A model generated the notes under the pieces. It ran no database searches. It was not told the origin of the DNA and saw only the letters and a program-made list of their open reading frames with translations. From an uncultured Alphaproteobacteria bacterium (GTDB taxonomy: Bacteria; Pseudomonadota; Alphaproteobacteria; Rhodobacterales; Rhodobacteraceae), in the NCBI GenBank assembly GCA_902567635.1, contig CACFNV010000004.1:1483-65482 (forward strand): DNA of 64,000 bases. Direction: 5' to 3'. How positions within the stretch are numbered: position 1 is the stretch's first letter; each line of letters begins with the position of its first letter. Of the stretch, positions 1 to 64,000 are shown in pieces. The position numbers were made by a program, and so were the translations under genes.

Positions 1-1
1 C

Positions 2-1021
2 TCAAAACGCAGAGTTTCTATAAATTTTCCAGAGAAGAAATTTGAAAGGGCAATTTTGCTTGCAAAGGCCGAATACCTTGCAAGAAATATGATAAATATG
101 CCCGCAAATTTCTTTAATACTCAGCAACTAGCTGATTTGTGCAAAGACTTTGAAAAAATGCAAAGTGTTTCTGTATCAGAAATAGTTAGTGCAAGATTAT
201 TGAAGAAAAACTTTCCTTTAGTGCATGCTGTTGGAAGATCTTCGATTAATAAGCCTAGGTTTATAGAAATTAAATGGAAAAATAAACTCAAGTTTCCTGA
301 AATTGTCTTGGTGGGCAAAGGTGTTTGTTTTGACTCAGGAGGATTAAATCTTAAAACAAACTCTTCAATTTTATTAATGAAAAAAGATATGGGAGGCTCA
401 GCAAACGCCTTGGCCTTGGCCTATTTAATTATAAAGTTAAAGTTGAAGTTTAACTTAAGAGTTTTGATACCAATTGTAGAAAATTCTATATCTGAAAAAT
501 CCTTCAGACCTGGAGATATCTTAAAAAGTAGAAAAGGCTTAACTATTGAGGTAACAAACACAGATGCCGAGGGCAGATTGATACTGGCTGATGCTTTAGC
601 GTATGCAGACGAAAAGCTTCCTAAGATGGTAATCTCACTTGCAACTCTTACTGGAGCAGCGAGGGTAGCTGTGGGGTCTGAGATAGCGCCATTTTTTTCT
701 ACAAATAATGCAATTTCTAAGAAACTTGTAGAAGTTGGTGAAAAACACAAGGATTATGTATGGCCATTACCCTTTTTTGATGGATACAATAAACAATTAG
801 AATCTCCAATAGCTGATCTAATAAATGCTCCTTACTCACCGCCAACAGCGGGTGCTATAACTGCAGGGCTATTCTTAAAGAAGTTTGTAGATAACGCTAA
901 AGAATTTTTGCATTTCGATATTTATGCTTGGCAAAACTCAAGTGAACCAGGAAAATCAAAAGGAGGAAAGATGCAAGCAGTAAGAGCTCTTATAGAGTTT
1001 TTAGAGTCCTATCAAAAATAG
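2..1021 (+). CDS. M17 (leucyl/cytosol) aminopeptidase family protein, catalytic domain; 5' end runs off the window
   Basis: The frame is open from nt 2 to the listed TTG at 56, so the gene begins upstream of the window. NTDAEGRLILADAL matches the M17 active-site signature, and VGKGVCFDSGG is the metal-ligand region. Confidence 0.9.
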   Translation, partial: SKRRVSINFPEKKFERAILLAKAEYLARNMINMPANFFNTQQLADLCKDFEKMQSVSVSEIVSARLLKKNFPLVHAVGRSSINKPRFIEIKWKNKLKFPEIVLVGKGVCFDSGGLNLKTNSSILLMKKDMGGSANALALAYLIIKLKLKFNLRVLIPIVENSISEKSFRPGDILKSRKGLTIEVTNTDAEGRLILADALAYADEKLPKMVISLATLTGAARVAVGSEIAPFFSTNNAISKKLVEVGEKHKDYVWPLPFFDGYNKQLESPIADLINAPYSPPTAGAITAGLFLKKFVDNAKEFLHFDIYAWQNSSEPGKSKGGKMQAVRALIEFLESYQK

Positions 1022-1023
1022 AT

Positions 1024-1935
1024 TTAATTTTTTCTATTTATAATAAAGTGAGATATTTGTCGAAGATTATCAGCCTTATTTCCAAATATAGACAAAGCAT
1101 CACAAGCTTCCTCGACTAGGTTTTTATTTTTCTTAACTGCACCATCTAAACCTAAGTTTGATACAAAAGTAGCCTTATTTAGAGATTTATCTTTGCCGGC
1201 TTTCTTGCCTAAAATTTTACTTGTCCCAGTAACGTCAAGAATGTCATCTTGAATTTGGAAAGCCAATCCAATACATGAGGCAAATGTCTTAAAAGGAGAC
1301 CTGTCCTCTTCAGATAGGATTGCTCCTACCTCACAAGACCAACTTATTAGTTTGCCTGTTTTAAAAGACTGGAGGTTTTTTATTTTTTCAATAGTGATTT
1401 TCTTTTTTGAAGACTCTGCCTTTATGTCAAGAGCTTGACCCAGAACCATACCGGATGCCCCTGAATTCTTTGCAAGACTATAAATAAGCTCATTTTTAAT
1501 AAAGGGTTCAACTTTTAGATCTTCATCACTTAATATTTCAAAAGATAAGGTTTGCAAAGCGTCTCCTACCAATATAGCCGTTGGTTCGTCCCACTTTTTG
1601 TGAACTGTTGGCTTACCTCTCCTCAAGTCATCATTATCCATGGAAGGAAGGTCGTCATGAACCAAGGAGTAGGAATGCATACATTCAATTGCTAAAGCCG
1701 GATAAATAGATTTCTCAAGCTCTATATCAAAAATATTTGATGACTCAATGCAGAGAAGCGCTCTTAATCTTTTTCCTCCATTAAGTAGCGAATAGGATAT
1801 TGGTTCTGAAAGAATGCCAAAGTCTCTTTCACTTAATATACTTTTTAATTTTCTTTCAATATGATTCGAGTTTTCTTTTAATATTTTATCTACACGAGAT
1901 GAATTAAATATTACCTCAGCATTTTTATTTTTCAT
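1024..1935 (-). CDS. ispA: Farnesyl/geranyl diphosphate synthase (short-chain trans-polyprenyl diphosphate synthase)
   Basis: Both Asp-rich motifs are present (LVHDDLPSMDNDDLRRGKPT and FQIQDDILD). The gene overlaps the upstream xseB by 11 nt, as in xseB-ispA operons. Confidence 0.9.
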   Translation of the reverse strand: MKNKNAEVIFNSSRVDKILKENSNHIERKLKSILSERDFGILSEPISYSLLNGGKRLRALLCIESSNIFDIELEKSIYPALAIECMHSYSLVHDDLPSMDNDDLRRGKPTVHKKWDEPTAILVGDALQTLSFEILSDEDLKVEPFIKNELIYSLAKNSGASGMVLGQALDIKAESSKKKITIEKIKNLQSFKTGKLISWSCEVGAILSEEDRSPFKTFASCIGLAFQIQDDILDVTGTSKILGKKAGKDKSLNKATFVSNLGLDGAVKKNKNLVEEACDALSIFGNKADNLRQISHFIINRKN

Positions 1936-2170
1936 CTTCTTTTTTTAGCTCTTCAAATTCAAAAGTTTCCTTGTTAGTCACTTTTAGTATTTTAAGCTCT
2001 GCTGCTTTAAGTTGCTTTTCACAATGTGCTTTTAGCTCTGTTCCAATTTCATATGCTTCAATAGAATCTTCCAGACTAAGTTCTCCTGAGTCGAGATCCG
2101 ACACAATTTTTTCTAGCTCGTCTAAAGCCGCTTCAAATTTGAGTTCTTTTATCAAATTTCTTTTTATCAT
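1925..2170 (-). CDS. xseB: Exodeoxyribonuclease VII small subunit
   Basis: This is an 81-aa acidic coiled-coil protein (FEAALDELEKIV...LEDSIEAYEIG) lying directly upstream of ispA. Confidence 0.85.
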   Translation of the reverse strand: MIKRNLIKELKFEAALDELEKIVSDLDSGELSLEDSIEAYEIGTELKAHCEKQLKAAELKILKVTNKETFEFEELKKEDEK

Positions 2171-2264
2171 ACTAATCTTTTTTTGTTTATAATTATTAAT
2201 ATTAGTTTCTATTATAATATAGTCTTAAAATTAATTATCCATTTCATTTTTAACAAATAAAAAC

Positions 2265-3104
2265 TTGCCTGAGCTACCGGAAATAGAAACAATAAAAATT
2301 GGTTTGAGAGAGATAATATTTGGAAGGCAAATATTATCAGCAAGGGTAATTCGTAGGGACTTGAGGTTTCCTATTCCAAAAAACTTAGAAAAGATTGTTA
2401 GAAATTTGAAGATTTTGAATATTGAGAGAAGATCAAAGTACCTTTCTCTTTACTTAAGCAACAATTTTTCTCTAATATTTCATCTTGGTATGTCAGGAAA
2501 ATTAATCATCTCTTTTGGCAAAGATAATGAGGAACAGCAATTTCAAAAACATGATCACCTTATTTTTTTTCTAGAAGGTAAGACTAAATTAATCTTAAAT
2601 GACGCTCGTAGATTTGGATACGTAGATTTAATCAAAGATAAGCCAGAATTTTATCATAGGTTTAGCCACATTGGCCCCGAGCCTTTAGGGAAAAATTTTA
2701 ATAATACTTATCTAGAGGCAAAATTGAAAAATTCTGAAAGAAACATCAAAAATATTTTAATGGATCAAAAAATTGTGGCGGGGTTAGGTAATATATATGT
2801 AACTGAAGCGCTATGGGGAAGTAAGATAAGTCCAAGTAGATTAGGGAAAAATATCAATCAAGTAGACTGTAAAAATCTTATTAAATCGATTAAAAAGGTT
2901 TTAAAAAAAGCTATCAGTTATGGAGGTACTTCGTTAAAAGATTTTAGAAAAGTTGGAGGTGAGTTCGGATATTTCCAAAACAAGCTTAATGCGTATGGAA
3001 AAGAGAAAAAGAAATGTTCTCGAATAAAATGCCAAGGTGAAATAAGCAAGGTCTTTATAAGTGGAAGATCAAGCTTCTTTTGTACAATTTGCCAGAAAAA
3101 ATAA
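2265..3104 (+). CDS. mutM: Formamidopyrimidine-DNA glycosylase
   Basis: A TTG start gives (M)PELPEIET, with the catalytic Pro2/Glu3. An H2TH region (GLGNIYVTEALW) and a C-terminal Cys4 zinc finger (CSRIKCQ...FFCTICQ) are also present. Confidence 0.9.
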   Translation: MPELPEIETIKIGLREIIFGRQILSARVIRRDLRFPIPKNLEKIVRNLKILNIERRSKYLSLYLSNNFSLIFHLGMSGKLIISFGKDNEEQQFQKHDHLIFFLEGKTKLILNDARRFGYVDLIKDKPEFYHRFSHIGPEPLGKNFNNTYLEAKLKNSERNIKNILMDQKIVAGLGNIYVTEALWGSKISPSRLGKNINQVDCKNLIKSIKKVLKKAISYGGTSLKDFRKVGGEFGYFQNKLNAYGKEKKKCSRIKCQGEISKVFISGRSSFFCTICQKK

Positions 3105-3174
3105 ATTATTTTTCTTGAAAATAAATTAGAACAAAATAAAAAGGTTATCTTGATGGAATCTTGGAGATTTACTT

Positions 3175-3951
3175 ATGGCTTATGAAACACTTATTATTGA
3201 ACATGAAGAGCCGGTATTAATAGTTAGGCTTAACCGTCCAGATGCATTGAACGCTCTAAATAACAAGCTTTTAGAAGAACTAAGCATGATTATGGAAGAT
3301 GCAGATAAAAATGACTCAATAAGAGTTATTATTTTAACTGGATCCAAAAAAGCATTTGCTGCAGGAGCAGACATAAAAGAAATGATGGCAAAAGGTTTTG
3401 TTGATATGTTTCATAATAATTTTTTCTCTAATCACTTGGATAGAATACAATCAACCAGAAAACCAATAATAGCTGCTGTAGCCGGCTATGCTTTAGGAGG
3501 TGGATGTGAACTTGCTATGAGATGTGATTTTATTTTAGCAGCTGATAACGCAAAGTTTGGGCAGCCAGAGATAAATTTAGGGGTGATGGCGGGTTTTGGC
3601 GGAACCCAACTTCTATCTAAATTTGTTGGTAAAGCAAAGTCTATGGAAATGCATTTGACGGGAAGACATATGGATGCTGAAGAAGCTGAGAGAGCTGGTC
3701 TGGTTAGTAGAATTGTTCCGGCTGATGATTTGATTAAGGAGGCTACAGCTACAGCCTTGAAGATTGCTGAAAAATCAATGCTTTCATGCCTTGCAATTAA
3801 AGAGTCAATCAATCGATCTTTTGAGTTGGGGCTAACAGAGGGAACACTTTTTGAGAGAAGATTATTCAATGCTCTTTTCTCTACTGAAGATAAAAAAGAA
3901 GGAATGTCTGCTTTTATTGAAAAAAGAACTCCAAAGTTTAAGGACAAATAG
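3175..3951 (+). CDS. Enoyl-CoA hydratase (crotonase family)
   Basis: The crotonase signature region AAVAGYALGGGCELAMRCD is present, along with the oxyanion-hole segment FAAGADIKEM. The length is 258 aa. Confidence 0.85.
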   Translation: MAYETLIIEHEEPVLIVRLNRPDALNALNNKLLEELSMIMEDADKNDSIRVIILTGSKKAFAAGADIKEMMAKGFVDMFHNNFFSNHLDRIQSTRKPIIAAVAGYALGGGCELAMRCDFILAADNAKFGQPEINLGVMAGFGGTQLLSKFVGKAKSMEMHLTGRHMDAEEAERAGLVSRIVPADDLIKEATATALKIAEKSMLSCLAIKESINRSFELGLTEGTLFERRLFNALFSTEDKKEGMSAFIEKRTPKFKDK

Positions 3952-3960
3952 TTAAGCATA

Positions 3961-3989
3961 TTGACAATGACCATAAGGTTGTGTAATTG
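3961..3989 (+). promoter_or_regulatory. Candidate sigma70-type promoter for rpsT
   Basis: TTGACA (3961-3966) is followed by a 17-nt spacer and TAATTG (3984-3989). An AAGGAG Shine-Dalgarno site sits at 3997-4002, 10 nt before the ATG at 4013. In AT-rich DNA such matches can arise by chance. Confidence 0.35.
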
Positions 3990-4012
3990 AGAATTGAAGG
4001 AGCGAATTAGGA

Positions 4013-4285
4013 ATGCCAAATAAAGAGTCCGCAAAAAAGCGTTTGAGACAGACAGCAAAAAAAACGCTGGAAAACAAAAATAGGAAAACTCGAATAAAGA
4101 CCCACATAAAAAGGGTGGAAGAAGCTATTGGTTCAGGTAAACAAGAAATCGCCAATAGGGCTCTAAAGGAAGCACAGTCTGAAATAATGAGAGGTGTTTC
4201 AAAAGGCGTTTTGCACAAAAATACTGCAGGTAGAAAAGTTTCTAGACTAAACGCGAAAGTAAAATCACTTAAAAAGGCTAGCTAG
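4013..4285 (+). CDS. rpsT: 30S ribosomal protein S20
   Basis: This is a 90-aa, highly basic protein. The N-terminal PNKESAKKRLRQ matches the conserved S20 start (ANxKSAxKR). Confidence 0.9.
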   Translation: MPNKESAKKRLRQTAKKTLENKNRKTRIKTHIKRVEEAIGSGKQEIANRALKEAQSEIMRGVSKGVLHKNTAGRKVSRLNAKVKSLKKAS

Positions 4286-4413
4286 AATTTTTTTTTGGCT
4301 ATTGATAGATTCTATAAGGAGGTTTATCGTAAATATACATGGTGACCAAATGATTCTTAATTTACAGAGATAATTTTGGTTTCTCGGTAAACAAGGCGTT
4401 CACTATACTTTTC

Positions 4414-4857
4414 ATGGTTGTTAATTTGGTTAAAGAAATCACATCTTCTGAGGCTTTTTTGATGTTAAAAAAAGATTCTGATAGTAGGTTAGTAGATGTT
4501 AGAACAGAAAAAGAGATTTTTTCTGTAGGTTTTCCAGACCTTGGAAGCATTGGTAAGAAAGTAAGTTTTATTGAGTGGGAACAAAGTTTTTTTTCTAACA
4601 GTAGAAAGAGATTCCTAGAAAAATTTAGGGAAAAATTTGGGAGTGATACAACAGGTAACTTCATGTTCATCTGTAAATCTGGAATTAGATCAAATTTTGC
4701 TGCATTAACAGTGGAAGAATCAAATAATTCCAGTAATGATGTAATAAGATTATATAACATTGCTGATGGATTTGAAGGAAATACTGTCTCACAAGAAATA
4801 GACAATAAAAAAAATGGGTGGAAGTTTCTTGGATTGCCCTGGAAAAAACCCGAATAG
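4414..4857 (+). CDS. Single-domain rhodanese-like sulfurtransferase
   Basis: LVDVRTEKE is the rhodanese N-terminal motif and CKSGIRS is a Cys-X5-Arg-type active-site loop. The gene sits between rpsT and dnaA. Confidence 0.7.
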   Translation: MVVNLVKEITSSEAFLMLKKDSDSRLVDVRTEKEIFSVGFPDLGSIGKKVSFIEWEQSFFSNSRKRFLEKFREKFGSDTTGNFMFICKSGIRSNFAALTVEESNNSSNDVIRLYNIADGFEGNTVSQEIDNKKNGWKFLGLPWKKPE

Positions 4858-4871
4858 GTGAATTTAGAGTT

Positions 4872-6236
4872 ATGGAAAACGATAGATGGCTAAAAGTTAA
4901 AGAGTTTGTAAAGGAAAATGTGGGTGAAAGCGCTCATGCAAACTGGATACAGCCAATAGAATTGAAAGAGATTAAAAACTCTGTAGCGAAATTTTTGGTG
5001 CCCACTCGGTTCATTGGAACATGGGTACACAGAAATTATGGAGACTATATTCTGCAAGGTTTTAAGGCCCAAAACGTAAAAATAGATAGATTAGAATTTG
5101 TTACTTTGAATTTAGAAAATAAAAATAATAGTAAAAATCAAAAAAACATAAAATCTGATACATATAAAGAGAATTTAGAAGAGAAAGACTTAATTCTTCC
5201 CAGTTCTCCTTTGGATGAAAGGTTTACTTTTGATAGGTTCGTTGTCGGAAAGCCCAATGAGCTTGCTCATGCAGCAGCCAAAAGAGTTTCGGATGGAGGT
5301 AAGGTAACCTTTAACCCTCTATTTTTATATGGTGGAGTGGGTCTTGGAAAAACGCATTTGATGCATTCTATAGCTTGGTCAATAAAACAAAAAAATAATA
5401 AGGCGCGTGTCCTATACCTATCAGCGGAACAATTTATGTACAGATTTGTTCAAGCTCTTAGGTTTAAAGATATGCATGCATTTAAAAAATTATTTAGATC
5501 AGTAGATGTTTTGATGGTAGATGACGTTCAATTTATCGCTGGAAAAGATTCTACACAAGATGAGTTCTTCCATACTTTTAATGCTTTGTGCGAACAGGGA
5601 AAACAAATTGTTATTTCGGCAGATAGAGCGCCAGGTGAGATTGATGGCTTGGAGGAAAGGATTAAATCGAGGTTGGCATGGGGATTGGTAGTTGACGTTC
5701 ACCCCACTGACTATGAATTGAGATTAGGAATTTTACAAGCTAAGGCTGAGATTCAGATGGAGCTTAATAAAGATGTTAAAATAGGTGAGGGAATACTAGA
5801 GTATTTAGCCCATAGAATTTCCTCTAATGTTCGTGTTTTAGAAGGAGCATTAACAAGGTTATTTGCATTTGCTTCTCTAGTAGGAAAAGAGATAAGTATT
5901 GACTTAGTTCAAGAGTGTCTCTCTGACATATTGAGAACTTCAGAGCGAAAAGTGACAATTGAAGAAATAATAAGAAAAGTTTCTGATCATTATAATTTAA
6001 GAATGTCTGATTTAGTTTCTGCAAGGAGAGCTAGATCTGTAGCTAGACCCAGGCAAATAGCTATGTTTCTTTCAAAGAACCTTACATCAAAGTCTTTGCC
6101 AGAAATTGGAAGAAGGTTTGGAGGAAGGGACCATACCACAGTTATTCACGCTATCAGAAAAATAGAAGAATTGAAAATGACTGATGTTCAAATAGCTGAC
6201 GAAGTAGAGATTCTCCGTAGAACCCTTGAAGCTTGA
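4872..6236 (+). CDS. dnaA: Chromosomal replication initiator DnaA
   Basis: Walker A GGVGLGKTHL is present, as is the domain IV signature IGRRFGGRDHTTVIHAIRKI. I prefer the ATG at 4872 (MENDRWLKVKEF...) because the GTG at 4818 would overlap the upstream gene. Confidence 0.95.
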   Translation: MENDRWLKVKEFVKENVGESAHANWIQPIELKEIKNSVAKFLVPTRFIGTWVHRNYGDYILQGFKAQNVKIDRLEFVTLNLENKNNSKNQKNIKSDTYKENLEEKDLILPSSPLDERFTFDRFVVGKPNELAHAAAKRVSDGGKVTFNPLFLYGGVGLGKTHLMHSIAWSIKQKNNKARVLYLSAEQFMYRFVQALRFKDMHAFKKLFRSVDVLMVDDVQFIAGKDSTQDEFFHTFNALCEQGKQIVISADRAPGEIDGLEERIKSRLAWGLVVDVHPTDYELRLGILQAKAEIQMELNKDVKIGEGILEYLAHRISSNVRVLEGALTRLFAFASLVGKEISIDLVQECLSDILRTSERKVTIEEIIRKVSDHYNLRMSDLVSARRARSVARPRQIAMFLSKNLTSKSLPEIGRRFGGRDHTTVIHAIRKIEELKMTDVQIADEVEILRRTLEA

Positions 6237-6328
6237 TTATACTTATTTTAGTTGTTTTAAACTCTTAAATAATTAAAATGGGTAAATAAGGTGTCTGACA
6301 TTACAAATAATCATTTAGCGAAAGACAA

Positions 6329-7447
6329 ATGAAAATAAGTGTTGAGAGAAACGATTTGTTTAAAGCTATGGGAAGAGCTCAATCCATAGTCGAGAGAAGA
6401 ACCACAATACCTATACTGTCTAATGTGCTTATTGAGGCCAAAGAAAATTTCATCAGTTTAAGAGCTACAGATCTTGACATTGAGCTTACCGACAAAGTCA
6501 CGGCTATTGTTGAAAAACCGGGTTCAGTTACAGTAGGAGCTCACACCTTTTATGAGATTCTTAGAAAGTTGCCTGATGGATCCAGAGTTTTAATTGATTT
6601 AGACCCTCTAAATGAAAAAATAAACATAGCGGCGGGTCGCTCAAGGTTTTCGTTAACTACAATTGCTGTTGATGATTTTCCTATTATGGCCTCATCTGAA
6701 TATGATTTTACATTCTCAATAAACGCCAATTCACTAAAAAGACTTTTTGATAAAGTGAAGTTTGCTATGTCAATGGAGGAAACAAGGTTTTACCTTAACG
6801 GCGTTTATCTTCACGAATTTGTAGAAAATGAAAAGAGTTATATAAGAACTGTAGCTACAGATGGGCACAGATTAGCTAAGATAGATTCTGATTTGCCAGA
6901 TGGAGCAAGCGGTATTCCAGGAGTTATAGTGCCTAGGAAAACAGTTTCTGAATTAAGAATGATTTATGAAACAAGTGAAGATATCGTGACTGTATCTATT
7001 TCAGAAACTAAAATAAGGTTTTCTACACCTAAGTTAATTTTAACATCTAAAGTGGTAGATGGTACTTTTCCTGATTACGATAGAGTAATTCCCAAAAATA
7101 ACAGTAAGAAGTTAATTATAGATGCCTCTGAATTTTCTCAATCAGTTGACAGAGTTGCTACAGTATCTTCTGAAAGAGCAAGAGCTGTAAAACTTTCTCT
7201 CAGTTCAGATAAATTGATATTGTCAGTTAACGCACCTGAGACTGGGTTAGCAACTGAGGAGATACCAATTTCTTACTCAGGTGAAGAAATAGAGATTGGG
7301 TTTAATGCAAAATATCTTCAAGAGATTGCCGGGCAAGTGGAAAAAGGAGAAGCAGTTTTTCTTTTTAATGAAGTAGGAGATCCTGCTTTAATGAAGGACA
7401 GTAGCGATGAAACTGCAGTTTTTGTTGTTATGCCTATGCGTGTCTAA
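6329..7447 (+). CDS. dnaN: DNA polymerase III beta sliding clamp
   Basis: The 372-aa protein has a typical N-terminus (MKISVERNDL...ILSNVLIEA) and the motifs ATDGHRLA and FPDYDRVIP. It occupies the position between dnaA and recF. Confidence 0.95.
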   Translation: MKISVERNDLFKAMGRAQSIVERRTTIPILSNVLIEAKENFISLRATDLDIELTDKVTAIVEKPGSVTVGAHTFYEILRKLPDGSRVLIDLDPLNEKINIAAGRSRFSLTTIAVDDFPIMASSEYDFTFSINANSLKRLFDKVKFAMSMEETRFYLNGVYLHEFVENEKSYIRTVATDGHRLAKIDSDLPDGASGIPGVIVPRKTVSELRMIYETSEDIVTVSISETKIRFSTPKLILTSKVVDGTFPDYDRVIPKNNSKKLIIDASEFSQSVDRVATVSSERARAVKLSLSSDKLILSVNAPETGLATEEIPISYSGEEIEIGFNAKYLQEIAGQVEKGEAVFLFNEVGDPALMKDSSDETAVFVVMPMRV

Positions 7448-7463
7448 CCAAAAATAGCAAGAA

Positions 7464-8543
7464 ATGAAATCTGTTGGCATAGAGAAACTAAAGTTAGTCA
7501 ACTTTAGGTCTTACAAGAGTGCTGAAGTGGAATTTTCAAACTTATCAGCAATAATATTTGGGAAAAATGGGGTAGGCAAAACTAATTTGCTAGAAGCAAT
7601 ATCACTTTTATATTCGGGTAAGGGATTAAGAAGAGCAAATTTTGCTGAAATGACAAAAATCCCTGAAAATGATATCTGGAAAATAGAGGCACTCTGTAAG
7701 CAGGATAATAACTTTTTTGAGATAGAGACTTTTAGTAATGGTCAAGGAAGAGAAGTATATTTAGATGGAAAAAAAACATCTCAACAATCTCTAGGTAATT
7801 ATTTGAAAATGGTTTGGTTTCTTCCTCCTATGGATAGGATTTGGTTGGAAGGATCAAAAGATAGACGCAAATTTCTAGATAGGATGGTTTTTAGTATTGA
7901 TACAAATCACGCAAAAGACTGTAGGCAATATGAGAAGCTATTAAGAGAGAGAAACAGATTGCTAAAAGATAAAATTACAGATGAATCATGGTATATCGCT
8001 ATAGAACAGCAAATGGCAAATATAGGTTACAATATTGATATTTCTAGAAGACGGTTTATAGAAACGCTCAACAGAAATTTGAAAGAAGAAAGCATCTATT
8101 TCCCAGCTATTAAGTTATTTCTTCCAAGTGAACCTTGGGAAAGTGAAGACAAATTGATGAATGAATATAGTGAAAATAGAAGAAAAGATTTGTTAGCTGG
8201 TAGAACAAATGTTGGCCCCCATTCCACAGATATTAAAGGGTTTTACATAGAAAAGGATATTGAAACAAAATATTGCTCAACAGGAGAACAGAAACTCTCG
8301 ATTATTTCAATACTTTTAGCAAATGCCAGATTAATAAAAGAAAAAATAGGTATAAATCCAATTCTAATTTTGGACGAAATCACTGCACATTTAGATGAAA
8401 AAAAAAGAGAATATCTTTTTGAAGAGATTTTGGCTCTAGAGAGTCAATTTTTTATTTCCGGGACAGAGTTGGAGATATTCCGCTCTATTTCTAAAAAAGC
8501 TAAAGTACTTGAATTGATCTTGGATGGAGAAATAAGAATCTAA
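7464..8543 (+). CDS. recF: DNA replication and repair protein RecF
   Basis: The ABC/SMC-like Walker A GKNGVGKTNLLEAI, the signature STGEQK and the Walker B ILILDEITAHLD are present. The gene follows dnaN. Confidence 0.9.
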   Translation: MKSVGIEKLKLVNFRSYKSAEVEFSNLSAIIFGKNGVGKTNLLEAISLLYSGKGLRRANFAEMTKIPENDIWKIEALCKQDNNFFEIETFSNGQGREVYLDGKKTSQQSLGNYLKMVWFLPPMDRIWLEGSKDRRKFLDRMVFSIDTNHAKDCRQYEKLLRERNRLLKDKITDESWYIAIEQQMANIGYNIDISRRRFIETLNRNLKEESIYFPAIKLFLPSEPWESEDKLMNEYSENRRKDLLAGRTNVGPHSTDIKGFYIEKDIETKYCSTGEQKLSIISILLANARLIKEKIGINPILILDEITAHLDEKKREYLFEEILALESQFFISGTELEIFRSISKKAKVLELILDGEIRI

Positions 8544-9691
8544 TTTTTTTCAAAAAAAGGACAGTCTTTGATAATATCTCTTCCAACCATATTGATATCT
8601 CTTTTTCCGCAAAGAGCCATAGTCATATCTAATTCTTTATTTAATATCTCCAAAGATTTTTTTACTCCATTTTTTCCGTCAGCAGATAATCCATAGACGT
8701 AAGATCTTCCAATAAGAACCCCATCAGCCCCAAGAGCGATTGCTTTTAATATATCTTGACCAGATCTAATACCACCATCAAAAAATATTTCTGTTTTCGA
8801 AATATTTTTCTTTATTTCTGGAAGCATTGAAATTGAACTATTAGCCCCGTCAAGTTGCCTTCCCCCATGATTTGAAACGACGATAGCATCGGCACCATTA
8901 TCTTCTGCAAGCTTGGCGTCCTCTGGGTCCATTATACCTTTTAAAATTAGTTTGCCTCCCCACCAATCCTTTATTCTTTTTATGTCGTCCCAGTTTAGTC
9001 TTGTATCAAATTGATTTTGGACCCAAGTGGTAAGAGAGCTCAAATTATTAATATCTTTAACATGACCCATAATATTCCCGAATGTTCGGTTTTTTGTCAT
9101 AGCCATTTTATAACACCAGCCTGGTTTAGATATAAGATCGGCAATATTTGACATTTTTACTTTAATTGGGATCGACAGACCATTTCTAACGTCTGCGTGT
9201 CTTTGCCCCAAAATTTGTAAATCTAAAGTAAGGACTAAAGCTGAACATCCTGCAGCTTTAGCTCTTTTTACCAGTCTTTTAGCAAAATCATGATCCCTCA
9301 TAACATAGAGTTGAAACCAGAATGGTTTTGCAGTCTTTTTAGCAACCTCTTCAATAGAGCATATTGACATTGTAGATAAAGTAAAAGGAACTCCGTGGCG
9401 TTCCGCTGCTTGTGCTGCTAAAATTTCCCCATCTGCTCTTTGCATGCCAAGCAAACCAACAGGTGCTAACGCTACTGGCATTGAGTAGTTTGAACCAAGA
9501 AGGTTTTTAGAGGTACTTCTATTGGATATATCTACAGCAACTCTCTGTCTGAAGGATATTTTATCAAAGTCTTCTGAGTTTTTCCGAAGCGTGGTCTCTG
9601 ACCATGAGCCTGAAGTCACATAATCATGGAATGCCTTTGGTGTCTTTCTTTTAGCTTTTTTTTTGAAATCATCTATTGTTAAAAATGGCAC
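8540..9691 (-). CDS. FMN-dependent alpha-hydroxy-acid dehydrogenase/oxidase (LldD / glycolate-oxidase family)
   Basis: The family signature SNHGGRQLD and the FQLYV motif are present. The protein is 383 aa and is the last gene of the SBP56 operon. Confidence 0.85.
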   Translation of the reverse strand: MPFLTIDDFKKKAKRKTPKAFHDYVTSGSWSETTLRKNSEDFDKISFRQRVAVDISNRSTSKNLLGSNYSMPVALAPVGLLGMQRADGEILAAQAAERHGVPFTLSTMSICSIEEVAKKTAKPFWFQLYVMRDHDFAKRLVKRAKAAGCSALVLTLDLQILGQRHADVRNGLSIPIKVKMSNIADLISKPGWCYKMAMTKNRTFGNIMGHVKDINNLSSLTTWVQNQFDTRLNWDDIKRIKDWWGGKLILKGIMDPEDAKLAEDNGADAIVVSNHGGRQLDGANSSISMLPEIKKNISKTEIFFDGGIRSGQDILKAIALGADGVLIGRSYVYGLSADGKNGVKKSLEILNKELDMTMALCGKRDINMVGRDIIKDCPFFEKN

Positions 9692-9706
9692 ATTTTTCTC
9701 TCTTAT

Positions 9707-10171
9707 TTATATTTTTAAATCTAAACGCGGTTTCCAAAATGGTCTGAAAAGCTCAATTTTTGGACACCTGTTCATTACTACCCTAAGGCCTGCATCTTCT
9801 GCAATTCTAGCTGCTTCATCGTCGTAAACACCGATTTGACCCCAAAGTACTTTAGCGCCAATTTCTATAGCCTCCTGAGCTACTCTAAAAAGCTCTTCTT
9901 TTCTACGGAAAACCTGAACCATATCGATAGGTTTATTTATTTCTTTTAGAGAATGGTATACTTTTAGACCTCTTATTTCATGTAATTTTCGATCGGGGTT
10001 CACTGGCAACATCTCGTATCCAGTTTCATGCAGAACTCTTAATACACCATAGCTGAACTTTGTTTTATCTGAGCTAGCGCCCACCATTGCTATTGTTTTT
10101 ACAGACTTCAGTATATCAGCCAAGTAGGTTTGTGAATAATCATAAATATGGTCAACGTCTGCATCAGGCAT
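9707..10171 (-). CDS. CoA-binding domain protein (YccU-like)
   Basis: A Rossmann-like IAMVGASSDKTKFSYGV start is followed by MLPVNP. The size (154 aa) fits. Its ATG shares one nt with the ferredoxin stop (TAATG). Confidence 0.7.
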   Translation of the reverse strand: MPDADVDHIYDYSQTYLADILKSVKTIAMVGASSDKTKFSYGVLRVLHETGYEMLPVNPDRKLHEIRGLKVYHSLKEINKPIDMVQVFRRKEELFRVAQEAIEIGAKVLWGQIGVYDDEAARIAEDAGLRVVMNRCPKIELFRPFWKPRLDLKI

Positions 10172-10536
10172 TAGTTTTCTCCTTTAGAAGTGGCAATGTC
10201 TGCTTTAAGTTCATGAGGTTTGAGAGGATCAAGAAAAGGGTTGCGATACAGCTTGTCATGACTTTCCACTCCAATTTTTAGCGATATATCTGTTTTAGGT
10301 CTTGCCACACATAATATAATATATCCCTCATTTAGCTGTCTATTGTTAAGCGCAACTTGACGCCTTTGATCTACTTTACCAGATGTAAGTTTGGCAGCGC
10401 ATGTTATGCATCCACCATATTTACATCCATATGGTAGATCAACTCCTTGCTCACGTAAGCTTTCTAAAAGTGAGCGCTTCGCGTCTACTTCATATAACGA
10501 GTTATCACGATTTTCTATTTTTACCGTATGTGTCAT
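10171..10536 (-). CDS. Plant-type [2Fe-2S] ferredoxin
   Basis: The cysteine spacing is C-X4-C-X2-C...C (CKYGGCITCAAKL...ILCVARP). I chose the ATG at 10536 (MTHTVKIE...), which shares one nt with the SBP56 TGA. Confidence 0.8.
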   Translation of the reverse strand: MTHTVKIENRDNSLYEVDAKRSLLESLREQGVDLPYGCKYGGCITCAAKLTSGKVDQRRQVALNNRQLNEGYIILCVARPKTDISLKIGVESHDKLYRNPFLDPLKPHELKADIATSKGEN

Positions 10537-11891
10537 CACAACCAAATATCACTTGTACAATCACCACCAGGATAACGGGCTTCATGGCAGCGGCTAGGAC
10601 CGTTCGGTTCATTTCCAAAGTTGACAATGAAATCAGAGTTTATGGACATCCCTCCATTTTCCGGGTCACAGTCTATCATTACCATAACGCCACCATTTTC
10701 TCTAATTTCGGGGTAAAATTGGTTATCCCAAGTAGAGAATAAGGATGTTGTTACATAAAGCCTCTTTCCGTCAAGGCTCAGTTGAAACATTTGAGGTCCA
10801 CCAGCCATCTTTACGCCATTTACCTCTGGCGCTTTTCCCAGGAGACCACCCATCCAAACCTGACCAGTTAATACTGGCTTATGTGGATCTGAAATATCAT
10901 ATTGACGCATGTCTCCATGCAACCAATTATTAAGGTAAAGGTATTTATCATCCATAGAAACAAGAATGGCTGACATCACACCTGGAATAGGTATTGGCCA
11001 ATCAGGGTGAGGTTCATTTTCAACATCTATGATTTTCTCCCAATTCCATTTTCCCTGATCGTCTTTCCACCAATGGATAACGTTCGCACTCAGTGCTGCT
11101 CCACAAAATCCATGGGAGCTATCAGGATTGTGATGAAATTTTACCTCTAGTGGTACAAGCCCATCCTCGCCTAAATAAAACGTTTCAATTGGCTCGCGTT
11201 TTTCAAAGTCCCAGAAGTGAAGCTGCCGACCATACTTAAGGTGACCTACCTCCTCTAAATCGAATCCTGGCATGAATGTGTTAGGGGCGGCCCACTCAGA
11301 AGAAACCATTATATTGTGGCGTGGCTGGTACCAAAAGTCATAGCTAAAAGGAATGCTGCCCATTGAATTTTCCCACCGTCCGACAATTTCAAAGTCTTTA
11401 TTTAAGTGAAGGTAGCCGCCTGGTGCTTCCCCTTTTGCATCACCAAGCATGGAAACAATGATTTCTGATCCCAAACAATGAACCGTATGAGGGCCACTGA
11501 GATTAGTTTTAGACTTTATATCGGCGCCACTTATAATTTTGTGAAGCTTTGGAGCACTAGGATTGGTTGCGGTATCAACTATATGTATGTTGTTGGAACG
11601 GACCCCAGGAAGAAGAAGATATTTTCTTGCCATATTTGCATCGTCATGGCAGGAAGAACAAGCATTCCAACCCATGTGATGCAATTCATCCCCGATGCCA
11701 GGCATTTCAAGTCTATGAATAACTTTGGAATAATTTGGGCTATTTGGATCAACGTCAACTGTTGCTAAATAATCTGGTTTTTGTATTCCCGTTCCAGTGT
11801 AGATGGCGATTGTGTAAAGTAAATTTTCTCTAGGGGCCTTTATTGCCTCTGTGGGAGAAGCATATCCGGGGCCGCAACAACTTTTGTCCAT
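10536..11891 (-). CDS. Selenium-binding protein 56 family protein / putative methanethiol oxidase; no signal peptide
   Basis: SBP56 hallmarks span the full length: N-terminal CCGPGYASPTEA, HHMGWNACSSC, YDFWYQPRHN, GGPQMFQLSLDGKRLY and RYPGGDCTSDIWL. From memory, it is very similar throughout to human SELENBP1. Confidence 0.9.
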   Translation of the reverse strand: MDKSCCGPGYASPTEAIKAPRENLLYTIAIYTGTGIQKPDYLATVDVDPNSPNYSKVIHRLEMPGIGDELHHMGWNACSSCHDDANMARKYLLLPGVRSNNIHIVDTATNPSAPKLHKIISGADIKSKTNLSGPHTVHCLGSEIIVSMLGDAKGEAPGGYLHLNKDFEIVGRWENSMGSIPFSYDFWYQPRHNIMVSSEWAAPNTFMPGFDLEEVGHLKYGRQLHFWDFEKREPIETFYLGEDGLVPLEVKFHHNPDSSHGFCGAALSANVIHWWKDDQGKWNWEKIIDVENEPHPDWPIPIPGVMSAILVSMDDKYLYLNNWLHGDMRQYDISDPHKPVLTGQVWMGGLLGKAPEVNGVKMAGGPQMFQLSLDGKRLYVTTSLFSTWDNQFYPEIRENGGVMVMIDCDPENGGMSINSDFIVNFGNEPNGPSRCHEARYPGGDCTSDIWL

Positions 11892-11895
11892 TCAA

Positions 11896-12294
11896 TTACT
11901 CTATTATTTCAACTTCATTACCAGATTTTTTCCAAGCAGCGAATCCACCTTCAAGATGGGAAACAGGTTTCAAACCCATATCTTGTGCGGCTTTTGCAGC
12001 TAGGGCAGAACGACCAGCAGCAGCACAATAAAAAACGTAATGCTTATCTTGATTAAACGCGTCTTTGTGATAAGGGCTTTCAGGGTCAATCCAGAACTCT
12101 AACATTCCTCTCGGGCAAGATAGAGAATTTGGAATTTTGCCTTCTCTCTTAATTTCCCTAGGGTCTCTTATATCTACAAAAACAAATTGTTCGTCATTGT
12201 AATAATTAGAGGCATCTGCAATTGGCGTCGTTTTAACCTCTGAATTTGCATCAGCTACCATATCTTTCACATGTTTAATTATATTTTGAGCCAT
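11896..12294 (-). CDS. Single-domain rhodanese sulfurtransferase
   Basis: FVDIRDPREI and the active-site loop YCAAAGRS are present, followed by GGFAAWK. Its stop lies 4 nt upstream of the SBP56 start. Confidence 0.8.
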   Translation of the reverse strand: MAQNIIKHVKDMVADANSEVKTTPIADASNYYNDEQFVFVDIRDPREIKREGKIPNSLSCPRGMLEFWIDPESPYHKDAFNQDKHYVFYCAAAGRSALAAKAAQDMGLKPVSHLEGGFAAWKKSGNEVEIIE

Positions 12295-12360
12295 AGTTGT
12301 CCTTTTCTTAAAATCCTAAATGAATATTGCATGATCAGTAACTGCAAGCAACAAAATGAT

Positions 12361-13068
12361 TTATGATAGTAACCAGCCTCCATCAACATCAACCGTAGTT
12401 CCATTAACAAAATCGTTTTCTATTAGAAATATTATTGCTGTAGCAACCTCTTCTGGGGTACCTGCTCTTTTTATGGAATGATTTTCTGTGAAGTTCCTGA
12501 TAAATTTTTCTCTTTCTTCGCCTTCTTGAGGGAACATAGGTGTGTCAATAATACCAGGTGAAACAAGATTAATTCTTTTGGGAGACATCTCTAATGCTGC
12601 CGCTCTAACCAGATTTTCAACAGCTCCTCCTACTGCAGATAGGGTTACCATTCCAGGCTTTGTTTTTCTTGCAGGAGCTCCACTTACTAAGACCATTGAT
12701 CCATTTTGATCTAAATTCTTTGTTCCATGACGTATAACATTTGCATACCCCCAAAGTTTATCAAAAGATGACTTGAAACCGTCCATATCCATTTCTAAAA
12801 AATCACCTGCTGCGCGTGTGCCGCCAGTTGCAGCGCTAACTAGAATATCATATGGAGCGTATTTGCTGAAAATGTTATCAAGTTGATCGACCTCCCTAAC
12901 ATCACATTTTTCTAAAGTAATTTTATTGTGGTGCTTTCCTTTTGCTTTTTCAGGTTCTCTACTCAAAGCGATTACTTCTGCTCCTTTTTCTATAAGTAGA
13001 TTGCATGTTGCTAAGCCAATACCGGAAGTCCCTCCAAAAACAAGAGCTTTTTTGTTCGATATATTCAT
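12361..13068 (-). CDS. SDR-fold protein (atypical; the YxxxK dyad is not evident)
   Basis: The N-terminal cofactor motif is ALVFGGTSGIGLA and the C-terminal end is ...VDGGWLLS. Where classical SDRs carry Y-x3-K, this protein reads TLSAVGGAVENL. Confidence 0.75.
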   Translation of the reverse strand: MNISNKKALVFGGTSGIGLATCNLLIEKGAEVIALSREPEKAKGKHHNKITLEKCDVREVDQLDNIFSKYAPYDILVSAATGGTRAAGDFLEMDMDGFKSSFDKLWGYANVIRHGTKNLDQNGSMVLVSGAPARKTKPGMVTLSAVGGAVENLVRAAALEMSPKRINLVSPGIIDTPMFPQEGEEREKFIRNFTENHSIKRAGTPEEVATAIIFLIENDFVNGTTVDVDGGWLLS

Positions 13069-13152
13069 TCTTACCTCATTATTTGTTTGTCTTTCTTCAT
13101 CAATAATATTAAAGCAGACATATGAACATAAGTATATTTATTGGATGTGAAA

Positions 13153-14106
13153 ATGCAAAATAATATGAAAGGGATTGGAGCTATAATCTTAGGCTCCATT
13201 TGTTTTTCGGTTAATGATATATCGATAAAATTATTTAGTTCAGAGTACTCTTTACATCAGCTTATGTTCTTCCGAGCTCTTTTTGCAATTGTTATTTTAA
13301 TTGTTGCAATTCTCCCGCTATATGGAGGATTAAATTATTTGAGCACAAAAAACCCTTTGTTCCATATATTTAGAGGAATGACAGTGGTCGGGGCTAATAC
13401 TTTTTTCTTTATATCTATCGCCAAGCTTTCAATTGCAGAAGCTACCGCCATTTTTTTTATTGCCCCAATTTTAATTACAATATTAGCTTATATTTTTTTA
13501 AATGAGAAAGTAGGTTATAGGAGAGGAATTGCGTGCGTCTTGGGTTTTATAGGAATGATTTTTGTTGTTAAGCCGGGAACAATCAGTTTTGAACTTGTTT
13601 CCATTTTTCCTTTAATTGCAGCTCTTTTTTATTCAGTCTTGCATATTATAACGAGAAAATACGGTGCTGCTGAAAAGCCAATAACAATGGGTTTTTATAT
13701 TCAGGTTTGTTTCTTTAGTTCCAGCGTAATATTTGGGATATTCTTTAGTTATTTTGAACCAAGTTACTCGGGAAATAATATGTTTGATTTTCTATTGCGT
13801 CCATGGACTAGTCCAGGACTCTTTGATTTAGCCCATATTTTTTTCGGGATAGCTATTCCAATCTCTATTGGCGGTATCTTGGTATCTTACGCATATAAAA
13901 ATCATCAAGCGTCTCTTTTGGCGCCTTTTGAGTACGTCGCTTTAGTTTTAGCCGTTGCTTCTACCTATTTGATATGGAATGAGCTACCTGACTCATATTC
14001 TTTTTTTGGTATTTTACTAATAATGTCATCTGGTATTTTTGTCTCATTGAGAGAAAAAGAAGTTAGCAATCTTAGAACATCCCGAAAAATTATAACCCGT
14101 CGCTAG
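13153..14106 (+). CDS. EamA/DMT-superfamily transporter
   Basis: The profile shows about 10 hydrophobic helices and two EamA-like halves. I prefer the ATG at 13153 over the TTG at 13141. Confidence 0.8.
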   Translation: MQNNMKGIGAIILGSICFSVNDISIKLFSSEYSLHQLMFFRALFAIVILIVAILPLYGGLNYLSTKNPLFHIFRGMTVVGANTFFFISIAKLSIAEATAIFFIAPILITILAYIFLNEKVGYRRGIACVLGFIGMIFVVKPGTISFELVSIFPLIAALFYSVLHIITRKYGAAEKPITMGFYIQVCFFSSSVIFGIFFSYFEPSYSGNNMFDFLLRPWTSPGLFDLAHIFFGIAIPISIGGILVSYAYKNHQASLLAPFEYVALVLAVASTYLIWNELPDSYSFFGILLIMSSGIFVSLREKEVSNLRTSRKIITRR

Positions 14107-14110
14107 TCTG

Positions 14111-15049
14111 ATGATTAGCAAAAAAGCAAAAAAAAGGAAGTCTTTAATATTTCGATTAATGGGACTTTTAATCTTTATAAACCCAGCAAAAATTACATTT
14201 TTTCAACTAAAGTTTTTACGATACGCAATTTTTATTGCCTCATTTAGAAGACCCAAAGTAAAGGATGTCTCGTGGTTTAGAATCTCATCAAACAATATAT
14301 CACTATTCATAATTCGGCCCAAAAATATCTCGGATAAAAAGACTATTATATTTTTTCATGGAGGAGGTTTTTTTGTAGGAAGTTTTGGAATTTATAGACA
14401 ATATGTTGCTCTTTTGGCCAAGTTGACCCAAAGAGAAATATATTTTGTTGAATATCGCCTTGGGCCAGAAAATAAATTCCCTTGTCAGTTAGAGGATGCG
14501 ACGGAAGCATATAAATATGTATTAAAAAAAAAAGGAAGTTCAAAAAATATAATTCTTGCAGGGGACTCAGCCGGTGGAAATCTTGCACTAACTCTATTTT
14601 TGAAAATAAAAAAAGAGAATTTACCAAAGCCTGCTGGCATTTTTGTTGTTTCTCCTTGGGTTGACCCCAACTTAGAGGTAACAGAATATTCGGACAAACT
14701 CTGCAAGAAAGACGCCTTAATTGGTCCTTTTATCAAGAAAGCAAAAAAGAGGAAATTAGAAAGGTTATCTAAGTATTTTGTGAATAATACAGATATAAAG
14801 AAAGATCCTTTTATTTCTCCAATATACGGAAATTTTAAAGAGGTACCACCTCTAATGGTCCAATATTCAGAAGAAGAGGTTTTCTCACCCCAAATAAAGC
14901 TATTTATAAATAAACTTAATAAACATGATGTTTCTGTTTTCGTGAAGTGCTGGAAAAATATGTGGCATGATTTCCAATTAGAAACGGATTTGCCAGAAAC
15001 AAAGGAGTCATTTCTTGAGTTTAAATATTTTTTAGATAATATCTCTTAA
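14111..15049 (+). CDS. Alpha/beta hydrolase, HSL-like (family IV) esterase/lipase
   Basis: The oxyanion motif is HGGGFFVG and the nucleophile elbow is GDSAGGN. The gene starts 4 nt after the DMT gene. Confidence 0.8.
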   Translation: MISKKAKKRKSLIFRLMGLLIFINPAKITFFQLKFLRYAIFIASFRRPKVKDVSWFRISSNNISLFIIRPKNISDKKTIIFFHGGGFFVGSFGIYRQYVALLAKLTQREIYFVEYRLGPENKFPCQLEDATEAYKYVLKKKGSSKNIILAGDSAGGNLALTLFLKIKKENLPKPAGIFVVSPWVDPNLEVTEYSDKLCKKDALIGPFIKKAKKRKLERLSKYFVNNTDIKKDPFISPIYGNFKEVPPLMVQYSEEEVFSPQIKLFINKLNKHDVSVFVKCWKNMWHDFQLETDLPETKESFLEFKYFLDNIS

Positions 15050-15933
15050 CTTTTATCTTCACCTGATTGAGCGGCATAAATAGAGGTATATCCTCCAGAC
15101 CAATCAGGAGGCATTTGGCATGGCCTAGGATCGTGATGGGCCCACTTAACATTTTCGCCTCTTACTATTTTGTAAGTGTTGGACGTAGGCTGTGGATGGG
15201 CAGTGTAAGCCTTGGCGTCTGCAGAAGTAAAGCAATTCAATAGTAAGGGTCTTGGGTTTTTTGACTTCGAAGAGGGCGAAAAATGTAAAGATCTTGCATT
15301 ATGAATTGTGATTGATCCAGCATTACCAGTTAAATATTCTACATTAGACATATCTATATTCTCTGCATCCTCATCACTAAGCATTCCTGTCCAGTGTCCA
15401 GCTTTGTCATATTGATTATACAAGTCATGGTTATGAGATTCTTTTAGTACGGCAAGAGGACCATTATTCATATCGGTATCTTCAAGGTAGCAGCCGATAG
15501 TTATTACATTGTAATTTGTATGAGGGAAGAATTGAATATCCTGATGCCATTTGACAGTATCACTTTCATCATACCATTTGAAATTAAGTTTTGAATGATG
15601 GAAAGTAACATTTGGGCCAACAAGATCACTAGCTACATCAGCCATCAAACCGGTCGAAAAACTCCAATATTCATCGTGATTTTCATCTGGGCTTTTGAGT
15701 CTTCTTAAAATTGGGCTATCTTTTGAATGACCTGGTCCTATATCAAAAACATTATTTGATTCTGAAAATTCTCTGCTTTTTTCGACGAACTGATTAGTGA
15801 CATCCTTAAGCTTATTCAAAGTTTCTTTAGGCACTAAATCCTTCACACCAACAAATCCATATTTAAAATAATATTCTCTTTGCTCGTCACTCAATACTTT
15901 AGATGGATATGATAATATTTCTTCGGGGGTCAT
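15046..15933 (-). CDS. Phytanoyl-CoA dioxygenase (PhyH) family Fe(II)/2-oxoglutarate oxygenase
   Basis: WHQDIQFF supplies the HxD iron ligands, and a distal His lies in ITIHNARSLH. The length is 295 aa. Confidence 0.75.
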   Translation of the reverse strand: MTPEEILSYPSKVLSDEQREYYFKYGFVGVKDLVPKETLNKLKDVTNQFVEKSREFSESNNVFDIGPGHSKDSPILRRLKSPDENHDEYWSFSTGLMADVASDLVGPNVTFHHSKLNFKWYDESDTVKWHQDIQFFPHTNYNVITIGCYLEDTDMNNGPLAVLKESHNHDLYNQYDKAGHWTGMLSDEDAENIDMSNVEYLTGNAGSITIHNARSLHFSPSSKSKNPRPLLLNCFTSADAKAYTAHPQPTSNTYKIVRGENVKWAHHDPRPCQMPPDWSGGYTSIYAAQSGEDKS

Positions 15934-16049
15934 TGTTTCCTCTTTTCCAGTTTTTAGTATTTTAAATTATTTGATCAATTTCTCTTGCAACATCAATCTA
16001 TAATCGCATATTTTTGTGTAAACGAAAAACTAATTTATTGAGTAAATAT

Positions 16050-17240
16050 ATGAATGGTCCATTAGAAGGGGTGAAAATTATAGACTTAACATCTATGATT
16101 TCTGGCCCTAGTGCAACAATGATTTTGGCAGACCAAGGAGCAGAGGTTGTCAAAATAGAAAATACTTTAGTGGGAGATTACACCAGAATAGTTAATACCA
16201 GCAGAGGTGGTTTTTCAGCGGCTTTTATTAATAACAACAGAAATAAAAAATCAATTTGTATCGACTTAAAATCTGAAAAGGGAAAAAATATATTTTTCCA
16301 ATTAATAAAAACTGCAGATGTAGTGATTCAAAATTTCAGACCGGGTGTAATGGATAGATTAGGAATAGGCTATCCAAAGATATTAAAGATAAATCCGAAT
16401 ATTATTTATACATCTATAAGCGGATTTGGATTTGTTGGCCCCTATTCGCAGAAACCTGTATACGATCCTCTTATTCAGGCATTATCAGGCCTTACCACAG
16501 TTCAAGCTGGATCAGATGAAGAGAGACCAAGGCTAGTGAGAACCATTCTTCCGGATAAGCTGACAGGCTTTGCTACAGCTCAGGCAGTTACATCCGCACT
16601 ATTTCACAAGGCCAAAACCGGTAGAGGGCAAGAAATAAAGATCTCCATGCTGGATACAGTTATTTCATTTTTATGGGGTTCAGATATGGGGGGGCATACA
16701 TTTGTTGGAGATGAACTAGATAAAGAAACCGCTCAAAGTTTTATCGATTTAATATATGAAACAAAGAATGGTTTTATATCCGTTGCTGTGCAATCTGATA
16801 AAGAATGGAGAAACTTATGTAAGGCATTTGATAAGAATGAGTGGTTGGAAGACGCTAGATTCTCGTCTGCTTCGTCAAGGCATGAAAATATTGATTCGCG
16901 TTTGGAATTAACTCAAAAGGTTTTAAAAATAAAAACCACTGAAGATTGGTTAAATATACTTAATGAGCATGATGTTCCTTGTGCTCCCGTTTTAACAAGA
17001 AAAGAGGTGATTAGGAATGAGCAAGTCTTGGCTAACGACATTGTTGAGATTATTGACCATCCAATAGCAGGTAAAATTAGGCAATCTAAGATAGCAGCTA
17101 GATTTTCTCTATCTGATAAAAAGAAAAATTTAGCTGCACCCGCTCACGGAGAAAATACTAACGAAATCTTAGGCTGTTTGGGTTACTCAGATTCAGAGAT
17201 CGAAAACCTTATTCAACAAGGAATAATAAAATCGGTCTGA
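16050..17240 (+). CDS. Family III CoA-transferase (CaiB/BaiF family)
   Basis: PLEGVKIIDLTSMISGPSATMILADQGAEVVKIE is the typical N-terminus for this family. I prefer the ATG at 16050. Confidence 0.85.
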   Translation: MNGPLEGVKIIDLTSMISGPSATMILADQGAEVVKIENTLVGDYTRIVNTSRGGFSAAFINNNRNKKSICIDLKSEKGKNIFFQLIKTADVVIQNFRPGVMDRLGIGYPKILKINPNIIYTSISGFGFVGPYSQKPVYDPLIQALSGLTTVQAGSDEERPRLVRTILPDKLTGFATAQAVTSALFHKAKTGRGQEIKISMLDTVISFLWGSDMGGHTFVGDELDKETAQSFIDLIYETKNGFISVAVQSDKEWRNLCKAFDKNEWLEDARFSSASSRHENIDSRLELTQKVLKIKTTEDWLNILNEHDVPCAPVLTRKEVIRNEQVLANDIVEIIDHPIAGKIRQSKIAARFSLSDKKKNLAAPAHGENTNEILGCLGYSDSEIENLIQQGIIKSV

Positions 17241-17253
17241 GATAAAGCATAAA

Positions 17254-17364
17254 TTAGAGATCAGTAGTTTTTCTTAAAACAAATAAAAAATATATTGTTG
17301 TAATATGTGAAAATTTATTTGGTATGGTTATTGCAAAAACTACAAAGCATGAAAAATTTTTCAT
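17254..17364 (-). CDS. Candidate 36-aa hydrophobic small protein (MKNFSCFVVFAITIPNKFSHITTIYFLFVLRKTTDL)
   Basis: AGGGAGG (complement of 17372-17378) lies 7 nt upstream of the ATG at 17364. The peptide has hydrophobic stretches followed by a charged RKTTDL tail. AT-rich sequence can produce such peptides by chance. Confidence 0.2.
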   Translation of the reverse strand: MKNFSCFVVFAITIPNKFSHITTIYFLFVLRKTTDL

Positions 17365-17365
17365 G
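17348..17365. repeat. Perfect 18-bp palindrome CATGAAAAATTTTTCATG
   Basis: The sequence is its own reverse complement, checked base by base. It places ATG-AAA-AAT-TTT-TCA-TG on both strands. Confidence 0.95.
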
Positions 17366-17388
17366 TTCATACCTCCCTGTTGACTAAA

Positions 17389-17418
17389 GCCGGACATTAC
17401 AATGTTCGGCTTTTTTTT
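17389..17418 (+). terminator. Rho-independent terminator
   Basis: The stem is GCCGGACA/TGTTCGGC (8 bp with one G-U pair), the loop is 6 nt, and a T8 run follows (17411-17418). It lies about 150 nt downstream of the CoA-transferase stop. Confidence 0.7.
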
Positions 17419-17482
17419 ATTGAAAAAAAAAGCGTTATTAAGTAGAATAGTTCTGTTATCTAAAACATTAATAAGGTAAATT

Positions 17483-17995
17483 ATGAAGCGTTTATTTCTA
17501 TCAATTTGTATTTTTTTTGTTCCTTTAACTTGTTGGTCAGAAACATATTTTGTTACCGGCACAGTGCAATCTGTTGAACCCGTTTATACCAATTCCAACC
17601 TAATTGTTCCTGAAAGGCGTTGCAGAAACATTAAAGTACCAGTATATGGGCAAGTAGCTAGTAATAGCGGTGCTTCTGGAGCGGACGTCTTAGGGGGAAT
17701 GGTTGTTGGTGCCTTGATTGGAAAAGCGCTGACAAATGATAATAACGCGGCTGGTGTAGGGGCCGTAATGGGTGGTGTTGTAGCAGCAGAACAGAATAAA
17801 CAAATGAAAACAAAAATAGTTGGGTATAACACGCAACAAAGATGTGAAATTGTTCAAGTCGTGCAACAACAAAACGCGGTCCAAAACTATAGAGTTATTT
17901 ACAGTTGGAATGGTTTAACAGGCTCTAGTCTGACAAATAGGTATTATGAATTAGGATCTAAAATACAAATAAAAGTTGGTTTGTCATTAGATTAA
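17483..17995 (+). CDS. Secreted glycine-zipper protein, YcfJ-like
   Basis: A signal peptide (MKRLFLSICIFFVPLTCWS) is followed by a glycine zipper (GGMVVGALIGKA...GVGAVMGGVVAA). Two conserved Cys contexts (RRCRNIKV, QQRCEIV) resemble E. coli YcfJ as I remember it. Confidence 0.65.
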   Translation: MKRLFLSICIFFVPLTCWSETYFVTGTVQSVEPVYTNSNLIVPERRCRNIKVPVYGQVASNSGASGADVLGGMVVGALIGKALTNDNNAAGVGAVMGGVVAAEQNKQMKTKIVGYNTQQRCEIVQVVQQQNAVQNYRVIYSWNGLTGSSLTNRYYELGSKIQIKVGLSLD

Positions 17996-18021
17996 TAAAT
18001 TTTAACAAGATAGTAACTATT

Positions 18022-18049
18022 TCAGTAATACAAAATTTTAAATTACTGA
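18022..18049. terminator. Weak AT-rich hairpin between convergent genes (possible bidirectional terminator)
   Basis: The stem is TCAGTAAT/ATTACTGA (8 bp) with a 12-nt loop. Its 3' arm overlaps the stop codon of the gene ending at 18043. There is no GC content and no clear U-tract. Confidence 0.25.
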
Positions 18050-19158
18050 TTGTAGATTAATTCTTTGTTTAACAGATTGAAATCAGAAACGCCCATTTGA
18101 GACATTCCTATTTCAATCTCTTTGGCCAAATTATTTACCATTTGAATCAATCCCAACATACCTTCTGCTCCTAAAGAGAAGAGAGCGGGTTTTCCAATCA
18201 TAACAAAATCTGCGCCTAAACACTTTGCCTTGATAATATCTTCTCCATTCCGAATTCCAGTATCAAAAATAACAACTGTATTTTTTTGAAGTATTGCGCG
18301 CACCTTTGGTAATTGTTCTATAGGTATTGGGGAACTATCAAACTGTCGTGATCCATGTCCTGAGACGTATATGGCATCCGCACCCAATTTTTCAGCTTTT
18401 TTTGCGTCCTTTGGATTTAAGATACCTTTAATAATAAGATTTCCTTTCCATAGTTTTCTTAATGACTTAAGAAATTTCCAATCAGCTGAACCTCTTGCTT
18501 TATTTCTGTCTATTTTCAATTTTTTTCCAAAATTGGCTGGACTCGGAATGCCATTAGCCAACATATCAAGACTCCAAATAGGGTGAAATGAGCAGTCCAC
18601 AATTTGCTTGAATGTTGGTTTAAATTGTGCTTTGAAGTTATGTTTTAATTCTCTTGGTCTTCTACCTAAGTCGGGAACATCAACAGTCAAAATTAGAGTT
18701 TTATAACCAGCGTTTTGTGCTCTCAAAGCCAAATCAAGCCCAGATTTTAAATCATCGTAAACATAGAGCTGAAACCAACCAAGCTCACCCGTCATATTAA
18801 ACGTTTTTTCCAGCGAGGTCGATGCCATAGTAGAAAAAGAAACTGGAGAATTAAATTTTCTAGCTAATTTAGCTATGCTTATATCAGCTTTAGAGTTTAC
18901 TAGATTGCACATTCCCATTGGGGCAATACCAAACGGAATATCAAATTCATGATTGAAAATTTTTGTTTTTATCGATTTTTTACTAATGCCAGAGAGAACA
19001 TTTTGTAATAACTTTATTTTTTGGAATGAATTATAATTTGATTTTTCACCATCCCCCTCTAATGCAGTTCCATCCACATAGTCAAAAATCATCTCAGGAA
19101 GTTTTTTTTTGGCAAGGTTTCTAGCGTCATCAAGACAGTGAATAGAACTTTTTTTCAT
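18043..19158 (-). CDS. FMN-dependent alpha-hydroxy-acid dehydrogenase family, divergent paralogue
   Basis: FQLYVYDD is present and the active-site region reads SGHGSRQFD, against the canonical SNHGGRQ. The length is 371 aa. Confidence 0.8.
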   Translation of the reverse strand: MKKSSIHCLDDARNLAKKKLPEMIFDYVDGTALEGDGEKSNYNSFQKIKLLQNVLSGISKKSIKTKIFNHEFDIPFGIAPMGMCNLVNSKADISIAKLARKFNSPVSFSTMASTSLEKTFNMTGELGWFQLYVYDDLKSGLDLALRAQNAGYKTLILTVDVPDLGRRPRELKHNFKAQFKPTFKQIVDCSFHPIWSLDMLANGIPSPANFGKKLKIDRNKARGSADWKFLKSLRKLWKGNLIIKGILNPKDAKKAEKLGADAIYVSGHGSRQFDSSPIPIEQLPKVRAILQKNTVVIFDTGIRNGEDIIKAKCLGADFVMIGKPALFSLGAEGMLGLIQMVNNLAKEIEIGMSQMGVSDFNLLNKELIYNQ

Positions 19159-19251
19159 TAATTAATCCATTTCATAGAAGATTTTGTTTGAAATATTGAA
19201 GATAAGCTACTAAATGAGATTAGTCAAAAAAGAGTAAGAAATATAACTATA

Positions 19252-19857
19252 ATGAATATATCACTTGTTGAACTTACACAAATTATCCTAGCGGATATTT
19301 TCCTTTCAGGAGATAACGCCATAATAATTGGGATGGCTGCTGCCGGATTGTCTGAAAAATTTAGACGAAGAGTGATATTTTGGGGAATGGCGCTTGCAGC
19401 GGGTTTTCGAATAATATTTGCCGCTATAGCATCTTTTCTTATTCAAATTCCAGGCATTCTAATTTTTGGTGGTGTTCTATTAACTTTTGTTTGTTGGCGA
19501 TTTTTTAAGGAAATTCGGCATAGTCACAGTATCAAAAAAGATGAAGTTAATAGTGAGCTAAGTGAAAAATTGACCGAAAAACAACAATTTTCCCAAGCTC
19601 TTTTTACAATTGCTATTGCAGATATTTCCATGTCACTTGATAATGTCGTGGCAGTAGCAGCTATAGCAAGGGAAGATACTGTTCTTTTAATCTTTGGTTT
19701 GGTTTTAGCTATTGTTCTTATGGCATTTTTTGCAACCATGATAATGAAAGTAATGACTAAATACCCTTGGATATCTTGGGTAGGCTTGATTTTCTTGATT
19801 TATTTGACACTCAAAATGCTTATAGATGGCTTTGAAGAGCTTTTACATATTCTTTGA
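19252..19857 (+). CDS. TerC/YjbE-family integral membrane protein
   Basis: The motif is duplicated (LSGDNAIIIGMAA and SLDNVVAVAAIA) and the protein has about 6 TM helices. Confidence 0.8.
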   Translation: MNISLVELTQIILADIFLSGDNAIIIGMAAAGLSEKFRRRVIFWGMALAAGFRIIFAAIASFLIQIPGILIFGGVLLTFVCWRFFKEIRHSHSIKKDEVNSELSEKLTEKQQFSQALFTIAIADISMSLDNVVAVAAIAREDTVLLIFGLVLAIVLMAFFATMIMKVMTKYPWISWVGLIFLIYLTLKMLIDGFEELLHIL

Positions 19858-19862
19858 TCTTT

Positions 19863-21383
19863 ATGATAGGCAAAAAACAAAATAGTAGGATTGAGAATTT
19901 TGATATCTTTATTATCGGTGGCGGCGTAAATGGTGCAGGTATTCTTAGAGATGCAGCTGGACGAGGTATAAAAGCAGGTTTAGCAGAAATGAACGATTTT
20001 GGTTCAGCAACGTCTTCCGCTTCAACAAAACTCTTTCATGGAGGATTAAGGTATTTAGAAACATATCAATTTAGACTTGTCAAAGAGGCTTTGGCTGAGA
20101 GAGATATTTTATTGAATTTAATGCCTCATATAAGCTGGCCACTAAAATTTGTTCTACCCCATAAAAAGGGTTTAAGGCCCTATTGGATACTGCGTATTGC
20201 TCTCTATATTTATGATTTTTTAGCGCGCAATTCTAAATTACCCAAAAGTGTTGGATTAAATTTAGATGAAGATATCTCAGGAAAATATTTGAAAGATGTT
20301 TCTAAAAAGGCCTTGCAGTATTCGGATTGCTGGGTTGAAGATTCAAGACTTGTATTCCTAAACGTAAAGGATGCCATTAATAAAGGAGCTAGTGCCTTTT
20401 CTTATTCACAGGTTACCAAGATTATCAAAGAGGAAAAAAATTGGCTAGTAACAATAAAAGGAAAAAAAGGAAATTTTAAAGTAAGAGCCCCTATAATTAT
20501 TAACGCGGTAGGGCACTGGATAGAGGAATTTAAAGAAATATTTGGAGAGCCAGTCAAGTCTGGATCGGTTAGGTTAGTTAAAGGAAGTCACATTGTTGTA
20601 AAAAAAATTTTTGATCATGATAAAGCTTACATCCTTCAAGGAGAAGATGGCCGAATAATATTCTGTATCCCCTATGAAGGGAGCTTTACCTTAATTGGAA
20701 CCACTGAAGTAGAACATCGAATCGGCAACCAAATTAACTGTTCGAATGAAGAAAAGGAATATCTGTGTAATTTTGCATCTAAGTATTTTAAGAAAAAAGT
20801 TTCTACTAAGGATATCGTTTGGGAATATTCGGGCGTTAGAGCGCTACATGAAAATAAAAATATTAAAGCTAAAGATGCCAGCCGAGATTATTTCTTGGAT
20901 CTTGAGAGAATTAATAAAATCTCATGCCTTTCTGTTTATGGAGGTAAAATAACTGCATACAGAAAACTTTCAGAGAAAGTTGTAAGCAAAATTTCAAAAA
21001 CCCTAGGCTTAAAAACAAGTGAATGGACATCAACAGAATCATTGCCAGGAGGTGATTTTAGACTTTCGGAGAAAAGGGAAATTATAGATAAATTAATAAA
21101 AAATTATCCATTTTTAACCAGAAGTTGGGCGGAGAGGCTCTTTAAGACATTTGGAACTCAAACAAATACAGTAATAGGGTCTGCAAAAAACTTAAAAGAT
21201 ATGGGAAGGAAATTTGGTTCAGATTTAACTGAAAAAGAGGTAAATTGGTTTTTAGAAAATGAGTATGTATACACTGTTGAAGATCTGATTTGGAGACGTA
21301 CAAAAATAGGTTTAAGGCTTTCTAAACAAGAAATAAAAGCCCTGGATTTATACATAAAGAAAAGATTAAAGAAAAGGTCATGA
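19863..21383 (+). CDS. glpD: Aerobic glycerol-3-phosphate dehydrogenase (FAD)
   Basis: The FAD fingerprint is FIIGGGVNGAGILRDAAGRG and the family motif is LFHGGLRYLE. I prefer the ATG at 19863 over the TTG at 19854. Confidence 0.9.
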   Translation: MIGKKQNSRIENFDIFIIGGGVNGAGILRDAAGRGIKAGLAEMNDFGSATSSASTKLFHGGLRYLETYQFRLVKEALAERDILLNLMPHISWPLKFVLPHKKGLRPYWILRIALYIYDFLARNSKLPKSVGLNLDEDISGKYLKDVSKKALQYSDCWVEDSRLVFLNVKDAINKGASAFSYSQVTKIIKEEKNWLVTIKGKKGNFKVRAPIIINAVGHWIEEFKEIFGEPVKSGSVRLVKGSHIVVKKIFDHDKAYILQGEDGRIIFCIPYEGSFTLIGTTEVEHRIGNQINCSNEEKEYLCNFASKYFKKKVSTKDIVWEYSGVRALHENKNIKAKDASRDYFLDLERINKISCLSVYGGKITAYRKLSEKVVSKISKTLGLKTSEWTSTESLPGGDFRLSEKREIIDKLIKNYPFLTRSWAERLFKTFGTQTNTVIGSAKNLKDMGRKFGSDLTEKEVNWFLENEYVYTVEDLIWRRTKIGLRLSKQEIKALDLYIKKRLKKRS

Positions 21384-21384
21384 A

Positions 21385-22875
21385 ATGACATATATTCTAG
21401 CTATTGATCAAGGTACAACATCTACTAGGTCCATAATTTTTGATAAAAATCTCAGAGTAGTACAATCATCTCAGAAAGAAATCACACAATATTTTCCTAA
21501 GCCTGGTTGGGTTGAGCATGATCCTGAAGAGATATTTGAAACCGTAATTGATACTGTTAGGGATGTAATAAACAAAACTGGTATTACAGTTAACGAAATT
21601 GTTTCAATCGGAATTACCAACCAACGGGAAACTACAATTATTTGGGATGCCATTAGCGGAAAAACCCTATCCCGTGCAATTGTATGGCAGGACAGGAGAA
21701 CAAGTGAATATTGTAAAGAATTGAGATCAAAAAGTTATGAACAATTTTTTCAGGAAAAAACAGGACTTTTAATTGATCCATATTTTTCAGCGACAAAGTT
21801 AAAATGGCTGTTAGACAAGCATGACCCAGATCGAGAAAAATCAAGAAAGGGGGAGCTAAAGTTTGGTACAATAGATAGCTTTTTAATATGGAAACTTAGC
21901 AAAGGCAGTAGCCATGTTTCAGATATTACTAATGCATCAAGGACAATGATGTTTAACATTAAGGATCAAGATTGGGATATTGAAATTCTAAATTTGTTAG
22001 ATATTCCAATTATGATTTTGCCTGAGGTAAAAGAATGTGCTGATGAGTTCGGTACTGTATCAAGTGATTTCTTAGGAACCCCCATTCCTATTAATGGGGT
22101 AGCTGGTGATCAGCAAGCTGCAACCATAGGTCAAGCTTGCTTTGAAAAAGGTATGATAAAGTCGACATATGGAACAGGTTGTTTTGCTCTAATGAATATT
22201 GGAAACCAAATTGTGTACAGTAAAAATAAATTATTGACAACAATAGCTTACAAAATAGAGGGCGAATTAGCTTTCGCTTTAGAAGGATCAATATTCATCG
22301 CGGGCGCAGTTGTTCAATGGCTCAGAGACTCAATAAAAATTATAGGTGAAGCAAAAGAGGCAGGTCTATTAGCAAAAAAAGCAAAGGACCAGGAAATTTA
22401 TTTTGTTCCTGCTTTTACTGGTCTTGGTGCACCTTATTGGGACTCAGAAGCAAGAGGAGGTATATTTGGGTTATTGCGTGATACTGGAAGAGAGGAAATA
22501 GCATTGGCAGCTTTAGAAAGTATAGGGTTTCAAACAAGGGACCTTTTGGAGGCCATGCGTAAGGATTTGCTTGGTCTTGATATTCAGAAAGTTAAGTTAA
22601 GAGTAGATGGCGGTATGACACAGTCAATAGAGACAATGCAAATACTGGCAGATCTATCAGGAGTGGAAATAAACATACCAGAAACGCAAGAATCTACAGC
22701 GAAAGGGGTTGCATGGTTGGCTGGAATGAAACAGGGACTCTATAGCAAAAAAGAAGATTATTCAAAAGATTGGAAAGTTATGAAGACTTTTTCGCCTAAA
22801 ATTTCATCTCAGGACAAAGAAATAAGATATTCTGGCTGGGTAGATGCTGTAAACAAAACAAGAAAATCAAACTAG
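21385..22875 (+). CDS. glpK: Glycerol kinase
   Basis: The FGGY-kinase N-terminus AIDQGTTSTRSIIFD is present, together with GITNQRETTIIWD and VDGGMTQS. The gene starts 1 nt after glpD. Confidence 0.95.
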   Translation: MTYILAIDQGTTSTRSIIFDKNLRVVQSSQKEITQYFPKPGWVEHDPEEIFETVIDTVRDVINKTGITVNEIVSIGITNQRETTIIWDAISGKTLSRAIVWQDRRTSEYCKELRSKSYEQFFQEKTGLLIDPYFSATKLKWLLDKHDPDREKSRKGELKFGTIDSFLIWKLSKGSSHVSDITNASRTMMFNIKDQDWDIEILNLLDIPIMILPEVKECADEFGTVSSDFLGTPIPINGVAGDQQAATIGQACFEKGMIKSTYGTGCFALMNIGNQIVYSKNKLLTTIAYKIEGELAFALEGSIFIAGAVVQWLRDSIKIIGEAKEAGLLAKKAKDQEIYFVPAFTGLGAPYWDSEARGGIFGLLRDTGREEIALAALESIGFQTRDLLEAMRKDLLGLDIQKVKLRVDGGMTQSIETMQILADLSGVEINIPETQESTAKGVAWLAGMKQGLYSKKEDYSKDWKVMKTFSPKISSQDKEIRYSGWVDAVNKTRKSN

Positions 22876-23780
22876 CCTAATTTAGAAACAATTTGAAAAT
22901 CGTTTTCTACCAATACTTTATGAAGGTGTCTAATATGATCTGGTCCAATTTCGCAGCAACCACCAACTATTGAGGCGCCGTTTCTAGCCCAACCTAAAGC
23001 ATGTTTTGCGTATTCCTTAGGCCCCAAATCTTTTCTTGCTTCCAAAACAGAAACGTTACTCGCATTTTTTAGAGGCTCTATAGATGTAAATCCATTCGCA
23101 TAACCACCAAAATGATCGCAATTATTTCTCATAACTTCAATCCCCTTATCTATCGCTTCTGGAAAAGAACAATTCAAAAGAAATTTTTTCTGACCAATTT
23201 TTTGCATTTCTTTGACCGAAGATAGAAGCGGTTCTCCTGATCTAAGCTCAGCTTTTTCATTATCTTCTAGGCTAAAAGCACACCATACATCCTTTTTGCT
23301 AGTATTTGCAGCAGTTACAGCGGCTTTAGCTTCCTTAAGTGATGACATTGTTTCACAAATAAATAAGTCTACTGTCTTTTCCTGCTGACGAACTATCTCT
23401 AAATAAAGATCGACGCATTTATCAAAGCTGGGCGCTTTTTCGGGAACATAACTCCATACCAATGGTGGCAAACATCCTGCTATAAGAACATCTTTTCCAC
23501 AATTATCGATAGCAGACTTAGCTAAATCTATTGCTTTTGTTTGTAGAAAGCTGAATTTATCATATAATCCATTTTCTTCTAAGCGGTCTGGGGTAGTTGA
23601 GTACGTGTTCAATGTAATTACACTTGCTCCAGACTGAATATAGCTTTCATGAACTTTTCTTACCAAATTAGGTTCCTCTAGCATGACAAATGTAGACCAT
23701 AGAGGATGAGGGTCTGATTTGGACAACTTTATTAGCTCTTGCCCCATTCCTCCATCCAAAAGAATTATTTTCTCTGACAT
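22872..23780 (-). CDS. Homocysteine S-methyltransferase family protein (MmuM/BHMT-like)
   Basis: LLDGGMGQEL lies at the N-terminus. The zinc-ligand cysteines sit in IAGCLPP and GGCCEIGPDHI. The protein is 302 aa and the gene lies 9 nt downstream of the last permease gene. Confidence 0.85.
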   Translation of the reverse strand: MSEKIILLDGGMGQELIKLSKSDPHPLWSTFVMLEEPNLVRKVHESYIQSGASVITLNTYSTTPDRLEENGLYDKFSFLQTKAIDLAKSAIDNCGKDVLIAGCLPPLVWSYVPEKAPSFDKCVDLYLEIVRQQEKTVDLFICETMSSLKEAKAAVTAANTSKKDVWCAFSLEDNEKAELRSGEPLLSSVKEMQKIGQKKFLLNCSFPEAIDKGIEVMRNNCDHFGGYANGFTSIEPLKNASNVSVLEARKDLGPKEYAKHALGWARNGASIVGGCCEIGPDHIRHLHKVLVENDFQIVSKLG

Positions 23781-23789
23781 TTTTCTTTC

Positions 23790-25097
23790 CTACTTGCCTT
23801 CTGGGAAAATTCCTTTTGGTGAAAATCTCAAAACTAATAAAAGTAAAAGTCCCATCATTATATACCGCATATGAGCAGCATTAGTCAAAAGCTGTATTCG
23901 TAAAGGATTAGTTTCGTTTAGGGGGCTAGTGATTAACTCAACCAAATATAAGCCTATTGGTTCGGCCTCTACCCATAAGAGCCACACAATAAAACCACCT
24001 ATTATTGACCCATAATTATTTCCCGTTCCACCAATTATAACCATTACCCAGACTGTAAATGTAAAGCGCAGGGGCTGATAAGTTGTAGGAGTAAATTGAC
24101 CCTCTAAAGTAGTTAACATTGCCCCTGCCAAGCCTATTATAGCTGATCCAAGAATGAAAATTTCTAAATGCCTAGCTTTTACATTTTTTCCCATTGCCCT
24201 TGCTGAAATCTCGTTATCTCTAATGGCTCTCATCATCCTACCCCAGGGAGATTTAAGAGCTATCTCGGACATAACAAAAAGAATAGTAACAACTGCCAAA
24301 AATAATGAACAGTAGCACAATTTTACCAATATTGAAGAAGACTCAACTATAGGAAAATTATATCTTTCACAAAAATCAATAAACCATGTGCTTTCTTGAA
24401 GCCTTATTTCATAGGGAACAGGTCTTGGTAAACCATTAACGTTTTTTACTCCCCTGGTAAGCCAATCTTCATTTTTTAATATATAAATAATAACCTCAGC
24501 TATACCTAACGTTGCTATTGCAAGGTAATCACTTCTTAAACCAAGTGTTATTTTCCCAATTACGAATGCTACAATACCTGCAAAAACTCCTCCAACGACC
24601 CAAGAGAAAATAATAGGCAGTCCAAAGCCCCCAAGAAAACCAGAAGCAGCTGGTTCAAAAGACTCTATTTTTTCTACAGCAGGTGATCCATAAATATTTA
24701 TTAAAAATAGTGATATTAAAATAAAAGCAAATATAGTTGTTCTTTTATAAAGTTTAGATAGGTAAGATCTTGAAACAAAAATCGATGCTAAAGTAGCTAT
24801 AGCAATTATTATTGCGCTTAATAAAATTCCAGCTCCTCCGAGTGAAATTGTTTCTGGAACAGGTGGATAGGAAATTAATACCGCAGCCAAACCGCCAAGA
24901 GCGGCAAAACCCATTACACCAGCGTTGAAAATCCCTGCATATCCTAGTTGGATGTTTACCCCAAGGGCCATCGTGGCAGAGATAAGACAGAGGTTAAATA
25001 TGCCTAAAGCAACATTCCAACTTTGAAGTAATCCAATCAAAACGATTGCAAAAAAGAATGTGGAGAAAATTACAATTCTTCTTTGAATAAAACTCAT
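23790..25097 (-). CDS. livM: HAAT-family (LIV-type) ABC transporter permease
   Basis: This is a polytopic membrane protein of 435 aa. It shows the LivM-type insertion and the RMMRAIRDNEISARAMGKN motif. It overlaps livH by 4 nt. Confidence 0.85.
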   Translation of the reverse strand: MSFIQRRIVIFSTFFFAIVLIGLLQSWNVALGIFNLCLISATMALGVNIQLGYAGIFNAGVMGFAALGGLAAVLISYPPVPETISLGGAGILLSAIIIAIATLASIFVSRSYLSKLYKRTTIFAFILISLFLINIYGSPAVEKIESFEPAASGFLGGFGLPIIFSWVVGGVFAGIVAFVIGKITLGLRSDYLAIATLGIAEVIIYILKNEDWLTRGVKNVNGLPRPVPYEIRLQESTWFIDFCERYNFPIVESSSILVKLCYCSLFLAVVTILFVMSEIALKSPWGRMMRAIRDNEISARAMGKNVKARHLEIFILGSAIIGLAGAMLTTLEGQFTPTTYQPLRFTFTVWVMVIIGGTGNNYGSIIGGFIVWLLWVEAEPIGLYLVELITSPLNETNPLRIQLLTNAAHMRYIMMGLLLLLVLRFSPKGIFPEGK

Positions 25098-26104
25098 AAT
25101 GTCTTCCCGCTAAATATACCTGTTGGTCTTATAATCAATACGATAACTAAAATAATAAATGAAACTGCGAACTTATAATCCGTGGAAAGAAATTGCATCA
25201 TGCTATCAGGCCCTAGTCCCTCTGGCAAAATATAGCCTAATACTTTTTTGTAAGCAAAAGTGACGAAAAGCTCGGAAAGCGCAATAATGTAGCCACCCAC
25301 GAAAGCTCCCAAAGGATTACCTACGCCTCCAACAATAGCTGCAGAGAAGATAGGAAGAAGCATTTGAAGAAAAATAAATGGTTTATAAACTTTGTCCAAT
25401 CCATATAAAACTCCAGCAAAAGTTGCTAGACCACCAGCTATAACCCATGTAAGCAAAACGACTTTATTTGGGTCAATTCCTGACAGCAAAGCTAAATCTT
25501 CATTATCTGAAAACGCTCTCATAGACTTTCCTGTTCTTGTCTTGTTCAAAAACCAAAACAACAAAAAGCATAGAGCTATAGTAGTGATTACAGTAATAGC
25601 TTGTGTAGTCTTTAATCCAAATCCTTCATTTAATCCCGTAAAATTTTTGAAATCTCTAACAGTAAATAAAAATCTTACACCATCATTAAAACTTTGGTCA
25701 CTAGGTCCAATAATAAATCTTATCAGCCCCGCTGTGAAAAACATTACTCCTATTGAAGCTATTAGGAAAACAATTGGATCGGATTTTTTTGTCCGGTAAT
25801 AATAAAAAACTATTCGTTCAAGTAATATGCAATAAATAACGCTAAATAAAATTGCAATTGGTAGGAACAAAAGCGCTGTAGGTAAAAAACCAAAATTTAT
25901 CCCATAACTTTGACCCAACCATGTGAACAAAATGCAAACCATAGTACCAAATGACATTATTTCCCCATGAGCAAAATTAGAAAACCTTAAAACGGCGTAT
26001 ATTAAAGTAACGCCAAGTGCCCCCAGAGCTAGTTGGCTCCCATAAGTTAGTCCTGGCAATAGAATGTAGTTTGTTATCAGCGCTAAAGCGTTTAAATAAT
26101 CCAT
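25094..26104 (-). CDS. livH: HAAT-family (LIV-type) ABC transporter permease
   Basis: Membrane protein of 336 aa. Motifs: SMRAFSDNEDLALLSGIDPNKV and the C-terminal FLIIRPTGIF region. Confidence 0.85.
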   Translation of the reverse strand: MDYLNALALITNYILLPGLTYGSQLALGALGVTLIYAVLRFSNFAHGEIMSFGTMVCILFTWLGQSYGINFGFLPTALLFLPIAILFSVIYCILLERIVFYYYRTKKSDPIVFLIASIGVMFFTAGLIRFIIGPSDQSFNDGVRFLFTVRDFKNFTGLNEGFGLKTTQAITVITTIALCFLLFWFLNKTRTGKSMRAFSDNEDLALLSGIDPNKVVLLTWVIAGGLATFAGVLYGLDKVYKPFIFLQMLLPIFSAAIVGGVGNPLGAFVGGYIIALSELFVTFAYKKVLGYILPEGLGPDSMMQFLSTDYKFAVSFIILVIVLIIRPTGIFSGKTL

Positions 26105-26806
26105 CTATCCTCCCAAGAAAGCCTTTCTTACTTCTTTGTTGGCAAGAAGGTTAGAGCCTTTATCGGTATATCTGTTTTCTCCCTGAACTAATACAAAGCC
26201 ATGATCAGCAATCTTTAATGCTTGTTTAGCATTTTGCTCTACCATTAAAATAGCAATCCCAGCTTTTGAAATCTCAATAATTTTTTCAAAGAGTTCCTTT
26301 ACGACTATAGGGGATACACCCGCGGTCGGCTCATCTAACATAAGAAGTTTTGGGTTAGTCATCAATGCCCTACCGACAGCGACTTGTTGTCTTTGTCCAC
26401 CAGAAAGCTCCCCAACGAGTTGTTTTTCCTTTTCTTTAAGTATTGGAAATAATTTAAAAACCTCCTGCACATTTTCTTCAAAGTTATCTTTGTTTATGAA
26501 ACCTCCTATTTCCATATTTTCCAGAACTGTCATAGAGGTAAAAACATTGTTTGTTTGAGGAACAAACCCCATACCCTTACCAACTCTTTCTTGAGGCTTT
26601 AGAGACGTGATATCTTGATTATCAAAAATAACCTTCCCGGCTTGTAAATTTAACATTCCAAATATAGCGCGCATAGCCGTTGACTTACCCGCTCCATTAG
26701 GTCCCACAATTACAGCTATTTCACCTTTTTCTACGGAAATTGAGCAACCATTCAAGATAGTTGTCTCACCATAACCTCCTAGCATATTTTCAGCATTCAA
26801 AAACAT
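26105..26806 (-). CDS. livF: HAAT-family ABC transporter ATP-binding protein
   Basis: Walker A GPNGAGKST, signature LSGGQRQ and Walker B LLMLDEPTAG are present. The length is 233 aa. Confidence 0.9.
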   Translation of the reverse strand: MFLNAENMLGGYGETTILNGCSISVEKGEIAVIVGPNGAGKSTAMRAIFGMLNLQAGKVIFDNQDITSLKPQERVGKGMGFVPQTNNVFTSMTVLENMEIGGFINKDNFEENVQEVFKLFPILKEKEKQLVGELSGGQRQQVAVGRALMTNPKLLMLDEPTAGVSPIVVKELFEKIIEISKAGIAILMVEQNAKQALKIADHGFVLVQGENRYTDKGSNLLANKEVRKAFLGG

Positions 26807-26819
26807 TAATACTGACCCT

Positions 26820-27572
26820 TCAATTCCCCAAATAAGCCTCTATAACTCTATCGTCATTTTTTATATTTTCAGCCGAATCTTCAGTTAGAACCTTACCGTC
26901 AGTCATTACGATGACCGGGTCACAAAGTGCAGAGATAAATTCGATATCATGCTCTATCATAAAAAATGTATAACCATAGTCTTTATTGAGCTGCCTAATT
27001 GATTCAGCAATCTTTTTTAATAGAGTTTTATTAACACCTGCGCCAACTTCATCCAAAAGTACTAATTTTGCATCTACCATCATAGTTCGCCCCAACTCTA
27101 ATAATTTCTTTTGTCCTCCTGAAAGGCTTCCAGCTTTATCATTCTCAAGGTGAAAAAGATTCAAAAATTTCATTACTGAGGATGCTTTCTCAAAAACAAT
27201 CTGTTCTTCTGCCTTTATTTTTTTAGGCGAGAGCCATGTGTTTAAAATTTTTTCTCCCGTCTGCTTTGGAGGAACCATCATAAGGTTTTCTCTAACAGTA
27301 AGATTCTCAAATTCATGAGCGATCTGAAAGGTTCTCAATACACCTTTGTCAAAAAGTTGGTCTGATCTTAGACCAGATATCTCTTCCCCTTCTAGTGTAA
27401 TATTGCCTTTATCAGGGAAATAAAAGCCAGCAATTATATTGAAAAGAGTGGTTTTGCCTGCTCCATTTGGACCTATAAGACCAGTAATTGACCCTTTCTT
27501 TATTTCTAGAGAAACATCATTTACGGCTTTAATCCCACCGAAATTCTTTGATAAGTTTTTTATCTCTATCAT
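26820..27572 (-). CDS. livG: HAAT-family ABC transporter ATP-binding protein
   Basis: Walker [10 protein letters not shown], signature LSGGQKK and Walker [11 protein letters not shown] are present. The length is 250 aa. Confidence 0.9.
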
Positions 27573-27575
27573 AAC

Positions 27576-27609
27576 AAAAAGCCTTGGCCAGATCTAAACA
27601 GGCCAAGGC
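27576..27609 (-). terminator. Intercistronic GC-rich hairpin with a U-tract after the binding-protein gene (attenuating terminator or mRNA stabiliser)
   Basis: On the minus strand the stem is GCCTTGGCC/GGCCAAGGC (9 bp, perfect) with an 11-nt loop. TTTTT follows, and the hairpin ends 3 nt before the livG ATG. Confidence 0.6.
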
Positions 27610-27625
27610 AATAAATTTAATGTTA

Positions 27626-28801
27626 TTATCTGAAAGCTACAGTTTCATTTTTGCCGCCTTTTACTTCAATTTGACGGTAGTTGCCTGCGCTCTCTCCAGG
27701 GCCAATTAGTTCAACCGCGGTGGCTCCAACGTAATCGATATCTTTTCCTTCCATAATTAAATGGAAAGCCTTTTTTAATTCGCCAGGATAGATTTTCTCT
27801 CCTGGAGCGTTGGCAATATCCATTATTTTACTTTTGTATTTTTGGCTGTCTGAAGATTTGGCAGCTTCCATTGCTAAAAGCATTAAAGCAGCAGCGTCAT
27901 AAGACTCTCCTGCAAAAGGACCTTTTTTAAATCCTGCAGCTTCAGCCATTTCTTCAAACTTCTTGTCTCCTGGGCTATCTGTACCAGGAACAGTACCAAT
28001 AGAACCATTTAATCCTGAGCCAATATCTTTAGGAAGCGATTCACCGATCATTCCATCAGGTAGGAAAAATTGATCGAATGCTCCAGCATCAAGAGATGCT
28101 TGAATTATACCTTTTCCACCAGAGTTCAAGTACCCCGCAACAACTAGAATATCTCCTCCAGCTTGCGCAAGTGCACCAACTTCTGCGCTATAGTCACCTT
28201 TATCATCTTCGTGTGGAGCGCTTATTGTTACTTTTCCGCCAGCGGCTTTATGGTTGGTTTCTATGCTAGCTGCTAAACCTTTTCCGTAGTCGTTATTCAC
28301 ATAGGATATGGCGATATTTTTTAGTCCCATATCTTTTAAAATATCAGCAACCACTTGACCTTGTCGAGCATCAGATGGAGCAGTTCTAAAGAAAAGATTG
28401 TTGTCTTCAACTGTAGATAAAGCAGGTGAAGTAGCTGACGGCGAGATCATAACAACACCGTTTGCCAAAGCAACCTGCTGAAGTATCGCAGTGGTAACGC
28501 CTGAGCAGTCAGCGCCCATTATACCATTGACTTTGTCAGAGGTAATTAATCTTTCTGCAGCAGCTGTAGCGGCTGATGAGTCGATACAAGTAGAGTCAGC
28601 TCTAACTGCAGATACTTTTCCTAGACTAAAATGATTTGATTTGTTTACTTCTTCTATTGCTAGCTCCGCACCAGCAGCCATGTCTGGCGTGAGACTTTCA
28701 ATTGGTCCAGTAAACCCTAAAATTATGCCTACTTTAACGTCAGAGAAAGACGCTGTGTTGAGCAAGCATAAAGCTAGGAGAGTTGTAAATAGTTTTTTCA
28801 T
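27626..28801 (-). CDS. Periplasmic substrate-binding protein, LivJ/LivK (type I PBP) family
   Basis: It has a signal peptide (MKKLFTTLLALCLLNTASFS) and the LIV-BP-like pattern GIILGFTGPIE...PSATSPAL...RTAPSD. A GGGAGA ribosome-binding site lies upstream. Confidence 0.85.
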   Translation of the reverse strand: MKKLFTTLLALCLLNTASFSDVKVGIILGFTGPIESLTPDMAAGAELAIEEVNKSNHFSLGKVSAVRADSTCIDSSAATAAAERLITSDKVNGIMGADCSGVTTAILQQVALANGVVMISPSATSPALSTVEDNNLFFRTAPSDARQGQVVADILKDMGLKNIAISYVNNDYGKGLAASIETNHKAAGGKVTISAPHEDDKGDYSAEVGALAQAGGDILVVAGYLNSGGKGIIQASLDAGAFDQFFLPDGMIGESLPKDIGSGLNGSIGTVPGTDSPGDKKFEEMAEAAGFKKGPFAGESYDAAALMLLAMEAAKSSDSQKYKSKIMDIANAPGEKIYPGELKKAFHLIMEGKDIDYVGATAVELIGPGESAGNYRQIEVKGGKNETVAFR

Positions 28802-28988
28802 ATCTTTCTCCCTAATATGTAATTGTAAATAGAATAAAAATTCTCTCGTTAAAGACCAGAGTATAAGGAAAATCGGTGATTCTTAAAATAACTAATTTTT
28901 ATATTGATTTTTTATCAAAACTGAGGCCAAGTCTTCATTTATAGCATGCTAGGCAATTAAGCTAAGTATCAGTTTTTGATAATAATAG

Positions 28989-29867
28989 GTGAAATTAAAT
29001 AATTCATATTTTCTTGGTTTATTAGCAGGTATATCTGTTGTATTCATTTGGTCTTTTTGGCTGGTGGTAACTAGGTCAGGAGTCGGTTCGACTCTTACCA
29101 TTTATGATTTTGCAGCTTTCAGATACGGGTTATCGTCTATAATTGCATTGCCGATAATATTATATTTTAAACCATGGCGAACAATTTCTCTTTTTAGAAT
29201 TTGCGTCGTGACGTTCCTATTAGGACCTGTATATATTTTATGTGTGTTCAGTGGTTTTATTTATGCCCCTGCCGCACATGGCGGAATTTTTATGAATGCT
29301 TTAATGCCTGTTATCACTCTATTTTTAGGTTTTTTTTTACTTAAACAAAGAGTTTATTTACAACAAGTCTTAGGAGCTGCTCTAATTTTATTTGGGTCTT
29401 TTTTAGTAGTTTTCGAGGGTCTCAATCTATCTTTTTCTAATACTTGGGTTGGTGATCTTTTATTTGTCACAGGTGCAATTTTCTTTTCAATCTATGTAGT
29501 TCTTAGCCGTCTTTGGAACATCACTATGACCCAATTACTCCTATGTGGATCTGTTTTAAATGCGCTTTTATATCTTCCAATTTGGTGGTTCTTATTACCA
29601 CACGGATATGTTGGAGTTCCACGGAATATTTTAGCCCTTCAAATGATATATCAAGGGTTTGTTCCCAATCTTATTGGTATATTTTTTATTACATATGCAT
29701 CTCAAAAAATTGGATCATCTTCTATTTCAGCTATATTATCTGGTGTTCCACCTATCGGGGCTATTTTGGGCTTAATAATATTAAATGAAACTTTAGGTTT
29801 TTATGGCTGGCTAAGTCTTTTCCTTATTACTCCTGGCATTCTTGCGGTAGTTTTAAAGAAAGGTTAG
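28989..29867 (+). CDS. EamA/DMT-superfamily transporter
   Basis: GTG start. The 292-aa protein has about 10 TM helices arranged as two EamA repeats. Confidence 0.75.
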   Translation: MKLNNSYFLGLLAGISVVFIWSFWLVVTRSGVGSTLTIYDFAAFRYGLSSIIALPIILYFKPWRTISLFRICVVTFLLGPVYILCVFSGFIYAPAAHGGIFMNALMPVITLFLGFFLLKQRVYLQQVLGAALILFGSFLVVFEGLNLSFSNTWVGDLLFVTGAIFFSIYVVLSRLWNITMTQLLLCGSVLNALLYLPIWWFLLPHGYVGVPRNILALQMIYQGFVPNLIGIFFITYASQKIGSSSISAILSGVPPIGAILGLIILNETLGFYGWLSLFLITPGILAVVLKKG

Positions 29868-29900
29868 CTTATTAAAATTAACAAATATGAGAAGATTACT

Positions 29901-31034
29901 ATGTTATTTGAAAACTTTAAAATTAAAAATGTTAAGTTAAAAAATAGGGTTGTAGTTTCCCCTATGTGCCAATATTCAGCGAAAGACGGTTATTCACAAG
30001 ATCATCATAAAGTTCATTATGGGCAGATGGCTATGGGGGGTGCGGGACTAGTATTTTTGGAGGCAACAGCTGTTACATCTCAGGGAAGGATAACAAACGG
30101 TTGTTTAGGGATTTGGAAAGATGATTTCCTTGAAGGCCTAGGTGAGTTGGCTAGAATTATTGAAAACTTTGGATCTACGCCTGCGATACAATTAGCTCAC
30201 GCTGGTCAAAAAGGCAGCATGCAGAGGCCTTGGCACGGGAACGGCCCTCAATCAAATGCTGATATAGAAAGAGGTGATGTTATATGGGAGCCAATAGCAC
30301 CATCTAGTAAACCATTAGACAAGGGATGGTTAAAACCAAGAAAAATGGAAAGTGTCGATTTGGTTGAAATAAAGAGAGCTTTTGTTTTGGGAGCTGAGAG
30401 AGCTTTAAAGGCTGGCTTTAAAGTTTTAGAGATCCACATGGCTCATGGATATTTATTGCATAGCTTTTTATCTCCTATATCGAATTTAAGAAACGATGAA
30501 TATGGAGGTTCTATTGAAAATAGAATGAGATATCCGCTAGAAGTTGTGAAAGCAGTAAGAGAAAAAATTGGAGTTAAAATTCCTTTATTTGTAAGAATAT
30601 CTAGTGAAGATGGTCTTGAGGGAGGGTGGACTTTGGATGACAGTGTAATCTTTTGTAGTGAGCTTAAAAAATTGGATGTAGATTTTATTGATTGTTCCTC
30701 AGGTGGAAATTCGCCGAAAGGAGCAACTGCTTCTGGCCAAAAAAAAGAAATGGGCTTTCAGGTGCCTTTTGCTGCTAGAATAAAAAAAGAAGTTGGAATT
30801 TCAACCCAGGCAGTAGGCTTAATTAGAAATTACAAATACGCAAATTCTATATTAGAAAATGGTTTAGCAGACCTAATTGCATTAGGAAGGCAACATTTAT
30901 TTGATCCCTTTTGGACAAATCATGCGATAGAAGATGCTAATCTAAATGATGAATTTAAAGAATGGCCTCAACAATATAAGTGGTGGTTAGAAAAATGGAA
31001 AAGAGCTTTAGAAAATAATAATGAAAAACCTTAA
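29901..31034 (+). CDS. NADH:flavin oxidoreductase, Old Yellow Enzyme family (YqjM/NamA-like)
   Basis: N-terminal motif: LKNRVVVSPMCQYSA. Also present: HAGQKG and the active-site region HMAHGYLLHSFLSP. Confidence 0.85.
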   Translation: MLFENFKIKNVKLKNRVVVSPMCQYSAKDGYSQDHHKVHYGQMAMGGAGLVFLEATAVTSQGRITNGCLGIWKDDFLEGLGELARIIENFGSTPAIQLAHAGQKGSMQRPWHGNGPQSNADIERGDVIWEPIAPSSKPLDKGWLKPRKMESVDLVEIKRAFVLGAERALKAGFKVLEIHMAHGYLLHSFLSPISNLRNDEYGGSIENRMRYPLEVVKAVREKIGVKIPLFVRISSEDGLEGGWTLDDSVIFCSELKKLDVDFIDCSSGGNSPKGATASGQKKEMGFQVPFAARIKKEVGISTQAVGLIRNYKYANSILENGLADLIALGRQHLFDPFWTNHAIEDANLNDEFKEWPQQYKWWLEKWKRALENNNEKP

Positions 31035-31042
31035 ATTATAAA

Positions 31043-32563
31043 ATGAATGTATTATTCGATAGATTATTTGATACTCAAAAAAACAAAAAAGTTTTTATCA
31101 AATATTTAGAAAATAAAGAACCTTTAACATACGATCGGTTTCTTAAAGAAATAAAAACCTCAGCAAGGTATCTACAAGAATTAGGTTTAAAGTGTGAAGA
31201 TCGTTTAGTAGTTCAAATAAACAAATCACATCACGTATTAACAATTTATGGTGCTTGCGTTCAGCTTGGTATAATTTTTATCCCTTTGAATACTTCCTAT
31301 ACTTATTCAGAGGTTAAATATTTTATAAATGACTCGAAATGTAAATTATTTATTTGTCAACCTGATATGGAAAAGGAAATTTTTCAAAATGATAAAGAGA
31401 GAAAGTTTATAACAAAAACTATTGCAAGTGATTATGAGGGTAGTTTCTTCGAAACCATTGAAAAATTAACACCTTTGGATTTTGTGGAAAAACGGCAAGA
31501 AAATGACATAGGAGCCATACTTTATACTTCTGGTACGACCGGCAGGTCAAAGGGAGCAATGCTGACACATAAGAATCTGCTTTCCAATGCAGAGACTTTG
31601 TCCAAATCTTGGAGGTTTACAGAAGAGGACGTGTTGCTTCATGCTCTCCCTATTTACCACACTCACGGACTTTTCGTCGCAACAAATATTGCGTTAATCA
31701 CAGGGTGTCAGATGATATTCCTAAAGAGCTTTAATAGCGAGGAAGTGATTAAAGCTCTACCAGATTCAACAGTTATGATGGGCGTTCCAACTTTTTATAC
31801 TAGATTACTCAAAGAAAAACAGTTTACAAAAAATTTAGTTGGAAAGATGAGACTCTTTATATCAGGGAGCGCACCATTACTGAGTGAAACTCATCAGGAA
31901 TTTGAGAGAGTAACCGGGCACCAAATTTTAGAGCGTTATGGAATGACAGAAACTAATATGATTGCTTCAAATCCTTATGATGGAGATAGAAGAGCGGGAA
32001 CAGTTGGCTTTGCACTTAGCGATGTAGATGTAAGAATAGTCTCATTATCTGGAAATAATTTATTTTTAAAACCAAACGAGATTGGTGTCATAGAAGTAAA
32101 AGGACCCAATGTTTTTGCTGGATACTGGCAGATGCCTGAGAAGACAAAAGAGGAATTTAGAAACGATGGTTTTTTTATTACGGGGGATATGGGATACTTG
32201 GATGAAAATAATTACTTGACGATAGTGGGTAGAAACAAAGACCTTATAATAACAGGAGGCCTGAATGTTTACCCAAAAGAAATTGAGTCAACTATTGACC
32301 AAATAGAGGAAATTGAAGAGTCAGCGGTAATAGGAGTTGAGCATCCAGATTTTGGAGAAGGAATTATAGCAGTTATTATAGAAAAAAAAGATGAGAATTT
32401 TGATAATTCAAAGCTAATTAAACATCTAAAGCTAAATCTTGCTTCTTTTAAAATTCCAAAAAAAATAATAAAGAAAAATAATTTACCAAGAAATTCAATG
32501 GGCAAGGTACAAAAAAATTTATTGAGAGATGAATTTAAAAATATTTTTAAAGGTAATTACTAG
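31043..32563 (+). CDS. AMP-dependent acyl-CoA synthetase (malonyl-CoA synthetase/MatB-like)
   Basis: The AMP-binding motif is LYTSGTTGRSKGAMLTH. Also present are YGMTE, the hinge GDMGYLDENNYLTIVGRNKD, and the C-terminal catalytic Lys context NSMGKVQK. Confidence 0.8.
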   Translation: MNVLFDRLFDTQKNKKVFIKYLENKEPLTYDRFLKEIKTSARYLQELGLKCEDRLVVQINKSHHVLTIYGACVQLGIIFIPLNTSYTYSEVKYFINDSKCKLFICQPDMEKEIFQNDKERKFITKTIASDYEGSFFETIEKLTPLDFVEKRQENDIGAILYTSGTTGRSKGAMLTHKNLLSNAETLSKSWRFTEEDVLLHALPIYHTHGLFVATNIALITGCQMIFLKSFNSEEVIKALPDSTVMMGVPTFYTRLLKEKQFTKNLVGKMRLFISGSAPLLSETHQEFERVTGHQILERYGMTETNMIASNPYDGDRRAGTVGFALSDVDVRIVSLSGNNLFLKPNEIGVIEVKGPNVFAGYWQMPEKTKEEFRNDGFFITGDMGYLDENNYLTIVGRNKDLIITGGLNVYPKEIESTIDQIEEIEESAVIGVEHPDFGEGIIAVIIEKKDENFDNSKLIKHLKLNLASFKIPKKIIKKNNLPRNSMGKVQKNLLRDEFKNIFKGNY

Positions 32564-33219
32564 TGAGTAGCTTAGAAAAAGTAAAAAAAGAAATTGAGGA
32601 TGCAGAAATTGTTTTTGGTAAAAAACAGGGAGTAACTAAGCTTATTGCTGTATCAAAAACAAAACCGATGGATCAAATTAAGAAAGTAATAGACAAAGGT
32701 CAAGTCCACTTTGGTGAAAACAGAGTACAAGAAGCACTAAGTAAGTGGGAGCTTGTAAAGGGCAATAGAAGAGATTTGAAAATTCATCTCTTAGGTCCTC
32801 TTCAAACTAATAAAGTAAAAAAGGTATTCAGTATCTTTGACTATATTCATAGTTTAGATAGGCTTTCTTTGGCGGAGAAATTATCCAGGGAGACCCAGGA
32901 GAGGGGATATTGTCCAAAAATATTTGTACAAGTGAACACAGGAAAGGAAGAGCAGAAATCAGGCATTTTTCCTGAAAATTTAAATAAGTTTATAAATTCG
33001 AGTCGAAAAACTTACGACTTAGATGTCATTGGTTTAATGTGTATACCTCCTCTAAATGAAAAATCTGAACAACACTTTAGTTTATTAAGAGATCTTGCAA
33101 ATGATAATGGCTTAAAGGAATTATCAATGGGTATGAGTGCTGATTATAAAATAGCGATTAAATACGATTCTACTTTTATTAGGGTTGGAACTGCAATATT
33201 TGGTGAGAGAGAAAAATAG
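32563..33219 (+). CDS. yggS: YggS-family pyridoxal-phosphate homeostasis protein
   Basis: The GTG start shares one nt with the preceding TAG. Motifs present are LIAVSKTKP (the PLP lysine), FGENRVQE and MGMSADY. Confidence 0.85.
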   Translation: MSSLEKVKKEIEDAEIVFGKKQGVTKLIAVSKTKPMDQIKKVIDKGQVHFGENRVQEALSKWELVKGNRRDLKIHLLGPLQTNKVKKVFSIFDYIHSLDRLSLAEKLSRETQERGYCPKIFVQVNTGKEEQKSGIFPENLNKFINSSRKTYDLDVIGLMCIPPLNEKSEQHFSLLRDLANDNGLKELSMGMSADYKIAIKYDSTFIRVGTAIFGEREK

Positions 33220-33220
33220 G

Positions 33221-34315
33221 CTATAAAATATGCCCGCTTTTTATTGCCTTTGTATGAAGGTAATTTTTATTTTTAGAGTTCGCTTTTACAATTAACGGAA
33301 TTCTTTTTGATACCTTTATTCCGTGCTCTGAAAGCAATTCAATTTTTCTTGGATTATTAGTCATTAATTTAATTTTGTTTAAATTGAGAGATTTAAGAAT
33401 TTGCGCTGCTATTGCAAGATCTCTCTCATCATCTTCAAACCCCAATCTGTGATTAGCTTCAACTGTATCAAATCCCATGTTTTGAAGATGATAAGCTCTC
33501 ATTTTATTTGCTAAACCTATTCCTCGCCCCTCTTGATTCAAATATAGCAAGACACCTTTCTCATGCTTTTGCATAGTCGAAATAGCTCCTTTAAGTTGCT
33601 CCCCACAATCGCATTTCTTTGACCCTAAAAGGTCTCCTGTAAAACAGGCAGAATGAATTCTAGTTATACAGTTATCTGAATTATAAGGGTCACCAAAAAC
33701 AATTGCATAATGCTCTGAAAGTTCTGTTAGATCCCTATAAACTTTCAGCTCAACTTCAGTTTTATTAGAAATAGGTAGCCTTGCAGAGCTTAAGTTGGAT
33801 AAAAGTTCGAAATGATAGCTTTGTTTGAAAAGATCTTTTACCGAGGCGTGAGATACTTGATTGCGAATTAATAAATTTTCTGATTCTTTTGAAATATTAA
33901 CTATTAAAGCTGCGGGTAAAAGTCTTGCCTTTTTGCAGAGATCAATAGCAATTTCAGCCAAAATACTATCACCTTCCCTAATGCTATTAAATGGTCCTTT
34001 GTATGGATAATTAAGGTCTTGAGCAGGATCTGCAGTCGCCTGTAGAAAATCAATGCTAACATTTTTTTCTATTCTTAATCTAGTAACCTTTTCATGATAT
34101 AAGCGCGCTTTCAAGACTTCAGCTCTGCGGTTTGTAATTACTAATTCAATATGCGCTTTTTCCGCAATATTTATGATTTCAGAGAATCGATTTTCCTGCA
34201 GAGTTTCAATGGCGATTACTATGGAATTTACACGGTCATTTTTCAAAATTATAGGTAACCCCAATCTTAAATCAGAAACCAATCGGGATGAGATCTCCGC
34301 TGAACTTAAATTCAT
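33221..34315 (-). CDS. ribA: GTP cyclohydrolase II with a ~160-aa N-terminal extension
   Basis: The zinc motif CFTGDLLGSKKCDCGEQL and EGRGIGLANKMRAYHLQ..GFDTVEAN are present. The N-terminal part looks like a degenerate DHBP-synthase-like domain. Confidence 0.85.
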   Translation of the reverse strand: MNLSSAEISSRLVSDLRLGLPIILKNDRVNSIVIAIETLQENRFSEIINIAEKAHIELVITNRRAEVLKARLYHEKVTRLRIEKNVSIDFLQATADPAQDLNYPYKGPFNSIREGDSILAEIAIDLCKKARLLPAALIVNISKESENLLIRNQVSHASVKDLFKQSYHFELLSNLSSARLPISNKTEVELKVYRDLTELSEHYAIVFGDPYNSDNCITRIHSACFTGDLLGSKKCDCGEQLKGAISTMQKHEKGVLLYLNQEGRGIGLANKMRAYHLQNMGFDTVEANHRLGFEDDERDLAIAAQILKSLNLNKIKLMTNNPRKIELLSEHGIKVSKRIPLIVKANSKNKNYLHTKAIKSGHIL

Positions 34316-34399
34316 AATTCTGCCTTAAAGTATTTTTCCAAGAAAGTTGTTATAGTGTAATGATAATGTAAAATAAACCAATGTTTTAAAAATTAAATT

Positions 34400-35083
34400 A
34401 TGAAAAGAAAATTGAATATAGGAATTCTAACTCAGTCAGCACTTTTCAAGAAAACCTTGAAGGAGATGTTAGAAAATTTAAATAAATTGAATGCAAGTGA
34501 TTTTTTGACTACTAAGGAGATAGAAACTGATTTAAAAAAATTGGATATTCTGATCGTTGATGATGAGCTTGAATATGTTAATGAGTTCGGTAATGCTAAT
34601 AGCTCATATAAACCCAACGAGGGGTTAATCCGTGTAATCATAAGTAAAAAAAAGATGACCAACCTGCCAGATAACGACGTAGGTTTAGTTAAGCCTTTTC
34701 GGTTTTTAGAAATGGCAAATATTTTTTATAAATTCTATTCCGAATTTTCAATAGGTAATAATTCTGAAGTAAAAAGGGGTAGGTTAAATTTTTATTTTAC
34801 AGATAAGTTATTAAGCTACGATGGAAAAAAATCAGTTTACTTAACAGATAAGGAAAGTGACATAATGATGGCCCTAATGAACAATAAGTATGAAGGGATA
34901 AATAAAGAACTCATTTTATATGAGGTTTGGGGTTTCAGCAAAAATATGTCTACTCATACCTTTGAAACTCATCTTTATAGGCTTAGGAAAAAAATAAAAG
35001 ATAATCTGATAAGCGGTGAATTAATCATAAATAAAAACAGTAATTATTTTCTAAACCCACATCTGCTGGACAATAACCTCTGA
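34400..35083 (+). CDS. OmpR/PhoB-type winged-helix regulator with an atypical receiver domain
   Basis: The C-terminus (LTDKESDIMMAL...HTFETHLYRLRKKI) is a trans_reg_C-like domain. The receiver keeps a candidate acceptor Asp (DILIVDD) and KPF. The N-terminal acidic pair is replaced (GILTQSA). Confidence 0.7.
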   Translation: MKRKLNIGILTQSALFKKTLKEMLENLNKLNASDFLTTKEIETDLKKLDILIVDDELEYVNEFGNANSSYKPNEGLIRVIISKKKMTNLPDNDVGLVKPFRFLEMANIFYKFYSEFSIGNNSEVKRGRLNFYFTDKLLSYDGKKSVYLTDKESDIMMALMNNKYEGINKELILYEVWGFSKNMSTHTFETHLYRLRKKIKDNLISGELIINKNSNYFLNPHLLDNNL

Positions 35084-35865
35084 TGCCAATATCAATAGCT
35101 TCATGGAATATTAACTCAATTAGACTTAGACAAAATTCAGTTAGAAAATTTTTAAAAACTGCGAACCCCGATATTTTGTGCCTTCAAGAAACAAAATGCA
35201 TTGATGAACTCTTACCCTTAAGTGTCTTTGAAAAGTTGGGGTATCAGTATGCGGCTAGTAGGGGACAAAAATCATATAATGGCGTTTTAACTCTTTCAAA
35301 AAGAGAAATAAAAAAGACAAGTTTCTTGGATATGTGTGGTAAAGGCGATGCTAGGCATGTTTGTATAGAACTAATGGATGGTTTGAAAATTCACAATTTT
35401 TATATTCCAGCAGGCGGAGATATTCCTGACACAAAATTAAATGAGAAATTTAACCACAAAATTAATTTTATTGAGGAACTAAAAGAAAAAATATTTTCTC
35501 ATCAGCAGAAAAAAACTGTCATTTTGGGAGATTTTAATATTGCTCCTCTACCAGATGATGTGTGGAGCCATAAGGCTCTTTTAAACGTAGTCTCACACAC
35601 AGAGCAGGAGACTACATTATTACGTGAATTGATGGAAAAAGGAAAATGGGTTGATGTTTTTAGAAAGCATTTTCCAAGTGGAAAGTTGTATTCTTGGTGG
35701 TCATATAGGGCTAGAGATTGGAAAATATCCAATAGAGGTAGAAGGTTGGATCACATCTGGGCCAGTCCTGATTTAGCAAAAAAATCTAAGGAGTGTAAAA
35801 TTTATTCAAACATAAGAGGCTGGGATAGGCCTTCTGATCATGTGCCAATATTATCTGTTTTTTAA
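35083..35865 (+). CDS. xthA: Exodeoxyribonuclease III (AP endonuclease)
   Basis: SWNINSIR, CLQETK, GDFNIAP, RLDHIW and SDHVPI are present. The ATG shares one nt with the regulator's TGA. Confidence 0.9.
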   Translation: MPISIASWNINSIRLRQNSVRKFLKTANPDILCLQETKCIDELLPLSVFEKLGYQYAASRGQKSYNGVLTLSKREIKKTSFLDMCGKGDARHVCIELMDGLKIHNFYIPAGGDIPDTKLNEKFNHKINFIEELKEKIFSHQQKKTVILGDFNIAPLPDDVWSHKALLNVVSHTEQETTLLRELMEKGKWVDVFRKHFPSGKLYSWWSYRARDWKISNRGRRLDHIWASPDLAKKSKECKIYSNIRGWDRPSDHVPILSVF

Positions 35866-36501
35866 ATTTTTATAATCTTCATCTAAATTAAATATTTGAT
35901 CAGAAACATATCCGTTTACTCTTAGATCACTCAAGAAAACCTCCGTAATTTCCCCAAAATTATTTTCCAACATCCAACCTGTAAGCTTAAGCGGATTTTT
36001 TTTAAACTTAAGAGTTAAATTATTTTTTTCTCCAGTTACCATATTTAATTTTAAAAATAACATATCCTCCGCAGTAGATATTTTTGTAAAAGATTTTGTG
36101 CTTAATTCAAGTTTATCTTTTAAAAGGTATTTAAATGGGCTGCCAGATATAGGATATGTAAGAGGTCCAGTCTTATTATTTTTGGGATCAAATATTAAGA
36201 CTGCTTGGATATGAGAGACAACTTCTAATTCGATTGGGGGGTCGTATGAAAACCTAAACTTACCAGGTTTTTTAAGAATAAAAGTACCCGTAGAAATTAA
36301 GCTTGAATCACTTTCCTGTACAAAGTCACTTTTCAAAGTTCTAATAGAGTTAAAGTAATCTTCAATTTTTAAAAGTTCCTTCTCATTGCCAAATAACTTA
36401 ATATTTGAGGTTGAAAGAAAAAAGAAAAATATCAACCCAACAACAATGTATAGAAAAAAATTGTATATTACATTTTTTTGATTTTTTCTTTTATATATCA
36501 T
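35851..36501 (-). CDS. lolA: Outer-membrane lipoprotein carrier protein LolA-like
   Basis: The N-terminus has a signal-anchor sequence. SDFVQ...TGTFILKKPGKFRF is the LolA core motif. The gene lies downstream of ftsK, a conserved synteny. Confidence 0.75.
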   Translation of the reverse strand: MIYKRKNQKNVIYNFFLYIVVGLIFFFFLSTSNIKLFGNEKELLKIEDYFNSIRTLKSDFVQESDSSLISTGTFILKKPGKFRFSYDPPIELEVVSHIQAVLIFDPKNNKTGPLTYPISGSPFKYLLKDKLELSTKSFTKISTAEDMLFLKLNMVTGEKNNLTLKFKKNPLKLTGWMLENNFGEITEVFLSDLRVNGYVSDQIFNLDEDYKNLKNR

Positions 36502-38956
36502 TTTCTGGGACTAACACGTCACGCTTTCCAACGTGATTAGCAGGTGAGACAAAACCTTTTTCTTCCAACGTCTCAACAATTTTTGCCGCTCGATTGTAAC
36601 CTATTGATAATTTTCTTTGTATATAAGATGTGGAACATTTTCGATCTTTTCTTATTATTTCTATAGCGTCCTCTAGGAGATTTTCTTCAGGGTCTTCACT
36701 GAATTTGCTAAGCCCCTGTATAATATGGTTATCCTGAGGAAGGTTAGATGGATCTAGGATCTCATTTCTATATCTTGGAGCTCCTTTTGATTTCAAAAAA
36801 CTGACTACTTCTTCAACCTCTTCGTCGGAAACGAAGGGGCCATGAACTCTGGTCACTTTCCCTCCATTGGCCATGTAAAGCATATCTCCCATTCCCAGAA
36901 GCTGTTCCGCACCCATTTCACCTAAAATTGTCCTACTATCTATTTTAGAGGTTACTTGAAAAGAAATTCTTGTTGGAAAGTTTGCTTTTATCGTTCCAGT
37001 TATAACATCAACGGACGGTCTTTGAGTTGCCATGATAAGGTGTATGCCTGCTGCTCTAGCCATTTGTGCTAGTCTTTGAATACAAGCTTCAATTTCTTTG
37101 CCAGCAACCATCATTAGGTCTGCCATTTCATCGACAATTATGACGATATAAGGTAAGGCTTCAGGTTCTTCAGTTTGCTCTTCATATATGGGCTCTCCAG
37201 AATTTGGATCAAACCCAGTTTGGACCGTTCTGGAAAATTTGATCTCGCTTTTTAGGGCCTCTTCCACTTTTAGGTTAAAATTTTCAATATTGCGAACACC
37301 CATCTTAGACATCTTTTTATACCTATCTTCCATTTCAATAACAGCCCATTTTAGAGCTACAACCGCCTTTTTGGGATCTGTAACCACTGGACTTAATAGA
37401 TGAGGTATTCCGTCATAAACAGATAGTTCTAGCATTTTTGGGTCTATCATTATAAGTCTGCATTTTTCAGGATCTAATCTATACAATAAGGAAAGGATCA
37501 TTGTATTTATTCCTACAGATTTCCCTGAACCGGTAGTTCCTGCAATCAGTAGATGTGGCATTTTTGCCAGATTGGCCACTATTGGCTCACCCCCTATATC
37601 CTTGCCTAAGGCAAGAGGTAACTGAAACTTACAATCGCCATAACACTTGGAAGATAATAATTCCTTAAGATAAACTTTTTCTCGGTTCGAATTTGGTAAT
37701 TCTATCCCTATAACTGATCGACCTGGTATGGTAGAAACTCGAGTAGATAAAGCTGACATAGATCTGGCTATATCGTCAGATAAAGAAATTACCCGACTAG
37801 CTTTTAGACCGGCCGCAGGCTCAAGTTCATACAATGTAACAACGGGACCAGGTTTTACAGATATAATCTCACCCTTAACCCCGTAATCCTCTAAAACTGC
37901 TTCCAACATTCTAGCATTTTCATTCAAAGCATCTGAGCTTAATGCGGAAAAAGTCACATCCTTTATATTTTTTAACAAAGATAGCGCTGGAAATGTGTAA
38001 AGTTCTTTTTGATGATCAAGATCAAGTTTAGGCTGGGCTTCTAGCTCTGCTTGACTACTTTTTCTTATCTTTACATCTCGCGTCTTTATTCTGCTATTTT
38101 TGAAAATATTCAATCTTTTAATTATGGGCTTTTCAGCACCCAATTTCTCATCAGTTTTCAGTATACTATCTCTCTCATCATTTGTTTCGAAAGAGCTTAA
38201 GTTTTGTTCAATATCTTTATTGTAAAAAGAATTACTTTGATATTTTGTCTTGGAATCCAAATCTACTTTTTCTTTCCCAAGTAAAAAAATAAGTTTAAAA
38301 GACTGTTTTGTCATTTGAACAAAAACCGTTAAAAACCTTTTAGCATTTAAAATATTTTCCTTTGACAAACTCAATATTTCTCTGAAAGTAAAACCAAAAA
38401 TTAAGATAGTAAGAAAGATAGACGTTAGGAGAGAAAAAACCGAAATTATCTGAAGCCACAAATTAATTTCAATAGGCTGTAAGATTAAAATTTTTTTCAA
38501 AGCCGTGTCGCCAAAAACTCCTCCTAAACCGTATTCAAAAGGCCAATTATAAATTGGTTTGTTTGTAGAAAAGAAAATTGAGGTTGATGCCAAACAGAAG
38601 GGTACAAATACCAGTCTGTTAACAAATATTTGAGAATTTGATCCAAATAATAATCTTACTGACCAAAAAAGAAAAAAAAGAGGAAACAAAAACATAGACA
38701 ACCCAATTGCTATGTGAAGTGAGTCAGCAAAATATGAGCCAAAAATACCAAAAAAATTCTCTAACTCTCTGTCTGTGGCGTTTCTAAGGCTAGGGTCATC
38801 CTTTGAATATGATATTAATGATGCAAATGAAAATACAAAAAAGAAACAGAAAACAAGCCCAAGAAGTTTGAAGAGAGTTGCTCTTAAAAAACTTCTTTGT
38901 TCCCTCGATTGGGGAGAATTCGTATAATCAATCTTTTCTAAAAAAGACATTTTCAC
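36491..38956 (-). CDS. ftsK: DNA translocase FtsK
   Basis: N-terminal TM helices are present. The motor domain carries Walker A GTTGSGKSVGINTM and Walker B IVIIVDEMADLM. The C-terminal gamma domain is a winged helix (STSYIQRKLSIGYNRAAKIVE). Confidence 0.95.
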   Translation of the reverse strand: MKMSFLEKIDYTNSPQSREQRSFLRATLFKLLGLVFCFFFVFSFASLISYSKDDPSLRNATDRELENFFGIFGSYFADSLHIAIGLSMFLFPLFFLFWSVRLLFGSNSQIFVNRLVFVPFCLASTSIFFSTNKPIYNWPFEYGLGGVFGDTALKKILILQPIEINLWLQIISVFSLLTSIFLTILIFGFTFREILSLSKENILNAKRFLTVFVQMTKQSFKLIFLLGKEKVDLDSKTKYQSNSFYNKDIEQNLSSFETNDERDSILKTDEKLGAEKPIIKRLNIFKNSRIKTRDVKIRKSSQAELEAQPKLDLDHQKELYTFPALSLLKNIKDVTFSALSSDALNENARMLEAVLEDYGVKGEIISVKPGPVVTLYELEPAAGLKASRVISLSDDIARSMSALSTRVSTIPGRSVIGIELPNSNREKVYLKELLSSKCYGDCKFQLPLALGKDIGGEPIVANLAKMPHLLIAGTTGSGKSVGINTMILSLLYRLDPEKCRLIMIDPKMLELSVYDGIPHLLSPVVTDPKKAVVALKWAVIEMEDRYKKMSKMGVRNIENFNLKVEEALKSEIKFSRTVQTGFDPNSGEPIYEEQTEEPEALPYIVIIVDEMADLMMVAGKEIEACIQRLAQMARAAGIHLIMATQRPSVDVITGTIKANFPTRISFQVTSKIDSRTILGEMGAEQLLGMGDMLYMANGGKVTRVHGPFVSDEEVEEVVSFLKSKGAPRYRNEILDPSNLPQDNHIIQGLSKFSEDPEENLLEDAIEIIRKDRKCSTSYIQRKLSIGYNRAAKIVETLEEKGFVSPANHVGKRDVLVPENDI

Positions 38957-39038
38957 TGCTCTGTTTTATCAAACTTGTATTTGCTTGAATTGACTAATAT
39001 TACGAGTTTTTATTCGCAAGGTAAAGGCTAGAGTTATT

Positions 39039-40379
39039 TTAACTTTTGGAAATTAGATTTTCCACGGCTAGACCAATGCGCATTAATTTATCTTCTTCGT
39101 TTGGATGACAAAAAAGCATAAACCCTGAGAAGTTAGTTTTTAAAGGAACAGTTAAAGAGCACAGGTTCAGAGAGTTAGCCATCCTGGTATTTCTTAAAGC
39201 CAGAATATTTTGCTCTGTAAAGAAATTGAAGTCTTCAATTAGCCTTCTAGTCTTTGGAGGTTTTATTGGAGAACTTGGAGCTATTATTGCGTCATACTCA
39301 AAAGTTTTCTTTAGAAAAGCTTCTCTTGTTTTTTTTAGCTCTTTCATTTTTTCTATATAATCAGAAGCTTTTATGTCTTTTCCTCCCCTGAAACGGCTTA
39401 AAATTGGGGGAAACATTTTTTCAGGGGCCTGCTCAATCAATTTCCCCCAAGTTGCGTACGCTTCTGCAGGAAAAACTGTTCCACTGATTTCCAGTGCTTT
39501 GTCGATCTCTTCTAAATTTTTAAATTCGATGGCGACACCAAGATTTTTTAAAGCTTCAATTTGGCTATCAAAAGATATTTTTAGATCTTGGTCGAATTTT
39601 TCGAAAAAAACATTTTTAATTACCAAGAACCTAAGTTGTCTCAAATTTAAAGGTGTCAAGAGGTTAAACTTTTTGTTTCTGAGAGCAGAAAACAAAGCGC
39701 TTGCATCTTGTACCGACTTACACAATGGACCTATGGTATCAAAGCTTGGGCACAGTTTTAAAACTCCCTTTAAGTTTATTGAGTGAAGCGTTGTCTTTAG
39801 TCCAACCAAATTATTCCACGCCGCGGGAATTCTAACAGAGCCACCTGTATCGGAACCTATAGATGCAACACTTAATTGATTAGAAACTGACACCGCTGAC
39901 CCAGATGATGAGCCTCCTGGCACCAGTTTGGGGTCTAACGAGTTTGCAGGGGTTTTTGTTTGTGGATTAAGTCCCAAGCCAGAAAATGCTAGCTCCGTCA
40001 TATGAGTTTTCCCTAGCGGAATTAAACCATTTGAAATTAAATTTTTGACAAATACCGCATCAGATTTAGCTTTTTTGCTTTCTATCATTAATGACCCACC
40101 TTTGGTTAATTCATTTCTAATATCGGCAAGATCTTTTATACTGATGGGAACTCCATCGATGATACTTTTTCGAATACCCGCATTGGCTCTAACTTTTGAC
40201 TCTTTCGCCAGTTCAAGGGATCTTTCTCGTAAAATAGTAGTAAAAATTGATTTTGACTCTGGAAATTGTTCTATTTTTTGTAGGAAGAATTCTGTCAGCT
40301 CAATTGGACAAATTTTCCCGATTTCGATAAATTGTCCAATTTCAACAGCCGTTTTTTTCTCTAATAAATCCATTTGCAT
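39039..40379 (-). CDS. Amidase-signature family amidase (GatA-like)
   Basis: The amidase signature is GGSSSGSAVSV...GSDTGGSVRIPAA, and the catalytic Lys lies in ISIKD. Confidence 0.85.
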   Translation of the reverse strand: MQMDLLEKKTAVEIGQFIEIGKICPIELTEFFLQKIEQFPESKSIFTTILRERSLELAKESKVRANAGIRKSIIDGVPISIKDLADIRNELTKGGSLMIESKKAKSDAVFVKNLISNGLIPLGKTHMTELAFSGLGLNPQTKTPANSLDPKLVPGGSSSGSAVSVSNQLSVASIGSDTGGSVRIPAAWNNLVGLKTTLHSINLKGVLKLCPSFDTIGPLCKSVQDASALFSALRNKKFNLLTPLNLRQLRFLVIKNVFFEKFDQDLKISFDSQIEALKNLGVAIEFKNLEEIDKALEISGTVFPAEAYATWGKLIEQAPEKMFPPILSRFRGGKDIKASDYIEKMKELKKTREAFLKKTFEYDAIIAPSSPIKPPKTRRLIEDFNFFTEQNILALRNTRMANSLNLCSLTVPLKTNFSGFMLFCHPNEEDKLMRIGLAVENLISKS

Positions 40380-40498
40380 ACAATATCATATTTTTGAATT
40401 CGCTTAATTTGCAAATGTTTTGTTAAAATATTAATCTTTTATTAATAAAATAAGCATATAAGTGAATTTTGAGAAAAATATTCTAAGTAGACTTAAAA

Positions 40499-41722
40499 GT
40501 GAATAAAACAAAAAGAACAGAGATACTGATCGCCGGAGCAGGAATAGTTGGAAGTTTAATGGCTATAGCCTTAGGGGAGAACGGATTTGAAGTAGTTTTG
40601 GTTGATCCAAGTTTTGAAACATCCGGTCAAACTAAGAGGATATGTCGTTCATATGCTATTTCTAGAACGTCGAAAAGACTTTTAAAAAAATTGGATGTTT
40701 GGGGCAACTTAAATGAAAGATTTGAACCCATTAAAAAGATTATTTTATCTGAGTCTAACAACAAAACAATGGATTTAACGAAGTTGGCTGAGTTTGATTT
40801 GCAGGATGAAAGTGAAGAGCCTACTAGTTATATGGTAGAAGACTTTGAGATTAGGAGTGCTTTGAATCTTAAATTACTAGCATGTAAAAATGTAGAAATA
40901 TTAACTCACTGTAAAGTTTTAAGCGAAGAAATCGAAAAAGGGGGATCAATAATAAATTTGGATAATGACAAAAAAATCTTTGCTTCACTCTTCGTAATTT
41001 GTGATGGACCAAAATCAAGCATAGCAAGAGCGATAAAGAAAAAATTTATAAGTAAAGATTATAATCAAGTAGCAATCGTTGCAAATGTGAGTCATATAAA
41101 TACTCACAAGGGGGAGGCACACCAAATATTCTTTAGTAGTGGGCCAATTGCTTCTTTACCGCTAAATGGCAATAGGTCAGCCATTGTTTGGAGTGAAGAG
41201 AAGGCAAAAGGTTTTCAAGTTAGCAAGTCAAAAAAAGAAAATTTTTTAAGAGAGCTTCAAGCAAAATTAAATAACGTTTTAATAGACATTACTTTGGACT
41301 CTGAAAAATATGTTTTTCCCTTATCACTTAGCATATTAAGAGATTTTGTTGATGAGAGAAGAGTTTTTATAGGTGACTCAGCACACACAATTCATCCTTT
41401 GGCTGGACAAGGACTAAATTTGGGCTTGAGAGATATTGCCTCACTTACAGAAATACTGGTAAATGGAAAAAAGATCGGTGAGGATATCGGGAGTATTGGG
41501 TTATTAAAAAGATATGAGCAGTGGCGATCATTTGATCGCTTTTTACTTTCTTCATATACGGATGGAATAAATACCTTATTTTCCAACGATAATAAAATTC
41601 TCAGAAAGGTAAGAAGGTTGGGTTTAAAAGCAATAAATTCATCAACAAATTTAAAGACAGCATTTATGAATGAAGCGGCCGGGGAATATGGGCATCTCCC
41701 AGACCTCTTAAAAGAAACGTAA
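40499..41722 (+). CDS. UbiH/UbiF/COQ6-family FAD-dependent ubiquinone-biosynthesis hydroxylase
   Basis: GTG start. The FAD fingerprint is ILIAGAGIVGS, with CDGPKS and GDSAHTIHPLAGQGLNLGLRD also present. Confidence 0.85.
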   Translation: MNKTKRTEILIAGAGIVGSLMAIALGENGFEVVLVDPSFETSGQTKRICRSYAISRTSKRLLKKLDVWGNLNERFEPIKKIILSESNNKTMDLTKLAEFDLQDESEEPTSYMVEDFEIRSALNLKLLACKNVEILTHCKVLSEEIEKGGSIINLDNDKKIFASLFVICDGPKSSIARAIKKKFISKDYNQVAIVANVSHINTHKGEAHQIFFSSGPIASLPLNGNRSAIVWSEEKAKGFQVSKSKKENFLRELQAKLNNVLIDITLDSEKYVFPLSLSILRDFVDERRVFIGDSAHTIHPLAGQGLNLGLRDIASLTEILVNGKKIGEDIGSIGLLKRYEQWRSFDRFLLSSYTDGINTLFSNDNKILRKVRRLGLKAINSSTNLKTAFMNEAAGEYGHLPDLLKET

Positions 41723-41728
41723 CTTTTT

Positions 41729-42283
41729 CTATTTAGGGCTTCTTTTTGCCAATATTCTCTGGAGAGTACGTCTGTGCATATTCAGCCTTCTAGCAGTTTC
41801 TGAGACATTCCTATTACATAATTCATATACTCTTTGGATATGCTCCCACTTCACCCTATCAGCTGACATAGGGTTTTCCGGTGGCGGCGGTTTCAAATTT
41901 TTTCCATAGAGTAGTGCGTTCATAACATCATTAGCATCTGCAGGTTTTGCTAAATAATCAATTGCACCAATTTTCACTGCAGCCACCGCAGTAGAAATTG
42001 CGCCATAGCCAGTCAACACTACTATCTTAGAATCTGAATTTCGGCTTTTAATCTTTTCTATGGCGTCTAGCCCAGTTCCATCTTCAAGCCGCAAATCTAT
42101 TACAGCATAGTTAGGAACATTCAGTTCAATTATTCGATCTAACTCTTTGATTGAATTGGCTGGAAAAACCTTGAAACCTCTTTTCTCCATTGCTTTACTT
42201 AAACGTCTTAAAAAGGGTTCGTCATCGTCCAATATTAGAAGAGAGTTATCTCGTTCAATTTTTTGGTTCTCCTGGTCAAACAT
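41729..42283 (-). CDS. regA: Redox response regulator RegA/PrrA/ActR
   Basis: A receiver domain (LLILDDDEPF...DLRLEDG...KP) is followed by the near-invariant RegA helix-turn-helix NVSETARRLNMHRRTLQRILAKR. Confidence 0.9.
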   Translation of the reverse strand: MFDQENQKIERDNSLLILDDDEPFLRRLSKAMEKRGFKVFPANSIKELDRIIELNVPNYAVIDLRLEDGTGLDAIEKIKSRNSDSKIVVLTGYGAISTAVAAVKIGAIDYLAKPADANDVMNALLYGKNLKPPPPENPMSADRVKWEHIQRVYELCNRNVSETARRLNMHRRTLQRILAKRSPK

Positions 42284-42462
42284 TAAACATCCTAAAATTA
42301 TACAGTGGATAATATGATGTAAATTAAACTATCGTCAAATTTTACTTTAAACTTCTTGATTAAAGTTGAAATTTATTTCTAATTTAAATTTATAAATCAA
42401 TTAATTCTTTCACTGTTAGGCCTTTGTGCTAAATTTTTTCAAATTACAGAAATAACTATTTT

Positions 42463-43881
42463 ATGGTTACTGATTATAAAAGCTTTAAACATTCTATTTA
42501 TTCAAATGACAGTTGGATAAAGGTAAGGACACTAATAAATTTAAGATGGTTAGCCATTTTTGGTCAGCTAGCAACTATTCTTATTAGTTATTTTTATCTA
42601 AACATAATCTTTAATATTATTGCATGTGCTCTAATAATTTTATTTTCAGTTATTTTTAATCTTTTTTCTTTGTATTTTTACACCCCAGCCAAAAGATTAT
42701 CTGACTTTAATGCGTTTTTGCTACTATTATATGATCTTTTTCAAATTTCAATCTTGCTGTTCTTTTCTGGAGGAATGACCAATCCGTTCTCTATATTGAT
42801 TATTGTTCCAGTGATCGTATCAGCGACGTCCTTATCCATTATATTTTTGTTTGTTCTAGGGATAACTACTATAATTAGCATTGTTTTTTTAAGCTTTGCA
42901 TACCTTCCTATTTACACTTCCCTTGGACTTGAAATAGAGCTTCCTGCCATTCTTTTAATTGGTTTTTGTACATCACTTATTATAACAGTGACGTTTTTGG
43001 GAGGTTATGCCCGTAGAGTTGCAATTGACACACTAAATATGAACAAAGCCCTACAAGTTACTCAGGTAGCTTTGGAAAGAGAACGTAAATTAACAGCAAT
43101 AGCTGGTGTTGTAGCGGCCCTTGGGCATGAACTAGGTTCTCCATTAGCTACCATTAAACTTGCGTCGTCAGAATTACTAGAGGATTTAAAAGAAAAGAAT
43201 ATCATCTATTCTGATTTAAAGTTGATTTTTGACCAAGCAAACAGATGCAAAGACATTTTGGCTGATATGGGGTCCTTAGGGAAAGATGATCAATATGTTA
43301 AAGTTGTTGATTTTCTCGAATTGATATCAGAGGCAATTGAGCCATATAAAGTAAGTGGAAAAAATATCCTTTTTTCCATCAACGGTAATTATGTGAATGA
43401 TGATTTTGTAAAATTTAAATCTGAAAAGATACCAAGAGTGAGGAAAGAGCCCGAACTTATTCACGGCATAAGAAATATTATTCAAAATGGTATAAAATAC
43501 TCTAATTCTTGTGTTAGAGTCGATCTGTCGACAAGTATTGAATTTATCAATATTATTATTTGTGATGATGGACCTGGATATCCAGAAAACCTTTTAAAAA
43601 TGATAGGAGACCCGTTTCTCAATAATAAAGAAAATTCGTTGAGAGGTTTTAATGAAAAAAAAGATGATAAAGGTATGGGGCTGGGTTTATTTATATCAAA
43701 GATTCTTCTTGAAAGAACGGGCGCTGAAATAAAATTTACTAATGCGAGTTCAGGTTCAAAGCAAAAAGAATTATCTTTTGAAGGGGCACAGGTAGAGATT
43801 TCATGGAAAAGAACCAAGATTGAAGTATCACCGAAGAGTAAAGAGGGTTTAATTAAGAAAAACCCCAGAAATATTAATTGA
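42463..43881 (+). CDS. regB: Redox sensor histidine kinase RegB/PrrB/ActS
   Basis: Six N-terminal TM helices are followed by the H-box ALGHELGSPLATI and the ATPase boxes (IRNIIQNGIKYS, DDGPGYP, GMGLGLF). The gene is divergent from regA. Confidence 0.85.
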   Translation: MVTDYKSFKHSIYSNDSWIKVRTLINLRWLAIFGQLATILISYFYLNIIFNIIACALIILFSVIFNLFSLYFYTPAKRLSDFNAFLLLLYDLFQISILLFFSGGMTNPFSILIIVPVIVSATSLSIIFLFVLGITTIISIVFLSFAYLPIYTSLGLEIELPAILLIGFCTSLIITVTFLGGYARRVAIDTLNMNKALQVTQVALERERKLTAIAGVVAALGHELGSPLATIKLASSELLEDLKEKNIIYSDLKLIFDQANRCKDILADMGSLGKDDQYVKVVDFLELISEAIEPYKVSGKNILFSINGNYVNDDFVKFKSEKIPRVRKEPELIHGIRNIIQNGIKYSNSCVRVDLSTSIEFINIIICDDGPGYPENLLKMIGDPFLNNKENSLRGFNEKKDDKGMGLGLFISKILLERTGAEIKFTNASSGSKQKELSFEGAQVEISWKRTKIEVSPKSKEGLIKKNPRNIN

Positions 43882-43888
43882 AATTACA

Positions 43889-44389
43889 ATGGAACTAAAA
43901 AAAAGAACACTTTATGGAAATGCGTTAGGTACAAAAGAAATAATCGATTTAGCTGATATTTTTGCAAAAAATATCGATAAGGGTGATATAATTTTAATGG
44001 ACGGACCCCTCGGAATAGGAAAGACTTTTTTCTCTAGGGCAATTATTAATGCTAGATGCTTAATGGATAATTTTGAGATAGAAGAGGTTCCATCTCCTAC
44101 TTTTTCAATTATACAAGAATATGATCTAAGGTATTTCTCTATTCTTCATCTCGATCTAGTTAGATTAGAAAACGAGACAGATTTATTTGAGTTAGGAATA
44201 CCTGATATATTTGATGAAAATGTTATAATTCTTGAATGGCCTGATTTGATAAAAAAATTTTTACCCTCTAGGTTCTTATCAGTTTCTTTTTTTCAACATA
44301 ATAATACTAAAAATTCAAGGAATATCGAGTTGAAATTTTTTGGTGAAGGTTGGGAAAATATTTACAAACCACTTGTAAGAATGCTTTAA
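43889..44389 (+). CDS. tsaE: tRNA t6A biosynthesis ATPase TsaE (YjeE)
   Basis: The P-loop reads LMDGPLGIGKTFFSRAI, followed by SPTFSI and HLDLVRL. Confidence 0.85.
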   Translation: MELKKRTLYGNALGTKEIIDLADIFAKNIDKGDIILMDGPLGIGKTFFSRAIINARCLMDNFEIEEVPSPTFSIIQEYDLRYFSILHLDLVRLENETDLFELGIPDIFDENVIILEWPDLIKKFLPSRFLSVSFFQHNNTKNSRNIELKFFGEGWENIYKPLVRML

Positions 44390-44429
44390 ATAATAATTTT
44401 TTAAAATAGAGTACTATTAAGCTGAAAAA

Positions 44430-45845
44430 ATGAATTATGTTTTTTATGATTTGGAAACGTCTGGTAAGAATCCTTGCTGGGATCAAATATTGCAGGTGGG
44501 TGCAATCTTAGTCGATAAAAACTTCAATAATTTGGATATACTTGATATGAGATCCAAGTTGAAGCCAGGCCTTATCCCAAGTGCATACGCACTAAGGGTA
44601 AATCACTCTTCATTTAGTAGCGTTATAGAAAATAATAATTCTCATTATGAGATGGTTTGTAAAATAGAAAATAAATTTAAAGCTTGGTCCCCAGCAGTTT
44701 TTATTGGATATAACAATATAGCGTTTGACGAAGAATTTTTAAGAAACAGTTTTTTTAAAAGCCTAAGAGATCCCTATCTCACTAGTTTAAATAGGAATGG
44801 TAGGTCCGATCTGCTGGGTTTAATAAGAACGCTCGATTTGTTCTTTCCTGACAAAATTAAGATACCAAAAAATGAGAAAAATAGAAAAATTTTTAAACTT
44901 GACCAAGTTTCTCCATTTAATGAAATAGAGCATTTTGCACATGATGCATTAGGTGATGTTAAAGCAACTATAGAGATAGCAAAAAAGGTGGCAAAAAAAT
45001 CACCAGAGATATGGAAAGCTTGTCTGATTGGCTCTGAAAAATCAAAGGTATTAGAATTCTTGAATGAAAATCAGATTGTTTTTTTTTCAGAGACTTACTT
45101 TGGAAAAACATCTGGCTTTGGAGGGAGTTATCTAGCAAATCATCCAATTTACAAATACCCAATTATATTTGACTTAAGTTTTAACCCAGATGATTTCTTA
45201 GGTTTAAGTGTAAAAGATCTCAAAGAGACCTTTTTGTCAGGCCAGAAGTTTATACGAACAATAAGGCACAATAAAAACCCAATTTTATTAACAATGGCAC
45301 AGATTGAAAATAGTAGTTACTTTGAAAAGACTGATTTAAAGGAGTATAAAAAGAAATCAAAAATGTTAGATTCTTGCCCTAGTTTTAAGGAGAATATAAT
45401 AGAGTTTCTAATGGATTTAGCACAAGAAAAAGATTTGCAAGAAGAAAGTGAAGGCTCTCAAGCAGATATTACGGCGGAGGAAAGTCTTTACAAAGGAGGC
45501 TTTCCTTCAATAAATGACACAAATATTAAGCAGGATTTTTTTAAAGCTAATTGGCAGGAGAGATATCATTTGTGTAAAAAGTTTACTGACAAGCGATTTT
45601 CTTACTTTGGAATGAGATTAATTTATGAAGAGTTTCCAGAAGTGCTTCCCGAAAATACCAAAAAAGAGATTCATAATGCTATAAAACTTCAATTGTCGAG
45701 TATAAACACAGAGAAATGGAATACTTTAGATGATTTTAACAAAGAGATTGAAAATATTGAAAAGGAGGATACAAATAATAGTGAGTATAACGTTATCAAG
45801 GATTTAAAAAGCATATATTTATATTTAAACAAGTTATACACATGA
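44430..45845 (+). CDS. sbcB: Exodeoxyribonuclease I
   Basis: The DEDDh exonuclease motifs are FYDLETSG, GYNNIAFDEEFLRN and HDALGDVKATIEIAK. The C-terminal SH3-like/helical region resembles E. coli ExoI. Confidence 0.85.
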   Translation: MNYVFYDLETSGKNPCWDQILQVGAILVDKNFNNLDILDMRSKLKPGLIPSAYALRVNHSSFSSVIENNNSHYEMVCKIENKFKAWSPAVFIGYNNIAFDEEFLRNSFFKSLRDPYLTSLNRNGRSDLLGLIRTLDLFFPDKIKIPKNEKNRKIFKLDQVSPFNEIEHFAHDALGDVKATIEIAKKVAKKSPEIWKACLIGSEKSKVLEFLNENQIVFFSETYFGKTSGFGGSYLANHPIYKYPIIFDLSFNPDDFLGLSVKDLKETFLSGQKFIRTIRHNKNPILLTMAQIENSSYFEKTDLKEYKKKSKMLDSCPSFKENIIEFLMDLAQEKDLQEESEGSQADITAEESLYKGGFPSINDTNIKQDFFKANWQERYHLCKKFTDKRFSYFGMRLIYEEFPEVLPENTKKEIHNAIKLQLSSINTEKWNTLDDFNKEIENIEKEDTNNSEYNVIKDLKSIYLYLNKLYT

Positions 45846-45876
45846 TTTTAATGATTTAATTTTAGGAGAAAATTAG

Positions 45877-46197
45877 ATGGCAACTGTTAATGTAACAGAT
45901 GAAACATTCGAAGAATTGGTTGTAAATAGTAAAACACCTGTGGTTATTGATTTTTGGGCCGAATGGTGTGGTCCTTGCAAGCAGATTGGCCCTGCTTTGG
46001 AGGAATTATCGAGTGAATATGGTGATAGCATAAAAATTGCTAAAATAAATGTTGATGAAAACCCCAATAGTCCCAGTCGTTTAGGTGTTAGGGGAATACC
46101 AGCACTATTCATTTTCAAAAATGGAGAAATGGTATCCTCGAAAATTGGAGCGGCACCTAAAGAGGCTTTAAAAGAGTGGATAGACGAAAGCACCTAA
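45877..46197 (+). CDS. trxA: Thioredoxin
   Basis: The WCGPC active site is present in a 106-aa protein. An AGGAG ribosome-binding site lies upstream. Confidence 0.95.
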
Positions 46198-47490
46198 TTA
46201 TTTTTCATTTTCTCTTAAAGCTTCACCAGCCAAATAAAGAGACCCACATATCAATATTCGTATAGGAGTCTTACAAGAATTTGTTTGACTGCAAATTTGA
46301 TTTATTCCCTCAATTATATTCTTTATTTTTTTTGGCTTTATATAGCCTATCTCTTCAGCCTCTTTAATAATAATATTTGTAGAAAGCGAATTTGGCTGGT
46401 TTGCAATTTTTATTGCCCAAAGAGAGGTTGATAATTCCTTAAAATTAATGAGAAAATTTTTATAATCTTTGTTTTTTAATGATCCATATATAACATGAAG
46501 GTCCAGGGGTTTCATAGTTTCTATGCTAGCTTTCAAAACTTTACTTGCATCTACGTTGTGGCCACCGTCCAGCCATAGTTCATTTGAGGAATTATAGGTC
46601 CTAATGATTTTTTCTAATTTCCCATAATTTATTTTTTCTAACCTTGCGGGCCAATCAGCATTTTTCACTCCATCACAAATATTTTTTTTTGGAATCTGTA
46701 ATTTTAGCAGCGCCATTATAGCCGTCATAGCGTTAGTAATTTGATGAACGCCAATTAGATTTGGTAAAGGAAATTCAAACCTAGCATTGTTTCTCCTAAA
46801 AATTATTTTTCTATCCTTTTTTGAGAAGTACATATTTTCTCTGGCACTTACCAATTCGCTGCCTATCCGCTGGCATCTTAATTTAAGAATAGATGCAACT
46901 TTTGGATCTTGTTTTCCTACAATAGTTGTCGAATCCTTCTTAATTATTCCTGCTTTGGTTTCTGCAATCTTTTCGATACTTTCTCCTAGAAATTCTTTGT
47001 GATCAATTGAGATAGGGGTGATTATAGAAAGTATTGGATTTTTAATTACATTTGTTGCATCAAATTCTCCACCTAGACCTACTTCAAGTATAGTAAAGTC
47101 AGCCTTAGATCGAGAAAAAGCAAGCAGCGCGGCGCAGGTAGTTATTTCAAAAAAAGTTATTGGCAGAGAATTATTTTTCTTTTCGCATTCTAAAAGCAAA
47201 TCGCTTAAATAATCCTTACTGATTTCTTTACCAGCAACATGAATTCTTTCAGTGAAGTTAACAAGATGAGGAGAAGTATAAACATGAACAAGATATCCCT
47301 TGCTTTTTAATGCCGCTCTGATCATAGCAATGGTAGAGCCCTTACCGTTTGTGCCTGCCACATGAATTATTGCAGGCAATTTTTTTTCAGGATTTCCAAG
47401 CTTACTTAAAAGCCGTTCTACTCTTTCTAATTTAAGATCAATAATTTTTGGATGTAGTTTATAAAGTCTATCAAAAATATTATCCATCAA
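46198..47490 (-). CDS. folC: Bifunctional folylpolyglutamate synthase / dihydrofolate synthase
   Basis: The Mur-ligase P-loop is HVAGTNGKGST. Also present are ILEVGLGGEFDATN and WLDGGHN. The gene follows accD with an 11-nt overlap. Confidence 0.9.
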   Translation of the reverse strand: MMDNIFDRLYKLHPKIIDLKLERVERLLSKLGNPEKKLPAIIHVAGTNGKGSTIAMIRAALKSKGYLVHVYTSPHLVNFTERIHVAGKEISKDYLSDLLLECEKKNNSLPITFFEITTCAALLAFSRSKADFTILEVGLGGEFDATNVIKNPILSIITPISIDHKEFLGESIEKIAETKAGIIKKDSTTIVGKQDPKVASILKLRCQRIGSELVSARENMYFSKKDRKIIFRRNNARFEFPLPNLIGVHQITNAMTAIMALLKLQIPKKNICDGVKNADWPARLEKINYGKLEKIIRTYNSSNELWLDGGHNVDASKVLKASIETMKPLDLHVIYGSLKNKDYKNFLINFKELSTSLWAIKIANQPNSLSTNIIIKEAEEIGYIKPKKIKNIIEGINQICSQTNSCKTPIRILICGSLYLAGEALRENEK

Positions 47491-48376
47491 CTTTTTTCCC
47501 TTCAGTCAAATTACCTCTAATTGGTGGAGGGCTATTTGAAAGAAGGTGGATTATCTTTATGAGTTCTTCTCTTAAGTTTTTTCTACTTATCACGCTGTCA
47601 AGCATTCCATGATCAAGAAGATATTCGGATCTCTGAAAGCCTTCTGGTAACTTCTCCCTTATAGTTTGTTCTATTACTCTTGGTCCAGCAAAGCATATTA
47701 AAGCATTTGGCTCAGCGATTTGAATGTCACCCAACATTGCATAAGATGCAGTAACTCCACCTGTAGTTGGGTTTGTTAGAACTACTATATAGGGCAGATT
47801 AGCTTCCCGTAGCATTTCAACTGCAACAGTTGTCCGAGGCATTTGGACTAAAGACAGAACACTTTCTTGCATTCTTGCACCTCCAGCTGCTGCGAATAAA
47901 ATAAAAGGTGCGCTTTTTTTAATGCTTGCTTGTACACCGCTTAAAATAGCATTTCCAACAGCCATTCCCATTGAGCCGCCCATAAATTTAAAGTCCTGAC
48001 AAGCAAGTATTACATCCATACCTCCCATTTTTCCTTCGGAAATCAAAATAGCCTCATCTTGACCAGTTTGTTTTTGAGCCTCTTTTAATCTATCTGTATA
48101 TTTTTTACTGTCTTTGAAGTTTAAGGGGTCTGATATTGGTTTGTCGTAATCTATTAACTTGAAACTCCCGTTGTCTAGTAATGACTCAAATCTATCCAAA
48201 GGGGAAATATACATATGATGATTGCAGTTAGGGCAAACATTAAGAGCATCCTTGAATTCGCGATGAAATATCATTGAGTCACATTTTTGGCACTTTATCC
48301 AAAGATTTTCAGAAGTTTCTTTTTTAGAGAAAATAGCGTCTATCTTTGGTCTAACAAAATTAGAAATCCAGTTCAT
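47480..48376 (-). CDS. accD: Acetyl-CoA carboxylase carboxyltransferase beta subunit
   Basis: The N-terminal zinc ribbon is CQKCDSM...CPNCNHH. The carboxyltransferase core shows FMGGSMG and GGARMQE. Confidence 0.95.
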   Translation of the reverse strand: MNWISNFVRPKIDAIFSKKETSENLWIKCQKCDSMIFHREFKDALNVCPNCNHHMYISPLDRFESLLDNGSFKLIDYDKPISDPLNFKDSKKYTDRLKEAQKQTGQDEAILISEGKMGGMDVILACQDFKFMGGSMGMAVGNAILSGVQASIKKSAPFILFAAAGGARMQESVLSLVQMPRTTVAVEMLREANLPYIVVLTNPTTGGVTASYAMLGDIQIAEPNALICFAGPRVIEQTIREKLPEGFQRSEYLLDHGMLDSVISRKNLREELIKIIHLLSNSPPPIRGNLTEGKKVDG

Positions 48377-48530
48377 TTATCTACCAAAATTTGTTAAATT
48401 ATAATAATATATTATAGTTTCTATTGCTAAACATAACCTAACTATTATAAAAAACAAAAACAACAATTTATAATAATTAATCAAAAGTCTTTCACTTTGA
48501 TAAAATAATTATGTGACTTAAGGGTTTGAA

Positions 48531-49133
48531 TTGAAATTTTTTTTGAATAAAGTTTTTTTTATAGGCTTTCTATTAGTTCTTGATGGTTGTTCCCCATTCG
48601 GATCGGGGTCATTAAAAAACTTTGTCTCGATACAAAAAAATCAAAGACTAATAAATGTTGAGCTACCAAATGGTTATTGTATAGACGAAAATGTGGGGGT
48701 TTCCACTGATTATCTTGATACCAAATTTATAACAAACTGTGTTTCAATAAAAAGAGAAAGTGGTAATATTTTTGGTCGAAGGCCAGTTGATTCGATAATC
48801 AGTTTGACAGTAACAGATATGAAGCTGCCCGCGTCACTATCTGAGAAAAATTTCTTAAATAGTATCATGATTGATGAAAAGTTAGAAAATTTAGTTACAA
48901 ATTCTAATTCTATAAGATTGAAAGCTGGAAAAAAGACACTTAGAAATGAGCTAGTAATACTTGATCTGCAACAAACCTCTGCAATTTCGTCAGTAAGAAA
49001 AGTGCGAAAGTATATTTTTTTAGTCGGTCAACGAATTGCAATCATGACAATCACAAACTTTGATGAGAACCTAAAACCAGAATACAATAAATTTGAGTCC
49101 TTAATAAAATCGCTTAAAAATGCTAGTTCTTAA
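48531..49133 (+). CDS. Hypothetical lipoprotein
   Basis: TTG start. A signal peptide with lipobox LVLDGC is present. I recognise no other motif. Confidence 0.55.
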   Translation: MKFFLNKVFFIGFLLVLDGCSPFGSGSLKNFVSIQKNQRLINVELPNGYCIDENVGVSTDYLDTKFITNCVSIKRESGNIFGRRPVDSIISLTVTDMKLPASLSEKNFLNSIMIDEKLENLVTNSNSIRLKAGKKTLRNELVILDLQQTSAISSVRKVRKYIFLVGQRIAIMTITNFDENLKPEYNKFESLIKSLKNASS

Positions 49134-50100
49134 AAACTTCGGTTGCATTTATCAATGCTTCCGTTATTCCCGGCTCAGACATTGCGTGCCCAGCTTTAGA
49201 AACCATAAACAACTTTGAGTTAGGCCACATTCTGTGAATATTTTCAGCAATATTTGGAGGGCATATCATGTCGTATCGACCTTGAACAATAATAGAAGGA
49301 ATGTCCGAAATTTTGTGCATGTTATCCTTTATTTGATTTTGTTTACCCAAAAATCCAAGATTTTTAAAATAATGATTTTCAATCCTTGCAAAAGCTCTTG
49401 CATAATCTGTTGATGGACTAGAGCCAAATCCTGGACTATCAAGATTGGCAAGCGCATTTTCCCATGCAGTCCATGCTCTTGCATAACGCCCTTGTTCTGT
49501 TGGAGAAGACCCAAACAGCCTGATATTATATCCTTCAATTAAATTTTTTCTCTCGTTAGGTGGAAGCATATCCCTAAATGATCTCCAAGCTTCTGGCCAA
49601 AATTTGCTTGCTCCTCCTTCCTGATAAAACCAGTTTAGTTCCTCTATTGTCATTGTGAAAACACCACGCAAAATAATTTTGCTCACCATTTCTGGATATT
49701 TCTGAGCATAAATCAGTGAAAGCGCAGCTCCCCAACTTCCTCCAAACAAGACAAACTTTTCTATATTGAGTTTTTTTCTGATCATTTCCATATCTGATAA
49801 GAGATGCCAAGTTGTATTATTTTCAACGGATGCGTAAGGTCTTGACTTTCCACAACCTCTTTGATCAAACAAAACTATGTAGTAAGCATCAGGGTCAAAA
49901 TATCTTCGCATATTCGGGCTGCAACCCCCTCCAGGACCGCCATGAACGACTAATACCGGAATCCCTCTGGGATTACCGCATTCTTCAAAGTAGATTTGAT
50001 GTCCGTCTCCAGTATTAACTATATTCTTTTTGAAAGGCTCTATTGCTGGATATAAACCCCTTTTTGAGCTCTCTGATTTGGTTACAATTTGTTCGGGCAT
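49123..50100 (-). CDS. pip: Prolyl aminopeptidase (proline iminopeptidase)
   Basis: Motifs present: VHGGPGGG, the nucleophile elbow GGSWGAALSL, and the C-terminal GHAMSEPG. Confidence 0.9.
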   Translation of the reverse strand: MPEQIVTKSESSKRGLYPAIEPFKKNIVNTGDGHQIYFEECGNPRGIPVLVVHGGPGGGCSPNMRRYFDPDAYYIVLFDQRGCGKSRPYASVENNTTWHLLSDMEMIRKKLNIEKFVLFGGSWGAALSLIYAQKYPEMVSKIILRGVFTMTIEELNWFYQEGGASKFWPEAWRSFRDMLPPNERKNLIEGYNIRLFGSSPTEQGRYARAWTAWENALANLDSPGFGSSPSTDYARAFARIENHYFKNLGFLGKQNQIKDNMHKISDIPSIIVQGRYDMICPPNIAENIHRMWPNSKLFMVSKAGHAMSEPGITEALINATEVFKN

Positions 50101-50157
50101 TATTGAGTTTTGAAAATTTTAGACTATATAATATGACACGTAAACTTGGAAAGTGCA

Positions 50158-50901
50158 ATGGAAACAAAATCCTCTATTAATGATGACGAAGTTCTAAAAT
50201 TTGAAGCCTTAGCTTCAGAGTGGTGGGACCAAGATGGAAAATTTAAGCCTCTTCATATGTTGAACCCTTGTAGGTTGGGATTTATAACGAACCACATATC
50301 TCTTTACCTTTCGAGGGATCTTGCAGAGAAAAAGCCTTTGAAGGGCCTGAAGGTTCTTGATATTGGGTGTGGAGGTGGATTGCTATGTGAACCAATGGCT
50401 AGACTCGGAGCAGAAGTTGTAGGGATTGATGTGGTAGCGAAAAATATTAAAATTGCGGCAGTCCACGCAGAGAAAGCTGGACTTAAGATTGACTATCGTC
50501 ATATTTCCGTTGAAAAATTAGGGAAAGAAAACAGCAAGTATGATGTTGTACTAAATATGGAAGTTATAGAGCATGTAGATCATCCTGACGAATTTATTTC
50601 GACATGTTCAAGGATGCTAAAAAAAGATGGGTTGATATTTTGTTCAACTATAAACAGAAATGTAAAAAGTTATTTATTTGCAATTCTTGGTGCAGAGTAT
50701 GTGATGAACTGGCTTCCTAAAGGAACACATGATTGGAAAAAGTTTATTAAGCCAGCAGAACTAAAAGATATGTTTATTAAACATAAAATGAGAGTAATGG
50801 ATACTAGAGGTTTTGTTTTTAATCCAGTTTCATGGAGTTGGATGTTGTCAAGTAACGATTTTTCTGTGAATTACGCATTATGCGCGAAAAATAATATTTA
50901 A
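50158..50901 (+). CDS. ubiG: Ubiquinone biosynthesis O-methyltransferase
   Basis: FEALASEWWD...GKFKPLH is present, with SAM motif I VLDIGCGGGLL and EVIEHV. I prefer the ATG at 50158. Confidence 0.9.
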   Translation: METKSSINDDEVLKFEALASEWWDQDGKFKPLHMLNPCRLGFITNHISLYLSRDLAEKKPLKGLKVLDIGCGGGLLCEPMARLGAEVVGIDVVAKNIKIAAVHAEKAGLKIDYRHISVEKLGKENSKYDVVLNMEVIEHVDHPDEFISTCSRMLKKDGLIFCSTINRNVKSYLFAILGAEYVMNWLPKGTHDWKKFIKPAELKDMFIKHKMRVMDTRGFVFNPVSWSWMLSSNDFSVNYALCAKNNI

Positions 50902-50909
50902 ATAATATT

Positions 50910-51611
50910 TCATTTAACTATTGCCTCACTCCAAAGCGAGTCCAAAAGACTTATTGCATTAGGGTCAAAAGTTTTTAAATGTTTCCAATATTTTCCATCT
51001 TTAACAAAATAACCAAGTTCTTTCTCCATTTTGAATGCCTCTAAAGTCTTTTTGTCCTCTACCTTTCTTCTATTAATTGGCCCAGATATTTCTGAAATTC
51101 CTAATCGACGGAAGACTAAATTACTTTCCTTTTGCTTAGAAAGGTTGAATACTGAACAATTATTTGAGTTTGCAATAACCTCAAATCGAGCTGACTTTGA
51201 TAGCAAATTCTTTAAGGTTGGATCATTTCTCAAGGGGTCAGCGGTTCCCTTTCCGTAAAAATGAGTTTTGTTTCCTTTGTAAATCATGTCACAACCGAGA
51301 TAGGCAATTATAGTTGGTTTTAATGCTCCTAAAGCCCAATAACCTGCTGTAAAAGCCATAGTTCCTCCTGCGTATACAAAGCCACCAAATTTATTTTGAA
51401 TTGGGACATACTCATTGAACGTTATTAATTTTTGGGTCGCATTTGACTCTGGGCGTCGCTCGTTTGGAAAGTCGTCTGGAAAAATACAGAAATCCCAGTC
51501 CTTCCTTATCTGCCATGCATTGTTTATCGATACTATTTTATCAAATAAACCAGATTGAAATTTTCTAGCATCCACCGAATCTGGGCCGCTTCCTAAAATT
51601 AATATTTTCAA
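50910..51611 (-). CDS. Hypothetical protein, MptE/DUF115-like Rossmann fold (tentative)
   Basis: KILILGSGPDS lies at the N-terminus, followed by GGTMAFTAGYWALGALKPTIIAYLGCDMIY. This recalls the GxGPS ... G-D pattern of the MptE-like family, but the assignment is from memory only. Confidence 0.5.
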   Translation of the reverse strand: MKILILGSGPDSVDARKFQSGLFDKIVSINNAWQIRKDWDFCIFPDDFPNERRPESNATQKLITFNEYVPIQNKFGGFVYAGGTMAFTAGYWALGALKPTIIAYLGCDMIYKGNKTHFYGKGTADPLRNDPTLKNLLSKSARFEVIANSNNCSVFNLSKQKESNLVFRRLGISEISGPINRRKVEDKKTLEAFKMEKELGYFVKDGKYWKHLKTFDPNAISLLDSLWSEAIVK

Positions 51612-51625
51612 AAATATGATCCTAT

Positions 51626-52084
51626 CTAGTTTACTACAAAGCTATTTTCAACTTTCTCACGGAACTTTCTTAATTCTGCTAACAATTCTCTCTCATTAAT
51701 ATTAATCGAGTTAGAAATTATTTTATTTAATAACGGCTTAATCTTTTGCATTGCGTTGTCTCGGGCATCGACTCCAGACTGACTAATTGAAACTAATTTT
51801 TTTCTGGCATCTTCCCAATCAGGACGAATATGGATATAACCTAATTTTTCCAACTTATTTAATGTGTTTGTCATAGCGCCCTTAGTTACATTAAAAGCTT
51901 TGGCCAATTGAAGTGGTGTTTTTTCATCTTTTCCTCTGCTAAAATGGTTTAAGAGTGCAAAATTTGAAACATTAAGGTTTCCAGGCAATGCACTATCTAA
52001 TTTTGATCTTGCAATTTGTTCAACAGCTCCAATTTCACTCAATAATGTGATAAAAGTAAGCTCATCATCATCAAAATCTTGCAT
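51626..52084 (-). CDS. MarR-family transcriptional regulator
   Basis: The winged helix-turn-helix reads LQLAKAFNVTKGAMTNTLNKLEKLGYI...DARKKLV. The protein is 152 aa. Confidence 0.8.
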   Translation of the reverse strand: MQDFDDDELTFITLLSEIGAVEQIARSKLDSALPGNLNVSNFALLNHFSRGKDEKTPLQLAKAFNVTKGAMTNTLNKLEKLGYIHIRPDWEDARKKLVSISQSGVDARDNAMQKIKPLLNKIISNSININERELLAELRKFREKVENSFVVN

Positions 52085-52178
52085 CCAAACACATAATAAT
52101 TAGAAAAATTAATATTATTCAGTATTAGACTTAAGGGTATATTCTTAATATCAAAGATGCAACTAGGATAAATAATAA

Positions 52179-52913
52179 ATGTTATTTGATATCGACCAGA
52201 TTAAAAAGAACAGACGGAGAGCTAGAAAAATAGGTAAAAAAAATTTTATACAGTGTGCCGCATTTAAAAACTTAGAGGAAAGGGTTATTGAGTTAGGGTT
52301 AAGTTTCCGAAACGTATTGGTGGTAGGCGCAAAGGAAATAGATTTCAGGGAATTAGACCAAGACCTAGCTATTGAATATTCTGACCACTTTAATCAGGTG
52401 CCAATAAAAAAAACGGTCGACTTAATTTTAAATGTATTAAACTTGCACTGGTCTAATAATCCCAAAAGAGATCTTTCAAGCCAAATCAATTTGTTAAAGC
52501 CTGGGGGAATTTTTATGGGCTGCTTATTTGGGGCGGATACACTTAAAGAGCTACGGGATAGTTTTTTTAAGGCTGAGGTAGAAATTTCAGGAAAGGCTCG
52601 TCCAAGAATATCTCCGTTACCAGAAATAAGAGATATTGGGAATCTTGCGCAAAATGTGGGAATGAAAAGTGTTGTAGCTGACAAAGAGGCTATAACCGTT
52701 GAGTATGAAACAGTGATGGAACTATTAAAAAATTTAAGAGAAATGGGAGAAACCAATAGCGTTTTGGACAGAAATAAGGGTTTTTCTAGAAGAGATGTTT
52801 TTAATCTGATGGAAAAATATTATTACAAAAATCATCCTTTCAAGAAAACTGACAAAAATAATAATGGAATAAGAGCAACTTTTGAAATTATTTATCTTTA
52901 TGGTGAAAAATAA
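52179..52913 (+). CDS. NDUFAF5-like class I methyltransferase-fold protein with degenerate SAM motif I
   Basis: LHWSNNP, LKPGGIFMGCLFGADTLKELR, ISPLPEIRDIGNL, MGETNS and ATFEIIYLYG parallel the NDUFAF5 family. Motif I reads VLVVGAKE instead of LDLGCGxG. Confidence 0.7.
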   Translation: MLFDIDQIKKNRRRARKIGKKNFIQCAAFKNLEERVIELGLSFRNVLVVGAKEIDFRELDQDLAIEYSDHFNQVPIKKTVDLILNVLNLHWSNNPKRDLSSQINLLKPGGIFMGCLFGADTLKELRDSFFKAEVEISGKARPRISPLPEIRDIGNLAQNVGMKSVVADKEAITVEYETVMELLKNLREMGETNSVLDRNKGFSRRDVFNLMEKYYYKNHPFKKTDKNNNGIRATFEIIYLYGEK

Positions 52914-52993
52914 ATAAGCTTATTATCAGAAAAATAATTGAAAAATTTGAACTATAGCTTAGTTATTGCTTATATCATAGGAAATACTAGGGC

Positions 52994-54031
52994 ATGTTTC
53001 AAAAGTTAGATAATTCCCCAAAGGATCATCCAAAAATTCCAAAAGAAAAGATAGGATTGATTATAGCTAATTTGGGTACTCCAGAAGCAACAGATTATTG
53101 GTCAGTTAGGCGCTATTTGAAAGAATTTTTGTCCGACAGACGGGTGATAGATTATTCACCTTGGATTTGGAAGCCTATACTAAGCTTGATCTTGTTAAGA
53201 AGGCCCTTTTCATCTGGTGAAGCCTATAGGCAGGTATGGAACAATAAAGAAAATGAAAGCCCTCTTTTAACAATAACAAGAAAACAAGCAAAAAAATTAG
53301 CTACTCTTTGTAAGCAAGAGCTTGGAAATAATATTGTAGTAGATTTTTGTATGCGATATGGAAAGCCCTCAACAGAAAAGGTTATCAGAGGAATGAAAGA
53401 TCAAGGGTGTAACAAAATACTTTTTTTTCCTTTATACCCTCAATATGCAGCTCCTACTACAGCAACTGCAAACGATCAGGTTTTTAGATCATTAATGAAA
53501 TTAAATTGGCAGCCTGCAATTAGAACAGTTCCCCCATATTTTGATGATAAAGATTATATAAAAGCTTTATGCGACTCAATTAAATCTTCATTTAAAAATA
53601 CCAAGAAAAAACCGGAACACCTAGTCTTGTCATATCACGGCGTTCCAGAGAGGTATTTGCTCTCGGGCGATCCCTATCATTGTCAGTGCCAAAAGACAAC
53701 AAGGCTAATTATGGAAGAATTGGGTTGGACTTCAGTTGACTTGACCACATCATTTCAGTCAAAGTTTGGTCCTGAAAAATGGATCGGTCCATCCACAGTA
53801 CAATTGGTAGCTGATCTAGCAGAAAAAGGTGTAAAGAATATCGCGGTAATTGCGCCAGCATTCTCATCTGATTGTTTAGAGACTTTAGAAGAGATCAACG
53901 GCGAGATTAGAGAAAGCTTCTTAAATGCTGGAGGGCAAAACTTTACTTATATTCCGTGTCTAAATGACCAAGCTAGCCACTTAAAAGCTCTTTTTAAAAT
54001 AGCAAAGACGCAGTTGTCAGGTTGGATTTAA
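52994..54031 (+). CDS. hemH: Ferrochelatase
   Basis: IGLIIANLGTPEA, LFFPLYPQYA, SYHGVP and the C-terminal APAFSSDCLETLEEI are present. Confidence 0.95.
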   Translation: MFQKLDNSPKDHPKIPKEKIGLIIANLGTPEATDYWSVRRYLKEFLSDRRVIDYSPWIWKPILSLILLRRPFSSGEAYRQVWNNKENESPLLTITRKQAKKLATLCKQELGNNIVVDFCMRYGKPSTEKVIRGMKDQGCNKILFFPLYPQYAAPTTATANDQVFRSLMKLNWQPAIRTVPPYFDDKDYIKALCDSIKSSFKNTKKKPEHLVLSYHGVPERYLLSGDPYHCQCQKTTRLIMEELGWTSVDLTTSFQSKFGPEKWIGPSTVQLVADLAEKGVKNIAVIAPAFSSDCLETLEEINGEIRESFLNAGGQNFTYIPCLNDQASHLKALFKIAKTQLSGWI

Positions 54032-54041
54032 AGAAAATTGT

Positions 54042-56171
54042 TTAATCTTCTTTTGCAGGTTTAGGGATTTCTTCACCAGTTTCTTGATCAACAATTTTCA
54101 TTGATAGTTTACTTTTTCCTCTATCATCTAAGCCAATAAGTTTTACAGAAACTTCTTGTCCTTCCTTCAGAACATCTTTTGGATGATTAATTCTTTCATT
54201 TGCTATTTGGCTAACGTGTACCAACCCGTCTCTTTTTCCATAGAAATTAACAAAGGCTCCAAAATCCATCAACTTGACAATTTTTCCTTTATAAATTTTT
54301 CCCACTTCTGGATCTTCTACTATTTCTTTAATCATTTGCTTCGCTTTTTCGATGCTTTCAAGATTTTGAGAAGCTAGTCTAACTAACCCATCATCATTAA
54401 TATCTACTTTAGCTCCAGAAAGCTCAACAATCTCGCGTATTACTTTTCCACCACTGCCTATAACTTCTCGGATTTTATCACTTGGAACATTCAAGGACTC
54501 TATTCTTGGAGCATATTTAGAAAAATCTGATGTTTTCGACAAAGATTTGCTCATTTCAGACAAAATATGAAGGCGGGCATCTTTAGCTTGGCCCAAAGCC
54601 TTTTCCATGATTTCAGATGTTATTCCTGCCACTTTTATGTCCATTTGTAATGATGTAATTCCAGCTTCAGTACCCGCAACCTTAAAGTCCATGTCTCCGA
54701 GGTGGTCTTCATCTCCCAGAATGTCTGTTAAAACGGCAAATTCATCGCCTTCTAAAATTAAACCCATTGCAATTCCCGCAACTGGCGCTTTTAAGGGAAC
54801 TCCCGCATCCATCATTGAAAGAGATGAACCGCATACTGTAGCCATAGAAGATGATCCATTAGACTCAGTTATTTCAGACACAACCCTTATTGTATATGGA
54901 AAATCTTCGGCCGTTGGTAACACAGCTTGAAGGGCTCTCCAAGCGAGTTTTCCGTGGCCTATCTCTCGCCGACCTGGCCCCATCATTCTGCCACACTCTC
55001 CAACTGAATAGGGTGGAAAATTATAGTGGAGCATGAAGTTTACCCTTCCTTCTTTGTCAAGAGCATCAATGATTTGTTCGTCATCGCCTGCACCAAGAGT
55101 TGTAACCACTAATCCTTGAGTTTCACCTCTAGTAAAGAGAGATGATCCATGAGTTCTGGGCAGTAATCTAGTTTCACACGCTATTGGCCTTACAGTTGAT
55201 AAATCGCGACCATCAATTCTTTTACCGTTTTTGAGAATATTGTTTCTGACAATTTCTGATTCAACCTTCTTAATTAGCTCAGGAAGTTCGTCACTTTCAA
55301 GATCTTCGTCCGAGAGTGAAGCTTTTACTTTTTCAATAGCCTCCGAAATTGCAGTTTGCCTTTCTTTTTTATCTGAAATTTTGAATGCATCTGATAAAGG
55401 TTTGTTACCCTCTTTTTTTACCTTTTTATATAGATCGCTATTTGTAGTATATTCAAAATTAAAAGGCACCTTTGCTGCTGATTTAGCAAGGTCAATTATC
55501 ATTTCAATAACAGGCACCATTTGTTCGTGACCAAATTTTACAGCCCCAAGCATTTCCTTTTCTGATAACTCATAAGCTTCAGACTCGACCATCATTACTG
55601 CATCCTTAGTTCCAGCAATTACTAAATCCAGTCTTTGTTCATTATTGTCTTTTATACCGCCCATGTCTTCAACTGATGGATTAAGAACATATGAGCCATT
55701 TACAAATCCGACCCTGGCGCCACCAATAGGTCCTAAAAATGGTGCCCCTGAGAGAGTAAGTGCAGCTGAAGCGGCAATCATAGCAACGATATCCGGGTCA
55801 TTTTCTAAATCGTGACTTAAAACGGTACAAGTCACTTGTACCTCGTGTTTAAAACCTTCGACAAACAATGGTCTTATAGGTCTATCAATCAACCTGCTAG
55901 TTAAAGTTTCTTTCTCTGTTGGCCTGGCTTCTCTCTTAAAAAACCCACCAGGTATCTTTCCAGCTGCATAATATTTTTCTTGGTAATTAACCGTAAGGGG
56001 AAAAAAATCTTGACCAGGCTTGCTTTCCTTTGCAAATACCACAGCTGCCATTACCATTGTTTCTCCATAGGTGGCTATTACAGTTGAGTCTGCTTGCCTT
56101 GCTATCTTTCCTGTCTCTAGAGTTAACGTATCATGACCCCACTCTATGGACTTCTTTATTTCATTAAACAT
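54042..56171 (-). CDS. pnp: Polyribonucleotide nucleotidyltransferase (PNPase)
   Basis: Two RNase PH domains are followed by a KH domain ([15 protein letters not shown]) and an S1 domain ([15 protein letters not shown]). The protein is 709 aa and the gene lies downstream of rpsO. Confidence 0.95.
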
Positions 56172-56235
56172 ATCTTGCCTTTTTTGTAATTTATTAATTT
56201 TTTTGGATTTATTAAGTAATTATTGTGGAAGACTT

Positions 56236-56505
56236 CTATCTTCTGATGTCCAATCTCTTAATCAGATCCTTATAACGGTCTTCGTCTTTTGAGCGAACAT
56301 AATCAAGGAGTTTACGTCTTAGAGATACCATTTTTAAAAGACCTCTTCTAGAGTGGTTATCCTTTTTGTGTGTTTTGAAATGTTCTGTAAGATTGATGAT
56401 CCTTTTTGTAAGAATTGCAACCTGTACCTCTGGAGAGCCAGTGTCTCCTTTTTTAGTAGAATACTCTTTTATAACTTGTTGTTTATCGTCTGCAGAAATC
56501 GACAT
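56236..56505 (-). CDS. rpsO: 30S ribosomal protein S15
   Basis: The 89-aa protein carries [26 protein letters not shown] and the C-terminal Y..L...L.IR. An AAGGAG ribosome-binding site lies upstream. Confidence 0.95.
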
Positions 56506-56627
56506 CTTCTTCTCCTTTTTTTTTCCTACCAGGATGTCGTCCAGTTAGGAGTTTTTATCTAAAAGTATTGATAAATCATTTCAAGAAAAAAGAAAGAAAA
56601 ATTTAACTATTAATGAATTCTTTTGAT

Positions 56628-57581
56628 TTAATCCAAATTAAATTTTCTTTTAGGTTTGAGGAGGGTGTTTTTACAACTTAAAATACAAATAGGTCTTCCT
56701 TCAAAAAATGCTACTACTTCATCTTCAGTTTTTATTGTTTGATCATAAATATTTTTTATTGGAATTCCATTTTCTAGTTTTTTATAATCCTCCCTTAAAC
56801 ACTCAAAATATTTTAAATGAGAAAACCCTTTCTCCATTCCTAAAGTCAGATTCTTAACTTCTTCCAAAGAAATATTTAATAAGTTTTCTAGCTTTATGCT
56901 ATTCTCAATTTCAAAATGCCCATAGCTTGTTCTTGTCAAGGTTTCTACACACCCAAAGCAACCTAAAAAATCACCAATATCTCTAGCGATTGACCTTACA
57001 TAACCGCCCTTCCCACAAGCGAATGATATTGAGCATCTTTCTGCATCTATTCGAGATATAATTTTAATATTTGAAACTAATAGTTTCCTAGATTTGAGTG
57101 AGATGTTTTGCCCTAAATGAAATAGTTTATAAGCTCTAAATCCATTTACTTTGACGGCTGAAACAATTGGTGGTTTTTGATATATTTGTCCTGAAAAATA
57201 TTTTAAAGCTTCAGAAATTTCCCTTTCAGTGGGTCTATAATTTGATCGCTTAAGTATCTTACCGCTAACATCGTCAGTATCTGTTTTTATTCCAAATTTT
57301 ATAGTGGATACATAGGTTTTTTTTTGGCTCATCAAATATGGAATTACTTTTGTAGCTTCCCCCATTGCTACTGGAAGAACGCCAGTAGCATCTGGATCAA
57401 GAGTTCCAGCGTGACCAATTTTTTTTGGTTTGATATGATTTTTAATTCTTTGGATAACCTTGTTAGAAGTTAGACCTGCAGGTTTATCAATTATAAGCCA
57501 CCCATTGATTGGATTTTTGTTAGTACCTCTATGTCGAATTCTTTTTATCAATTTCTTCAAAAATTTTATTTGTTTTTTCAA
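56628..57581 (-). CDS. truB: tRNA pseudouridine-55 synthase
   Basis: INGWLIIDKPAGLTS is present, and GHAGTLDPDATGVLPV holds the catalytic Asp. The start is uncertain: the listed TTG at 57581 overlaps rbfA by 53 nt, and in-frame TTGs at 57560 and 57551 are alternatives. Confidence 0.85.
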   Translation of the reverse strand: MKKQIKFLKKLIKRIRHRGTNKNPINGWLIIDKPAGLTSNKVIQRIKNHIKPKKIGHAGTLDPDATGVLPVAMGEATKVIPYLMSQKKTYVSTIKFGIKTDTDDVSGKILKRSNYRPTEREISEALKYFSGQIYQKPPIVSAVKVNGFRAYKLFHLGQNISLKSRKLLVSNIKIISRIDAERCSISFACGKGGYVRSIARDIGDFLGCFGCVETLTRTSYGHFEIENSIKLENLLNISLEEVKNLTLGMEKGFSHLKYFECLREDYKKLENGIPIKNIYDQTIKTEDEVVAFFEGRPICILSCKNTLLKPKRKFNLD

Positions 57582-57924
57582 TTTGCTCGATCAGCTCATC
57601 AGCTTTAAATCTCAACTCAGGAAGAAATTTAAGACTAAGTTTTTTACCTAGAGCATGCCTTATCTCACTTTTTTTCTTTTCCAGAAAAAAAATAAGTTCA
57701 TCTGAACCTACTCTTGAAATAGGTAAAACATATACAGTTGCTATTTTCAGGTCCGGAGAGCATCTGACTTCACTTACGGAGGCAGAGTAATTTTTTTTAT
57801 TTTCGTCATAAAAATTTGAGTCTAATAATATTGAAGAAGTGATTCTCTTAATCAATTCTGAAACTCTCAATTGCCTTTGAGAGAATTCACCATTAGATTT
57901 AGCTTTCTTATTTCTTTTGACCAC
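57529..57924 (-). CDS. rbfA: Ribosome-binding factor A
   Basis: Core motif: RQLRVSELIKR...VSEVRCSPDLKIATVYV. The gene lies upstream of truB. Confidence 0.85.
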   Translation of the reverse strand: MVKRNKKAKSNGEFSQRQLRVSELIKRITSSILLDSNFYDENKKNYSASVSEVRCSPDLKIATVYVLPISRVGSDELIFFLEKKKSEIRHALGKKLSLKFLPELRFKADELIEQIEKTNKIFEEIDKKNST

Positions 57925-58009
57925 GGGAAAAATCTTTGATTACAATATTTGAACTATAAGGTAGTAGTAATGTATATTCAAAATTATTCATATAGTCTTT
58001 GAGGATAAA

Positions 58010-58822
58010 ATGAAAAATCGGTTAAAGCTTTGTGTTCTAGGAGCATCCGGAAGGATGGGATCAACTATAATAAGTGAAGCTTTAGAATCAAACCGAGTAA
58101 TTTTGCATTCTGTTTCAGAAATGAAAAATCATAAATGGGTAGGAAGAGATATTGGTAAGATTATGAATGGAAAAAATAATAATATTATTGTTTCAGACAA
58201 TTTGCATGAGTCTCTTGAAGGAAGCGACGCAGCAATTGATTTTACTCGACCTGCCAATACTGTTTATAGTTCAAATATTTGTGCGAATCTTGGAGTAGCC
58301 CACATTATTGGTACCACTGGCTTCAATGAAAATCAGGAAAAAGAAATACTTACCTCTTCTAGCAGAATTCCTATTGTTAAAGCAGGAAATATGAGTTTGG
58401 GGATAAACATGCTTACCAAGTTAGTGGAAAAAGTGGCAAAATCACTGGATTTAGATTTTGATGTGGAAATATTAGAGATGCATCACAGAAACAAGGTAGA
58501 CGCCCCATCTGGTACAGCATTAATGTTAGGCGAATCAGTTGCTATAGCACGGGGAAAAAAGTTATCTGATTTAGCGTCATACAATAAGGAAGGCATAACA
58601 GGCGTGAGAGAAAGAGGAAAAATTGGCTTCGCATCTTTGAGAGGAGGTGGAGTGATCGGGGAGCATGAGGTTATTTTCGCTTCTGAAAATGAAAAAATTT
58701 CTATAAAACATGAAGCTCTATCAAGAAATATTTTTGCTAATGGAGCTATAAAGGCTGCTATATGGGCTTTAGGCAAAGATCCCGGTCTGTATAGTATGTC
58801 TGATGTGTTGGGTATTAAATAG
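58010..58822 (+). CDS. dapB: 4-hydroxy-tetrahydrodipicolinate reductase
   Basis: The NAD(P) site is VLGASGRMG. The motifs EMHHRNKVDAPSGTA and GGVIGEHEVIF are also present. Confidence 0.9.
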   Translation: MKNRLKLCVLGASGRMGSTIISEALESNRVILHSVSEMKNHKWVGRDIGKIMNGKNNNIIVSDNLHESLEGSDAAIDFTRPANTVYSSNICANLGVAHIIGTTGFNENQEKEILTSSSRIPIVKAGNMSLGINMLTKLVEKVAKSLDLDFDVEILEMHHRNKVDAPSGTALMLGESVAIARGKKLSDLASYNKEGITGVRERGKIGFASLRGGGVIGEHEVIFASENEKISIKHEALSRNIFANGAIKAAIWALGKDPGLYSMSDVLGIK

Positions 58823-58838
58823 AGTTTTGTGAATTAAT

Positions 58839-60065
58839 ATGAAATCGTTCATTTCAAAAAAAATAAAAGAAATTAGTTTGTTGCTGGGCCTTCTTTGCTT
58901 TTTTTCAAGTAGTGGTGTTGTTTTCGCAAGTGATGTTTTTGCGGAATGTGGAGGGGATTTTCAAGTTTTTTTAGAAAAAGCAAAAAAACATGCTCAAAAA
59001 AAAGGAGTGAGTGAGAAAGCAATATCAGAAGCGTTAAAATTTACGAAATTTAATAAAAAAATTATTGAAATGGATAGAAGGCAAAAAAGCTTTAAGATGA
59101 GCTTTATGGACTTTTCAGGAAGAGCAATAAATAACTACCGATTAGTTAACGGAAAAAAAAATATAAAGAAGCATTCAAATATATTTGAGCAAGCAAATAG
59201 GCTGTTTGGCGTCCCTGCGGAAGTAATTACTGCTTTCTGGGCGATGGAAACAGATTTCGGAGCAGTTCAAGGGGAATTTCATACACTAAGTTCTCTGGCT
59301 ACACTGGGGTTTGATTGCAGGCGTCCAGAATTGTTCCAACCTGAATTCATAGCAGCTATTCAATTGGTCGAGAGAGGTGATATTGATGCTGAAAAAACTA
59401 CTGGTGCTTGGGCAGGAGAAATAGGACAAGTTCAAATGTTGCCTAAAGACATTCTTGAGTTTGGATTCGATGGGAACGGAGATGGGAAGGTTTTGTTAAA
59501 GGAATCTGCAGAGGATGCCATAATGACTGCAGCAAACCTAATTGGACATATGGGTTGGGTTAAGAACGAACCCTGGTTAGACGAAGTATTTTTATCAGAA
59601 AACTTCAATTGGCAGTTAGCGGGATTTGGGCGATCCAGACCCTTAAGAGAGTGGAAAAAACTAGGTGTAAAGTTAAGACAGGGAGATTTCTCAGAAAAAT
59701 ATAATAGGGAATCTACCTTATTATTACCTCAAGGAAGATATGGCCCAGCGTTTTTGGTTTATAGAAATTTTGAAATATATTTGAAATGGAATGATAGTTT
59801 TATTTACACCGTTACAGCGGCGCATCTAGCTACACGATTAGAGGGAAGAAAAAAATATAAACATAAAAACCCGGAAGGTATTTTGACAATTGATTCAATG
59901 ATTTTGCTTCAAAATTTATTACATAAAAGGGGTTACGATGTTGGAAAAATTGATGGGATTTTGGGAGCTAAAACTAGGCAATCAGTCAGAAAATTGCAAT
60001 TGCTCTATGGTTTGCCTGCTGATAGCTGGCCCAACCTAGAATTACTAGAACGTCTGTCAAATTGA
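58839..60065 (+). CDS. Lytic murein transglycosylase (MltB/Slt35-like) with a C-terminal peptidoglycan-binding domain
   Basis: Signal peptide present. The catalytic region is WAMETDFG, followed by GEIGQVQMLP. The C-terminal PG_binding_1-like repeat reads LQNLLHKRGYDVGKIDGILGAKTRQSVRKLQ. Confidence 0.85.
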   Translation: MKSFISKKIKEISLLLGLLCFFSSSGVVFASDVFAECGGDFQVFLEKAKKHAQKKGVSEKAISEALKFTKFNKKIIEMDRRQKSFKMSFMDFSGRAINNYRLVNGKKNIKKHSNIFEQANRLFGVPAEVITAFWAMETDFGAVQGEFHTLSSLATLGFDCRRPELFQPEFIAAIQLVERGDIDAEKTTGAWAGEIGQVQMLPKDILEFGFDGNGDGKVLLKESAEDAIMTAANLIGHMGWVKNEPWLDEVFLSENFNWQLAGFGRSRPLREWKKLGVKLRQGDFSEKYNRESTLLLPQGRYGPAFLVYRNFEIYLKWNDSFIYTVTAAHLATRLEGRKKYKHKNPEGILTIDSMILLQNLLHKRGYDVGKIDGILGAKTRQSVRKLQLLYGLPADSWPNLELLERLSN

Positions 60066-60514
60066 TTTCTCAAAATTTTTACAAAATGCTTAAATCCAGG
60101 ATCTTCAAGCCGTTCAATAGCAGTTGTGTAGTTTGAAAAAAGATAATTGTGACCTTTTTCTAATATTAAAGACCTTTTATAAATTGGTTTGCATCTATAG
60201 ATATGGCAAATTTTGTGTGCCCAGAGATTATATTCGGGCATAAAGGTGAATCTTTGAAAAACACCTTCTTTTTTTAAAACTCTAATGTGCCATCCTGTTT
60301 CTTCCATTACTTCCCTGTGGAGCGCATGAATATATTGTTCGCCTTTATCTACTCCACCGCCTGGAAGCTGAATTTCGAGAGTTTTATCTCTAGTTTCTTG
60401 TTCTGTAAGAATAAGTTTGTTTTCATAAACAAGTAAACCATAAACACCAATTCTACGTTTATATTTGATGTTACTTTTTTTATTTTCACCGAATCTTATC
60501 AACTGTTTTCCCAT
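60005..60514 (-). CDS. NUDIX hydrolase
   Basis: The Nudix box is GGGVDKGEQYIHALHREVMEETG. The 3' end overlaps the convergent transglycosylase gene by 61 nt. Confidence 0.8.
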   Translation of the reverse strand: MGKQLIRFGENKKSNIKYKRRIGVYGLLVYENKLILTEQETRDKTLEIQLPGGGVDKGEQYIHALHREVMEETGWHIRVLKKEGVFQRFTFMPEYNLWAHKICHIYRCKPIYKRSLILEKGHNYLFSNYTTAIERLEDPGFKHFVKILRNQFDRRSSNSRLGQLSAGKP

Positions 60515-60587
60515 TTTATTAAAATTCTGTAGACCGAGCTCAATTTCTAAAATAAAGACTAAATTTAAATAGAAAAGGAAATCATTT

Positions 60588-61478
60588 ATGTTTATGGATT
60601 CAATGTTGGCTTTTCAGTTTGACAAGAAGAATGTTCGAGGACGTCTTGCTAGGGTTGGGCCAATGCTTGAAGATATTTTAAAAAACCATAATTATCCTAA
60701 TAGAATTGCACTGCTATTAGCTGAGGTTACTCTTTTAACGGCATTAATTGGGGAAATGATTAAACTAAGATGGCGATTATCGTTGCAAATAAGAGGTGAG
60801 GGACCAGTTAAACTTTTGGCTACAGACTACTTCGCTCCTATTAAAAAGAATGGGGTAGCGAGGCTTAGAGCTTATGCTGACTATGATAAAACAAGGGATT
60901 TCTCTGGTCAAAAAATTTCAAGTGATTTAATTGGAAAAGGTTTTTTTTCTTTAATTATTGACCAAGGGAGAAATATGGAACCATACAAAGGTATTACCCC
61001 AATAGTAAAAGGTGATTTGGCTAGGTCAGCAGAAACATACTTTTTTCAATCAGAACAGATACTCACATTATTTTCTTTAAATATAACGAAAAACCATCAA
61101 AGCGATAAAGAGCCTTCTTGGAATGCGCTTGGTTTAATGGTTCAAGAATTACCAAATGTTAAAGAAAAAAAACAAACTTTAGAAAGAAAAAATTGGAAAG
61201 ATTTTTCAAATAGAATAACTGAAAAGGTACGAATTTATTCAAACCAAGAAAAAATTGATGAATACCAATTTTTGAATGACTTATTCAATAGTATGGACAT
61301 AACGGTATATACTCCTAAAAAAATCAAGTTTGGCTGCTCTTGTAGAGAGGATAAATTATTATCTACCTTAAAAGGCCATTCGAGAAAAGAACTTGAAGTA
61401 ATGCAAGACTCTAAAGGTATAATCCAAGCAGACTGTCAGTTTTGTGGTAAAATTTATAGACTAAAAATCGATAGATAA
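60588..61478 (+). CDS. hslO: Redox-regulated chaperone Hsp33
   Basis: The C-terminal zinc centre reads CSCREDK...CQFCGKIY, and the N-terminal VRGRLARV region matches the Hsp33 family. Confidence 0.85.
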   Translation: MFMDSMLAFQFDKKNVRGRLARVGPMLEDILKNHNYPNRIALLLAEVTLLTALIGEMIKLRWRLSLQIRGEGPVKLLATDYFAPIKKNGVARLRAYADYDKTRDFSGQKISSDLIGKGFFSLIIDQGRNMEPYKGITPIVKGDLARSAETYFFQSEQILTLFSLNITKNHQSDKEPSWNALGLMVQELPNVKEKKQTLERKNWKDFSNRITEKVRIYSNQEKIDEYQFLNDLFNSMDITVYTPKKIKFGCSCREDKLLSTLKGHSRKELEVMQDSKGIIQADCQFCGKIYRLKIDR

Positions 61479-61500
61479 TTTTACTTGGACAAATACAAGC

Positions 61501-62127
61501 ATGAATGACAACATTAAAATAATCCAAAGAATAAAAGAAGTTGTTTTTTCTGTTAATTATCATGTTAAGCCTGACAGAAAGCCCGAAACTACTTCCGATA
61601 CAGGAACTTTATTTGAATCTCAAGAATATGATTTAATATCATCGGCAGTCTTGGTTCCTCTGGTGTTACGAGGAAGTGGCTGGAAATTAATCTTGACTAA
61701 GAGATCAAGTAAACTAAAGAAACATGCGGGTCAAATTTCTTTTCCGGGGGGAAAATATGATACTGGAGATAAAAACCTTTTTAATACGGCTTTGAGAGAA
61801 ACTAGTGAAGAAATAGGTGTTAACACAAATAATATTAATATTTTTGGTAGCTTGCAATCACACGAAACTATAACAGGTTTCAGAATATTTCCTTTTTTAG
61901 GAATTATTTCTCCACATGATGAGCTTATAAAAAACTCTGATGAGGTTGAGGAAATTTTTGAAGTACCATTGACCTTTGTTTTAGAAAAAAAGAAGTTTAG
62001 CCATCATTTTCTTAATATAAAAAATCCAAATAGGAAGTACTTGGCTATACCTTATGGTTCTTATTATATTTGGGGTGCGACAGCGAGAATTCTATACAAT
62101 CTTTCAGAAAAATTTTTTTATAGATAA
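61501..62127 (+). CDS. NUDIX hydrolase, CoA pyrophosphatase-like (NudL type)
   Basis: The Nudix box is FPGGKYDTGDKNLFNTALRETSEEIGV. It is preceded by the KRS..LKKHAGQISFPGG context typical of CoA pyrophosphatases. Confidence 0.75.
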   Translation: MNDNIKIIQRIKEVVFSVNYHVKPDRKPETTSDTGTLFESQEYDLISSAVLVPLVLRGSGWKLILTKRSSKLKKHAGQISFPGGKYDTGDKNLFNTALRETSEEIGVNTNNINIFGSLQSHETITGFRIFPFLGIISPHDELIKNSDEVEEIFEVPLTFVLEKKKFSHHFLNIKNPNRKYLAIPYGSYYIWGATARILYNLSEKFFYR

Positions 62128-62137
62128 GGCCCGTATT

Positions 62138-63292
62138 TTGAAACCGATTAATGTTAAAAAAGTTTTTGGTCCAGAGGCATTTGCCTTGTTGGAGCTAATA
62201 AATAAACAAGAATTGGACTGTTTTATTGTAGGAGGTGCTTTAAGAAATTATTTTTTAGGTAAAGTATTTACCGATATTGACTTAGCAACAAATGGTTGGC
62301 CCAGTGAAATAATTAAAATCTTAAAAAAAGAAGGACTAGAGTTTGATAAGCGTGCCTCCAAATACGGGACATTATTCGTTAAATTCATGAAAAAGAGATT
62401 CCAGATAACATCTTTTAGAAAAGATATCGAGACTTTTGGTAGATCTGCAAAGATCAAGTTTTCTCGGGATATAACTGATGACGCAAAGAGGCGAGACTTT
62501 ACATTTAATGCTATTTATTGCTCGAAAGAAGGTAATTTGGTTGATCCATTAGATAGCTTTGAGGATTTAAAGGAAAAAAAACTGAGGTTCATAGGTAATG
62601 CAGACAAAAGAATAAAAGAAGACTTCTTAAGGATTTTAAGATTTTTTCGCTTAATAGCAGAGTTAGACTTAAATTATCAGAATGTTGAAAAAAATTATTT
62701 AAAAGTTATTGGTAAGTATAAAGATAAATTAGATATAATAAGTAAAGAAAGAATTTCTTCTGAATTAAAACGAATCTTGTTATCTGTTGACCCAACTATA
62801 TCTTTGGAGTGTCTGGAAGAAGCAAAAATCTATAAGGAATTTTTAGGTTCTTTTAATAAGAAAAGAATTAAGAGTTTAATTTTTTTTGAAAAAAAATATA
62901 AACTTTATCCAATTTTAGAAAGGAGGGTTTTGAGTTTAAATATTAAAAATCCAGAAAATTTTTTGTCAAAAAAAGAGAAAAAATACTGTGAAGCTTTGAA
63001 AGAATCTTTGGGAAAAATGAGAAAATTAAAGTACTTAGGTTTTATTCTTGGTTTTGAAAAAGCATTAGATTGCTTAATAATAAACGCGGTAAGAAATGAC
63101 CTTAAAATAACTGATCAGGAAATAAATTTTTTGAAGGAAGGATCAAAAAAAATATTCCCCCTAACATTTTCTTCTATTAATAAAAAATTAAATAATGAAG
63201 TGGCTGCTGGTGAAAAGCTAGAATATCTTAGAAATATTTGGCTTGAGTCAGACTTCAAAATTTCAGAAAAAAAACTTATAAAATACTTGTGA
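62138..63292 (+). CDS. cca: CCA-adding enzyme / poly(A) polymerase-family tRNA nucleotidyltransferase
   Basis: The head domain shows FIVGGALRNYFLGKVFTDIDLAT, RRDFTFNA and EDFLRILRFFR. I suggest the in-frame TTG at 62138, just after the nudL-like stop; the listed ATG at 62054 would overlap that gene by 74 nt. Confidence 0.8.
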   Translation: MKPINVKKVFGPEAFALLELINKQELDCFIVGGALRNYFLGKVFTDIDLATNGWPSEIIKILKKEGLEFDKRASKYGTLFVKFMKKRFQITSFRKDIETFGRSAKIKFSRDITDDAKRRDFTFNAIYCSKEGNLVDPLDSFEDLKEKKLRFIGNADKRIKEDFLRILRFFRLIAELDLNYQNVEKNYLKVIGKYKDKLDIISKERISSELKRILLSVDPTISLECLEEAKIYKEFLGSFNKKRIKSLIFFEKKYKLYPILERRVLSLNIKNPENFLSKKEKKYCEALKESLGKMRKLKYLGFILGFEKALDCLIINAVRNDLKITDQEINFLKEGSKKIFPLTFSSINKKLNNEVAAGEKLEYLRNIWLESDFKISEKKLIKYL

Positions 63293-64000
63293 TTATATCC
63301 ATTTAGCCGTTGGAGGAAGACTCATTAAAACTGCTTCGGCATTGTGACCAGATTGAAGACCGAACTTAGTCCCTCGATCATGTACTAAGTTAAACTCGGC
63401 ATAGAGTCCTCTTTTTATCTCTTGAGTTTTTTTGTCATCATCCGTCCATGATTTTAAAAAGTGCTTTTTTGTTATAGGGATATATGCCTCTACAAATGCA
63501 TTCCCCACATCCTTTGTGAATTCAAAATCATTTTCCCAGTTTCCGGTGGATAAATCATCATAAAATATACCTCCTACTCCTCTGGCTACTTTTCTGTGAG
63601 GAATAAAAAAATATGTATCTGCCCACTCTTTAAATTTTGAGTAGTAATCCCTGTCATGCCTATCGCAGAATTTTTTTAATACCCCGTGAAAGAATTTTGT
63701 GTCTTCATCATTAACTATTGATGGATTAAGATCTGTACCGCCCCCAAACCACCATGCTTGAGGGGTCCAGAACATTCGAGTGTTTAAGTGAATGGCGGGT
63801 GTAAGCGGGTTTCTCATGTGGGCAACAAGACTAATACCAGAAGCCCAAAAACGAGGATCTTCTTTTAGATTTGGAATTTTTTTTCTTGCAGTAATACTTG
63901 CCTGGGCTTCTGTTGCAAGTAGCCCATAAACAGCAGATACATTGACGCCAACTTTTTCAAAAACTCTTCCGTTTCTCATAATTGACATAACACCCCCACC
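63293..64000 (-). CDS. hemF: Oxygen-dependent coproporphyrinogen III oxidase; 5' end runs off the window
   Basis: The frame stays open to nt 64000 (GGGV precedes MSIMRNGRVFEKVGVNVS). The motifs WFGGGTDLNP, RGVGGIFYDD and GLQSGHNAEAVLMSLPP are typical of HemF. Confidence 0.9.
   Translation of the reverse strand, partial: GGGVMSIMRNGRVFEKVGVNVSAVYGLLATEAQASITARKKIPNLKEDPRFWASGISLVAHMRNPLTPAIHLNTRMFWTPQAWWFGGGTDLNPSIVNDEDTKFFHGVLKKFCDRHDRDYYSKFKEWADTYFFIPHRKVARGVGGIFYDDLSTGNWENDFEFTKDVGNAFVEAYIPITKKHFLKSWTDDDKKTQEIKRGLYAEFNLVHDRGTKFGLQSGHNAEAVLMSLPPTAKWI

What the first reader, a model, noticed from the sequence alone, without database searches (positions are those of the whole stretch)
8540..12294. 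Translationally coupled five-gene operon around a cytosolic SBP56/methanethiol-oxidase homologue (rhodanese, SBP56, [2Fe-2S] ferredoxin, CoA-binding protein, FMN hydroxy-acid oxidase)
Seen in sequence: five minus-strand genes are packed almost without spacers. The rhodanese (active-site loop CAAAGRS) stops 4 nt before the SBP56 ATG at 11891. The SBP56 TGA and the ferredoxin ATG share one nt (TGATG at 10536). The ferredoxin TAA and the CoA-binding-protein ATG share one nt (TAATG at 10171, with GGAG about 9 nt upstream). A further 15 nt leads to the FMN oxidase ATG at 9691. The SBP56 protein begins MDKSCCGPGYASPTEA with no signal peptide. It carries the family motifs along its whole length and looks very similar to my memory of human SELENBP1. 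Established knowledge: SBP56 proteins (Hyphomicrobium MtoX, human SELENBP1) oxidise methanethiol to formaldehyde, H2S and H2O2. The characterised bacterial enzyme is periplasmic and clusters with SCO1/SenC-type and MauG-type genes, not with the partners seen here. Inference: this may be a cytosolic thiol (methanethiol or a related thiol/selenol) oxidation module. A ferredoxin could carry the electrons, and a rhodanese plus a CoA-binding protein could handle the released sulfane sulfur, perhaps as a CoA persulfide. I know of no described pathway with this gene set. A DMSP-demethylating marine heterotroph makes methanethiol intracellularly, so such a module would have an obvious substrate.
Basis: partly seen in the sequence, partly recalled or inferred. 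Interest (0 to 1): 0.7.

Follow-up and report, generated by a model that had tools for sequence, protein, structure and literature searches.

The report
Thiol oxidase with dedicated ferredoxin partners
A cytoplasmic copper enzyme that breaks down the sulfur gas methanethiol is encoded here in a fixed three-gene package with a small iron-sulfur electron carrier and a CoA-binding protein; the package is kept intact across many marine bacteria, and the enzyme-carrier pair also occurs in salt-loving archaea, so the enzyme probably does not work alone as current biochemistry assumes.

Summary
The five minus-strand genes and their junctions are real. One detail is wrong: the FMN enzyme starts at GTG 9691, not ATG. 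Tight spacing is the norm in this roughly 97%-coding genome, so spacing alone proves little.

Comparative genomics splits the "five-gene operon" into three parts.
- **Conserved core:** SBP56, a [2Fe-2S] ferredoxin and a YccU-like CoA-binding protein. They keep the same order in 78 of 80 genome loci; the other two are cut at a contig end. The loci come from Pelagibacteraceae, Rhodobacterales, SAR116, Rhizobiales and Gammaproteobacteria. A reverse search from the ferredoxin found SBP56 upstream in 76 of 76 metagenome contigs. The SBP56-ferredoxin pair recurs in Chloroflexota, Actinomycetota and 4 of 5 haloarchaeal plasmids.
- **Recurrent movable accessory:** the rhodanese, present in 20 of 80 loci and upstream only in this lineage.
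- **Lineage-specific add-on:** the FMN dehydrogenase, present in 5 of 80 loci.

The SBP56 is a "cluster 1" SELENBP1-type enzyme. Its orthologue RdMTO is already characterised as a methanethiol oxidase, with disputed products (S0 versus H2S plus H2O2). None of the six papers I checked mentions the partner genes.

My best reading is a multi-component cytosolic thiol oxidase in which the ferredoxin donates electrons, as the reductant does for formylglycine-generating enzyme. This is a new variant of a known kind.

The parts
10536..11891 (-). SBP56 / SELENBP1-type ('cluster 1') copper methanethiol (alkylthiol) oxidase, cytosolic. It is the catalytic core of the cassette.
   Evidence: - Pfam SBP56 scores 678.7 bits over the full length, and PDB 2ECE scores 418 bits.
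- The cluster-1 motifs GWNACS, HTVHC and GGDC(T) of PMC10936201 are present.
- The Cu-linked residues H71/H72, H135/H138, D185 and E249, and Cys445, are invariant.
- It is 87-90% identical to orthologues in 80 genomes.
10171..10536 (-). Dedicated plant-type [2Fe-2S] ferredoxin with a conserved C-terminal extension (VGVESHDxLYxNPF...). It is the most constant partner of SBP56.
   Evidence: - Fer2 scores 56.6 bits. fdx_plant scores 76.7 bits against a cut-off of 81.15.
- The cluster ligands C38, C43, C46 and C76 are invariant.
- It lies directly after SBP56 in 80 of 80 genome loci.
- SBP56 lies upstream of it in 76 of 76 metagenome contigs found through the ferredoxin.
- It is also paired with SBP56 in Chloroflexota, Actinomycetota, a Gammaproteobacteria MAG, Paracoccus and 4 of 5 haloarchaea.
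9707..10171 (-). YccU-like single-domain CoA-binding protein with a near-invariant C-terminal tail (NRCPKIELFRPFWKPR). It is the third member of the core cassette.
   Evidence: - CoA_binding_2 scores 128.9 bits, and PDB 2DUW scores 111 bits.
- It follows the ferredoxin in 78 of 80 genome loci; the other two are contig ends.
- It follows the ferredoxin in 74 of 74 metagenome contigs.
- It is present in the Chloroflexota locus with the gene order swapped.
- Tail conservation is shown.
11896..12294 (-). Single-domain rhodanese (sulfurtransferase) with active-site loop C90-AAAGR-S. It is a recurrent but positionally variable accessory.
   Evidence: - Rhodanese scores 65.4 bits. It scores 164 bits against R. 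palustris RPA3614, PDB 2HHG.
- It is upstream of SBP56 only in the window's lineage (5 loci).
- The same subfamily lies downstream of the CoA-binding gene in 15 further loci and in the P. inhibens plasmid.
8540..9691 (-). FMN-dependent alpha-hydroxy-acid dehydrogenase/oxidase (LldD-like), starting at GTG. It is a lineage-specific addition at the 3' end, and its end overlaps the convergent recF by 4 nt.
   Evidence: - FMN_dh scores 446 bits. NCBIfam L-lactate dehydrogenase subfamily scores 423.7 bits against a cut-off of 376.
- It is adjacent in only 5 of 80 loci, all sister SAGs of the window.
- An FMN_dh also lies nearby, but not adjacent, in L021 and L088.
12361..13068 (-). SDR-family oxidoreductase, co-directional and 66 nt upstream of the rhodanese. 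It may be the first gene of the transcription unit in this lineage.
   Evidence: - adh_short_C2 scores 117.9 bits.
- It is syntenic in the 5 sister loci, where a GFA (formaldehyde-activating) gene fills the gap between the SDR and the rhodanese.
12295..12360 (-). 66-nt spacer between the SDR and the rhodanese. Sister genomes carry a GFA gene here. It may hold the promoter, but this was not shown.
   Evidence: - Sequence read directly.
- L001-L004 and L013 have GFA (PF04828, 106.7 bits) at this position.
- The promoter scan was uninformative.

Best explanation
**What it is**
- The window encodes a cytosolic, multi-component thiol-oxidation module.
- Its invariant core is a three-gene cassette: a SELENBP1-type copper methanethiol/alkylthiol oxidase (SBP56), a dedicated [2Fe-2S] ferredoxin, and a YccU-like CoA-binding protein. 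It is probably translationally coupled.

**Shown**
- The cassette is conserved as a unit across orders and classes of marine bacteria.
- The SBP56-ferredoxin pair extends to other phyla and to haloarchaea.
- Orthologues of the SBP56 oxidise methanethiol in vitro (from the literature).

**Inferred**
- The ferredoxin is the enzyme's physiological redox partner and most likely an electron donor. It would supply the two electrons that, with the two from the C-S carbon, reduce O2 fully to water: CH3SH + O2 + 2e- + 2H+ -> HCHO + H2S (or an enzyme persulfide that is then resolved) + H2O.
- The copper enzyme FGE works this way, converting Cys-CH2-SH to an aldehyde plus H2S only with an auxiliary reductant.
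- Without the partner, the isolated enzyme would short-circuit to H2O2 or to sulfane sulfur. That would explain the conflicting in-vitro reports.
- The CoA-binding protein is an obligate accessory of unknown chemistry in the marine clade. It may act as a thiol or persulfide carrier, or as a docking subunit.
- The rhodanese is an optional sulfane-sulfur handler. In other genomes it is joined by a persulfide dioxygenase.
- The FMN dehydrogenase is a lineage-specific neighbour with no conserved link to the module.
For: **Cassette conservation**
- Ferredoxin is present in 80 of 80 loci and the CoA-binding gene in 78 of 80, in the same order and strand, although the flanking genes differ: ECH, IclR, CitE-like, ALDH, DmdA-like or rhodanese.
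- Identities to the window are 87-90% for SBP56, 72-82% for the ferredoxin and 68-84% for the CoA-binding protein, across genomes with GC of 30-69%.
- The reverse search from the ferredoxin gave SBP56 upstream in 76 of 76 contigs and the CoA-binding gene downstream in 74 of 74.

**Wider distribution of the pair**
- Chloroflexota: SBP56, CoA-binding, Fer2, MBL, rhodanese.
- Marmoricola and a gamma MAG: SBP56, Fer2.
- Paracoccus plasmid.
- Haloferax, Halocatena, Natronorubrum and Natronococcus: SBP56 then 2Fe-2S with gaps of -4 to +5 nt.
- In Natronorubrum a TrxR-like Pyr_redox_2 protein follows and could be a ferredoxin reductase.

**Signs of a dedicated partner**
- Partner ferredoxins share a private C-terminal motif, ESHDxLYxNPF in bacteria and NPW in haloarchaea.
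- The subfamily is small: 17 clusters at 50% identity reach E<=1e-30.
- The ferredoxin tail and the CoA-binding tail are the most conserved parts of those proteins.

**Enzyme identity**
- Cluster-1 motifs and all Cu-linked residues are present.
- RdMTO and RlMTO activity is reported in PMC10936201 and PMC13603461.

**Co-expression**
- The adjacent HTCC2255 genes 2517702558, 2517702559 and 2517702560 (CoA-binding, ferredoxin, Se-binding) shift together in situ (PMC10203303).

**Direction of electron flow**
- The ferredoxin is plant-type and so presumably low-potential.
- My rough estimate for the CH3SH / HCHO + H2S couple is E0' of about +0.03 V, so reducing such a ferredoxin would be uphill.
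- FGE precedent: two electrons come from the substrate and two from an auxiliary reductant. Turnover is slow and uses substrate thiol when the reductant is missing (PMC5324649).

**Sulfane-sulfur handling**
- Rhodanese is present in 20 of 80 loci. A PDO-like MBL protein (324 bits to 4YSK, recalled as P. putida PDO) occurs in the extended clusters.
Against: - Recombinant RdMTO and SELENBP1 turn over methanethiol without any ferredoxin. The partner is therefore not strictly required in vitro.
- The marine cassette encodes no ferredoxin reductase.
- A simple donor model predicts H2S as the product. Yet rhodanese and persulfide dioxygenase neighbours suggest sulfane sulfur is a true in-vivo product.
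- Some close SBP56 homologues (P0070, P0098) and the whole thermophile/archaeal 2ECE clade lack an adjacent ferredoxin. Eukaryotic SELENBP1 has no known ferredoxin partner.
- No SBP56-ferredoxin fusion was found.
- Co-transcription in this organism is inferred, not shown.
- The 80 loci are not phylogenetically independent, and the cassette also travels on a conjugative plasmid. Part of the conservation therefore reflects transfer as a unit.
- The role of the CoA-binding protein is essentially unknown.
Confidence: 0.55

Rival explanations
1. Maturation or maintenance model. The ferredoxin and CoA-binding protein are not part of each turnover. They load or keep the active site competent, for example by reducing Cu(II) to Cu(I), re-reducing the active-site or N-terminal cysteines, or delivering copper. 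This would parallel SCO1/SenC and MauG for periplasmic MtoX, or YfaE for ribonucleotide reductase.
For: - The isolated enzyme is active once loaded with Cu, but recombinant protein from E. coli is almost Cu-free (Cu:protein about 0.01; PMC13603461).
- The ferredoxin gives a weak YfaE-like hit (41 bits).
- SBP56 carries a metal-binding-looking N-terminal tail: CC in bacteria and His-rich in haloarchaea.
- MtoX clusters carry maturation genes (PMC5739008).
- In FGE, loss of reductant leads to disulfide formation and Cu loss.
Against: - Maturation factors are rarely kept in strict 1:1 gene coupling with 70-80% identity across bacterial classes.
- The ferredoxin's private C-terminal motif suggests a stable, specific docking partner.
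- No known Cu chaperone fold is present.
Confidence: 0.2
2. Different physiological substrate. The cassette oxidises another thiol or selenol, such as methaneselenol, 3-mercaptopropionate, ethanethiol or a CoA-linked thiol/persulfide. The CoA-binding protein would present or receive a CoA-bound species. Methanethiol would be only the best-studied in-vitro substrate.
For: - SELENBP1 and RdMTO accept several alkyl thiols.
- The cassette is often flanked by CoA-thioester enzymes: an ECHDC3-like enoyl-CoA hydratase in 35 of 80 loci, a PRK08162 acyl-CoA synthetase, and a CitE-like lyase.
- The flanking GcvT-family gene is DmdA-like but scores below the DmdA cut-off (368.5 against 410).
- The window has no dmdA-like gene.
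Against: [quoted passage not shown]
- GFA and S-(hydroxymethyl)glutathione dehydrogenase neighbours point to formaldehyde, hence a methyl thiol.
- The DmdA-like neighbour's best structural match is P. ubique DmdA, as I recall the identity of 3TFH (268 bits).
Confidence: 0.15
3. Ferredoxin as electron acceptor. SBP56 would act in vivo as an O2-independent methanethiol dehydrogenase that passes two electrons to the ferredoxin and on to the respiratory chain, avoiding H2O2.
For: - Tight SBP56-ferredoxin coupling.
- Cao et al. detected no H2O2.
- It would conserve energy in oligotrophs.
Against: - A plant-type ferredoxin is presumably low-potential. My estimate for the substrate couple is about +0.03 V, so the transfer would be uphill.
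- All characterised SBP56 enzymes need O2.
- In Natronorubrum a TrxR-like reductase follows the ferredoxin, which suggests NAD(P)H-to-ferredoxin flow.
Confidence: 0.07
4. One reading: all five genes, including the FMN hydroxy-acid oxidase, form one dedicated pathway.
For: - The genes are co-directional with spacings of 4, -1, -1 and 15 nt.
- All five are kept in the five sister SAG genomes.
- An FMN_dh also lies near SBP56 in two unrelated loci.
Against: - FMN_dh is absent from 75 of 80 cassette loci and from every distant locus examined except L088, where it is divergently transcribed rather than co-directional.
- Short spacers are the norm in this genome.
- The window holds a second FMN_dh paralogue elsewhere.
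Confidence: 0.03

Closest known systems
RdMTO / RlMTO, the 'cluster 1' methanethiol oxidases of Rhodobacteraceae (Cao et al. 2024, PMC10936201; Schlemminger et al. 2026, PMC13603461)
   Same: - Same SBP56 clade: the GWNACS, HTVHC and GGDC(T) motifs are present.
- All six Cu-linked residues and the C-terminal Cys are conserved.
- No signal peptide.
- The window protein is 87-90% identical to Rhodobacteraceae orthologues in the loci examined.
   Different: - Those enzymes were studied as single recombinant proteins. Neither paper mentions the ferredoxin, CoA-binding or rhodanese genes.
- Here the enzyme is seen as one part of a conserved three-gene cassette.
Human SELENBP1 (Cu-dependent methanethiol/thiol oxidase)
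   Same: - Same Pfam family.
- The residues corresponding to H73/H74, H137/H140, D189, E252 and C466 are conserved.
- Cytosolic.
- RdMTO is about 53% identical to it.
   Different: - Eukaryotic, with no operon context and no known ferredoxin partner.
- Its N-terminal motif is CxxC rather than CC.
- I did not align it directly with the window protein.
Hyphomicrobium / Ruegeria pomeroyi MtoX (periplasmic SBP56 methanethiol oxidase with SCO1/SenC and MauG-type neighbours)
   Same: - Same superfamily and same nominal reaction.
- Copper-dependent.
   Different: - The NCBIfam MtoX model scores 157 bits against a cut-off of 650, with about 41% identity.
- MtoX has a signal peptide and proposed TTQ tryptophans.
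- Its accessory genes differ. The MtoX-type locus of Phaeobacter piscinae has no ferredoxin or CoA-binding gene.
Formylglycine-generating enzyme (FGE), a Cu(I) thiol-to-aldehyde oxidase
   Same: - Works-like analogy only: R-CH2-SH + O2 -> R-CHO + H2S on a copper/cysteine site.
- It needs two extra electrons from an auxiliary reductant and turns over slowly or aberrantly without one (PMC5324649).
   Different: - Unrelated fold.
- Its substrate is a protein cysteine.
- Its physiological reductant is unknown.
- No homology to SBP56 is claimed.
Heterotrophic sulfide/persulfide oxidation modules (SQR, persulfide dioxygenase, rhodanese; cst-type operons)
   Same: The rhodanese, and in extended clusters a PDO-like protein (324 bits to 4YSK, recalled as P. 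putida PDO), sit next to the cassette.
   Different: - No SQR is present.
- The window itself has no PDO.
- The sulfur source is a C-S bond cleavage rather than sulfide.
YccU / PH1109 / TT1466 single-domain CoA-binding proteins (PF13380)
   Same: - Full-length PF13380 match.
- 111 bits to PDB 2DUW.
   Different: - The family has no assigned function.
- This subfamily has a private, near-invariant C-terminal tail and a fixed genomic partner.

Membership tests
SBP56 / SELENBP1-type ('cluster 1') methanethiol oxidase | Full-length match to Pfam PF05694 | tested here: met
   678.7 bits, covering residues 5-451 of the protein and positions 2-453 of the 453-position profile. PDB 2ECE scores 418 bits.
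SBP56 / SELENBP1-type ('cluster 1') methanethiol oxidase | Cu-linked residues: the HH pair, HxxH, Asp and Glu shown essential in SELENBP1 (PMC10362175) | tested here: met
   H71/H72, H135/H138, D185 and E249 are present and invariant in 81 aligned sequences and in 10 distant homologues.
SBP56 / SELENBP1-type ('cluster 1') methanethiol oxidase | [quoted passage not shown] | tested here: met
   GWNACSS (C78), HTVHC (C139) and GGDCTS (C445) are present.
SBP56 / SELENBP1-type ('cluster 1') methanethiol oxidase | Methanethiol oxidation activity with copper dependence | not testable with these tools
   Shown only for the orthologues RdMTO and RlMTO in the literature.
MtoX (periplasmic Hyphomicrobium-type methanethiol oxidase) | Score at or above the NCBIfam NF052453 equivalog cut-off | tested here: not met
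   157.2 bits against a cut-off of 650.
MtoX (periplasmic Hyphomicrobium-type methanethiol oxidase) | N-terminal signal peptide and SCO1/SenC plus MauG-type neighbours | tested here: not met
   - The N-terminus MDKSCCGPGYASP has no hydrophobic leader.
- The neighbours are ferredoxin, CoA-binding protein and rhodanese.
Plant-type [2Fe-2S] ferredoxin | Fer2 domain with four cluster cysteines (C-x4-C-x2-C-x29-C) | tested here: met
   - Fer2 scores 56.6 bits.
- C38, C43, C46 and C76 are invariant in alignment A1.
- Best PDB hits are plant and cyanobacterial ferredoxins.
Plant-type [2Fe-2S] ferredoxin | TIGR02008 fdx_plant cut-off | tested here: not met
   76.7 bits against 81.15. It is a divergent subfamily with a C-terminal extension of about 30 residues.
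YccU-like CoA-binding protein (PF13380) | Full-length CoA_binding_2 domain | tested here: met
   128.9 bits, covering positions 1-114 of the 116-position profile. PDB 2DUW scores 111 bits. CoA binding itself was not tested.
Rhodanese sulfurtransferase | Rhodanese domain with a catalytic Cys in a six-residue loop ending in Arg | tested here: met
   - PF00581 scores 65.4 bits.
- The loop is C90-A-A-A-G-R.
- PDB 2HHG scores 164 bits.
- Activity was not tested.
FMN-dependent alpha-hydroxy-acid dehydrogenase/oxidase | FMN_dh domain and the NCBIfam L-lactate dehydrogenase subfamily cut-off | tested here: met
   - PF01070 scores 446 bits.
- NF008398 scores 423.7 bits against 376.
- The stricter LldD model is not met (367.8 against 550).
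Conserved operon / functional gene cluster (the five genes as one unit) | Co-occurrence of all five genes in the same order in related genomes | tested here: not met
   Only 5 of 80 loci, all from the window's own lineage, have all five genes. The core trio is present in 78 of 80.
Conserved operon / functional gene cluster (core trio of SBP56, ferredoxin and CoA-binding protein) | Same order and strand across distant taxa with differing flanks, plus reciprocal specificity | tested here: met
   - Searches cover the forward test.
- The reverse test gave 76 of 76 and 74 of 74.
- Co-transcription in this organism was not tested. In-situ co-variation in HTCC2255 comes from PMC10203303.

The most novel reading that the evidence does not exclude
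In their native prokaryotic setting, SELENBP1-type SBP56 enzymes would be ferredoxin-dependent thiol monooxygenase-like systems with FGE-type Cu chemistry, not stand-alone oxidases. A dedicated [2Fe-2S] ferredoxin would be shared from marine Alphaproteobacteria to haloarchaea, and the marine clade would add a CoA-binding subunit. The disputed products of methanethiol oxidase (H2O2 plus H2S versus sulfane sulfur) would then be artefacts of assaying the enzyme without its partners. The fate of methanethiol sulfur in SAR11 and roseobacters would have to be re-derived from the three-protein system. This would also give the first functional handle on a YccU-family CoA-binding protein.
Probability: 0.3. 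Interest if true: 0.8.

Novelty: new variant of a known kind. Interest (0 to 1): 0.6.

Why it matters
- **Place in the sulfur cycle.** Methanethiol is the main sulfur product of DMSP demethylation by the most abundant marine heterotrophs. Its oxidation decides whether that sulfur is assimilated, oxidised or released.
- **An open dispute.** The only two biochemical studies of this enzyme clade disagree on the products. Both used the enzyme alone.
- **A testable explanation.** The ferredoxin gene accompanied the enzyme gene in all 80 genome loci examined and, together with the CoA-binding gene, in the metagenome contigs found through the ferredoxin. The pair recurs across phyla and domains. This points to missing components and gives a concrete reconstitution experiment.
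- **Cultured hosts exist.** The cassette is present in cultured organisms, including the Phaeobacter inhibens P30 plasmid pP30_b, Ruegeria faecimaris, Marivita cryptomonadis and Cribrihabitans marinus.
- **Peroxide avoidance.** SAR11-type cells are, as I recall, peroxide-sensitive, and a ferredoxin-coupled reaction would spare them a cytosolic H2O2 source.
- **Orphan family.** The result gives the orphan YccU family a first genomic functional association.

Tried and rejected
- **Rfam scan of the whole window.** No match at gathering thresholds, so no riboswitch or leader was found.
- **Promoter and terminator scan.** Counts equal those in shuffled sequence, so it is uninformative.
- **Rosetta-stone fusions.**
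  - The 604-aa homologue P0002 is only a mis-called N-terminal extension.
  - None of the top 150 ferredoxin representatives is an SBP56 fusion.
- **Canonical DMSP-demethylation neighbours.**
  - The acyl-CoA synthetase is not DmdB (281 bits against 822).
  - The enoyl-CoA hydratase is ECHDC3/PRK08139-like, and DmdD is not among its top PDB hits.
  - The GcvT-like protein is DmdA-like but below the cut-off.
  - The window has no dmdA-like gene.
- **N-terminal Cys-Cys motif as a marker of ferredoxin linkage.** It held for 6 of 7 first cases but failed when extended. Rubrobacter and P0058 have CC without an adjacent ferredoxin, and haloarchaea have a His-rich tail instead. I downgraded it to a side note.
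- **Universality of the ferredoxin link.** Rejected. The 2ECE-type thermophile/archaeal clade and two close bacterial homologues lack it.
- **ORF 4414-4857 as a second rhodanese.** No Pfam hit.
- **Literature.** I searched for the gene association and for leads on the CoA-binding protein and on induction, and term-searched six SBP56/MTO papers. I found only an uncommented co-listing in an expression table.
- **Organism identity.** Exact-sequence look-up places the proteins on an unnamed 66-kb NCBI contig and in many Tara and ENA contigs, but gives no taxon name.

Full report
**1. Observation**

Five co-directional ORFs lie on the minus strand at the stated coordinates.
- Rhodanese, 11896-12294.
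- SBP56, 10536-11891.
- [2Fe-2S] ferredoxin, 10171-10536.
- CoA_binding_2 protein, 9707-10171.
- FMN_dh, 8540-9691.

Pfam supports each call: 65, 679, 57, 129 and 446 bits respectively.

- A 4-nt spacer precedes the SBP56 ATG at 11891.
- TGATG shares its A at 10536.
- TAATG shares its A at 10171, with AAGGAG upstream.
- A 15-nt spacer precedes the FMN_dh start.

I have two corrections.
- The FMN_dh start at 9691 is GTG. The nearby ATG at 9693 is out of frame.
- Tight spacing is not remarkable in this genome. The window is about 97% coding, 22 of 38 same-strand neighbour gaps are 15 nt or less, and the median gap is 11 nt.

Promoter and terminator scans equal shuffled expectation. Rfam finds nothing. 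The operon sits beside dnaA, dnaN and recF, and its 3' end overlaps the convergent recF by 4 nt. An SDR gene lies 66 nt upstream on the same strand.

**2. What the SBP56 is**

The protein matches PF05694 end to end. It fails the NCBIfam MtoX equivalog (157 bits against 650). It has no leader peptide. It is therefore not the periplasmic Hyphomicrobium-type enzyme.

It carries the three "cluster 1" cysteine motifs defined for Rhodobacteraceae methanethiol oxidases: GWNACS, HTVHC and GGDC(T) (PMC10936201). It also carries all six residues shown to be essential or Cu-linked in human SELENBP1. Here these are H71/H72, H135/H138, D185 and E249, plus the C-terminal Cys445 (PMC10362175 and PMC13603461).

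Two groups have purified cluster-1 orthologues: RdMTO from Roseobacter denitrificans in both studies, and RlMTO from Ruegeria lacuscaerulensis in one. They oxidise methanethiol.
- One group reports sulfane sulfur and no H2O2.
- The other reports strictly Cu-dependent formation of H2S, H2O2 and HCHO.

A cytosolic SBP56 methanethiol oxidase is therefore already known. The family is very abundant in marine data, with single 90%-identity clusters holding thousands of member sequences.

**3. What is conserved around it**

A scan of one genome per species found at least 596 species with a relative. I analysed the 80 best loci, where SBP56 is 87-90% identical to the window.

By record title the 80 loci divide as follows.

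| Group | Loci |
|---|---|
| Pelagibacteraceae/Pelagibacterales | 21 |
| Rhodobacterales | 30 |
| SAR116 | 5 |
| Rhizobiales/Hyphomicrobiales | 7 |
| Geminicoccaceae | 1 |
| Gammaproteobacteria | 4 |
| Unclassified | 12 |

GC content ranges from 30% to 69%.

The core:
- The ferredoxin follows SBP56 in 80 of 80 loci.
- The CoA-binding gene follows the ferredoxin in 78 of 80 loci. The two exceptions are contig ends.
- The ferredoxin is 72-82% identical to the window's and the CoA-binding protein 68-84%.

The flanks differ between lineages.
- An enoyl-CoA hydratase lies directly upstream in SAR11.
- A divergent IclR regulator occurs in 29 loci.
- CitE-like lyase, aldehyde dehydrogenase or DmdA-like genes occur in others.

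The remaining window genes are much less constant.
- Rhodanese of the same subfamily (43-65% identical) occurs in 20 loci. It is upstream of SBP56 only in the five sister SAGs of the window. In the other 15 it lies downstream of the CoA-binding gene.
- FMN_dh is adjacent only in those five sister genomes.

I ran the reverse test by searching metagenome contigs with a ferredoxin alignment. SBP56 was directly upstream in 76 of 76 contigs with room for it, and the CoA-binding gene was downstream in 74 of 74.

The unit under selection is therefore the trio. The rhodanese is a recurrent movable accessory. The FMN enzyme is a local addition.

**4. How far the partnership reaches**

| Organism or homologue | Gene arrangement |
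|---|---|
| Chloroflexota MAG | IclR divergent, then SBP56, CoA_binding_2, Fer2, MBL, rhodanese |
| Marmoricola | SBP56, Fer2 |
| Gammaproteobacterial MAG | SBP56, Fer2 |
| Paracoccus seriniphilus plasmid | SBP56, 2Fe-2S, DUF2182, with S-(hydroxymethyl)glutathione dehydrogenase nearby |
| Phaeobacter inhibens P30 conjugative plasmid pP30_b | IclR divergent, then SBP56, 2Fe-2S, CoA-binding, rhodanese, MBL, enoyl-CoA hydratase, acyl-CoA synthetase, GcvT-like |
| Haloferax, Halocatena, Natronorubrum, Natronococcus (about 50% identical SBP56) | SBP56 then a 2Fe-2S ferredoxin, with gaps of -4 to +5 nt |
| Haloterrigena | No ferredoxin |
| P0070, P0098 (close bacterial homologues) | No adjacent ferredoxin |
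| P0058 | No adjacent ferredoxin; FMN_dh divergent upstream; CoA_binding_2 3 kb downstream |
| Saccharolobus, Thaumarchaeota, Thermaerobacter, Thermomicrobia (2ECE-type clade) | No ferredoxin; a membrane protein lies downstream |
| Phaeobacter piscinae (MtoX-type) | No ferredoxin |

In Natronorubrum the ferredoxin is followed by a TrxR-like Pyr_redox_2 protein.

- The MBL protein is PDO-like. It scores 324 bits to 4YSK, which I recall as the P. putida persulfide dioxygenase.
- The GcvT-like protein's best structural match is 3TFH, which I recall as P. ubique DmdA (268 bits). It falls just below the NCBIfam DmdA cut-off (368.5 against 410).

The partner ferredoxins share a private C-terminal signature: VGVESHDxLYxNPF in bacteria and NPW(K/R) in haloarchaea (alignment A1). 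Within the marine cassette, the C-terminal extension of the ferredoxin and the C-terminal tail of the CoA-binding protein (NRCPKIELFRPFWKPR) are the most conserved parts of those proteins. In a library of 1.8 billion representatives, only 17 clusters at 50% identity match the ferredoxin at E<=1e-30, and none is a fusion with SBP56.

**5. Expression and literature**

In a Monterey Bay metatranscriptome study, three consecutive HTCC2255 genes shift together between two NAC11-7 species, with ratios of 0.42, 0.34 and 0.47. They are annotated as CoA-binding domain protein, ferredoxin and selenium-binding protein, and the authors filed them under unrelated categories (PMC10203303).

Searches for the association, and term searches within the key SBP56 and methanethiol-oxidase papers, found no mention of a ferredoxin, CoA-binding protein, rhodanese or operon context. 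I cannot exclude a description in subscription-only literature.

**6. Mechanism**

*Shown:* the trio is a conserved unit, and orthologues of the catalytic subunit oxidise methanethiol.

*Inferred:* the ferredoxin is the redox partner of the copper site. I favour a donor role for four reasons.
- The ferredoxin is plant-type and so presumably low-potential.
- My rough estimate from standard formation energies puts the CH3SH / HCHO + H2S couple near +0.03 V. Reducing such a ferredoxin would be uphill.
- One haloarchaeal locus adds a possible NAD(P)H-ferredoxin reductase.
- The copper enzyme FGE carries out the same thiol-to-aldehyde chemistry. [quoted passage not shown] When the reductant is missing, it turns over slowly at the expense of substrate thiol (PMC5324649).

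A ferredoxin-fed reaction would be CH3SH + O2 + 2e- + 2H+ -> HCHO + H2S + H2O. It would release no H2O2 in the cytosol. It would also account for both in-vitro product patterns as uncoupled side routes.

Several observations count against this.
- The isolated enzyme is active without any ferredoxin.
- The marine cassette has no reductase gene.
- The rhodanese and persulfide dioxygenase neighbours imply that sulfane sulfur is a real in-vivo product. The ferredoxin might instead resolve an enzyme persulfide, or simply keep the copper and cysteines reduced, which is the maturation/maintenance rival.

The CoA-binding protein's role is open. The CoA-persulfide idea is mildly disfavoured because the associated dioxygenase is most like 4YSK, recalled as a glutathione-persulfide type. 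GFA in the sister genomes and a glutathione-formaldehyde dehydrogenase next to the Paracoccus locus fit formaldehyde as a product.

**7. Verdict**

- It is right about a cytosolic thiol-oxidation module with ferredoxin, CoA-binding and rhodanese partners.
- It is wrong that the five genes form one conserved pathway.
- It did not take into account that the enzyme clade is already characterised.

What appears new is the conserved SBP56, ferredoxin and CoA-binding cassette, together with the cross-domain SBP56-ferredoxin pairing. I classify it as a new variant of a known kind. It has a direct experimental test that could settle a current dispute about methanethiol oxidase chemistry.

Noticed in passing
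window 12295-12360; L001:5108-5578 and the same position in L002-L004 and L013: The five sister SAG genomes carry a glutathione-dependent formaldehyde-activating enzyme gene (GFA, PF04828, 106.7 bits) between the SDR and the rhodanese. The window has only a 66-nt spacer there, so the gene was lost or never gained. GFA fits formaldehyde as a product of the module.
   Followed up: partly
L084:5370-5927, L085:5763-6647, L086:5397-6020, L087:5468-6148: In the thermophile/archaeal (2ECE-type) SBP56 clade, the gene directly downstream encodes a multi-pass membrane protein with no Pfam hit instead of a ferredoxin. Three of the four are homologous to one another (E values 1e-9 to 1e-32). It may be a metal transporter or a different partner.
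   Followed up: partly
L054:8167-8592 and 10 other Pelagibacteraceae loci: Eleven SAR11 loci carry a second, divergent CoA_binding_2 paralogue (115.8 bits to Pfam, 89 bits to the first copy) directly after the cassette's CoA-binding gene.
   Followed up: no
L091 (Phaeobacter inhibens P30 plasmid pP30_b, 58660-65856 of NZ_CP010619.1): The cassette lies on a conjugative plasmid within an eight-gene array: SBP56, 2Fe-2S, CoA-binding, rhodanese, PDO-like MBL, enoyl-CoA hydratase, acyl-CoA synthetase and DmdA-like GcvT, with a divergent IclR regulator. SBP56 is 87-90% identical between bacterial classes, which points to horizontal spread of the cassette.
   Followed up: partly
N-termini of SBP56 homologues (window 11877-11891; L094-L098; P0070, P0098): The tail before the conserved GPGY differs by clade. 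It is Cys-Cys in most bacterial cluster-1 proteins and His-rich (for example HHEHEHHEHHVH) in haloarchaea. It is absent in P0070, P0098 and the thermophile clade. It looks like a metal-acquisition tail and does not track ferredoxin presence strictly.
   Followed up: partly
L097:4329-5381 (Natronorubrum aibiense plasmid): A 350-aa Pyr_redox_2 (thioredoxin-reductase-like) flavoprotein follows the SBP56-ferredoxin pair. It is a candidate ferredoxin reductase for the system.
   Followed up: no
window 18043-19158 (-), 16014-17240 (+), 15046-15933 (-), 22872-23780 (-): The window holds a second FMN_dh paralogue (346 bits), a family III CoA-transferase, a PhyH-type dioxygenase and a homocysteine S-methyltransferase within about 12 kb of the operon. 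No dmdA-like gene is present anywhere in the 64 kb.
   Followed up: no
window 4818-8543: dnaA, dnaN and recF lie immediately next to the operon, so it sits in the replication-origin region. The recF and FMN_dh coding ends overlap convergently by 4 nt (8540-8543).
   Followed up: no
L031:5007-5786 and 34 other loci: A PRK08139/ECHDC3-like enoyl-CoA hydratase accompanies the cassette in 35 of 80 loci and lies directly upstream in SAR11. It is not DmdD-like by PDB ranking, and its substrate is unknown. It could be the methanethiol-releasing step of a variant MMPA pathway.
   Followed up: partly
window 11896-12294: The exact rhodanese sequence occurs on 35 contigs from Tara, JGI, ENA and Logan assemblies. 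The window's SBP56 belongs to a 90%-identity cluster of 1072 members. The lineage is therefore widespread in ocean metagenomes, although the source contig (66,003 bp, NCBI) carries no name.
   Followed up: no
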